From Pelosinus sp. sgz500959 (GTDB lineage Bacteria > Bacillota > Negativicutes > DSM-13327), in NCBI RefSeq assembly GCF_042610375.1, contig NZ_JBGJZL010000005.1:76727-100726 (forward strand): a stretch of DNA of 24,000 bases. Direction: 5' to 3'. The translations under genes were made by a program, and so were the position numbers. This document shows, one piece after another, positions 1 through 24,000 of the stretch; the first letter of the stretch is position 1, and each line of letters starts with the position of its first letter. A model generated the notes under the pieces. The model did no database searches. It had not been told where the DNA came from and was given only the letters and a program-made list of their open reading frames with translations.

Positions 1-230
1 TGACAACCCTTAATGGGGTAGGGATTTGGACAGCCGAAATGTTGTTGATTTTTTCTTTGTGCAGACCCAATATTGTAAGTTATGGCGATTTGGCAATCCG
101 TAGAGGTATAATGAACTTATATGGGTTGAAGGAGTGTCCGAAAGAAATTTTTGAGAAATATAGAAAACGGTATTCCCCATATGGATCGGTCGCATCTCTT
201 TATTTATGGGCATTATCGGCAATCGAATAG
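1..230 (+). CDS. DNA-3-methyladenine glycosylase II (AlkA-like, HhH-GPD superfamily), C-terminal fragment; 5' end outside window
   Basis: The frame stays open from base 3 (TTLNGVGIWTAEMLLIF...YGDLAIRRG...). It shows the helix-hairpin-helix GVG-x-WTAEM motif and a downstream conserved Asp, as in AlkA/HhH-GPD glycosylases. The stop is at 228-230. Confidence 0.7.
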   Translation, partial: TTLNGVGIWTAEMLLIFSLCRPNIVSYGDLAIRRGIMNLYGLKECPKEIFEKYRKRYSPYGSVASLYLWALSAIE

Positions 231-257
231 GCAAGACTGAATCAAGGGGGAGAGTAG

Positions 258-1724
258 ATGACTCCAAAAATGTATCTGGATTTCGGAATAAAGTTGGTTA
301 TGGAGGGCGATTTAGAAAATGCAATTACAGCTTTTTGTACAGCAATAACCCTAAATCCCAAATATTCACCAGCCTATAATAATTTAGGGCTAGTTTTGCA
401 AAAAACAGATCGTCCGCATGAAGCTGAGGCCTGTTTTTGTCGAGCGATTGAATTAAGTCCAGATGATTCATGTGCGTATAATAATTTAGGTTTAGTTTTA
501 ATGGAACTGGATCACTTTCAAAAAGCTGAAGCATGTTTTCGTAAAGCTATCGAATTAAATCCCAATCATCCAGCACTTTATAATCACTTAGGCACTGTTT
601 TGGAAGAAAATGATCACTTAGTTGAAGCTGAGGCTGCTTATTGCCAAGCGATCGAACTAAATTCAAATTATCCAGAAGCCTACTATAATCTAGGAATCTT
701 TTTAAAAGTCACGAAACGTTTTGAGGAAGCAGAGAGTCGCTTTCAACAAGCACTTAAATTACGACCTGATTATTCTGCAGCAATTTATTCTCTTGGAAAT
801 TTACATTTATTAAAAGGCGAGTTTGACAAAGGCTGGGCAAAGTATGAAGAGTCACGTCCTAAAAGATATGGATATAGGACGTTGAAAATCCCTCGCTGGC
901 AAGGGGAAGACTTAACTGGACGTAGCATCTTACTGTGCTGGGAATATGGATTTGGCGATACGATACAATTTATTCGTTACGTAGAAAAAGTAGAAAAATT
1001 AGCGAATAAAACGAGTTTATGGATTCAAAAACCACTAGAACGTTTACTAACTGCTGCCCATCCTAATTTGACAATTTATGCAGGAGAGAGTATTGGAGAC
1101 AATCAATATGATTATGTCTGCTCCTTGCTGAGCCTGCCAACGATATTTAATACCTGCAATGAAAGCATTCCACCTACTGTCCCATACAGACCAGAGAGCC
1201 GTAAGGTTTCAGTTAAGTGGCATAAAAATCTTGAAAAAATCGACAAGAATAAGAGATATAGGGTTGGTGTAGTTTGGGCTGGGCATCCTAAACATCTTAA
1301 TAATGCCAAACGTTCGATCCCTTTTGATGTATTTTGTACTTTATTTGATCATTCGCAAGTGAGTTGGGTTAGTCTGCAAGTTGGAGACAGAGGGGAAGAT
1401 TTACTGGGAACGCCATATCCTGTCATTGATTTTTCAAAAGATCTTGTTGATTTTATGGAAACTGCAGGATTGATTGAAACTCTTGATTTAGTCATAACCG
1501 TTGATTCTGCAGTGGCTCATTTAGCTGGGACTATGGGGAAAAAAACATGGGTACTTTTACCTTTTGATCCTGATTGGCGTTGGCAATTGAATCGCGAAGA
1601 TAGCCCTTGGTATCCGACAATTAGACTTTTTCGTCAATGTAAGCTTGGAGATTGGCAAGAAGTGATGGAAAGAGTGAAAGACGCTTTGCAGAATGAAGTA
1701 ATGGAAGGCAATATTACATATTGA
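258..1724 (+). CDS. TPR-repeat protein with C-terminal GT9-like (heptosyltransferase-fold) glycosyltransferase domain, short paralog (488 aa)
   Basis: SD GGGGGAG lies upstream of the ATG. About five 34-residue TPRs plus a capping repeat are visible (AYNNLGLVL...AEACFRKAIELNPN). The C-terminal half carries RWQGEDLTGR..GFGDTIQFIRY...VGVVWAG...DLVITVDSAVAHLAGTMGKKTWVLLP..PDWRWQL.REDSPWYPT.RLFRQ, which resembles the GT9 donor-binding region. Confidence 0.8.
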   Translation: MTPKMYLDFGIKLVMEGDLENAITAFCTAITLNPKYSPAYNNLGLVLQKTDRPHEAEACFCRAIELSPDDSCAYNNLGLVLMELDHFQKAEACFRKAIELNPNHPALYNHLGTVLEENDHLVEAEAAYCQAIELNSNYPEAYYNLGIFLKVTKRFEEAESRFQQALKLRPDYSAAIYSLGNLHLLKGEFDKGWAKYEESRPKRYGYRTLKIPRWQGEDLTGRSILLCWEYGFGDTIQFIRYVEKVEKLANKTSLWIQKPLERLLTAAHPNLTIYAGESIGDNQYDYVCSLLSLPTIFNTCNESIPPTVPYRPESRKVSVKWHKNLEKIDKNKRYRVGVVWAGHPKHLNNAKRSIPFDVFCTLFDHSQVSWVSLQVGDRGEDLLGTPYPVIDFSKDLVDFMETAGLIETLDLVITVDSAVAHLAGTMGKKTWVLLPFDPDWRWQLNREDSPWYPTIRLFRQCKLGDWQEVMERVKDALQNEVMEGNITY

Positions 1725-1748
1725 ATGAAGTTCAGGGAGAGAAAATAG

Positions 1749-3623
1749 ATGAATGTGATGATGTATTTAAATAAAGGAATAGAACTGGCTATAAAGGGAG
1801 AATTGGAAGAAGCTGGGGAGCTATTTCGTCAAGCTATTGATTTTGATCCAAATTGTTCAGAAGCTTACAATAATTTGGGATTGGTTTTTAAAGATACGAA
1901 TCGTCTAGAGGAGGCAGAAGGGTATTTTCGTAAAGCCTTAGCTATAAATCCTAATTGCCCAGAGGTGTATAATAATTTAGGCATTGTACAGACAGAGGCA
2001 GATCATTTATATGAGGCCCTTGATTCATTTCACTGTGCAATTGAACTAAATCCTGAGTATCCAGAGGCTTACAATAATTTGGGCATTGCCCAGAGCAAAA
2101 TGAATCTTTGGGATGAAGCAGCATATTCATTTACCAGGGCCATTCAATCGAATCCAAATCATTCAGAGACTCATTTTCATTTAGGTATTGCACAGTTAAG
2201 GCGAAATGATTTAGACGAAGCTATCAATGCTTTTTGCCAAGCGATTGAGTTAAACCCTTATTATGCAGAGGCCTATTTCAATATGGGGGTTATACAGGCC
2301 GAGCTCAAGATGATGGATGAGTCTGTAGGAATGTTCTATCAGGCCATTGAGCTAAATCCACATTTTTATGAGGCCTATAACAATGTAGGCGCTGTTTTGC
2401 GAATTATGTACCAACTTGAGGCAGCGGAATTTTGCCTTCGCCGTGCCATTGAGCTGAGACCCGATTATTCAAAAGCTTATAATAACCTGGGATTAGTATT
2501 AAAAGATCGTTATTGCTTAGCTGAGGCTGAGGTTTGTCTTCGGCATTCCATTGAGCTAGATCCTAATGATCCAGAGACATATAATAACTTAGCTTTAGTA
2601 TTAAAAGATGTTGATCGCTTAGAAGAAGCAGAACGTTGTTTGTGCCGCGCTATCGAACTTCGCCCTGGTTTTAAGGAAGCAGAATTTGCTCTCGCATTTT
2701 TATATTTGCTCCAAGAACAATATAATAAAGGTTGGGGCAAATATAATGAATGGAGGGAGTTTTATGAACCTAAATTGAAAAAAATTGGTTATCCTCATTT
2801 GGATTGTCCTCGTTGGCAAGGAGAAGATTTGACTGGGCGGAAGATTTTATTATTTAGTGACCAAGGATTTGGTGATGCGATCCAATTTGTGCGATATGGG
2901 AAAATGATAGCAGAATTAGGGGCAAAAACGAGTATATGGGTACAAAAGCCTTTAGAACGATTGATTAAAACCTCTATAAATTCTTGTGAAATCTACAACG
3001 ATGACGATACTTCATCGGGACAATTTGATTTTTCTTGCTCATTATCAAGGATGCCCTATATGTTTAATACTGATAGGGAGACAATCCCTCAAGTGATTCC
3101 TTATATACAAACAAGCTGCGAGTGCGCAACTATCTGGCAAGAGAGGCTTAATCAATTGGATGGAGGGCACAAATATCGGGTTGGTGTCGTTTGGGCTGGG
3201 AATCCCAATCATGAAAATGATCGCAATCGCTCGATTGTATTTGACGTATTTAAAGAATTATTTGATATAAATGAAGTAAGCTGGATCAGTTTACAAGTAG
3301 GAAAACGAGCGGAGGATTTACTGCAAACACCTTATCCGGTCCTAGATATTTCTGAACATCTGAGTGATTTTTTTGAAACGGCTGGTGCCATTAATAATCT
3401 TGATTTAGTCATTACGATTGATTCTGCAGTAGCTCATTTAGCAGGGGCGATGGGGAAAGAAACTTGGCTCCTTGTACCTTATAATCCTGATTGGCGTTGG
3501 CAATTAAAACGAGAAGATAGTCCTTGGTATTCAACGATGAAGCTTTTCCGCCAACATGAACCTGGTAATTGGCAAGAGGTTCTGACGAGAGTGAAGGACG
3601 CTCTAAAGAAAGTTCATTTATAA
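1749..3623 (+). CDS. TPR-repeat protein with C-terminal GT9-like glycosyltransferase domain, long paralog (624 aa)
   Basis: SD AGGGAGAG lies upstream. There are nine TPRs plus a capping repeat. The C-terminal domain is collinear with the upstream gene (RWQGEDLTGRKILL..GFGDAIQFVRY..VGVVWAGNP..DLVITIDSAVAHLAGAMGKETWLLVPYNPDWRWQLKREDSPWY). Confidence 0.8.
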   Translation: MNVMMYLNKGIELAIKGELEEAGELFRQAIDFDPNCSEAYNNLGLVFKDTNRLEEAEGYFRKALAINPNCPEVYNNLGIVQTEADHLYEALDSFHCAIELNPEYPEAYNNLGIAQSKMNLWDEAAYSFTRAIQSNPNHSETHFHLGIAQLRRNDLDEAINAFCQAIELNPYYAEAYFNMGVIQAELKMMDESVGMFYQAIELNPHFYEAYNNVGAVLRIMYQLEAAEFCLRRAIELRPDYSKAYNNLGLVLKDRYCLAEAEVCLRHSIELDPNDPETYNNLALVLKDVDRLEEAERCLCRAIELRPGFKEAEFALAFLYLLQEQYNKGWGKYNEWREFYEPKLKKIGYPHLDCPRWQGEDLTGRKILLFSDQGFGDAIQFVRYGKMIAELGAKTSIWVQKPLERLIKTSINSCEIYNDDDTSSGQFDFSCSLSRMPYMFNTDRETIPQVIPYIQTSCECATIWQERLNQLDGGHKYRVGVVWAGNPNHENDRNRSIVFDVFKELFDINEVSWISLQVGKRAEDLLQTPYPVLDISEHLSDFFETAGAINNLDLVITIDSAVAHLAGAMGKETWLLVPYNPDWRWQLKREDSPWYSTMKLFRQHEPGNWQEVLTRVKDALKKVHL

Positions 3624-3627
3624 AGTG

Positions 3628-3657
3628 AAACCAGCCTTCCCGTGGGAAGGCTGGTTT
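3628..3657. terminator. Bidirectional rho-independent terminator between convergent genes
   Basis: A perfect 13-bp stem (AAACCAGCCTTCC / GGAAGGCTGGTTT) closes on a CGTG loop. T-rich sequence follows on both strands. It sits between the stop at 3621-3623 (+) and the stop at 3673-3675 (-). Confidence 0.8.
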
Positions 3658-3672
3658 TGCTTTATCATCGAT

Positions 3673-5031
3673 TTAGAATTTATAAATAAACTGCAGTTTC
3701 CAAAAATCATAGTCGTTGGTAGAAGCTGTTTTATCTTTTATAGTGGCATATTGAAGTTTTCCTGTCATATTTTTACTAAAGGCATAACGGTAGGCAAAAT
3801 CAAGGGTTTTATTGGCATTGCTATTTCCTTCATCGACAGTATCAATTGCGGTATATGCTGTGTAGATACTGTTTTTCTGAAGAACGAAATACTGAGTAGT
3901 AAAGTTTTGGTCACCTTTATCTTTTAGAGATTGGGCACCATAGACAACTTTCGCCATGCCAAATGCACCATCTGAAGTCGCCTCATTGTTTTTACCATAT
4001 TCACCGCTAATTGAGAGCTTATTGTTGAATTTCCAGCCTAAATTACCATATGTATAATTTAATAGTTTTTTATCATTTTTCCAATTTCTAAAGGTGGCAG
4101 CACCGACGGCCCAGTTCAGTTTACCGCTTTTAGCAGAAGCTGAAATGGCTTGAACATCAACGTTAGAAAAATCTGCAGCATAAGTTCCAGCAGCACCGCC
4201 TGCTTTATTATCAAAAGCATATCCGCGTACGCCACGTGCAAAGCGGCCGTGCTTGACATCAAAATTCACACCATTTGATTCCCAGGCAAGTTTTGCACCA
4301 TCAAAACTAAAGAATGCACTATCAACAATCATATCCTCGTTATCAAGGTCGAGTGCTTGACGTCCTAGCGTTGCTTTTACTGCACCGATCTTGGTGGTAG
4401 CGAAGAAACGATCAATTTGTGCACCATAGGTATTACTAGATGAGTTGCCTTGCGTACCACCAAGTATAGAATTTGCCGCTCTAAAGTTATCTTGGGTAGG
4501 GGCAACATTGACTATACGCATTCCAATGGTTGTATTATCATCAACTTTGGCAGTTCCATTCATTCTAAACCAAGAAGATTCTGTATGGGAGCCTATTGAT
4601 GTTGGAGCATTTTTCATGCCTTTTATCTTTTCTTGTACCAATAAGGCTCCAGAAAATTTAATTGTAGACTGATTTTTCTCCACTTTAGTTAGGCGAGTAT
4701 CTAGGTTTTCAATTTTATTCATTTCTAGAGCATATTCGTTAGCTAATTTGTCGATGAGGGCTTTTTGTGCGATATTGGCTTTGTTTTCATTAATCATCGC
4801 CTTGTAAACGATCTGTGCCATTTCACCGCGACTCATGGTTTTGTCAGTGACAAATTTACCGTCTTCGTAACCATCAATAATGCCAGCCTTCGCAAGATAA
4901 GTCAATGCCTCATAAGACCAGTGATTAGTAGGAACATCTGTAAATATTGGGGTGGACGTCGCGGCCCATACTGGACTTGCGATATTCAGGGTGAGTGCCA
5001 AAGCGGAACCCACAATTAAATTTTTTTTCAT
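3673..5031 (-). CDS. SLH-domain outer-membrane porin (OmpM/Mep45-type) with signal peptide
   Basis: I prefer the internal ATG at 5031, which has SD AGGGGG 8-9 nt upstream, over the ORF-track start at 5124. The product starts MKKNLIVGSALALTLNIASPVWA|ATS (signal peptide). An SLH motif follows (TDVPTNHWSYEALTYLAKAGIIDGYEDGKF), then a coiled-coil linker. The rest is Gly/Asn/aromatic-rich with alternating beta-strand character and ends ...LQFIYKF (C-terminal Phe OMP signature). Confidence 0.85.
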   Translation of the reverse strand: MKKNLIVGSALALTLNIASPVWAATSTPIFTDVPTNHWSYEALTYLAKAGIIDGYEDGKFVTDKTMSRGEMAQIVYKAMINENKANIAQKALIDKLANEYALEMNKIENLDTRLTKVEKNQSTIKFSGALLVQEKIKGMKNAPTSIGSHTESSWFRMNGTAKVDDNTTIGMRIVNVAPTQDNFRAANSILGGTQGNSSSNTYGAQIDRFFATTKIGAVKATLGRQALDLDNEDMIVDSAFFSFDGAKLAWESNGVNFDVKHGRFARGVRGYAFDNKAGGAAGTYAADFSNVDVQAISASAKSGKLNWAVGAATFRNWKNDKKLLNYTYGNLGWKFNNKLSISGEYGKNNEATSDGAFGMAKVVYGAQSLKDKGDQNFTTQYFVLQKNSIYTAYTAIDTVDEGNSNANKTLDFAYRYAFSKNMTGKLQYATIKDKTASTNDYDFWKLQFIYKF

Positions 5032-5160
5032 TAAATGATTACCCCCTACGTTATTAAAATAATTGCGGAATGATTTGTGAATCATGATGAATTTGAAAAA
5101 AATAATAGAAATAAGTTCAGGCATGTAACAGGGTCAAATGATCAATAAATACTTTTTTGG

Positions 5161-5189
5161 TTGGTATGTGAGCCTCCTTTTTATATAAT
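5161..5189 (+). promoter_or_regulatory. Candidate sigma-70 promoter for the AEC permease gene
   Basis: TTGGTA (5161-5166), a 17-nt spacer, then TATAAT (5184-5189). This would give a ~245-nt AT-rich leader before the ATG at 5441. It is a motif match only, in AT-rich DNA. Confidence 0.35.
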
Positions 5190-5440
5190 GCTAATATTTT
5201 ATAATATAAAATCACTGACGAATTTAATAATAATTCACAATCTTTCAAATAAATAGTATTTTGGACTTATTGTTCATTTTGGTTATTATGTTCATTTAAA
5301 TTTCCGTTGAAAATTGATTTCTAAATCAAATATTATGATGAAAAAGTTTTCAGAAAAATGAGTGGAAGGAATATACAAATGATAGCAGAATAGAAAGAAA
5401 TGAATATATGGTTAATAGATAGTATGAAAGAGGTTAAATC

Positions 5441-6412
5441 ATGGATATAAAGTTAAAACTGGCGTATATTTTTATGGATCTTTTGTTACCCCTTATGCTT
5501 GGCTACTTTTTTCGTCGCAGAAACTATTTGAGTGAAAAAAATTGTGATCGATTAATTGTATTTAATATTTTAGTTATATCGACAGCTTTATCAATTCTTA
5601 GTTTTTGGACTTTGCCTTTAAAGTTAGAGTTAATGTGGCTGCCACTCTTTGGGATTTTGCTTAGTATTATTCCTGGTACGACGGCATTTTTAATATCAGG
5701 CAGTAAGTATGATAGTGGCTTAGAAAAAGGAAGTTATTTAGTATCTGCCATTTTGTCGAATATCGGTACTTTAGGTGGACTTTGTGCTTATATCATATTT
5801 GGAGAAGCTGCATTTGCTTATACGCAGATTGTAGGGTTGTTCCAAGGGTTAGTATTATTCTTATTTTGCTTTCCCATGGCACAATATTATAAAATGAAAA
5901 GTAAACCTTCTGAAGAGAAAGAAAAAATCACCTTTTCCTCTATGTTTTTGAATCGCAATCAGTTACCAGTCGTGGGTTTGGTTATTGGAATGTTACTCTG
6001 TATCAGTGGCGTTCCGCGTCCAGATTTTTTCGGTATAGTATTTGATCCCTTAGTCCATCTTTGTGCGTGGACGGCTCTGATTCCAGCAGGTTACTCCATT
6101 GAATTTTCAGGGATGAAACCATATTATGGCACAACTCTCGATCTTCTTCCGATTAAATTTATTGTTACGCCAATACTGGGTTATTTGCTGGCACGGGAAC
6201 TTTTTACCGATCCTGCATTACTGGGTACTATTTTGATCATATCCAGTGTACCTACGGGGATCAATGCAATTGTCACTGCTCGGCTATATGGTCTAAATCT
6301 ACACGTTTCCGGTGCAGCTTTTGTGGTAACAACGGCCGTTTTTTTAGTCCTTGTATATCCAATTATCTTTTTTTGGATTACTACGAATGGTTTGGGGCAT
6401 TTACATTTTTAG
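5441..6412 (+). CDS. AEC (auxin efflux carrier / Mem_trans) family permease
   Basis: The 323-aa product is polytopic (~10 hydrophobic segments). It starts MDIKLKLAYIFMDLLLPLMLGYFFRR and has a C-terminal ISSVPTGINAIVTARLYGLN segment, both typical of AEC-family transporters. SD AAGAGG lies upstream. Confidence 0.65.
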   Translation: MDIKLKLAYIFMDLLLPLMLGYFFRRRNYLSEKNCDRLIVFNILVISTALSILSFWTLPLKLELMWLPLFGILLSIIPGTTAFLISGSKYDSGLEKGSYLVSAILSNIGTLGGLCAYIIFGEAAFAYTQIVGLFQGLVLFLFCFPMAQYYKMKSKPSEEKEKITFSSMFLNRNQLPVVGLVIGMLLCISGVPRPDFFGIVFDPLVHLCAWTALIPAGYSIEFSGMKPYYGTTLDLLPIKFIVTPILGYLLARELFTDPALLGTILIISSVPTGINAIVTARLYGLNLHVSGAAFVVTTAVFLVLVYPIIFFWITTNGLGHLHF

Positions 6413-6436
6413 TTGCTTGTCTCATAGGGGAAATTA

Positions 6437-6505
6437 CTGAACATAGATAAAGGGAGCTATCAATTAGATTGTATCTAATTGATAGCTCCCTTTATCTATG
6501 TTCAG
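6437..6505. repeat. 33-bp perfect inverted repeat with 3-nt loop (hairpin/palindrome)
   Basis: The left arm 6437-6469 (CTGAACATAGATAAAGGGAGCTATCAATTAGAT) is the exact reverse complement of the right arm 6473-6505. The loop is TGT. It begins 25 nt after the permease stop, and no U-tract follows on either strand. Confidence 0.9.
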
Positions 6506-6510
6506 CATAA

Positions 6511-6623
6511 TAGAAATATGTAAATAAAGTTTTGGGAAAATGTACAAATTTTTCAGAAAATGGTAAAATATTTTTCAAAGCTATAAAAATTGCATAAAAA
6601 TGGAAATGTAAAATTTGTTTTTT
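6511..6623 (+). promoter_or_regulatory. Candidate upstream activating / intrinsically bent region: reiterated GAAAATG..AAA..TTTT units
   Basis: Similar units occur at ~6513 (GAAATATGTAAATAAAGTTTT), 6536 (GAAAATGTACAAATTTTT), 6556 (GAAAATGGTAAAATATTTTT) and 6597-6602 (AAAAATGGAAATGTAAAATTTGTTTTT). They lie directly upstream of the -24/-12 promoter. The function is inferred only. Confidence 0.3.
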
Positions 6624-6626
6624 GTA

Positions 6627-6643
6627 TGGCATAACACTTGCAT
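6627..6643 (+). promoter_or_regulatory. Sigma-54 (-24/-12) promoter
   Basis: TGGCAT-AACAC-TTGCAT matches the consensus TGGCAC-N5-TTGCW with correct GG/GC spacing. It lies ~30 nt upstream of the ATG at 6672 of a sigma-54-dependent activator/PTS operon. Confidence 0.8.
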
Positions 6644-6671
6644 AGTATATAAGCAGAAGAGGGGTTTGGTA

Positions 6672-9554
6672 ATGGATTTAAAAGAAAAAATGTTAGGTAT
6701 TATAAGAACTGAAAACATAAAAGATCCTTTTACAGATGCAAGACTAGCAAAAATGTTATCAATCACAAGAGAAAATATTACTGTTTTGCGTAAGGAATTA
6801 AATGTTGGCAATTCCAGAGAGCGCCGCAAACCTCACTTAAAAAAGGCTATTGAAAATATCGTAAAACAGAATAGTAAGCTCAATATTACGGAGATCACTA
6901 AAAAATTAATGGAATCAGGGTTTGATGTATCACGGCATGTAGTCGAAGAATTCTTTAATGATGTTGACATGGAGAGTCCACAAAAGGAAGAAAAAGTTTC
7001 AGTGTTACAAGATCCTTTTTCAACGTTAGTGGGATATAGCGGTAGTCTAGAAAAAAGTGTTATACAATCCAAATCTGCAATTTTATATCCACCATTTGGT
7101 TTATCGACGTTGATTATTGGGGAAAGTGGTGTTGGAAAAACACAATTTGCTGAATGTATGTATAATTTTGCAAAACAGAAACAAATTATCGCAGACCATG
7201 TGCCGTTTATCGTTTTTAACTGTGCTGATTATAGCGATAATCCACAACTGCTATTATCACTGTTATATGGTTATAAAAAAGGTGCTTTTACTGGCGCTGA
7301 CAGTGATACAGAAGGACTCGTTGAACATGCCAATCATGGGATTCTCTTTTTAGATGAAATTCATCGGTTACCACCTAAGGGGCAAGAAATTCTGTTTTCA
7401 ATATTAGATCGGGGGCAGTTTCGTCGATTAGGTGAAACAAAAGATGAACGCAAAGTAAAAATTATGTTTATCGGTGCTACGACCGAAAATATTGAATCTA
7501 GTTTGTTGCTCAGTTTTAGAAGACGTATACCCATGATTATTTCGATTCCATCCTTACATGAAAGAGCTTTTGTTGAAAAAGTTGAAATCATTTATGACTT
7601 TTTTCAACAAGAGTGTAATCGAATTAATGTGAAAATTTTTGTAGAGTCGAAGGTCATTGAAATTTTGACACTGAAACGATTTAACGGTAATATCGGTCAA
7701 TTAAAAAGTACAATACAAGTTGTTTGTGCGCGGGCATTTATGAAGAATATTGGTAAGGATCATGAAATGATCAGTATAGGGTATGAGGATATATTAGAAA
7801 CAAATAGTATCCAACATGATTTTATTTTGGAAGATGTTAATATCGTCGAAGTTAGAAACTACATACAAGATATGTTATTTATACCCTTTGTTAACAATAA
7901 TACTCACGTTGCTAAGAAAAACCAAGATATGGAGTGTTATTTACCAGAGGATTTTTATCGGCAGATTGAAAAAAAGTATCATGAATTAACTAAATTACAT
8001 ATTGATTTTTCTGAAGTCAAAGAAATATTATGGACGTTTATTATGAACGAATTTAGTAATCTTGAAGCCGGTCTGAATGGCAAATACAAATATTTTTCCT
8101 TAACTGAATTAGTTAATATCGTAGATAAAGAAATTATTAATTTAGTGAAAAAAGTAAGAATGCTATTAGTTACGGAGCATATGTACAACGATATTAATGA
8201 AAAAATTTTTATTTATTTGGCCATTCATTTAAATGAAACGATTAAAAGAATACGCTTAAAACAACAAATTATTAATATCAATTTATCAAAAATAAAAAAG
8301 GATTTTACGAAAGAATATCACTTAGCCAGTCAAGTTGGTACTTGGCTACAGGAAATAAAAAATGTAGAAATACCTGATGATGAAATTGGCTTTATTGCTA
8401 TGTATATTAAGGCAGCGATCCAAAATAAATTACCGAAAAATCGGGTCGGTGTGATTGTTGTATCTCATGGGCGAATTGCTACAGAAATTATCAACGTGGT
8501 GAGAGCTTTACTCAATGTAAATTTTCCTATTGCTATTGATATGCCTTTGGATGAAAGTCCATCTATTATCTATGAAAAAATTATTGGGATTTCTAAAATG
8601 ATAGATGAAGGTAGGGGCATCTTATTTTTAGTTGATATGGGTTCTTTGATTAATGCTGGTAAAATTGTGACGGACAAATTAGGCATACCAACTCAAACTC
8701 TTGATCGAGTAGATTTGTTGACCGTAATTGAAGCCGTACGTAAAGCATCGATTCCTGAGAATAGTTTAAGTGAAATATATTCTAGTTTAGTAAAAACTCG
8801 TTATAACTATCCTTTGTTGAGCATTGAAGAAACGAGTAAACCCATCGCAATTGTTGCATTATGTTTGACTGGTGAGGGAACGGCTTATCATATTCGTCAA
8901 ACGATTGAACGAAAGTATGCAAATGTAACCGTTTTCCAAGTCGGTATCATGGACGAACAATTACGAAATAAAATTAAAGAAATCCAAGAAAAATTTAAAA
9001 TCTTGGCGATCATCGGTACCATTAACCCAGAAATTGAAGGCATTAATTTTGTTGTCTATGAGCCTTATTTACTTGAAAGTGGTATTAGAGAGTTTGATGC
9101 AATTTTAAATATTGAAAAAGGTAAAGACTTGGCAGATTTTTCAGAAGACGATTTATTGGTTTTTGAATCAGAGATTCGTTCACAAAAAGAATTAATTGAA
9201 GTGATGTGTTTACTACTCATTAATAAAGGTTATGTGAAAAAAGAGTTTTTACAATCAGTTTTACATCGTGAAGAGATGGCACCGACTTTCTTAAAAGGAG
9301 AAATTGCCATTCCTCATGGGGACTCTCACATTGTTAATAAATCAGGGATTGTAGTTGCTAAATTAAAATCTCCCATCCCTTGGGGAAGTGGTCATGTAAA
9401 TGTTGTATGTTTACCAGCATTTAAAATTAATGACAAAAATGTTGTTAAGCGTCTTTTAAAGCCTTTCTTACATCTAGAGTTCATTGAAAAGTGGCGCACG
9501 ATAACCGATATGAACACTTTTAAAGAAATGCTATATGAGAAGATGAAAGAGTAA
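6672..9554 (+). CDS. Sigma-54-dependent, PTS-controlled transcriptional activator (LevR family) with C-terminal EIIA(Mtl/Fru)-type domain
   Basis: I prefer the start at 6672 (SD GAGGGG upstream), because the ORF-track start at 6615 would lie upstream of and span the -24/-12 element. Domains by motif: N-terminal HTH regions; an AAA+ domain with Walker A GESGVGKT, GAFTGA loop (7281-7298) and Walker B LFLDEIH; one PRD; an EIIA-Man-like segment (RVGVIVVSHGRIA); an EIIB-Gat-like segment (IAIVALCLTGEGTA); and an EIIA-2-like C-terminus (GEIAIPHGDSH). Confidence 0.85.
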   Translation: MDLKEKMLGIIRTENIKDPFTDARLAKMLSITRENITVLRKELNVGNSRERRKPHLKKAIENIVKQNSKLNITEITKKLMESGFDVSRHVVEEFFNDVDMESPQKEEKVSVLQDPFSTLVGYSGSLEKSVIQSKSAILYPPFGLSTLIIGESGVGKTQFAECMYNFAKQKQIIADHVPFIVFNCADYSDNPQLLLSLLYGYKKGAFTGADSDTEGLVEHANHGILFLDEIHRLPPKGQEILFSILDRGQFRRLGETKDERKVKIMFIGATTENIESSLLLSFRRRIPMIISIPSLHERAFVEKVEIIYDFFQQECNRINVKIFVESKVIEILTLKRFNGNIGQLKSTIQVVCARAFMKNIGKDHEMISIGYEDILETNSIQHDFILEDVNIVEVRNYIQDMLFIPFVNNNTHVAKKNQDMECYLPEDFYRQIEKKYHELTKLHIDFSEVKEILWTFIMNEFSNLEAGLNGKYKYFSLTELVNIVDKEIINLVKKVRMLLVTEHMYNDINEKIFIYLAIHLNETIKRIRLKQQIININLSKIKKDFTKEYHLASQVGTWLQEIKNVEIPDDEIGFIAMYIKAAIQNKLPKNRVGVIVVSHGRIATEIINVVRALLNVNFPIAIDMPLDESPSIIYEKIIGISKMIDEGRGILFLVDMGSLINAGKIVTDKLGIPTQTLDRVDLLTVIEAVRKASIPENSLSEIYSSLVKTRYNYPLLSIEETSKPIAIVALCLTGEGTAYHIRQTIERKYANVTVFQVGIMDEQLRNKIKEIQEKFKILAIIGTINPEIEGINFVVYEPYLLESGIREFDAILNIEKGKDLADFSEDDLLVFESEIRSQKELIEVMCLLLINKGYVKKEFLQSVLHREEMAPTFLKGEIAIPHGDSHIVNKSGIVVAKLKSPIPWGSGHVNVVCLPAFKINDKNVVKRLLKPFLHLEFIEKWRTITDMNTFKEMLYEKMKE

Positions 9555-9583
9555 TTTAAAAAATGAAGGAGTGGTTGTAGATT

Positions 9584-10030
9584 ATGTTGGATTTGGATTT
9601 AGTTGTATTAAAAATGAAAGCAGAAACTTCAAGTGAAATTATTCGAAATCTAGGTGGATTGATGTTGTCGAAAGGCTATGTAAAGGATAGTTACATTGAA
9701 GCGGTGTTAGAAAGAGAAAAAAATCTTCCAACAGGACTCCCCATTGATGATTTTTGTGTCGCTATTCCTCACACTGATTCAGAGCATGTGAATCAATCAA
9801 ATATCGGGATTGCAACCTTAGAGAAGCCAGCCATATTTCACTCCATGGTTAGTCCAGAAGAAATATTATATGTAGAATTAGTTTTTTTATTAGCAGTGAA
9901 AGATCCTATCTTGCAGCTTGAATTATTAAAGAATCTCATGTCAGTTTTTCAAAATAAGGAATTATTGATCGCATTGAGGAATGCCACTTCCAAAGAGGAG
10001 GTTAGGGAGTTATTAAGTTGTCTTGGCTAA
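9584..10030 (+). CDS. PTS EIIA component, fructose/mannitol/galactitol (PTS_EIIA_2) type
   Basis: The 148-aa product has the phosphorylatable His context FCVAIPHTDSEHV. It is paralogous to the regulator's C-terminal domain. SD GAAGGAG lies upstream. Confidence 0.8.
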   Translation: MLDLDLVVLKMKAETSSEIIRNLGGLMLSKGYVKDSYIEAVLEREKNLPTGLPIDDFCVAIPHTDSEHVNQSNIGIATLEKPAIFHSMVSPEEILYVELVFLLAVKDPILQLELLKNLMSVFQNKELLIALRNATSKEEVRELLSCLG

Positions 10031-10075
10031 AAACAAGACAATATAATAAATAAAATATAGAAAGGTGGAACAAAA

Positions 10076-10390
10076 ATGAGAAGGTTTAATGTGCTGTCAG
10101 TGTGTGGTTCGGGTACAGTTACTTCATCAATGATTGCGGAAAAATTAAAAGAAGCAATGGAGGAGCGTGGTATCAAAATTACGGCGACGGAAGCTAAACC
10201 AACAGAGGCTTTGAATTTGGCAGAAGGTGGTCGATTTGATTTTATTACGCACACCAGTCCCCTGCCAGCCGCAAACTATGGAATTCCTACAATTAATGCA
10301 GTCGGTTTTTTGACAGGTTTTGGTGAAGAAGAATTTTTGGTAGAAGTTATGAGTGTGATCGAAGAGCTAGGCGGAAATAGCGGCAAATAA
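10076..10390 (+). CDS. PTS EIIB component, galactitol (Gat) family
   Basis: The 104-aa product starts MRRFNVLSVCGSGTVTSSMIAEKLKE, showing the active-site Cys in the CGSG-x-x-TS P-loop typical of GatB-type EIIB. SD AAAGGTGG lies upstream. Confidence 0.8.
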   Translation: MRRFNVLSVCGSGTVTSSMIAEKLKEAMEERGIKITATEAKPTEALNLAEGGRFDFITHTSPLPAANYGIPTINAVGFLTGFGEEEFLVEVMSVIEELGGNSGK

Positions 10391-10417
10391 AATAGTGAAA
10401 AATGAGGGGGAATCAAT

Positions 10418-11839
10418 GTGTTTCTTCAACTATTAAAAGATGTATTTCAGACTTTTGGCTCACCAGTTTTTGTTCCAGTTATCATCTTTATTATTGCTAA
10501 AATATTAAAAGTAACGAACAAAAAGGCCTTCTTTTCTGCATTATATGCAGGAGTAGGGCTCGAAGGGTTTACTCTTTTACTAAATGCTTTTACACCCATT
10601 ATTACACCTGTAGTCAAAAGCATGGTCGAGAATACTGGAATTCAGCTTCCTGTATTTGATGTGGGCTGGCAAGCGACTGCACTTGTTGCTTACTCCACAG
10701 AAGCTGGCATGGTTTTTTTAGGCGTTGGTTTATTAGTGCAAACAATACTATTTTTGACGCGATGGACTTCTATTTTCCAACCTGGTGATTTATGGAACAA
10801 TTATTCTTATATGGTATGGGGCTCTATGGTTTATATGGCAACAAAAAATATGTGGTTGTCTCTAGGATGTATGATTTTATTAAATATGTATAGTTTGCTT
10901 ATTGCAGAGTTATTGGCTAAGAGATGGTCAACCTATTATAAATATCCTAATTGTACAATTATTGCCATGCATAATATTGAGGCCGCTATTTTTACTGTTG
11001 TTTTTGATCCATTACTCAATGCTTTTGGTTTAAATAAAGTTAAATTGAGCCCTGAAGAACTGCAAAAAAAATTAGGATTCTTTGGTGAACCTGTTTCCTT
11101 AGGACTGTTATTAGGTATTTTTATTGGTATCATGGGAAATTTCAAAAGTTTAGGAACATTGGCTGCATGGGGTCAAATTACGACAATGGGGATTGCTACT
11201 AGTGCTATTATGGCTCTTTTTCCTCGCGTAGCCGGTATATTTGCCCAATCTTTTCTCCCAATCACTGAGGCTGCTCGGAAATCTGTTAAGAATGATAGTA
11301 AATCACGTCAATGGTTCCTGGGGGTAAATGATGCGACTGGATATGGAGAACCTGCCACTTTAATCTCTGGTATCATTCTCATTCCCATTATGGTTTTTAT
11401 GGCTCTTGTATTACCAGGAAATGAAGTATTACCCGTTGTTGACTTGTTAGCATTACCTTTCATGGTACAAGGTATTGTGCCACTGGTAAATGGTAATATC
11501 TTTAAAGTCCTTATTACAGGTGCAATTTGGTTTAGTGCAGGTCTGTATATGTGTACGTATACGGCACCCATGTTCACAGATATTTGTTCATCAGTGGGTG
11601 TTCATTTACCAGTCGGTGCCTTACTAATTACTAGTTTTAATATTTTAGGAAAACCTTTAATGGGATTAGTATTTTTAGCCTTCTTAAGTCAGTCCCCACT
11701 ATTAATTGGTATCGCAGTAGCAGTATATTTCATTTTATATCTATTATTCAGAAAGAACAAAGAAGCTGTATATGATTACTTAGATCAAAATGCCATGAAA
11801 AATACAGTGGAAGATCGGACAAATGAAATAACTGCATAA
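10418..11839 (+). CDS. PTS EIIC permease, galactitol (GatC) family
   Basis: GTG start with SD GAGGGGG 8 nt upstream; the nearby ATG at 10416 is out of frame and terminates after 6 codons. The 473-aa polytopic protein is collinear with GatC-type landmarks (..DVGW.., KLGFFGEPVSLG, VLPGNEVLP..DL). Confidence 0.85.
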   Translation: MFLQLLKDVFQTFGSPVFVPVIIFIIAKILKVTNKKAFFSALYAGVGLEGFTLLLNAFTPIITPVVKSMVENTGIQLPVFDVGWQATALVAYSTEAGMVFLGVGLLVQTILFLTRWTSIFQPGDLWNNYSYMVWGSMVYMATKNMWLSLGCMILLNMYSLLIAELLAKRWSTYYKYPNCTIIAMHNIEAAIFTVVFDPLLNAFGLNKVKLSPEELQKKLGFFGEPVSLGLLLGIFIGIMGNFKSLGTLAAWGQITTMGIATSAIMALFPRVAGIFAQSFLPITEAARKSVKNDSKSRQWFLGVNDATGYGEPATLISGIILIPIMVFMALVLPGNEVLPVVDLLALPFMVQGIVPLVNGNIFKVLITGAIWFSAGLYMCTYTAPMFTDICSSVGVHLPVGALLITSFNILGKPLMGLVFLAFLSQSPLLIGIAVAVYFILYLLFRKNKEAVYDYLDQNAMKNTVEDRTNEITA

Positions 11840-11885
11840 CTTGAGTCTATGTACAAGAATGCCAGTAAGTTGAGAAAGGAGATAG

Positions 11886-12695
11886 ATGGTGAATAATTTG
11901 CATTTATTAAAACCGATAAAATGTTTTATTCTTGATTTGGATGGAACAGTCTATTTAGGAAAGAAAGTACTAGATGGTTCAATCGAATTTTTAGAAACCT
12001 TAGGAAATAATAATATACAGTTCAAATTTTTTACCAATAATTCTTCTAAAAATGCAAAATTTTATGTAAAAAAGATAAAGAGTATGGGGTATGATGCAAA
12101 GGAAGAGATGATGCTTATTTCCAATCAAGTCATCATCCGTCATATACAAGAAAAAATGCAAGATAAGAAAGTTTTTGTTTTAGGTAATGAATATTTAAAA
12201 AGTGATTTTATTTATTCTGATATCAATGTGGTAGAGGACGATCCTGATGTTGTTGTGGTTGGTTTTGATACATCTTTAGCCTATGAAAATATTTCAAAAG
12301 CTTGTAAGTTTATCAGAAATGGTGCGACTTTTTTAGGTGTACATCCAGATTTTAATTGTCCAGTTGAGAATGGATTTATTCCAGATTGCGGGTCAATTTG
12401 TGCGATGATTACTGCTTCTACGGGCGTACATCCAGAGTATTTTGGAAAACCATCCATTCATACCTTACAATATATTCTAAATAAAACTGGGTTAAAAGCC
12501 GAAGAAATTGCCTTTGTCGGAGATCGACTGTACACGGACATTGCCATTGGTCAAGGAAACGATGCAGTGACGATTCTTGTATTATCTGGCGAAACCAAAT
12601 TACAGGATTTACAGGAATCAACAGTAAAGCCAACTTTAATATTTAATTCTCTGAAAGAGGTAAAAGATGCTTTACAGGAAATATACCCATTATAG
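11886..12695 (+). CDS. HAD-superfamily subfamily IIA sugar phosphatase (NagD/AraL-like)
   Basis: HAD motif I is FILDLDGTVYLG, motif II is FFTNNSS, and motif IV is FVGDRLYTDI. The 269-aa length fits the NagD/AraL subfamily. SD AAGGAG lies upstream. Confidence 0.8.
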   Translation: MVNNLHLLKPIKCFILDLDGTVYLGKKVLDGSIEFLETLGNNNIQFKFFTNNSSKNAKFYVKKIKSMGYDAKEEMMLISNQVIIRHIQEKMQDKKVFVLGNEYLKSDFIYSDINVVEDDPDVVVVGFDTSLAYENISKACKFIRNGATFLGVHPDFNCPVENGFIPDCGSICAMITASTGVHPEYFGKPSIHTLQYILNKTGLKAEEIAFVGDRLYTDIAIGQGNDAVTILVLSGETKLQDLQESTVKPTLIFNSLKEVKDALQEIYPL

Positions 12696-12741
12696 AGAAA
12701 AGTATAATTGAGATTTAAAGCTAATGTTAATAAAAGAGAGG

Positions 12742-12770
12742 CTGCAAGAAATTCAGAGAGTTTCTTGCAG
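12742..12770 (+). terminator. Candidate intra-cluster terminator/attenuator hairpin
   Basis: A 10-bp perfect stem (CTGCAAGAAA / TTTCTTGCAG) closes on a 9-nt loop. It is followed by TAAACTTTTA, only a weak U-tract. It lies in the 151-nt gap between the phosphatase and dehydrogenase genes. Confidence 0.4.
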
Positions 12771-12846
12771 TAAACTTTTATGCATATCCTATTGATAGAG
12801 TGATATACCTATAGAAAAATAAAGAAGAATATGAGGTGCTAATAGT

Positions 12847-14202
12847 ATGAATGAATTATTAACTAAAACTCCAGAAGAAATGGCAGGTTTAAATTTTCCA
12901 TGTTCCTGCGGAAAAACTCATAGTATTGATATTAAGGATGTTCGTATTGGGACGCATATTCTGACTGATCTTATAGATTCTTTGCAACCTTTTCGAAAGG
13001 GTACCTTGTTATTGATTGCAGATTGTAATACCTATGAAGCGGCAGGAAGGCAAGTTGAGTCCATTCTGAGTAAAGATTTTCAGCTTAAAAAAGTAATTTT
13101 CTCCAACCCGCATCTTCATCCTGATGAAATTCCATTAGAACAATTACGCGCTGAAATGAATTCGGACATTACAGCCATTGTCGTTGTTGGTTCTGGAACA
13201 CTCAATGATCTGGCTCGCTATCTGAGTTATGAAACAAAAATTCCTTATGTCGTGGTAGGTACAGCCCCTTCCATGGATGGATATGCTTCTATGGTGTCAC
13301 CACTCATTACGAAAGGGGTAAAAGTGACTTATAATGCAGTGTATCCATACTGCATCATTGCAGATCTTTCCATTATGAAGGAAGCACCATTCCATATGAT
13401 TCATGCTGGTCTTGGCGATATTGTCGGGAAATACAGTGCCCTTGCCGATTGGAAATTAGCTAATATTCTTCATGAAGAATATTATTGTACGGCTACAGCA
13501 GAACTCGTAGAAAAAGCGATTGAACAGTGTGTTTCCAGTGCTTCTGGTATTCTGACAAGATCGCCAGAGTCTATTTGCAGTATCATTGAAGGTCTGATTT
13601 TGTCAGGTATGTGCATTGGTATGACAGGAAGTTCAAGGCCAGCTTCAGGAGAGGAGCATCTCTTATCTCATGCGTGGGAGATGTTAGGCCTTATTCGCGG
13701 CCAGGAAACTCATTTGCATGGTAACCAAGTTGGGATTGGGACTGAAATTATTCTCCATGTTTATCAATATTTATTACATATGGATATTCATAAAATTTAT
13801 AATGAAGGAAAGTTTAGGTCTTTTAACCGAGAAAAATGGGAAAATAATATTACACAATTATTTGGTCATGTTGCACCTGAGATGATTCAGAAAAAAGCAC
13901 CTTATCTAAACTTTACTGAATCTGCCCGCGAAAAAGCTGCACAACATATTGTAGAAAAGTGGGAACATATGAAAGAAAGTGTATTTATAACAATGCCTAC
14001 TCCAACTGCTTATCGCCAAATGATGGATCGTGCAGGTTCACATCTTGGTCCTCTTGATCTTAAACTTGACCGAGAATCATTTCGTTTAAGCTTACTAACG
14101 GCGAAAGAAGTTCGCCAACGATTTGGCGTGATGCAAATGCTAGAAGATTTAGGGCTTTTAGAAGAAGTGGTCGACATGATTACAGATATTTATTATTCAT
14201 AA
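12847..14202 (+). CDS. sn-glycerol-1-phosphate dehydrogenase family (AraM/EgsA-like, iron-containing ADH superfamily) oxidoreductase
   Basis: Motifs are VVGSGTLNDLARY (nucleotide binding), APSMDGYAS, GLGDIVGKYSALADW and SGEEHLLSHAWEM..HG.QVG (metal ligands). These fit the G1PDH/DHQS-like branch. SD GAGGTG lies upstream. Confidence 0.7.
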   Translation: MNELLTKTPEEMAGLNFPCSCGKTHSIDIKDVRIGTHILTDLIDSLQPFRKGTLLLIADCNTYEAAGRQVESILSKDFQLKKVIFSNPHLHPDEIPLEQLRAEMNSDITAIVVVGSGTLNDLARYLSYETKIPYVVVGTAPSMDGYASMVSPLITKGVKVTYNAVYPYCIIADLSIMKEAPFHMIHAGLGDIVGKYSALADWKLANILHEEYYCTATAELVEKAIEQCVSSASGILTRSPESICSIIEGLILSGMCIGMTGSSRPASGEEHLLSHAWEMLGLIRGQETHLHGNQVGIGTEIILHVYQYLLHMDIHKIYNEGKFRSFNREKWENNITQLFGHVAPEMIQKKAPYLNFTESAREKAAQHIVEKWEHMKESVFITMPTPTAYRQMMDRAGSHLGPLDLKLDRESFRLSLLTAKEVRQRFGVMQMLEDLGLLEEVVDMITDIYYS

Positions 14203-14416
14203 TACTCGAGAAAGATATCTTTAAAATGGCACTTTATACTTGTACTCTCAATCGAAAAATTAAGGCAATTGATCAAGTATTGCTTGATAAACATTTTTTG
14301 AGAAAGCATGGAATAAATGCCTATTACGGGCAAGATAAGGTATAATATTCTTGAGTCCATGCATGTTGTTAAAGATCATGCGAGAGGATGTATATAAGCC
14401 AAGGAGGATTTAATGA

Positions 14417-16429
14417 ATGATGAAAAATGATGAAGTTGATCAGCTCGCGGTAAATACGATTCGTACTTTATCAATCGACGGGATTGAAAAAGCTAACTCA
14501 GGTCATCCTGGAATGCCAATGGGTGCAGCACCTATGGCATTTACGCTATGGACAAAACATCTTAATCATAATCCGAGTAATCCTAAATGGTTCAATCGAG
14601 ATCGCTTTGTTTTATCTGCGGGCCATGGTTCCATGTTACTTTATAGTTTATTACATTTATCTGGCTATGATCTTTCTATTGATGATTTAAAGAGTTTTCG
14701 CCAGTGGATGAGTAAAACACCTGGTCATCCTGAATATGGTCATACACCAGGCGTTGATGCAACAACAGGTCCTTTAGGACAAGGGATTGCTATGGCTGTG
14801 GGCATGGCTATGGGTGAACGTCATTTGGCTGCTACCTATAACAAAGAACAGTATGAAGTGATCAATCATTTTACCTATAGCATGTGCGGTGATGGAGATC
14901 TAATGGAGGGAGTATCAGCAGAAGCTGCATCCCTCGCAGGGCATCTTAAACTTGGAAAGTTGATTGTTTTATACGATTCAAATAATATTTCCTTAGATGG
15001 AAAACTTGGACAGTCTTTTTCAGAAGATGTGAAAAAACGTTTCGAGGCTTATGGTTGGCAAGTGATTTTAGTTGAGGATGGTAATGATCTTAAGTCAATT
15101 GACGAAGCCTTAACCATTGCAAAAGCAGATATGAGTAGACCCACCTTGATTGAAGTAAAAACCGTAATTGGTTTTGGTGCGCCCAATAAGGCCGGTTCAT
15201 CTTCGGTCCATGGATCACCCCTCGGGAAAGCAGAAGTCAAATTAACCAAAGACTATTATCAATGGTCCTATGAAGAGGATTTTTATGTTCCTGAGGCGAT
15301 ATACGCACTTTTTGACAAAACTGTTAAACAACGCGGTGGAGAGTTAGAAAAGAATTGGAATGCCTCTTTCGCAAAGTATCATAAGGAATATCCAGAACTG
15401 GCAGCAAAATTAGAACAAGGGATTGCTGGGACACTTCCCATGGATTGGGACAAACAGTTACCTGTTTATGCTGAAGGGAGTCAGATCGCATCTCGTTCTT
15501 CTTCTGGTGAAGTGATGAATGCCCTGTCTTTGAGTATTCCAGCCTTTTTTGGTGGATCAGCGGATTTGGCTAGTTCCAATAAAACAATGATAAAAAATGG
15601 TGGGGATTTCCTACCTGAAAACTATAGCGGGCGTAATATTTGGTTTGGTGTTCGTGAGTTTGCGATGGGAGCGGCATTAAATGGCATGGCGCTGCACGGT
15701 GGACTCAAAGTATACGGAGGAACATTCTTTATTTTCTCTGATTATTTGCGCCCAGCCATTCGCCTGGCTGCTTTGATGAAGCTTCCTGTAACCTATGTCT
15801 TTACCCATGATAGCATTGCTGTTGGCGAAGATGGTCCTACCCATGAACCGGTTGAACAATTGGCTTCTCTTCGGGCCTTGCCAAATCTGAATGTGATTCG
15901 TCCAGCAGATGGTAATGAAACTGTAGCTGCCTGGAAGGTGGCGCTGGAATCAACAGAGACTCCAACAGTGTTGGCTTTATCTCGGCAGAATTTGATGACA
16001 ATCCCTGGAACTCATGAGACTGCAGATATGGGTGTTAGACAAGGAGCATATGTCATTTCCAAAGGTGCTGCTGATATTCCTCAAGCATTACTTTTGGCAA
16101 CGGGTTCAGAAGTACAGCTAGCTATACTTGCTCAGCGACAACTAGCGACTGAAAATATCTCTGTATCGGTTATTAGTTTCCCATCATGGGATTTATTCGA
16201 AAAACAGTCTGTTGAATATCGCAAAACTATACTGTTGCCTCATGTAAAGGTTCGTCTCGCAATTGAAATGGGATCATCCTTAGGGTGGGAACGTTATGTT
16301 GGAGATTCTGGAGGGGTACTCGCCATTGATCGTTTTGGTGCTTCAGGAACTGAAGAAAGATTGCTCAGAGAATATGGTTTTACCGTTGAAAATGTAGTGA
16401 AAAAAGTGAAAGAATTATTGAAAAACTAA
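14417..16429 (+). CDS. tkt: Transketolase (full-length, unsplit)
   Basis: The 670-aa product shows ..[25 protein letters not shown].., [31 protein letters not shown], and [18 protein letters not shown] (ThDP and substrate motifs). SD AAGGAGG lies 9 nt upstream. Confidence 0.95.
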
Positions 16430-16519
16430 GATAGGTAACATAATAACTTACTAAACATATACTAAATAACAAGCTTATCTTTTACTTCTGTGATAAACAT
16501 TACTATGGGAGGTATAAGT

Positions 16520-16663
16520 ATGAAGTGGGTAGATTTGGTGCTGGATCATTCTACCATCACAATTATTTGTTTAGTATTATGTTTACTGTTTCTCAATTTT
16601 GGCACCATAGTATGGGTGGTGATCATGGGGATTCTACTCTTTGCTTTATCAAAAATGATATGA
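16520..16663 (+). CDS. Hypothetical 47-aa two-helix membrane peptide (not in supplied ORF track)
   Basis: The ATG at 16520 is preceded by GGGAGG with ~7-nt spacing. The product is MKWVDLVLDHSTITIICLVLCLLFLNFGTIVWVVIMGILLFALSKMI, with the stop at 16661-16663. It lies between tkt and the strong hairpin at 16684-16719. There is no homology evidence. Confidence 0.4.
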   Translation: MKWVDLVLDHSTITIICLVLCLLFLNFGTIVWVVIMGILLFALSKMI

Positions 16664-16683
16664 ATTGTTGATTTCCCATGGGG

Positions 16684-16719
16684 ATAAAGAAGACTTAGCG
16701 TGAGCTAAGTCTTCTTTAT
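16684..16719 (+). terminator. Terminator hairpin downstream of tkt / small ORF
   Basis: A perfect 16-bp stem (ATAAAGAAGACTTAGC / GCTAAGTCTTCTTTAT) closes on a GTGA loop. The T-run is partly inside the 3' arm, and no long U-tract follows. Confidence 0.6.
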
Positions 16720-16969
16720 GTTAAAAAAATATTGGGAAAATTATGACATTTAGAGGGATTTAATATTATTATGTCGAAATCGATTAGTGAAGTAAATAAC
16801 GATATAGATTAATCTTTCAGAAGGTAGGGATTCAAAACCGTGGAAGATCGTAATTTAATGATTATCAGCTTGTATTTTGTACGTTTACATGAGGATACCT
16901 GGTAGTTTTTTTGTTATACAAGAAGAGGCAAAGAGTGAATTGATGAACATATAAAAAGGAGTGAAATCA

Positions 16970-18685
16970 ATGAAATTTTTTGATGATCTGAAAGTAAGCC
17001 TTAAAATTGGTGTATTGATCATGGTTGCATTACTAGCGATTGGCGTTATTGGTTACACGGGACGTTATTACCTAGAAATTTCTGAAAAAGATATGGATGT
17101 AATGTATGAAGAGCAGTTGATCCCAATTAAACTTTTAAATGAATGCAGCACACTTGTAGCCAAGGGGAATGCATTCACCTTGGCACTGATGCTCACTGAG
17201 GATGATAGACAAAATGACCAATTGAAAAAAAATATTGAAGATGGATCTAAGCAAATCACTGCTTCTTATAAAGAAATTGAAAGAATTAATTTTGACAATA
17301 AAGGAAAAGAACTGCTGGCTAAAATACAGATATCTAGAGAAAAATATCGAGTCGTGAGAAATCAAGTCGTTGAGTTGGCATTACAAAATAAAAACTCTGA
17401 AGCTTATGCTATATACATAACGCAGGTCGATCCTCTTGCTTTGCAATATATGAAAGAGTTACGAGAACTGAGTGATTACTATTCTGAACTGTCAAAAAAA
17501 ATTGATATTGCTAACCATGAAGCATCAGAAAAAGTCATGCAACTGATGACAACGATATTGACAGTTTCTTTTATCATATTGATCATCATTGGGTGGTATA
17601 TAGCTAGGAACATTACCAAACCACTAAATATCATGGTAGAAATTTGTGGAGAATTTGCAGCGGGAGATTTTCGCGACCGACCACGCCAGGTCATTCGGAA
17701 AGATGAAATTGGTCAATTAGCTGATACCTTAGCATCTACACGCACCAGTCTTCGTGCATTGATGAAGCAAGTCAATCAGTCTTCTGAACGATTGCTTGCC
17801 TCTTCAGAGGAGTTGACTGCTAGCGCTGGTCAGTCTGCTGAAGCTGCCGACCAAGTGGCCCAATCCATTGTTGATGTAGCAAATGCAGCAGATGAAGAAT
17901 TAAGAATCGCTACTCATACATCGGCGATTGTACAAGGAATAGCTACAGGTATCAAACGGGTTGCAACGAATGCCAATGAAGTGGCTGATCAATCCATGCA
18001 GGCTGCTAATAAGGCTGAGCAAGGTAATCAATCTGTAGATAAAGCCATCACTCAGATGAGTAAAATTGAACAGACGGTGAGTACTTCAGCTCAAGTTGTT
18101 GTCAAATTGGGAGAACGTTCGAAAGAAATTGGCCAAATTATCGATACCATCTCGGGAATTGCTGGGCAGACCAATTTATTGGCTTTAAATGCTGCGATTG
18201 AAGCGGCTCGTGCAGGAGAGCAAGGTCGGGGGTTTGCCGTAGTCGCAGAAGAAGTCCGTAAACTTGCAGAACAATCTCAAGCTGCAGCCAAGCAAATTGC
18301 CACGCTCATTGGTGAGATTCAAGATGATACAGGCAAAGCCGTAGTTGCGATGAGTAATGGTACGCGAGAAGTCAAGACCGGAGCAGAAGTTGTTAATGCT
18401 TCTGGTCTTGTATTCCAGGAAATTGTCGTCATGGTAACTCAAGTATCCGTTCGAACCCAAGAAATCTCTGAAGCCATAAAAGAAATGGCTAGTAATAGTC
18501 AGCAAATTGTCGGATCTGTGCAACAAATCGATGAACTTAGCAAAAAAACGTCAGCAGAGACTCAGATCGTTTCTGCTGCCACACAAGAACAATTGGCATC
18601 CATGGAAGAGGTCGCTTCATCCAGCCAAGAGTTATCTAATTTAGCAATGGAACTGCGCGAAGCTGTCGCCAAGTTTGAACTTTAG
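16970..18685 (+). CDS. Transmembrane methyl-accepting chemotaxis protein (4HB sensor, HAMP, MA domain)
   Basis: I prefer the ATG at 16970 (SD AAAGGAG 8 nt upstream) over the GTG at 16961. TM1 is [18 protein letters not shown] helical ~160-aa periplasmic region follows, then TM2 [18 protein letters not shown] and a HAMP domain. The canonical tip is [36 protein letters not shown]. Confidence 0.9.
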
Positions 18686-18951
18686 TCTCAAAGATTAAAA
18701 TGTATACCTGACAAGAAGTCTTATCAGGGATGATGAGCCTTCTTTTATAGAAGATATTTTATTGATAAAAGTCAACGTAACTGAGAGCGTAGATTGAAAA
18801 ATTAACCAAATATTAATGTATAAATAATAGCTAAGCTTATTTTTTATGTTATTGTAGAATAACAGATATCAATCATTTATCCTAATTGGCAAATAAAAAA
18901 TACTGTCAATTATCCACATAAGGGACGTTTTTTTAGAAAGGGGAGGATGTT

Positions 18952-19326
18952 TTGTATAAGTCACTGAAGATTTTGATTAGCGATGATTCCTTATTACTGC
19001 GAAAAAAATTAAGAGAAGAGCTGGAAAAACTAGGTTGCCAAGTGTTTGAGGCTAAAGATGGAGAAGAAGTGGTTGAAGCCTATTGTCAATGTCGCCCAGA
19101 TGGAGTCTTTATGGATATTGTTATGCCCAAGGTGGGCGGTCTAGAGGCTTTAAAAGAAATTAAAGAAATCGATGATAAGGCAAAGGTCGTTATGCTTTCT
19201 TCTCTGGGAACAGCTGCTGCCTTGTTAAAAGCGCTCAAATTGGGTGCAATTGACTTTATTCAAAAACCATATAATAGCAGTCAAATAGAGAATGCTGTCA
19301 ATAATATCAGTCGGAAGGAGAATTAA
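18952..19326 (+). CDS. cheY: CheY-like single-domain response regulator
   Basis: TTG start with SD AGGGGAGG 5 nt upstream; the nearby ATG at 18947 is out of frame and stops after 6 codons. The 124-aa product has acidic pocket ILISDDS, phospho-acceptor context GVFMDIVMP, and MLSS and QKPY (conserved Ser/Thr and Lys). Confidence 0.85.
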   Translation: MYKSLKILISDDSLLLRKKLREELEKLGCQVFEAKDGEEVVEAYCQCRPDGVFMDIVMPKVGGLEALKEIKEIDDKAKVVMLSSLGTAAALLKALKLGAIDFIQKPYNSSQIENAVNNISRKEN

Positions 19327-20193
19327 ATGTCAAGTCGATTTTTTGCCCAATATATACTAAATCAAGGGGTGCTGACTCCAGAACAAGTACAGGAAGCTCT
19401 TGAAGATGGACGCTCAGTTCAAGTGAAATTAGGAGTACTCGCTATTAATGAGAAGTTTTTGACTGCTGTACAAGTTGAAGAAATTCACAGATTACAACAT
19501 ATGGTTGACAAACGATTTGGTGAGATCGCCATCGATGAAGGCTATTTGTCAGAAGAGCAATTGATGATTCTCTTAGCTGCACAAAAAAATAGCCATCTTA
19601 ATTTTGGACAAACATTAGTTGATAAAGGATTCATGAATTTAGAACAATTAGAACGTGTTTTGGATGAGTATAAAAGAGAAAGTAATTTAGATCAAGAGTC
19701 GGATTTAGCTATCCTTAAAGAAGGTATTCGTACCCAATTAAATCTTTCACAAGAAGATGAAGAGGTAGAATTATATTATGATTATATATTACTTTTTCTT
19801 AGAGCAATCGTTCGTTTCTTGGATGCCAGTCCTTTAGTCATTCCAACTGTCCATGAGCAGAAACAGGATCAGTGGTCTGCTTTGCAAAGTATGACTGGAG
19901 ATGTCACTCTGCAGAGCAGTTTTACTGCTGATGATAAAGTTTTGCTAGAATTGGCACGTCGTTATAGTGGTGAAGAGATTCATGAAATAGATGAACTTGC
20001 CCTTGATAGCATAGGAGAGTTTTTAAATGTTACGAATGGACTTTTTTGCATTAATCTTTCGAATGCGGGGTTAGAACTTGATTTACATCCGCAAAGCGTT
20101 ACAAAAAATGCGGATTTTTTAATGAAAAAGAACCATACAGTAACGATCGATACTGGTTTTGGTAGAATCAATTTAGTAATGGCTAGGATGTAA
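19327..20193 (+). CDS. CheX-type CheY-P phosphatase domain fused to four N-terminal MshEN-like (T2SSE_N-type) motifs
   Basis: The ATG directly abuts the cheY stop, and SD GGAAGGAG lies inside cheY. The C-terminal IDELALDSIGEFLNVTNG..(x)..HP fits the CheC/CheX/FliY signature D/S-x3-E-x2-N-x~22-P. The N-terminal 115 aa form four 24-residue units separated by 5-residue spacers. Confidence 0.7.
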   Translation: MSSRFFAQYILNQGVLTPEQVQEALEDGRSVQVKLGVLAINEKFLTAVQVEEIHRLQHMVDKRFGEIAIDEGYLSEEQLMILLAAQKNSHLNFGQTLVDKGFMNLEQLERVLDEYKRESNLDQESDLAILKEGIRTQLNLSQEDEEVELYYDYILLFLRAIVRFLDASPLVIPTVHEQKQDQWSALQSMTGDVTLQSSFTADDKVLLELARRYSGEEIHEIDELALDSIGEFLNVTNGLFCINLSNAGLELDLHPQSVTKNADFLMKKNHTVTIDTGFGRINLVMARM

Positions 20194-20237
20194 ATAAGAA
20201 TATTGTAGGAGATTTTTCATGGTTTATTTATAGTGAG

Positions 20238-20268
20238 AAAAGCAGGCGGATCGCCTGCTTTTTATTTT
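20238..20268 (+). terminator. Rho-independent terminator of the cheY-cheX-like operon
   Basis: An 11-bp GC-rich stem (AAAAGCAGGCG / CGCCTGCTTTT) closes on a 3-nt loop. It is followed by TTTTTATTTT. Confidence 0.85.
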
Positions 20269-20639
20269 AGTGTGGCAGTTATTAAAAGCCCTTACATACA
20301 TTTTTTGTTACTATTCAGGAATTCGATAAGTTTAATCTATAAACAATATTCGTTCCTTTTTTGAAGGAAATGCCAATAATTTGTCGAAGTTTTAGTTATT
20401 GTACAATTTATAAAAAAATCGTAATTTGCACATTGTACGAGAATGAAAATTAGGGAAAAGATGACGGAAAAGCAAGACAAGAGTAGTGGGTAAAAATACA
20501 GAAAAATCTGAAATTTTAACAATAATATGTGAAGTTTATTAAAATGCCGTTGGAGGAAACAAAGGATTTTGGGATATAATCCAGCAGGTAGCTACTACGA
20601 GTGAGGAACAAGCCACTGGTAGGTAGGAGGCATAGGGGC

Positions 20640-22349
20640 GTGAGATATGGATTTCCCATACAAGAACTAGGGAAAATTAAAATATTTTCAGTAGAAGCAA
20701 TAGACTCTTTAGCAAAAATAGCAGGCGAGATATTGGAGTTGAGAATAACTCTTACTATTGCCCAGTCTCGGTTAATCATTGACGGCATCATGAACCAGTT
20801 ACATATTCTCAAGAAACAAGCTGCATTTTTTGGCTTAATGGAAATGTTGATGTTAATTCGCCAAACCCAGTATATGCTAGAGGCTATGCGCTCTGGAAAT
20901 TTGCAAGGGGACCCTGGGGCAGTGGAGATATTGCTAGATGCCAAAAATGTATTAGAAGAAATGATACGTGAATTTGGCGAGGCAAGTATAAAGCACCAGG
21001 GAGCTAAAGGCTTAGAGATCGAACTAGCTTGCGCCCAGGATACAGAATGGCTTATCACTTTCATTGAGCAACTATTATTGAAGAAAAATAATGCTGCTCT
21101 TATTCTAGTTCCTCAAGCATTAGTGAGCAAATTACCTGCGATTATTTATACCCCATTGATAAAACTAGAGATTCTTGAAAATAGTACAGAAAACCATCAA
21201 GAGGATAAGGAAACAGAATCTCTAAGTATAGTCAATGATGATTCAATAGAAATATTCAATAGCAAATCGACTACGGTAAGTGATGAAAAAATAGAAAAAC
21301 TACTCACGATCATTAGAGAATTAGGAAATAAAGATCATGCTTTTCATCAGATGTCTCGCAAACTGACAATAGAATATAATTTGCCTAATTTATCCCGCGA
21401 AACGAAGGCTATAGGACAATTTATCAATCGCATTGCAGCTGAGTTAGAAGAGGCGGTCATGTCCATGCGCAGGGTTGAATTAGGACTGATTTTTCTACAA
21501 TTCCCTCAGATGATTCGTGATATTGAATTGCAGACCGGAAAGAATATTGGTTTGACCATGGAGGGCGAACATGTCACAGTGGATAAAACCATTGTCAAAG
21601 AGTTATATAATCTGCTACTCAAGATCATATGCAACATGGCTAACTTTAACATTGAGGTTCCAGCAGAGCGAAAGGCAGCGGGTAAGGAAATTCAGGGACA
21701 TATCTGCCTTACGGCCTATTCTTCAGGTAACCGAATTGTAATTGAGGTTGAAAATGATGGTCGCAGTATGAGAGGAGGTGAGGCAGACGCTGAAGTGCTA
21801 GAAATTTCTGATTTAATGCTTAGTATAAATGAAGTGTATTACCAAATGGATGCTTTGCCGGCTAATCTAGAAATGATCAACCTGCCAGATAAAGGTAGTA
21901 AAATAAGGATTACTTTACCACCTTTCAGCATGAGATGTAATGGGTTATTAGTAGAAACATCTGGTGAATTATTGGCTGTGCCTTTAGATAATGTGGTTGA
22001 GATTATAAGAGTGACTTGTAAGCAATTGATAACTAGACGTGGGCGTCAGCTCCTATATCACCGGGGTGAAGTGCTCGGGATCATATCTCTGGCTACGATC
22101 TTAGGGAAGATTGAACAGCAAGATAATGGAAGTGTGACAGTATTGATCGTCGCAAATGGACAGAATAAAATTGGTCTCATCGTCCATAAACTGCACAATG
22201 AACAAGAGATTGTGTGTAAATCCTTACCAGACTACTTGAATCATAGTGAGTACATAGGAGGCGCTGCTGTAACTTGCGATGGTAAGGTAGCGCTATTGCT
22301 TAATATTTCGGCAATGATCAAAAAAATGAATTCTCAATTGTTATCATAA
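20640..22349 (+). CDS. CheA-like protein: HPt (P1) - linker - dimerisation (P3) - degenerate/truncated HATPase (P4) - CheW-like (P5)
   Basis: I favour the GTG at 20640 (SD GGTAGGAGG 9 nt upstream) over the ORF-track GTG at 20601, which has no SD. HPt is ..IMNQLHILKKQAAFFGL..MLEAMRSGNL. P3-P4 aligns with the CheA landmarks MSMRRVELGLIFLQFPQMIRDI..GKNIGLTMEGEHVTVDKTIVKEL. The N-box region is KIICNMANFNIE, G1 reads NDGRS, and no G2/lid is present. P5 is LLVETSGELLAVPLDNVVEI...IGGAAVTCDGKVALLLNI. Confidence 0.75.
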   Translation: MRYGFPIQELGKIKIFSVEAIDSLAKIAGEILELRITLTIAQSRLIIDGIMNQLHILKKQAAFFGLMEMLMLIRQTQYMLEAMRSGNLQGDPGAVEILLDAKNVLEEMIREFGEASIKHQGAKGLEIELACAQDTEWLITFIEQLLLKKNNAALILVPQALVSKLPAIIYTPLIKLEILENSTENHQEDKETESLSIVNDDSIEIFNSKSTTVSDEKIEKLLTIIRELGNKDHAFHQMSRKLTIEYNLPNLSRETKAIGQFINRIAAELEEAVMSMRRVELGLIFLQFPQMIRDIELQTGKNIGLTMEGEHVTVDKTIVKELYNLLLKIICNMANFNIEVPAERKAAGKEIQGHICLTAYSSGNRIVIEVENDGRSMRGGEADAEVLEISDLMLSINEVYYQMDALPANLEMINLPDKGSKIRITLPPFSMRCNGLLVETSGELLAVPLDNVVEIIRVTCKQLITRRGRQLLYHRGEVLGIISLATILGKIEQQDNGSVTVLIVANGQNKIGLIVHKLHNEQEIVCKSLPDYLNHSEYIGGAAVTCDGKVALLLNISAMIKKMNSQLLS

Positions 22350-22377
22350 AATAAGAAATTAAAGGGGATTTTTATTT

Positions 22378-24000
22378 ATGGAAAAAAAATTAGCAAAGCC
22401 CAATACAGCTGCAGGTCATTCAATCACTAGTAAAACTGGTGCAAATATTGATTCTGCTGAACAAATGAGTCTTAAACGGGACTTGGCGAAACGTAGAGCC
22501 ATGGATAAAGTGCGGTCAAGAACGGTAGCAAAGCAACAACAGTTGGCTGAGCGTATTGCGACTGCTACAGAACAAATGGCAGCGGGCATTGAGCAATCCA
22601 GCAACGCTGCTGCAGAACTAGCTGGTACTATGACTCAGATTGCGACTGGTGCGGAAGAAGCGTCATCAGCTGCTGAAGAATGTCGAGCAGCCGTCAATCA
22701 GATCGAAAAAGCAGCGATTGCGGCTGATGAACTTGTTAGAATTTCCTTGGAGAAGGTTAATGTAGCTCAGACGTTGGTGAAAACAACAAGTACTGATGTA
22801 GAGCAATTGATTAATGGTGTCAAAAATGCTGCTGATACCAACATGCAGTCTGGTCGATTGGTAGCCCAGCTTGAAAACCAATCCGTAGAAGTAGGCAACA
22901 TTGTGGAAGCAGTGGTGCGCATTGCTGATCAAACTAATCTACTGGCTCTAAATGCGGCGATTGAAGCAGCGAGAGCTGGTGAACATGGTCGTGGTTTTGC
23001 CGTCGTTGCTGATGAAGTGCGCAATCTAGCGGAAATTTCCGAGAAATCGGCTCGTGATATTCGTGCGCTGGTCGGCGAGATTCAAGATAATGTGAAGGTC
23101 GTTGTAAAAGATGTAGAAGATGCTGGTAATGCGGCCAATGAGGAAGTGGAAAAAGCTAAAAAGATCACTTCAGATCTTGCTAAAATTGAAAAAGATATGA
23201 ATGGTGTGCAAAAAGGTGTTACTGAGGTTGCACAAAATTCTAGAATCGTTACTGAGGGCACTAAGGAGTTTTTGGCAATTACCCAGCAAGTGGCTGCTGC
23301 CAGTGAAGAGCAGGGTGCCGCGACAGAAGAAATTAGTTCGACAATTAATGAACAGAATAAAGCCTTTAATGAAATGAGTACTGCTGCTAACGAATTATCT
23401 GAACTAGCAGAACAACTCAAAATATCCACTGATGCTCAAAAATCCTCGGAAGAATTGGCATCAGCTTCTGAACAATTGTCAGCCAATGTAGAAGAAGCAA
23501 GTACGGCTGCTGGGCAAATCATGAAGACGATGGAACAGTTAGGCGAAGGGGCTAAGATGCAAGCTGAGCTGACAACAAAAGGAGCTACTATCTCTGAGCG
23601 CCTAGCGTCTGCTGCTACACAAATGAAAGTTCGCGCGCAAGAGTCAGAAGGGAAAGTCAATGAACTACAGTCCATCTTAGTGATTAATAAAGAGGAAGTC
23701 GATAATATTATTAGTGGTGTTTCTGGTGCTGCTGAGGCTAGCTTTAAATCAGCGCAAAATATTAAACGACTAGAAGATACCACAAGACGCATTGATAAAA
23801 TTGTGGATGCGATTGTCAATGTGACCATTCAAACCAATATGCTCGCTGTTAATGGCTCGATTGAAGCGGCGCGGGCTGGTGAATATGGACGTGGATTTTC
23901 AGTTGTCGCTGGTGATATTCGTACTTTGGCTAACGAATCAGCCGATAATGCAGATAAAATCAAGGATCTAGTGCGCAATATTCAAAATCAAATTCAACAG
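22378..24000 (+). CDS. Soluble methyl-accepting chemotaxis protein with two tandem signalling (MA) hairpin domains, 3' end outside window (DosM-like)
   Basis: The ATG at 22378 (SD AAAGGGGA upstream) opens 541 codons that run to the window end. This ORF is absent from the ORF track because no stop is reached. There is no hydrophobic segment. Tip 1 is [38 protein letters not shown] (22921-23037). Tip 2 is [39 protein letters not shown] (23824-23940). Confidence 0.85.

Follow-up and report, generated by a model that had tools for sequence, protein, structure and literature searches.

At the end of a 24,000-nt stretch of the Pelosinus sp. sgz500959 genome (hereafter, the window), genes for unusual signalling proteins lie next to one another, which raises the question of whether these proteins also work together. 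The last 7 kb of the window (positions 16970-24000) carry five chemotaxis genes, all on the + strand and arranged in three units (Table 1). An earlier note on this DNA had singled out a phosphatase with a candidate nucleotide-binding module, a degenerate kinase and a double-tip soluble receptor, and had proposed that the three form one specialised pathway rather than a housekeeping chemotaxis system. All three parts were recovered in our analysis; the region as a whole, however, is most plausibly a mosaic (probability of roughly 0.7), in which three modules of separate evolutionary origin lie side by side, rather than one dedicated operon set.

Table 1. Features of the chemosensory region, in window coordinates.
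Feature	Position	Strand	Basis or detail
Intrinsic terminator	16684..16719	+	16-bp perfect stem; dG -26.2 kcal/mol, z -6.5, 0/200 shuffles as stable
Transmembrane MCP (unit 1)	16970..18685	+	Pfam 4HB_MCP_1 sensor, HAMP and MCPsignal
cheY, single-domain CheY-type response regulator (unit 2)	18952..19326	+	Response_reg 93.8 bits; best NCBIfam match CheY
mshEN-cheX fusion (unit 2)	19327..20193	+	NCBIfam NF053729 and Pfam CheX (PF13690)
MshEN-type region	19339..19671	+	Four repeats, period 29 (24-residue motif plus 5-residue spacer), at residues 5, 34, 63 and 92
CheX catalytic motif, D-x3-E-x2-N	20005..20028	+	DSIGEFLN, residues 227-234
Strong intrinsic terminator ending unit 2	20237..20268	+	12-bp stem (20237-20263) and T-run; dG -20.1 kcal/mol, z -5.2, 0/200 shuffles
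Possible eroded sigma-54 promoter remnant, low confidence	20426..20441	+	MAFFT alignment, TTGCACATTGTACGAG vs TGGCATACTTTGTGCA in L001
Candidate sigma-70-type promoter, unit 3	20516..20545	+	TTAACA-18-TAAAAT; consensus match only, 10/12
CheA-derived pseudokinase (unit 3)	20640..22349	+	Pfam CheW-like domain, alignment to true CheAs, AlphaFold2 model
DosM-type soluble receptor, two signalling hairpins (unit 3)	22378..24000, cut by window end	+	Two MCPsignal stretches

The gene layout given in the earlier note, with its five genes, strong terminator, gap of about 370 nt and 28-nt spacing, was found again at the same places. The 5' limit of unit 1 is set by the first terminator in Table 1, which closes the upstream unit of tkt and a small ORF, and the boundary between units 1 and 2 consists of a 266-nt gap with a weak hairpin only (z -1.5). 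Between the end of the unit 2 terminator (20268) and the GTG start codon of unit 3 (20640) lie 371 nt, and within unit 3 the stop codon of the cheA-like gene and the ATG of the soluble receptor are 28 nt apart. Stand-alone genes for CheW, CheR, CheB or CheD occur nowhere in the 24,000-nt window, in agreement with the previous reading. The rest of the window encodes TPR proteins, an SLH protein, a LevR-type regulator with PTS genes, a HAD hydrolase, an Fe-ADH and a transketolase.

Unit 1 encodes an ordinary transmembrane receptor of about 44 heptads, whose hairpin tip is at residue 417 and whose C-arm of 154 residues corresponds to 22 heptads. The gene begins with an ATG preceded by the ribosome-binding site AAAGGAG, and its neighbourhood is not conserved in relatives.

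The second unit is a self-contained bicistron that is widespread in Firmicutes and independent of the genes of the F9 chemosensory class. The cheY gene has a TTG start preceded by GGGGAGG, and its stop codon directly adjoins the ATG of mshEN-cheX. The product of the latter matched both the NCBIfam model "c-di-GMP motif, MshE-related" (NF053729; 73.9 bits, cutoff 38) and Pfam CheX (35.6 bits, cutoff 27), so that the suspected nucleotide-binding module on the phosphatase is recognisable as a predicted MshEN region. MshEN domains are defined by two 24-residue motifs, [RKPN]hGxxhhxx[GAS]hhxxxxhxxxhxx[QNKRYWST] in the relaxed form, placed 5 residues apart (PMC5013675). The four repeats of the unit 2 protein agree with this relaxed motif at 8, 9, 11 and 11 of its 11 constrained positions, respectively; the first two are degenerate, and the last two (residues 63-86 and 92-115, each 11/11) are joined by the spacer KNSHL and form a complete tandem pair. 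The protein belongs to a family with 163 representatives at E<=1e-30, nearly all of them about 290 aa long and aligned almost end to end. ExxN is the catalytic motif of CheC and CheX proteins (PMC12799141), and the corresponding E231 and N234 were near-invariant among 42 family members.

Among 80 mshEN-cheX loci from other genomes, 78 had CheY directly upstream, and none of the 80 had the F9 genes for DosM or CheW3 within 10 kb. In other Pelosinus species the CheY ahead of mshEN-cheX is 76-81% identical to that of the window, and the pair sits in a different neighbourhood. We suggest that CheX dephosphorylates CheY-P through its intact ExxN site and that this activity is most likely gated by c-di-GMP bound to the MshEN-type repeats at the N-terminus; unit 2 would then couple the level of a second messenger to the lifetime of CheY-P.

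The third unit, as judged by signature architectures rather than CheA phylogeny, appears to be the 5' end of an F9-class cluster of the V. cholerae cluster I type. The combination of DosM and CheW3 is the signature of this class (PMC9321776, PMC7534058), for which the consensus gene order is [DosM W3 B. R Y A] (PMC9321776, text and S6 table). The DosM of F9 systems is recognised by two tandem MCP signalling domains, with no sensor domain in 98% of cases, and in the receptor of unit 3 Pfam detects a tandem pair of MCPsignal domains but no sensor domain. Its tips are at residues 202 and 502, 300 residues apart, its orthologues are 650 aa long, and its 541 residues in the window align in full, at 88% identity, with the 650-aa protein of the related contig L001; the double-tip soluble receptor of the earlier note is a DosM homologue. 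Such a protein would be rod-shaped, with both ends able to bind kinase, and, by analogy with V. cholerae, would bridge the two baseplates of a cytoplasmic double-layer array.

Gene order in relatives points to what follows beyond the window. In five contigs that represent three lineages of the cheA-like gene (L001; L003-L005; L006), CheW3 and CheB come after this gene and dosM; L001 and L006 continue with CheR and a complete CheA, and L003-L005 end before that point. L001 encodes, after its 650-aa DosM, a 489-aa protein with three CheW domains, then CheB, CheR and CheA. The core order is found also in L003-L006, L008 and L009, with CheW3 adjoining dosM in each. The annotation of Pelosinus sp. 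sgz500959 itself includes a CheW3 orthologue (P0250; 87% identity to the L001 protein) on a 377,011-bp contig; the cheA-like protein (P0001) likewise lies on a 377,011-bp contig. With contiguity judged from this and from synteny in relatives, the coupling and adaptation genes (CheW3, CheB and CheR) are very probably located downstream of position 24000, and a catalytically complete CheA is expected with them just past the window. The previous guess that the coupling and adaptation genes may lie downstream is supported by these gene orders and by P0250. The notion of a specialised, non-housekeeping system likewise holds for unit 3, as a member of the F9 class, though not as an unclassified oddity, F9 being already known.

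The main alternative to the mosaic is that all three units make up one specialised pathway, in which the transmembrane MCP provides input, the F9 array with its pseudokinase processes it, and CheY with a c-di-GMP-gated CheX provides output and reset. The units are indeed adjacent and on the same strand, and genes of the Y, X or C, and M types are frequent members of published F9 clusters in other taxa (PMC9321776, S6 table), as in [YC DosM W3 B. R Y A] of Azospirillum, [DosM W3 B. R Y A Y X X] of Clostridium saccharobutylicum and [M M Y. R DosM W3 B Y A] of Carboxydothermus (PMC9321776). Y-X-X also follows the F9 CheA in L008, and the subclade nearest to the window has no CheX of its own in the available sequence (L009), a gap that a neighbouring CheX could fill. 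However, units 2 and 3 are separated by a strong terminator and a long gap; the cheY-mshEN-cheX pair was apart from F9 genes in 80/80 other genomes and is located elsewhere in other Pelosinus species; and none of the five other contexts of the cheA-like gene had an MCP, CheY or CheX upstream. Moreover, it is hard to see how a receptor anchored in the membrane would enter a sandwich-type array in the cytoplasm, a doubt that has been raised similarly for V. cholerae VC1394 (PMC7534058). The proposal that the three unusual parts form one pathway thus fails the comparative test and is unsupported, and we consider it unlikely.

The region upstream of unit 3 differs from that of its relatives. No match to a sigma-54 promoter was found in 20194-20640, whereas L001, L006 and L008 each have one; alignment to L001 gave the low-confidence remnant listed in Table 1. 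Sites of the sigma-70 type, such as the candidate listed there, are no more frequent in the region than in shuffled sequences.

The first gene of unit 3 encodes a CheA derivative, hereafter pseudo-CheA, that retains the P3 dimerisation and P5 CheW-like domains, together with a P4 shell that has lost its catalytic motifs. Its GTG start follows a GGAGG site and agrees with NCBI protein P0001 (569 aa, 100% identical). The protein comprises a P1-like region (residues 1-148), a linker (149-212), P3 (213-280), a P4-like shell (281-430) and a P5/CheW-like domain (431-569). Of these, Pfam recognised the CheW-like domain only (72.9 bits), with H-kinase_dim below threshold (21.9 bits, cutoff 23) and no match to HATPase_c or Hpt. 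Alignment to true CheAs revealed a deletion of about 34 residues that spans the F box, the ATP lid and the start of G2. The N-box His is replaced, and the N-box Asn is retained in just 2 of 10 family members; part of the G1 box (DDG / NDG) is kept. An AlphaFold2 model matched the P3-P4-P5 portion of T. maritima CheA (1b3q; E 3e-28), its confidence being low exactly at the deletion site. The degenerate kinase of the earlier note is thereby borne out: HATPase_c is unmatched, and lid, G2 box and N-box residues are lost.

By sequence comparison, pseudo-CheA is a conserved but rare and catalytically dead CheA paralogue, predicted to derive from an F9 CheA. Its nearest complete relatives, at about 40% identity, are CheAs of F9 clusters (P0012 in L008 and the CheA of L009), and its P1-like region aligns at 33% identity to the P1 of an F9 CheA. 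The P1 histidine is present in this protein (LHILKK); across the family the column holds H in 6, Q in 3 and Y in 1 of the 10 members, and trans-phosphorylation therefore cannot be the general role of the family. Pseudo-CheA would be unable to bind ATP and would keep dimerisation (P3), the P4 shell and the P5 that docks to receptor and CheW; most likely it takes up sites of CheA in the baseplate and serves there, without catalysis, as a scaffold or a subunit that sets the gain. Members with the P1 histidine, including this one, may in addition accept phosphoryl groups in trans from a true CheA, as in the CheA3/CheA4 pair of R. sphaeroides. The tips of DosM are essentially identical in loci with and without pseudo-CheA, with at most one conservative Y/F change in tip 2 that is unrelated to the presence of pseudo-CheA, and nothing in them points to a dedicated pseudo-CheA binding surface.

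Pseudo-CheA is absent from L008 and from the sister subclade L009/L010. In the latter, DosM carries the P1-like domain as an in-frame fusion (43% identity over 162 residues), an arrangement seen in three independent protein clusters as well. A more far-reaching reading, which we regard as quite improbable in its entirety, is that in a small Sporomusaceae-related lineage the F9 array recruited a dead CheA paralogue as a dedicated subunit, and that in this Pelosinus the sigma-54 region was replaced by the MCP and the c-di-GMP-gated CheY/CheX genes. The P1-like function would then be independent of the histidine and tied to DosM, because that domain, in a fusion with DosM, is all that the sister lineage retains. 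If so, the output of an F9 system would be wired to c-di-GMP.

The cheA-like gene could instead be a functionless leftover of a cheA duplication that is now decaying. Its catalytic motifs are lost, its P1 histidine is variable, it is missing from L009/L010 and L008, and it evolves far faster than its neighbours, with 62% identity between the window and L001 as compared with 88% for DosM and transketolase and 87% for CheW3. Against such decay, the full-length ORF is intact in 10 diverged sequence clusters (45-62% identity) and adjoins dosM on its upstream side wherever downstream sequence exists (L091 is compatible but cut, and L092 ends at the gene). It also has a good ribosome-binding site and a modelled P3-P4-P5 architecture, mean pairwise identity in the family is highest for the P4-like (0.62) and P5 (0.64) regions, above that of the linker, and the P1-like domain persists in the DosM fusions of L009/L010. 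We thus consider a mere remnant very unlikely. That the protein is still an active kinase with an atypical, lid-less ATP site, as the partial G1 box, the overall P4 core fold and the P1 histidine of this member might suggest, is hardly credible given that the protein lacks both N-box residues (His and Asn), the G2 box and the entire ATP lid, that HATPase_c is unmatched, and that R. sphaeroides CheA3, whose P4 is similarly degenerate, does not autophosphorylate (PMC10782961).

The cellular role of F9 systems is still not known, even in V. cholerae, and variants with added or missing parts can reveal which of their components interact and which can be spared. A conserved, kinase-dead CheA beside dosM, together with the P1-DosM fusion of the sister lineage, offers a concrete way to test what the baseplate is made of and what CheA domains do besides catalysis. 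The MshEN-CheX unit, separate and widespread in Firmicutes, is a possible direct link between c-di-GMP and CheY-P turnover and deserves a study of its own. The analysis also corrects an appealing but unsupported inference that joined this c-di-GMP-type CheX module to the F9 pathway.

Compared with known systems, unit 3 shares with cluster I of V. cholerae (F9: DosM VC1403, CheW3 VC1402, CheA VC1397) the soluble tandem-signalling receptor without a sensor domain, and in the relatives of the window the triple-CheW protein, CheB, CheR and CheA then follow as in the published consensus order. It differs in the extra, dead CheA paralogue directly upstream of dosM, a position at which a second or degenerate A occurs in 0/72 published F9 gene orders. 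Between cheB and cheR the relatives further encode a HisKA kinase and an Hpt+P2 protein, joined in some by a partner-switching cassette, and their clusters have sigma-54 promoters and activator genes, neither of which is present in the window. The closest analogue of pseudo-CheA is R. sphaeroides CheA3 (with CheA4), a CheA paralogue with P1, P5 and a degenerate kinase domain that works beside a competent CheA in a cytoplasmic array (PMC10782961); its P4 lacks one helix and parts of two neighbours, and its Mg2+/ATP-binding residues are incomplete (PMC10782961). In relatives of the window, a complete CheA is encoded in the same cluster as pseudo-CheA (L001, L006). Pseudo-CheA, however, is of independent origin, its nearest relatives being Firmicutes F9 CheAs; the partner CheA here comes with a P1 domain of its own, and pseudo-CheA family members vary at the P1 histidine.

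Unit 2 resembles the MshEN domain of V. cholerae MshE in its tandem 24-residue motifs with 5-residue spacers, but has four repeats with a 29-residue period, the first two degenerate, instead of one pair; the MshEN-CheX architecture itself was noted earlier bioinformatically (Wang et al. 2016, PMC5013675). As in the V. cholerae PlzC-CheX system (PMC12799141), a module of c-di-GMP-receptor type is predicted to control a CheX-type CheY-P phosphatase, yet PlzC is a PilZ protein that inhibits CheX in trans, whereas here an MshEN-type module is fused in cis. Finally, Firmicutes F9 clusters with CheY-CheX-CheX (C. saccharobutylicum, Caldicellulosiruptor spp. and L008) also have CheY and CheX adjoining DosM/CheW3 genes. 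Their CheX proteins are short (150-161 aa), lack MshEN and are encoded inside the cluster after cheA, whereas in the window the pair is an independent MshEN-CheX module, placed upstream of the cluster and beyond a terminator.

The chemosensory genes of the window fall into three units, comprising a transmembrane MCP, a cheY/mshEN-cheX pair, and a cheA-like gene followed by a soluble receptor of the DosM type (having two signalling domains), and each gene, terminator, gap and spacer that the earlier note had placed there was recovered in position. The mshEN-cheX start codon abuts the cheY stop. Units 1 and 2 are less clearly separated, by 266 nt of intergenic sequence with a weak hairpin (z -1.5). 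The GTG start of the cheA-like gene is preceded by GGAGG and agrees with the NCBI start, its 569-aa product being 100% identical to a Pelosinus sp. sgz500959 protein annotated "CheW". Upstream, the window encodes TPR proteins, an SLH protein, a LevR-type regulator with PTS genes, a HAD hydrolase, an Fe-ADH and a transketolase, and no che gene was found among them. A small ORF for a hydrophobic 47-aa product, with a GGGAGG ribosome-binding site, lies right behind the transketolase gene (16520-16663), ahead of the terminator that precedes unit 1, and is kept at the same position in the metagenomic contig L001 (5356-5499).

Features of the chemosensory region and of related loci
Feature	Location	Strand	Details
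Strong terminator between tkt and unit 1	window 16684-16719
Transmembrane MCP (unit 1)	window 16970-18685	+	4HB_MCP_1, HAMP, MCPsignal
cheY (unit 2)	window 18952-19326	+	Response_reg
mshEN-cheX (unit 2)	window 19327-20193	+	NF053729 73.9 bits (cutoff 38); CheX 35.6 bits (cutoff 27)
Terminator after mshEN-cheX	window 20237-20263 plus T-run	+	dG -20.1, z -5.2
Gap from terminator to cheA-like gene	window 20269-20639		371 nt, up to GTG at 20640
cheA-like gene (unit 3)	window 20640-22349	+	CheW-like P5, sub-threshold P3 (Pfam)
Spacer, cheA-like gene to soluble MCP	window 22350-22377		28 nt
Soluble MCP, DosM-type (unit 3)	window 22378 to beyond 24000	+	two MCPsignal stretches
Sigma-54 promoter before cluster	L001 9908-9923		TGGCATACTTTGTGCA
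Sigma-54 promoter before cluster	L006 323-338		TGGCATACTTTTTGCA
Sigma-54 promoter before cluster	L008 4394-4409		TGGCATGATTTTTGCA
870-aa DosM variant	L009 7355-9967		also proteins P0121-P0123
870-aa DosM variant	L010 4309-6921

Judged by its signature architecture, unit 3 is best assigned as the 5' start of an F9-class chemosensory cluster that carries an added, apparently kinase-dead CheA paralogue (pseudo-CheA, the product of the cheA-like gene). The F9 signature is the combination of DosM with CheW3, a triple-CheW protein (PMC7534058; PMC9321776), in the consensus arrangement [DosM W3 B. R Y A] (S6 table and text of PMC9321776). The soluble receptor, which lacks a sensor domain and whose hairpin tips lie at residues 202 and 502, is 88% identical across all of its 541 visible residues to a 650-aa protein of L001, where the genes run in the order cheA-like gene, DosM-type receptor, 489-aa protein with three CheW domains, CheB, HisKA-HATPase kinase, Hpt+P2 protein, single-domain response regulator, CheR and complete CheA. 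The same core order was found with the cheA-like gene in the related loci L003-L006, and without it in L008 and L009/L010. Searching with the CheW3 of L001 recovered a 489-aa protein of Pelosinus sp. sgz500959 itself (P0250; 87% identity), and this protein and the cheA-like gene are each annotated on a contig of 377,011 bp from that organism. Given this and the synteny of the relatives, the earlier note was very probably right to suggest that the coupling and adaptation genes might be found downstream.

The interval between cheB and cheR in L001 (16384-19056), and likewise in L006 and L009, encodes a soluble HisKA-HATPase kinase, an Hpt+P2 protein (460-472 aa in this subclade) devoid of kinase domains, and a single-domain response regulator, together an additional phosphorelay which the published F9 gene orders do not spell out. 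A partner-switching cassette, consisting of two STAS proteins, an RsbW/T-like HATPase_c_2 kinase and a HATPase_c_2 protein with a weak SpoIIE phosphatase match, is inserted between cheB and the HisKA kinase in L003 (16331-18900) and similarly in L004 and L005, and could point to an output through a sigma factor or the stress response instead of control of flagella. A 1501-residue concatenated DosM/CheW3/Hpt query matched only proteins at least 827 aa long, and these included the 870-aa DosM variants as well as DosM-CheW3 fusions. Protein P0124 (1268 aa) is such a fusion, with two MCPsignal stretches and then three CheW domains in one chain.

The clusters of L001, L006 and L008 are preceded by good sigma-54 promoters of the pattern TGGCAT-N5-[TG]TGCA, and sigma-54 activator genes occur directly upstream in L001, L008 and L092. 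Within 20194-20640 of the window we could detect neither a sigma-54 promoter for unit 3 nor an activator gene; the stretch that aligns with the relatives' promoter (20426-20441) is mutated and looks like an eroded remnant, and a generic sigma-70-like match at 20516-20545 is the sole candidate promoter. No riboswitch or other Rfam family was found above threshold in the intergenic gaps, the one weak match overlapping the terminator. Elsewhere in the window, a near-perfect sigma-54 promoter (6627-6642; TGGCATAACACTTGCA) falls within the 5' end of the mechanically called ORF of the LevR-type regulator (6615-9554), the true start of which is probably the ATG at 6671, after GAGGGG; with that start the gene would have its own sigma-54 promoter.

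The earlier note had read the three units as one specialised pathway, a view that the gene neighbourhoods do not bear out. Scanning genomes with a 5-sequence MshEN-CheX alignment (the 42- and 9-sequence alignments being too diverse for a locus scan) yielded 127 relatives, of which 80 loci from Pelosinus, Sporomusa, Clostridium, Paenibacillus, Neobacillus and others were examined. A cheY gene lies directly upstream of mshEN-cheX in 78/80, an MCP gene in only about five, and DosM, CheW3 or any other F9 gene within 10 kb in none. The MshEN-CheX and CheY proteins of P. baikalensis, P. propionicus and P. fermentans share 71-73% and 76-81% identity, respectively, with those of the window, but the surroundings of the pair differ. 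Unit 2 is thus an autonomous module. Conversely, MCP/CheY/CheX genes were found upstream of pseudo-CheA in none of five other contexts (L001, L003, L006, L091, L092). In L001, as in the window, the transketolase gene (88% identical) precedes pseudo-CheA by about 5 kb; in L001 the two are separated by MarR, DUF6198 and GAF-sigma-54 activator genes, and the neighbourhood seen in this strain is a local rearrangement with no conserved linkage. Units 2 and 3 may still be linked in function, since Y, X/C and M genes are frequent in F9 clusters of other taxa and no CheX was seen in the available sequence of the nearest subclade, but nothing here favours such a link beyond adjacency.

Taken as an autonomous module, unit 2 encodes a CheX whose MshEN region is made of four tandem repeats of exactly 29 residues rather than one pair, starting at residues 5, 34, 63 and 92 (window 19339-19671). 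Repeats 63-86 and 92-115, the perfect ones in the window's protein, match 11/11 constrained positions of the published MshEN motif with its 5-residue spacer (PMC5013675); conservation among 42 family members is highest in the repeats at residues 34 and 63. The CheX motif DSIGEFLN is intact, with E231 and N234 near-invariant in 42 relatives, and the family counts 163 representatives at E<=1e-30, nearly all of them close to 290 aa in length and aligned over almost their full extent.

The description of the cheA-like product as a degenerate kinase was borne out. No HATPase_c match was found with Pfam, which detected only the CheW-like P5 domain and, below threshold, P3, and relative to true CheAs the protein lacks a block of ~34 residues (F box, ATP lid and start of G2) as well as the N-box His; the N-box Asn is retained in just 2/10 family members. 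An AlphaFold2 model (mean pLDDT 70) matches P3-P4-P5 of T. maritima CheA (1b3q, E 3e-28), its confidence being low exactly where the deletion falls. The nearest catalytically complete relatives (~40% identity), both of them CheAs of F9 clusters, are P0012, which sits inside the [DosM W3 B R A Y X X] cluster of L008, and the L009 CheA, which makes the cheA-like gene a degenerate duplicate of the F9 cheA.

Pseudo-CheA shares just 62% identity between the window and L001, as against 88% for transketolase and DosM and 87% for CheW3, and thus evolves several times faster than its neighbours; synonymous sites are saturated between pseudo-CheA genes, because no available pair exceeds 62% identity. 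A dying pseudogene is very unlikely: ten diverged sequence clusters (45-62% identity) retain the full ORF, dosM is the next gene downstream in every locus long enough to show it, and mean pairwise identity within the family is highest in P4-like (0.62) and P5 (0.64), as compared with 0.42 in the linker. A dedicated baseplate with an altered DosM tip was rejected for want of support, as the tips are near-identical with or without pseudo-CheA (at most one conservative Y/F change, in tip 2). The family is rare, and a pattern-based scan with its alignment turned up no relative in 185,579 species-representative genomes.

The window's protein has the P1 histidine (His42, counted from the GTG at 20640), but this position varies in the family (H/Q/Y = 6/3/1), which means that the conserved role must be something other than phospho-acceptance. 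In the 870-aa DosM variants, the first ~160 residues share 43% identity over 162 residues with the P1-like domain of pseudo-CheA and are joined in frame to a normal DosM beginning at residue 219, a fusion seen in three independent protein clusters. The L009 and L010 loci have no separate pseudo-cheA, and this lineage has lost P3-P5 while keeping the P1-like domain as a fusion to DosM.

In the picture that we consider most likely, DosM-type rods, CheW3 and true CheA would build a cytoplasmic double-layer array, in which pseudo-CheA, dimerizing via P3 and docking via P5 into CheA positions, would serve as a non-catalytic scaffold or gain-setting subunit; the His-bearing protein of the window may also accept phosphoryl groups in trans. 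Separately, CheY and MshEN-CheX would form a c-di-GMP-responsive CheY-P sink. What is new is the addition of an apparently kinase-dead CheA paralogue to an F9-class cluster, the neighbouring MshEN-CheX being an architecture already among the MshEN fusions given by Wang et al. 2016 (PMC5013675). In Vibrio cholerae, DosM and CheW3 proteins build double-layer cytoplasmic arrays that are spanned by DosM (PMC7534058); the receptor described here shares the DosM design, and the DosM and CheW3 pair is seen in the relatives' loci. The closest described analogue of pseudo-CheA is CheA3 of R. sphaeroides, which also has a degenerate kinase domain without function and works beside CheA4 in a cytoplasmic cluster (PMC10782961).

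Follow-up and report, generated by a model that had tools for sequence, protein, structure and literature searches.

The open reading frame at positions 19,327–20,193 (forward strand) of the 24,000-nucleotide stretch of Pelosinus sp. sgz500959 DNA that we analyzed (the window) encodes a 288-amino-acid protein in which HMM matches and an AlphaFold2 (AF2) model identify a CheX domain preceded by four MshEN-type hairpins and a linker helix. On the basis of its sequence, the protein is a good candidate for coupling a second messenger to chemotaxis, although it is not a new kind of protein. Its most likely function, which we put at about even odds, is that of a nucleotide-gated phosphatase of the partner CheY, with c-di-GMP as the putative gating nucleotide.

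The earlier note on this DNA, made from the sequence alone, had proposed such an input and knew of no characterized example of the architecture. Our literature search likewise found no later characterization of a (MshEN_N)2–CheX protein, but the architecture had already been catalogued: Wang et al. (2016; PMC5013675) listed "(MshEN_N)2 - CheX", represented by Glov_2742, without experiments (Supplementary Table 4, Fig. 3), and gave its distribution as "Deltaproteobacteria, Firmicutes". They stated explicitly that it implies a role for c-di-GMP in chemotaxis, so the idea of a c-di-GMP input is not new; their ITC table holds no member of this family. Geobacter lovleyi Glov_2742 (ACD96455) has the same length as the Pelosinus protein and the same order of four hairpins and CheX, and in the published alignment of its units the two agree unit for unit (KFFGQFLVEQ / KLGEMAVAMG / KLGDLLVELG / YIGEALVKVG in Geobacter; RFFAQYILNQ / KLGVLAINEK / RFGEIAIDEG / NFGQTLVDKG in Pelosinus). 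The family was published as a domain string only. The protein described here is a Negativicutes member that carries the full architecture, four MshEN-type motifs plus CheX, in one polypeptide of ~290 amino acids. As far as the literature searched extends, ours is the first account of the receiver pairing, the asymmetric conservation of the units, and their probable nested packing.

The receiver–fusion gene pair

Immediately 5′ of the fusion gene is a gene for a single-domain CheY-like receiver of 124 amino acids with a TTG start (18,952–19,326, forward strand; Pfam Response_reg, E = 9.4e-27), the presumed phosphatase substrate. The best PDB matches, at E ~4e-26, are to the CheY structures 4IGA and 1TMY (the latter from T. 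maritima), and it has the residues DD11-12, D55, S83, F102, and K105, with S83 the positional counterpart of CheY Thr87. The earlier note had the fusion ORF opening right after the cheY stop, and this was verified on the sequence: the receiver TAA occupies 19,324–19,326 and the fusion ATG begins 1 base past it, at 19,327. A Shine-Dalgarno-like AAGGAG (19,315–19,320) falls within the 3′ end of the receiver gene. The predicted product matches the entry "chemotaxis protein CheX [Pelosinus sp. sgz500959]" at 100% identity.

A consensus scan placed a sigma-70-like promoter candidate, TTGGCA-16-AATTAT, 5′ of the receiver gene (18,886–18,913, forward strand); the candidate is weak because such sites are just as numerous in shuffled sequence as in this region. 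The two-gene unit ends at an intrinsic-terminator-like hairpin (20,237–20,263, forward strand), which starts 44 nt past the fusion stop codon and has a 12-bp stem with six GC pairs followed by the T run ATTTTAGTGT. The surroundings include a gene for a transmembrane MCP (Pfam 4HB_MCP, HAMP, and MCPsignal domains; 16,961–18,685, forward strand) 5′ of the pair and one for a CheA-like protein (20,601–22,349, forward strand). The latter has a promoter-like site of its own (20,516–20,545), and its product, in which the ATP-binding domain is degenerate, looks kinase-dead.

The association with an upstream cheY-like gene is real and general. The survey of this pairing that had been suggested for Negativicutes genomes was run on 82 related loci from Negativicutes, Clostridia, and Bacilli, and a single-domain receiver lay immediately 5′ of the fusion gene in 81 of them, with gaps mostly between −8 and +17 nt; a Geobacter-type locus likewise has a receiver 5′ of the fusion gene. 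An MCP was present within 5 kb at 12 of the 82 loci and a CheA within 5 kb at none (0/82). A crude motif scan detected c-di-GMP turnover genes near the pair at 8 of the 82 loci, with no clear enrichment overall, and enrichment was dropped as a claim because this count is similar to a background that was roughly estimated rather than computed. Genes of this type do occur at loci of sibling Pelosinus: an HD-GYP-type gene is directly 5′ of the pair in three related loci only, and one sibling locus has a GGDEF-EAL gene nearby. In our weighing of c-di-GMP gating, the sibling genes were counted in favor and the two survey counts (8/82 for turnover genes and 0/82 for CheA) against, as was the kinase-dead look of the CheA-like neighbor in this window.

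The family comprises 429 clusters (50% identity) at E ≤ 1e-30 in a profile search, and nearly all of the 150 matches listed were matched over their full length; at least 395 genomes carry a member. Apparent "single MshEN_N–CheX" and short Geobacter-type variants (P0131, P0136, P0138, and P0139) were rejected; they proved to be a frameshifted copy, a gene broken by masked bases, and mis-called starts.

An asymmetric array of MshEN-type units

The array consists of four 24-residue units at amino acids 5–28, 34–57, 63–86, and 92–115 (19,339–19,671), with spacers of exactly 5 residues; the positions and spacing given in the earlier note are correct. Its assignment of MshEN and CheX domains is not called into question by HMM searches, since both domains pass curated cut-offs (73.9 bits against 38 for NCBIfam NF053729 and 35.6 against 27 for CheX) and structure prediction backs them. 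NF053729 ("c-di-GMP_motif, MshE-related") matched the whole protein in two stretches (E = 6.5e-21). Scored as fragments, units 3+4 reached 51.8 bits, units 2+3 35.6 bits, and units 1+2 34.5 bits; the score for units 2+3, just below the cut-off, was counted against c-di-GMP gating. A phmmer search of the PDB returned T. thermophilus PilF (1.5e-7) and V. cholerae MshE (5HTL, 2e-5). Pfam matches to FumaraseC_C, DUF4388, MU2_FHA, and DUF2949 on the repeats were below their cut-offs and were discarded as noise.

The four units are unequally conserved. Unit 1 (19,339–19,410, forward strand) is a degenerate hairpin by alignment and motif counts: it starts with FFA in the query against a family consensus of [YF]-F-G, has no Arg or Lys at position 1, and is variable at position 24. 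Unit 2 (19,426–19,497, forward strand) is near-canonical, running from K34-L35-G36 to Q57, and its G36 and Q57 vary little or not at all in family alignments. Position 21 of this unit is His or Asn instead of Leu across the family (H54 in the query), and the query has K43 at a turn where the family has Gly; both departures were counted against c-di-GMP gating. Unit 3 (19,513–19,584, forward strand) is fully canonical, RFGxxAIxxGYLxxxxLxxxLxxQ. The strict motif is matched by this unit in 169 of 198 family members, and F64, G65, and Q86 are invariant in family alignment A1. Unit 4 (19,600–19,671, forward strand) is again degenerate by alignment and motif counts, and the query has N at position 1 (family L/S/Q/V), G at position 3 (family G/S/A/V), and Y at position 24. 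Lys or Arg at position 1 is retained in units 2 and 3 only. The earlier observation that the K/R-h-G start and the final Q survive in these two units, with units 1 and 4 degenerate at those positions, is correct and holds for the whole family. Units 2 and 3 are also the closest pair in unit-to-unit similarity (38.7), but such scores do not settle the origin of the array.

The relaxed rule of Wang et al. (2016) is two copies of [RKPN]hGxxhhxx[GAS]hhxxxxhxxxhxx[QNKRYWST] joined by 5 residues. Of the 198 family members, 173 fit its motif with unit 3, 27 (including the query) with unit 4, 3 with unit 2, and none with unit 1; in the query, units 3 and 4 pass and units 1 and 2 fail. The 3/198 for unit 2 was counted against c-di-GMP gating. 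Binding of c-di-GMP by the array cannot be assumed from its sequence, as only unit 3 is regularly canonical by the relaxed motif. In XpsE, L29R and L54H are among the changes that abolish c-di-GMP binding (Wang et al., 2016; PMC5013675). The array also has conserved departures from the canonical site without a counterpart in MshE, namely H54, invariant Q95, Y/F5, and Y115.

The AF2 model of the fusion protein as a monomer has a pLDDT of 88.7 and a pTM of 0.83. Foldseek aligned it with MshE bound to c-di-GMP (5HTL) at 0.9 Å over 56 columns with a probability of 1.00, in a register deduced from the identity count to be units 2+3; an isolated model of units 1+2 fitted the MshE fold at only 4.1 Å. 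The unit 2 and unit 3 helices start at L35 and F64 in the model. Residues 116–146 (19,672–19,764, forward strand) contain the continuation of the unit 4 helix and the linker helix (H105–121 and H125–138) and have the lowest model confidence (pLDDT 65–74). Covariation pairs unit 1 with unit 4 and unit 2 with unit 3. The hairpins are therefore probably not two tandem MshEN_N domains; covariation and modeling together suggest a nested packing, in which units 2·3 pair on the inside and units 1·4 pair around them. Such a packing would bring about the contacts V21–F93, E23–K100, and L16–F102 between units 1 and 4 and E52–E71, L56–F64, and G36–L83 between units 2 and 3. Full-length direct-coupling pairs between the domains (F64–W183, L38–N261, and Q123 hubs) were rejected as gap or indel artifacts on cross-tabulation.

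The 24-residue motif, 5-residue spacer, and four-helix bundle are shared with the MshEN_N domains of MshE, PilB, and PilF (5HTL, 8PDK). The Pelosinus protein differs in having four hairpins rather than two, of which only the middle two are canonical, and in their probably nested rather than tandem arrangement. It also has a conserved His/Asn in place of Leu29 and lacks both the MshEN_C/T2SSE_N1 subdomain and the ATPase.

The CheX domain

The CheX-fold domain spans approximately amino acids 147–288 (19,765–20,190, forward strand), and Pfam CheX (PF13690) matches amino acids 185–269 with 35.6 bits, above its gathering score of 27 (E = 9.7e-9). A phmmer search of the PDB matched CheX 1SQU/1XKO at 6e-6. 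Foldseek aligned about 150 columns with the CheX structures 3HM4, 1SQU, and 6VPW at E values of 8e-10 to 6e-9 and TM scores (target) of 0.76–0.77. CheX structures scored 0.76–0.78 in the comparison with CheC and FliY, which scored 0.5–0.55; the range across the CheX proteins of T. maritima, Borrelia, and Vibrio was 0.72–0.78. The first CheX helix (amino acids 147–165) has no second E-x2-N in its sequence, giving a single active site.

The phosphatase signature D227-x3-E231-x2-N234-x20-P255 lies on the long helix (20,005–20,091, forward strand), as had been read from the sequence. The earlier note had set its x20 spacing against an x22 signature; this concern falls away because T. maritima CheX also has x20, and the phmmer alignment to 1SQU/1XKO is gapless there (DELALSAIGELGNMTAG...P). 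The published CheX consensus is D/S-x3-E-x2-N-x(20-22)-P, with roles assigned to E and N (PMC12887009). E231, F232, and N234 are invariant across 102 sequences. Of 144 representatives of 50% identity clusters, 126 have E and 14 have D at position 231, 141 share N234, and 119 share P255, whereas position 227 is D in 74 and A in 52. N237, G238, and P255 show the conservation known from active CheX enzymes.

The fold is common to the CheX proteins of T. maritima (1XKO, 1SQU), Borrelia burgdorferi (3HZH, with CheY3), and Vibrio (6VPW), which likewise have one long-helix E-x2-N site and a conserved Gly turn. Those proteins are stand-alone and ~150 amino acids long, whereas the Pelosinus protein adds a 146-residue N-terminal extension and is only 16–22% identical to them. 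A further hallmark of CheX-type phosphatases is homodimerization through the central beta-sheet.

Proposed mechanism and alternatives

We propose that the receiver and fusion genes form a two-gene operon and that the receiver would be phosphorylated on D55. The kinase is probably a CheA, even though most genomes offer no reliable linkage to one. Long-helix residues of CheX enter the receiver active site and position the attacking water in the complex of Borrelia CheX with CheY3; by comparison, the long CheX helix of the Pelosinus protein may insert E231 and N234 into the active site of its partner. The central hairpins (amino acids 34–86) are predicted to form a canonical MshEN_N four-helix bundle that keeps the c-di-GMP contact residues of MshE: stacking by K34/R63, the backbone amides of G36, V37, G65, and E66, the L35/L79/L83 and F64/V50/H54 clusters, and Q57/Q86 (for the roles of these positions, see Wang et al., 2016; PMC5013675). 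The outer hairpins would pack against each other in the same geometry, with their polar contact residues lost. Binding of c-di-GMP to the central bundle might then change how the helical module is seated on the CheX domain, or on the CheX dimer, and thereby raise or lower the rate of receiver-phosphate hydrolysis, making the pair a portable, second-messenger-tunable phosphate drain for chemotaxis signaling. In a more tentative extension, which we consider doubtful but worth stating, the canonical MshEN_N (2·3) is inserted in the inter-motif loop of the degenerate bundle (1·4), so that the two sites meet in one composite pocket. A ligand bound there, c-di-GMP or possibly its dimer, would switch the dedicated CheY/CheX pair. 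Not tied to che operons, the pair would circulate among Bacillota and Desulfuromonadota as a phosphate sink that is complete in itself and can be tuned by a second messenger.

The same hairpins could instead be a nucleotide-independent helical scaffold for dimerization, localization, or binding of a partner protein, attached to an ordinary CheX phosphatase for the partner receiver, in parallel with GspE/XpsE N-domains that have lost c-di-GMP binding. This is the most probable of the alternatives, but clearly less so than a nucleotide-gated phosphatase. It would account for the missing Arg and Gln contact residues of units 1 and 4, the His/Asn for Leu in unit 2, and the regular fit of the published motif to unit 3 only, and it sits well with the lack of clear enrichment for c-di-GMP genes nearby. 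There are also precedents in Wang et al. (2016; PMC5013675), where XpsE lost binding through comparable substitutions and some architectures have no recognizable motif. A purely structural role is hard to square, however, with the near-invariance of G36, Q57, G65, Q86, and the K/R at position 1 among 144 representatives of ≤50% identity; the close superposition on ligand-bound MshE and the whole-protein NF053729 score above its cut-off point the same way. A further alternative, which we consider unlikely, is that the array binds a different ligand, such as 3′3′-cGAMP, pGpG, another guanine nucleotide, or an intercalated c-di-GMP dimer between the inner and outer bundles, in which case the signal would not be simple monomeric c-di-GMP. 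MshEN_N binds cGAMP weakly (Wang et al., 2016; PMC5013675), the four conserved positions absent from the MshE site could serve a different ligand, and nested packing would place two "sites" near each other. However, units 2 and 3 retain guanine recognition by backbone amides at the helix N termini in the AF2 model, and positive evidence for another ligand is nil.

It is very improbable that the CheX domain only binds receiver-phosphate instead of hydrolyzing it, with the protein as an adaptor through which something else learns whether the receiver is phosphorylated. Substitution of the signature D/S by Ala in about one-third of representatives and the modest Pfam CheX score would fit such a role, but the E-x2-N pair, N237, G238, and P255 are kept as in active enzymes and the fold match to CheX has a TM score of 0.77.

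A nucleotide-gated CheX phosphatase would have partial parallels. The other catalogued link between MshEN and chemotaxis is an Aeromonas veronii CheA with an inserted MshEN_N (EKB11881), in which the input is to the kinase and the MshEN_N is single; a fragment of it bound c-di-GMP with a Kd of 2.6 µM (Wang et al., 2016; PMC5013675). In V. cholerae, a c-di-GMP receptor protein, PlzC, controls a CheX phosphatase, but PlzC is a separate PilZ protein and its inhibition of CheX is independent of c-di-GMP (PMC12799141). E. coli NfrB, a glycosyltransferase–MshEN fusion, is an enzyme activated in cis by its MshEN, but it is not a chemotaxis protein.

The points at which c-di-GMP is known to reach chemotaxis are receptors (Tlp1), the methyltransferase (MapZ–CheR1), the motor (YcgR, MotI, and Cle proteins), and, in the one fragment tested, CheA. 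If the proposal is correct, in cis sensing of the messenger by a phosphatase would add a separate control point that acts very directly, on the lifetime of CheY-phosphate itself. The family is large, and its members are soluble and small (a 288-amino-acid protein with a 124-amino-acid substrate) and occur in Bacillus-group and Clostridium species that can be cultivated, which makes the 2016 prediction testable by simple assays. The constant pairing, usually far from any CheA, also draws attention to the receiver, whose role could be that of a motor signal or of a phosphate sink.

The receiver–fusion gene pair and its CheX domain

The fusion ORF (19327-20193, + strand) encodes a 288-aa protein, 100% identical to "chemotaxis protein CheX [Pelosinus sp. 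sgz500959]", in which four MshEN-type hairpins (units 1-4) are joined by a linker helix to a CheX domain. As the earlier note described, it opens on the base after the stop codon of a cheY-like gene (TAA 19324-19326, ATG 19327). The four 24-residue units with 5-residue spacers (aa 5-28, 34-57, 63-86, and 92-115) and the D227-x3-E231-x2-N234-x20-P255 signature were also exactly as transcribed there. The sequence AAGGAG lies 6 nt 5' of the ATG, a strong hairpin with a T run lies 3' of the stop codon (20237-20263, +), and a weak promoter-like site lies ahead of the receiver gene; together with the abutting stop and start codons, these features make the two genes look like one bicistronic unit. 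The receiver ORF (124 aa, 18952-19326, +) has a TTG start just 4 nt 3' of a strong GGGGAGGA, as does its counterpart at position 4626 of L003, a sibling Pelosinus locus, and an out-of-frame ATG (18947-18949) overlaps near this start. The receiver is CheY-like: its best PDB matches are CheY proteins (3e-26 to 4e-26), and it has an acidic pocket, D55, S83 (by position, the counterpart of CheY Thr87), F102, and K105.

The MshEN-type and CheX calls of the earlier note were staked on HMM matches, and significant matches were found for both. The observation is correct and the annotation sound. NCBIfam NF053729 ("c-di-GMP_motif, MshE-related") scored 73.9 bits (cut-off 38) in two stretches, and Pfam CheX scored 35.6 bits (gathering score 27) at aa 185-269. 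PDB sequence matches were to Thermus PilF (1.5e-7), T. maritima CheX (6e-6), and V. cholerae MshE (2e-5). The T. maritima CheX alignment is ungapped from E-x2-N to Pro; the fusion protein thus has the x20 spacing of a genuine CheX. An AlphaFold2 model built from 102 homologues had a mean pLDDT of 88.7 and a pTM of 0.83. Using Foldseek, its C-terminal ~150 residues were superimposed on CheX crystal structures 3HM4, 1SQU, and 6VPW (E about 1e-9, TM 0.76-0.78), a better fit than to CheC, FliY, or FliM, and a 56-residue stretch matched the V. cholerae MshE–c-di-GMP complex (5HTL) at 0.9 Å.

E231, F232, and N234 are invariant in a 102-sequence alignment. Among 144 representatives at ≤50% identity, the E231 position is E in 126 and D in 14, and the N234, N237, G238, and P255 positions keep N (141/144), N (138/144), G (140/144), and P (119/144). 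E231 and N234 correspond to E96 and N99 of Borrelia CheX, which reach into the active site of CheY3, where they orient the water for hydrolysis (PMC12887009). The first CheX helix has no second E-x2-N, which makes the domain CheX-type, not CheC-type. The natural inference from these residues is that the fusion protein would be a phosphatase for the neighboring receiver.

Distribution and gene context

There were 257 full-length homologues of the fusion protein at E ≤ 1e-5. When a profile was run against 1.84 billion cluster representatives, 429 clusters matched at E ≤ 1e-30, and the match was full-length for nearly all of the 150 that were listed. At least 395 relatives turned up when one genome per species was scanned. 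These occur in Negativicutes (Pelosinus, Propionispira, Sporomusa, and Lucifera), Clostridia (Clostridium bowmanii, Hungateiclostridiaceae, Lutispora, and Desulforudis), and Bacilli (Robertmurraya, Cytobacillus, Ureibacillus, Paenibacillus, and others). Propionispira raffinosivorans (L010/L077), P. arboris (L011/L072), Sporomusa sp. KB1 (L073/L081), and one Bacillota MAG (L022/L059) each have the pair twice, on separate contigs, which indicates paralogous expansion of the module in some Negativicutes.

The coupling to an upstream cheY-like gene, which the earlier note proposed to survey across Negativicutes genomes, proved nearly universal: in 81 of 82 fetched loci, the gene immediately upstream on the same strand encodes a single-domain receiver of ~120-150 aa, with gaps typically of -8 to +17 nt. 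None of the 82 loci had a detected CheA within 5 kb, and just 12 had an MCP; therefore, the constant unit is the receiver–phosphatase pair, usually an orphan module. The receiver-then-fusion order is also found in a Geobacter-type locus. The fusion copy at 486-1400 of the Geobacter-type locus L083 has no upstream receiver and is frameshifted; its 196-aa product stops before the CheX active-site helix, which carries on in another frame, and this split copy may be a pseudogene.

The che-like surroundings in the window are atypical of receiver–fusion pairs. A CheA-like protein is encoded at 20601-22349 (+), with a likelier GTG start at 20640 behind TAGGAGG (20623-20629). Its Hpt domain keeps the phospho-accepting His (LHILKKQAAFFG), and it has a dimerization domain and a strong CheW-like domain. 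The ATP-binding domain is degenerate (Pfam HATPase_c just E=0.094): ISDLMLSINEV replaces the G2 box GRGVGMD, KIICNMANFN replaces the N box HLLRNAIDHG, and ~40 residues are missing between the G1 and G2 boxes compared with T. maritima CheA. The protein is probably a pseudokinase or scaffold. A soluble chemoreceptor (22378 to beyond 24000, +) has two MCPsignal stretches and two hairpin-tip motifs, and no sensor or transmembrane region was recognizable in the part inside the window, where it runs off the end. An ordinary sugar-PTS operon at 6615-11839 (+) is unrelated to the pair. It comprises a LevR-like sigma-54 activator (Sigma54_activat, PRD, EIIA-man, and PTS_EIIA_2 domains), EIIA, EIIB, and EIIC-GAT genes, a HAD hydrolase gene, an Fe-ADH-like gene, and finally a 670-aa ORF named transketolase-like from its sequence.

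Conservation and packing of the four hairpins

Conservation across the four units is strikingly asymmetric (counts out of the 144 representatives; the turn Gly is position 10 of each unit). Unit 2 has K/R at position 1 (134), G36 (137), turn G43 (116), and Q57 at position 24 (143), and unit 3 has R/K (120), G65 (139), turn G72 (128), and Q86 (137). In unit 1, position 1 is Y/F/L, position 3 is G in 126, turn G14 is kept in 60, and position 24 is variable; in unit 4, position 1 is L/S/Q/V, position 3 is G (53), S (40), A (19), or V (13), turn G101 is kept in 84, and position 24 is Y/F. Two residues of the query differ from its family, K43 at the unit-2 Gly turn and A7 at the unit-1 Gly. Among 198 family sequences, the relaxed motif of Wang et al. 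(PMC5013675) was passed by unit 3 in 173, by unit 4 in 27 (query included), and by unit 2 in 3; no unit 1 passed. With NF053729, query fragments scored 51.8 bits (units 3+4), 35.6 (2+3), and 34.5 (1+2).

By four lines of evidence, a nested topology is more probable than two tandem MshEN_N domains: units 2 and 3 would make up the real MshEN_N bundle, and unit 1 would pair with unit 4. The conservation order of the units is A-B-B'-A'. The full-length model matched 5HTL with 34% identity over 56 columns (33% over 58). These values amount to 19 identities, as in the ungapped unit 2+3 register (19/56), and the register was deduced from this count: units 3+4 would give 21-22/56 (38-39%) and units 1+2 about 20%.

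Mean-field direct-coupling analysis (320 sequences, effective number 221) retrieved the expected intra-hairpin contacts (positions 7-17, 12-20, and 3-17; z 7.8 to 13.5). Units 1 and 4 were coupled through V21–F93, E23–K100, L16–F102, and D27–K100, and units 2 and 3 through E52–E71, L56–E71, and G36–L83; the two sets share position pairs 19-9 and 23-9, and E23–K100 and E52–E71 are salt-bridge-like, showing charge swaps and E-K/D-R exchanges. Of the 30 strongest inter-unit couplings, 11 joined units 2–3, 11 units 1–4, 3 units 3–4, and none units 1–2 (chance expectation five each), a signal in which intra- and inter-chain dimer contacts are indistinguishable and phylogenetic bias is only partly controlled. 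The preference for units 2–3 and 1–4 persisted with other sequence weightings, random halves, and MI-APC.

Units 1+2 modeled alone with AlphaFold were unstable (five models, pLDDT 64 to 80, pTM 0.57), the spacer becoming helical, and their fit to 5HTL was only 4.1 Å; the 21% identity agreed with the prediction for that register. The full-length model has the first helices of units 2 and 3 starting at L35 and F64, as would be needed for free backbone amides to bind guanine; those of units 1 and 4 reach three residues further N-terminal.

A possible c-di-GMP input

We hypothesize that a kinase, presumably a CheA, phosphorylates the receiver and that the CheX domain would remove the phosphate. 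The central MshEN_N bundle would bind c-di-GMP and, via the outer hairpins and linker helix, alter phosphatase activity or dimer geometry, with a sign that cannot be deduced. For this c-di-GMP-gated phosphatase as a whole, we consider the chances evenly balanced. The residues that contact c-di-GMP in MshE are retained in units 2 and 3, whereas unit 2 position 21 is His (83) or Asn (31) in the fusion family and Leu29 in MshE. Because the site is not fully canonical, the main alternative, in which the hairpins are a nucleotide-independent scaffold, keeps some weight, although we regard it as rather unlikely.

Supporting gene context for the c-di-GMP-gated mechanism is modest. An HD-GYP-type (HD_5) gene lies directly upstream of the receiver, on the same strand as the pair, in three related Pelosinus loci (L003 3428-4528, L004 3513-4496, and L006 2025-3011), and L003 has a HAMP-GGDEF-EAL gene (7679-9490) 1.8 kb downstream of the pair. 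The orthologous Pelosinus pairs are 71-73% identical to that in the window, where an MCP gene takes the place of HD_5. Overall, such neighbors occur in only 8 of the 82 loci.

The earlier note knew of no characterized example of this architecture. Full-text literature searches found no later characterization of an MshEN–CheX linkage, but the architecture had already been cataloged: Wang et al. list "(MshEN_N)2 - CheX" in Supplementary Table 4, with the example Geobacter lovleyi Glov_2742, the distribution "Deltaproteobacteria, Firmicutes", and no reference, and align the four Glov_2742 motifs in Supplementary Fig. 3c (PMC5013675). These motifs correspond one to one with units 1-4 of the Pelosinus protein. 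The ITC table in that study contains no protein of this architecture; it does include an Aeromonas CheA MshEN_N (Kd 2.6 µM) (PMC5013675). In that study the architecture is explicitly taken to imply c-di-GMP involvement in chemotaxis, which puts a c-di-GMP input through CheX in the literature as a prediction. Functionally, the closest studied case is PlzC, a PilZ protein that inhibits V. cholerae CheX in trans and does so independently of c-di-GMP (PMC12799141). The architecture is therefore not new and the idea is already a catalog entry; within the literature searched, the new details are that the receiver pairing is obligate and the hairpin topology probably nested, and the receiver–fusion pair is still a worthwhile experimental target.

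Follow-up and report, generated by a model that had tools for sequence, protein, structure and literature searches.

A DosM-family receptor with two signalling domains and a predicted kinase-dead CheA paralogue in a Pelosinus chemosensory locus

Introduction

The closest described relatives of the locus reported here are the chemosensory clusters of class F9, which are defined by an MCP_signal:MCP_signal receptor and a CheW:CheW:CheW protein, belong to heptad class 44H, and in Vibrio cholerae build layers at a distance of 35 nm (PMC9321776). The tandem double-signalling-domain receptor and the triple-CheW protein are the signature components of this class (PMC9321776, PMC7534058). In V. cholerae the receptor, DosM, is an extended rod across two CheA/CheW baseplates and stabilises a two-layer cytoplasmic array (PMC7534058). 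A survey of DosM homologues found that 98% of them have no sensor domain and that F9 clusters with DosM occur in 16 of 492 representative Firmicutes genomes, 15 of them full and 1 partial; its homologue table (S6) contains no Negativicute among its entries (PMC9321776).

Pelosinus sp. sgz500959 belongs to the family Sporomusaceae of the Negativicutes. In a 24,000-nucleotide stretch of its genome (the whole stretch analysed, hereafter the window), an earlier note had read the last open reading frame as a DosM-like receptor and had suggested that it would imply a cytoplasmic array in a lineage where none had been described. The novelty of this suggestion was overstated, because F9 clusters with DosM had already been catalogued in Firmicutes; the part that stands is that no Negativicute is tabled and that our literature search for cytoplasmic arrays in Firmicutes returned nothing specific and no imaging report for any Firmicute. 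Here we describe the receptor, its family and its genomic neighbourhood. The features are collected in Table 1.

Results

A soluble receptor of the DosM family

The dosM homologue begins with the ATG at 22378, which has a AAAGGGGA ribosome-binding site about 9 nt on its 5' side. Of the expected ~650 codons, 541 lie inside the window, whose end falls in the C-terminal arm; the full-length protein is expected to have about 109 further codons and to end in ...EEISGLADELQNM. The only Pfam domain is MCPsignal, in two stretches (E 1.4e-58, 198 bits), and the NCBIfam matches are sub-threshold hits to assorted MCP models, with no other domain; neither library detected a sensor domain in the 541 codons. 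No transmembrane segment was found in them by a 19-residue Kyte-Doolittle scan. The protein is soluble, because its highest 19-residue mean is 1.07, compared with 2.63 in the transmembrane 4HB-HAMP MCP encoded upstream. Translation, Pfam and hydropathy thus bear out the earlier description of 541 open codons with neither membrane segment nor sensor domain, and a membrane anchor, which the earlier note had itself raised as a counter-possibility, is at odds with the hydropathy maximum.

Table 1. Positions in the window of the dosM homologue, its sequence motifs and the neighbouring genes and sites.
Feature	Position	Strand	Evidence
Transmembrane MCP	16961..18685	+	Pfam 4HB_MCP_1, HAMP, one MCPsignal; hydropathy maximum 2.63
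CheY-type response regulator	18952..19326	+	Pfam Response_reg, E 9.4e-27
CheX-like phosphatase with N-terminal MshEN-type c-di-GMP-binding motif	19327..20193	+	Pfam CheX, residues 185-269
Intrinsic-terminator-like hairpin	20237..20263	+	12-bp stem with 6 GC pairs, followed by a T run
Promoter-like site 5' of cheA'-dosM	20516..20545	+	TTAACA-18-TAAAAT, 10/12; consensus match only
cheA' (CheA paralogue: P1-like, P3, remnant P4, P5)	20640..22349	+	Identical (100%) to WP_378954461.1
dosM homologue	22378..24000	+	Open frame, no stop; two MCPsignal stretches
Methylation-consensus motifs E93, E100 (N-arm, hairpin 1)	22642..22692	+	Regular expression; E100 site in 105/113 homologues
Signalling tip 1, residues 182-218	22921..23031	+	Invariant-column block I182-A218, 77 homologues
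Methylation-consensus motifs E310/E311, E317 (C-arm, hairpin 1)	23293..23340	+	Consensus match; 98/113 homologues
Hairpin junction S350-T351-D352	23425..23433	+	Sole helix break, exactly midway between the tips
Methylation-consensus motif E372 (N-arm, hairpin 2)	23479..23508	+	Kept in 103/113 homologues
Signalling tip 2, residues 482-518	23821..23931	+	Family-specific variant with conserved consensus

A search of the protein collection with this reading frame returned thousands of MCP matches. The best 120 are almost all 646-650 aa long, their alignments span the whole query, and the top identity among them is 86% (P0001); their hosts include Desulfosporosinus, Heliomicrobium, Clostridium, Paenibacillus, Acetobacterium, Syntrophobacteraceae and many metagenomes. 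The closest homologues are P0001 and a gene of a related locus (L031) that is 88% identical. Nothing above 86% identity was found in the protein collection, though the neighbouring proteins are present there, a discrepancy for which an incomplete collection, or a pseudogene flag owing to sequence past the end of the window, may be responsible. Besides CheA', five proteins encoded in the window were compared with those of Pelosinus sp. sgz500959: four match named proteins exactly, and the fifth, a transketolase, corresponds to a gene call from the same 377-kb contig.

Two of the published DosM homologues connect the Pelosinus protein with the described family. Over 100% coverage it is 62% identical to WP_062408673.1 (P0054), which is the DosM homologue of Paenibacillus naphthalenovorans (S6 Table, PMC9321776). 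Additionally, P0001 and WP_111069911.1 of Azospirillum ramasamyi are ~43% identical over 90% of P0001 (tblastn, plasmids), and the latter stands in the same homologue table with the cluster [Y C DosM W3 B. R Y A] (PMC9321776). More than 100 homologues, spread over many genera and no fewer than two phyla, share the architecture with two tips, so the pattern is not due to chance. Together with the F9-type clusters of its relatives described below, the full-length identity to WP_062408673.1 upholds the DosM-like reading that had been proposed, and by homology the protein is a member of the DosM family, whose presence marks chemosensory clusters of class F9.

This breadth also bears on whether the reading frame could be an artefact, either because two ordinary MCP genes were fused by a frameshift or a faulty assembly, or because of a duplication within the gene that is specific to this genome. 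Split tblastn matches in two relatives (L023, L026) suggest frameshifts there, and the published table includes pseudogenised dosM copies (PMC9321776). However, more than 100 homologues of 646-650 aa carry the same two tips at the same spacing across genera and phyla, and the Pelosinus frame stays open through 541 codons. The fusion of two ordinary MCP genes, which the earlier note had named as a possible undoing of its reading, fails on both counts, and an assembly join inside the window is ruled out by the family-wide architecture. An artefact of any of these kinds is hardly credible.

Two conserved signalling tips and methylation motifs

The two MCP tip motifs that had been noticed at Glu202 and Glu502 are both present at those positions (E202 at 22981-22983 and E502 at 23881-23883, forward strand), exactly 300 residues apart. 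The sequence of tip 1 is canonical. Tip 2 carries the substitutions MLAVNGS and GDIR, which had been described as divergence at normally invariant positions; they are real, and they are fixed throughout the family, the alphaproteobacterial homologue from Azospirillum included. The core residues N, E and R and the tip motif E-x-G-R-G-F are kept in both tips. Conservation of the two is equal (mean column entropy 0.23 for tip 2 versus 0.25 for tip 1). Decay or degeneration of tip 2 is ruled out by this equality, by the fixation of the substitutions within the family and by their presence in Azospirillum. The asymmetry between the two tips is therefore old, and presumably it serves a function.

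Candidate methylation sites were located with the consensus [ASTG][ASTG]xx[EQ][EQ]xx[ASTG][ASTG], which has matches in the N-arm and C-arm of the first hairpin and in the N-arm of the second. The segment between the tips that had been likened to a methylation helix (residues 306-321) is one of these matches, and all three regions are widely kept among the homologues.

Tip spacing, hinge and predicted structure

Of 117 close homologues, 116 space their tips exactly 300 residues apart, as does the Azospirillum protein, and 108 of the 117 have 148 residues between tip 2 and the C-terminus. A profile search through 1.84 billion representatives yielded 150 DosM-like representatives of 50%-identity clusters, 121 of them with both tips; the tips were located here by profile alignment, a strict tip regular expression having missed diverged ones. 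Among these 121 representatives the spacing is 300 in 93 and between 295 and 305 in 116, so it is a family constant and no peculiarity of the Pelosinus gene. In four representatives a zinc-binding CZB domain within the second hairpin widens the spacing to 402-403, which agrees with two CZB-bearing DosM homologues in the published table (PMC9321776).

An AlphaFold model had been among the checks proposed in the earlier note. Given 77 sequences, AlphaFold2 modelled the full-length homologue of 86% identity (pLDDT 85.5, pTM 0.54). The model is all-helical, with helices at residues 26-349 and 353-649 and a single break at 350-352, the midpoint between the tips. T351 and K355 are invariant in the homologue alignment. 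Fourier analysis of hydrophobicity revealed that the heptads are unbroken within each half and that between residues 342 and 363 their phase is displaced by about one residue, a shift that is expected because 300 = 43 x 7 - 1. The phase shift and the conserved S-T-D motif therefore mark the junction as a hinge or break. A continuous 300-residue coiled-coil helix is ruled out by the break in the heptads; there are really two helices and a hinge.

The arms of the hairpins measure about 150 and 148 residues. Foldseek placed one half on the hairpin of TM1143 (301 columns of 309 residues, rmsd 2.8 A, TMt 0.84) with 24% identity in the superposition, and phmmer also aligned the first half with TM1143, which we take to be a 44H receptor. 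The arm lengths and this alignment indicate heptad class 44H, although the tip spacing amounts to 43 heptads minus one residue. By our own estimate, arms of ~150 residues would give a rod of about 44 nm from tip to tip. This length is roughly compatible with the layer distance of 35 nm, provided that the CheW/P5 rings lie a few nanometres inward of the tips.

The same geometry would also suit a chain that folds back on itself. Such a single-chain pseudo-dimer would make a U-turn at residues 350-352, so that the two hairpins pack alongside each other into a single four-helix bundle within the chain and both tips come to lie at one end. The two tips would divide between them the non-equivalent roles of the identical subunits in an ordinary receptor dimer, one making trimer contacts and the other contacts with CheA and CheW. 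The only helix break lies at the exact midpoint in a conserved non-helical motif, the heptad register is broken there, and the tip asymmetry is fixed across phyla, all as a U-turn would have it, while four arms of 148-150 residues fit the bundle and the rod equally. However, cryo-tomography of V. cholerae reports DosM as an extended rod across both baseplates (PMC7534058, PMC9321776). Moreover, the combination of a pTM of 0.54 with a pLDDT of 85 suggests that the two halves were not packed together with confidence in the AlphaFold2 model, and the conserved N-terminal helix 26-51 (R34, A37, A41, K44, R48) would be left without a partner. We consider the folded-back form distinctly unlikely and retain the extended rod.

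Gene neighbourhood

Each of the 26 distinct loci with a full-length homologue, and each of three further loci that bear cheA', has a triple-CheW gene (~489 aa) directly 3' of dosM. The next gene is cheB in most of the homologous loci that are long enough, with cheR, cheY and cheA at a greater distance on the 3' side. The resulting arrangement, dosM-cheW3-cheB...cheR-cheY-cheA, is the F9 signature. In the Pelosinus genome, the genes that follow dosM beyond the window would be as in these relatives. Inside the window, the chemosensory genes beside dosM are the CheA paralogue and, upstream, genes for CheY, CheX and an MCP. The CheX-like protein scores 73.9 bits against the NCBIfam model NF053729 (cut-off 38) and has tandem RxGxxAIxxGxL...Q motifs; its gene possibly belongs to the dosM chemosensory locus. 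The strong terminator-like hairpin is predicted to divide an upstream mcp-cheY-cheX operon from cheA'-dosM. As for the promoter-like site 5' of cheA', sites of this kind are no commoner in the region than in shuffled sequence. An Rfam scan of the whole window, including the 400-nt gap 5' of cheA', gave no match.

A CheA paralogue predicted to be kinase-dead

The gene directly upstream, cheA', is a less expected part of the locus than dosM. It starts with GTG, has a GGAGG site 9 nt on the 5' side, and its stop codon is separated from the ATG of dosM by 28 nt; the two genes are probably co-transcribed. CheA' is most similar to F9 CheA and shares 41% of its residues with the one encoded in a related cluster (L001). 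Pfam finds only a CheW-like domain with confidence, HATPase_c scoring just 13.7 bits. An AlphaFold2 model of CheA' nevertheless matches the P3-P4-P5 structure of CheA in Foldseek (1b3q_A, E 6.7e-27).

The lesions of CheA' were read from an alignment with F9 CheAs and the CheA of Thermotoga maritima. The P2/second-Hpt region is missing, as is a 34-aa stretch that spans the ATP lid and F box. The G2 box reads DLMLSIN in place of GRGVGMD, and the N-box reads KIICNMANFN in place of HLLRNAIDHG, with the equivalents of H405, D and H413 replaced. These lesions are common to ten family members (45-62% identical, 544-574 aa), and in 4 of the 10 the P1 histidine is Q or Y. The marks of a CheA histidine kinase, namely intact P4 boxes and a phospho-accepting histidine in P1, were thus not found in CheA'. 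From its sequence CheA' is predicted to be kinase-dead, and because of the P4 and P1 lesions in a protein with the P3-P4-P5 fold, it would be a CheA-like scaffold and not a kinase. A literature search for CheA pseudokinases returned nothing relevant.

Three further loci (L031, L033, L034) have cheA' directly 5' of a 650-aa dosM, in the order cheA'-dosM-cheW3-cheB-HisKA-HATPase kinase-Hpt-P2 protein-cheY, and cheR and a complete cheA follow in the two of them that are long enough. In the closest MAG relatives only the P1 part of cheA' is left, in frame with dosM, and another relative has a transposase at the site. The gene is kept in three loci and is a remnant or replaced in others; therefore, it is conserved but dispensable. 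The available pairs of cheA' DNA are 53-62% identical at the protein level, at which synonymous sites would be too saturated for a dN/dS estimate.

The presence of this paralogue raises the question whether the receptor has a role other than scaffolding. It might be a soluble decoy or regulator that titrates CheW and CheA, or a partner of CheA' in a non-signalling assembly. A conserved and predicted kinase-dead CheA paralogue that is probably co-transcribed with dosM would fit such a role, and what F9 systems control physiologically is not known even for V. cholerae (PMC7534058). However, the related clusters retain the full F9 set, including canonical CheA, CheB, CheR and CheW3, and the strict conservation of the geometry, residue for residue, speaks for a structural constraint on length. 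A non-scaffold role is therefore very unlikely in our view.

Discussion

The reading that we prefer is that the open reading frame encodes the Pelosinus member of DosM, the F9 double-signalling-domain receptor, in the form of a rod with a tip at each end that ties two baseplates together; we give it a probability of roughly 80%. The architecture of the protein, its family membership, the conserved geometry and the gene neighbourhood in relatives were established directly. The extended form of the rod and the formation of an array in Pelosinus would follow from V. cholerae by homology.

In the proposed mechanism, each half of DosM is a complete antiparallel hairpin of 44H length with arms of ~150 residues, and the conserved break S350-T351-D352 joins the two hairpins head to tail. 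The dimer would most likely be a rod with one kinase-interacting tip at either end. Each tip would insert into a baseplate made of the triple-CheW protein and CheA, and two receptor layers would thereby be held together as a flat sandwich array in the cytoplasm. Lacking a sensor domain, DosM would serve as a scaffold, with signals received by other receptors that share its trimers of dimers. Furthermore, DosM may be a substrate of adaptation, as suggested by its consensus methylation sites and by the presence of cheB and cheR in related clusters.

The difference between the tips and the nature of CheA' admit a more speculative extension of this mechanism. In F9 clusters of the Pelosinus/Sporomusaceae type the array might be asymmetric, with the tips of DosM docking two different baseplates, one with active CheA and the other with CheA'. 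CheA', which keeps only the P3 dimerisation and P5 CheW-like modules, would then be a structural subunit of the baseplate. We regard such an asymmetric array as rather unlikely. If it were true, CheA' would be a natural conserved pseudokinase with a purely structural place in the baseplate, a role for which, to our knowledge, there is no description in chemosensory arrays. Apart from this, the predicted loss of kinase activity in CheA' and the conserved tip difference could inform how two baseplates assemble.

The Pelosinus protein extends the catalogued range of F9 and DosM to a Negativicute genus. One more member leaves the picture of the F9 class unchanged, because the physiological role is unknown even in V. 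cholerae. The geometry is nearly fixed to the residue across phyla, with a tip spacing of ~300, a C-terminal arm of 148 residues and a hinge midway, and it provides both a simple sequence rule for recognising the DosM family and a length constraint for models of two-layer arrays.

Among known systems, one close counterpart is V. cholerae DosM (VC1403, WP_001185438.1), which is likewise soluble and without a sensor domain and has tandem signalling domains, the link from Pelosinus running through the published homologue table. As in the V. cholerae F9 system, a triple-CheW gene adjoins dosM in the relatives of Pelosinus DosM. The hosts of the two systems differ, Pelosinus being a Negativicute and V. 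cholerae, with its cluster I/F9, a gammaproteobacterium. Gene order also differs, since in Pelosinus cheA' is directly 5' of dosM and is preceded by mcp-cheY-cheX. Array formation has been shown for V. cholerae only. The DosM of Paenibacillus naphthalenovorans agrees in layout, with 646 aa compared with ~650, the spacing of 300, the 148-residue C-terminal arm and the tip 2 variant common to both. Its cluster, [DosM W3 B. Y R A. W3], lists no CheA-like gene 5' of dosM, unlike that of Pelosinus (PMC9321776).

At the level of structure, the whole hairpin of Thermotoga maritima TM1143 (PDB 2CH7) matches one half of DosM, and the tip sequences are nearly identical; TM1143 has one signalling domain, whereas in Pelosinus DosM two are fused head to tail. 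A comparison for CheA' is offered by the cytoplasmic cluster of Rhodobacter sphaeroides, in which CheA3 and CheA4 are incomplete kinases that complement each other for kinase activity. Like CheA3 and CheA4, CheA' is a CheA-like protein from which parts of the catalytic machinery are absent. Unlike them, it keeps all domain positions, with P1 and P4 degenerate, and the clusters related to that of Pelosinus encode a complete CheA.

The CheA paralogue upstream of dosM

The receptor gene dosM is preceded by a gene for a CheA paralogue (CheA'), which retains the P3 and P5 folds but has lost the G2 box, most residues of the N-box and, through a deletion of 34 aa, the ATP lid. CheA' is therefore predicted to have no kinase activity. 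Its family is small and conserved (n = 10 members, 45-62% identical), and in every case the gene lies upstream of dosM.

Of CheA', the closest MAG relatives retain no more than the P1-like N-terminal ~160 residues, which read in frame into dosM and produce an apparent Hpt-DosM fusion ORF. This ORF may be either a real fusion or the remnant of a deletion. The MAG UBA1796 (titled 'Megamonas sp.', DCFU01000051.1; locus L004, the same as L001) holds a dosM cluster with an 82%-identical dosM, and a DDE transposase is located at the cheA' site, as placed in the window.

Variation of DosM

The hairpin junction S350-T351-D352 (window 23425-23433), at the exact midpoint between the two tips, is a conserved non-helical motif, and the heptad register is shifted by one residue across residues 342-363. 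In this way, the DosM rod has a built-in hinge and is not a continuous helix. Four DosM cluster representatives (P0297, P0298, P0303 and P0309) show a tip spacing of 402-403 because a CZB zinc-binding domain is inserted in hairpin 2. As for the further variants P0342 and P0351, one carries four C-terminal PAS domains (1174 aa) and the other a C-terminal CheA-like part with H-kinase_dim and HATPase_c (1051 aa). At L023 10001-11982 (Clostridium sp. N3C) and L026 10001-11940, tblastn recovered each dosM homologue as a pair of overlapping hits that lie in different reading frames, which suggests frameshifts, due either to pseudogenes or to sequencing errors. In the protein collection, no entry exceeds 86% identity to the dosM ORF (window 22378-24000); the neighbouring ORFs tested are all present there as Pelosinus sp. 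sgz500959 proteins.

Other genes of the clusters and the window

Besides CheA, the F9 clusters of the clade encode an orthodox HisKA-HATPase kinase adjoining a separate Hpt-P2 protein, and one cluster (L033) additionally contains STAS/SpoIIE partner-switching genes. The HisKA-HATPase and Hpt-P2 genes look like a side phosphorelay within the che cluster. Elsewhere in the window, the TPR-repeat and SLH-domain genes are ordinary, and the block starting with the LevR-like activator consists of ordinary sugar-utilisation genes. The N-terminal MshEN-type motif of the CheX-like phosphatase matches NF053729 (73.9 bits) and shows RxGxxAIxxGxL...Q units repeated in tandem between about residues 34 and 115. 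This motif on a CheX-like phosphatase suggests that CheY-P dephosphorylation is under c-di-GMP control.

Features in the window and in homologous dosM loci (L-numbers)
Feature	Location	Strand	Remark
TPR-repeat proteins (two, large)	window 258-1724 and 1749-3623	+	
SLH-domain protein	window 3673-5124	minus	
LevR-like sigma-54 activator	within window 6615-11839	+	AAA+, PRD, EIIA domains; first of block
PTS EIIA, EIIB, ascorbate/galactitol-type EIIC	within window 6615-11839	+	after LevR-like activator
HAD hydrolase, glycerol-1-phosphate dehydrogenase-like Fe-ADH, transketolase	within window 6615-11839	+	after PTS genes
CheX-like phosphatase	window 19327-20193	+	N-terminal MshEN-type c-di-GMP-binding motif
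CheA'	window 20640-22349	+	directly upstream of dosM
Apparent Hpt-DosM fusion ORF	L005 8242-10872; L003 3138-5614		protein P0006 (870 aa)
HisKA-HATPase kinase and Hpt-P2	L001 14556-16762; L031 16384-18662; L034 7324-10160; L033 16331-21679
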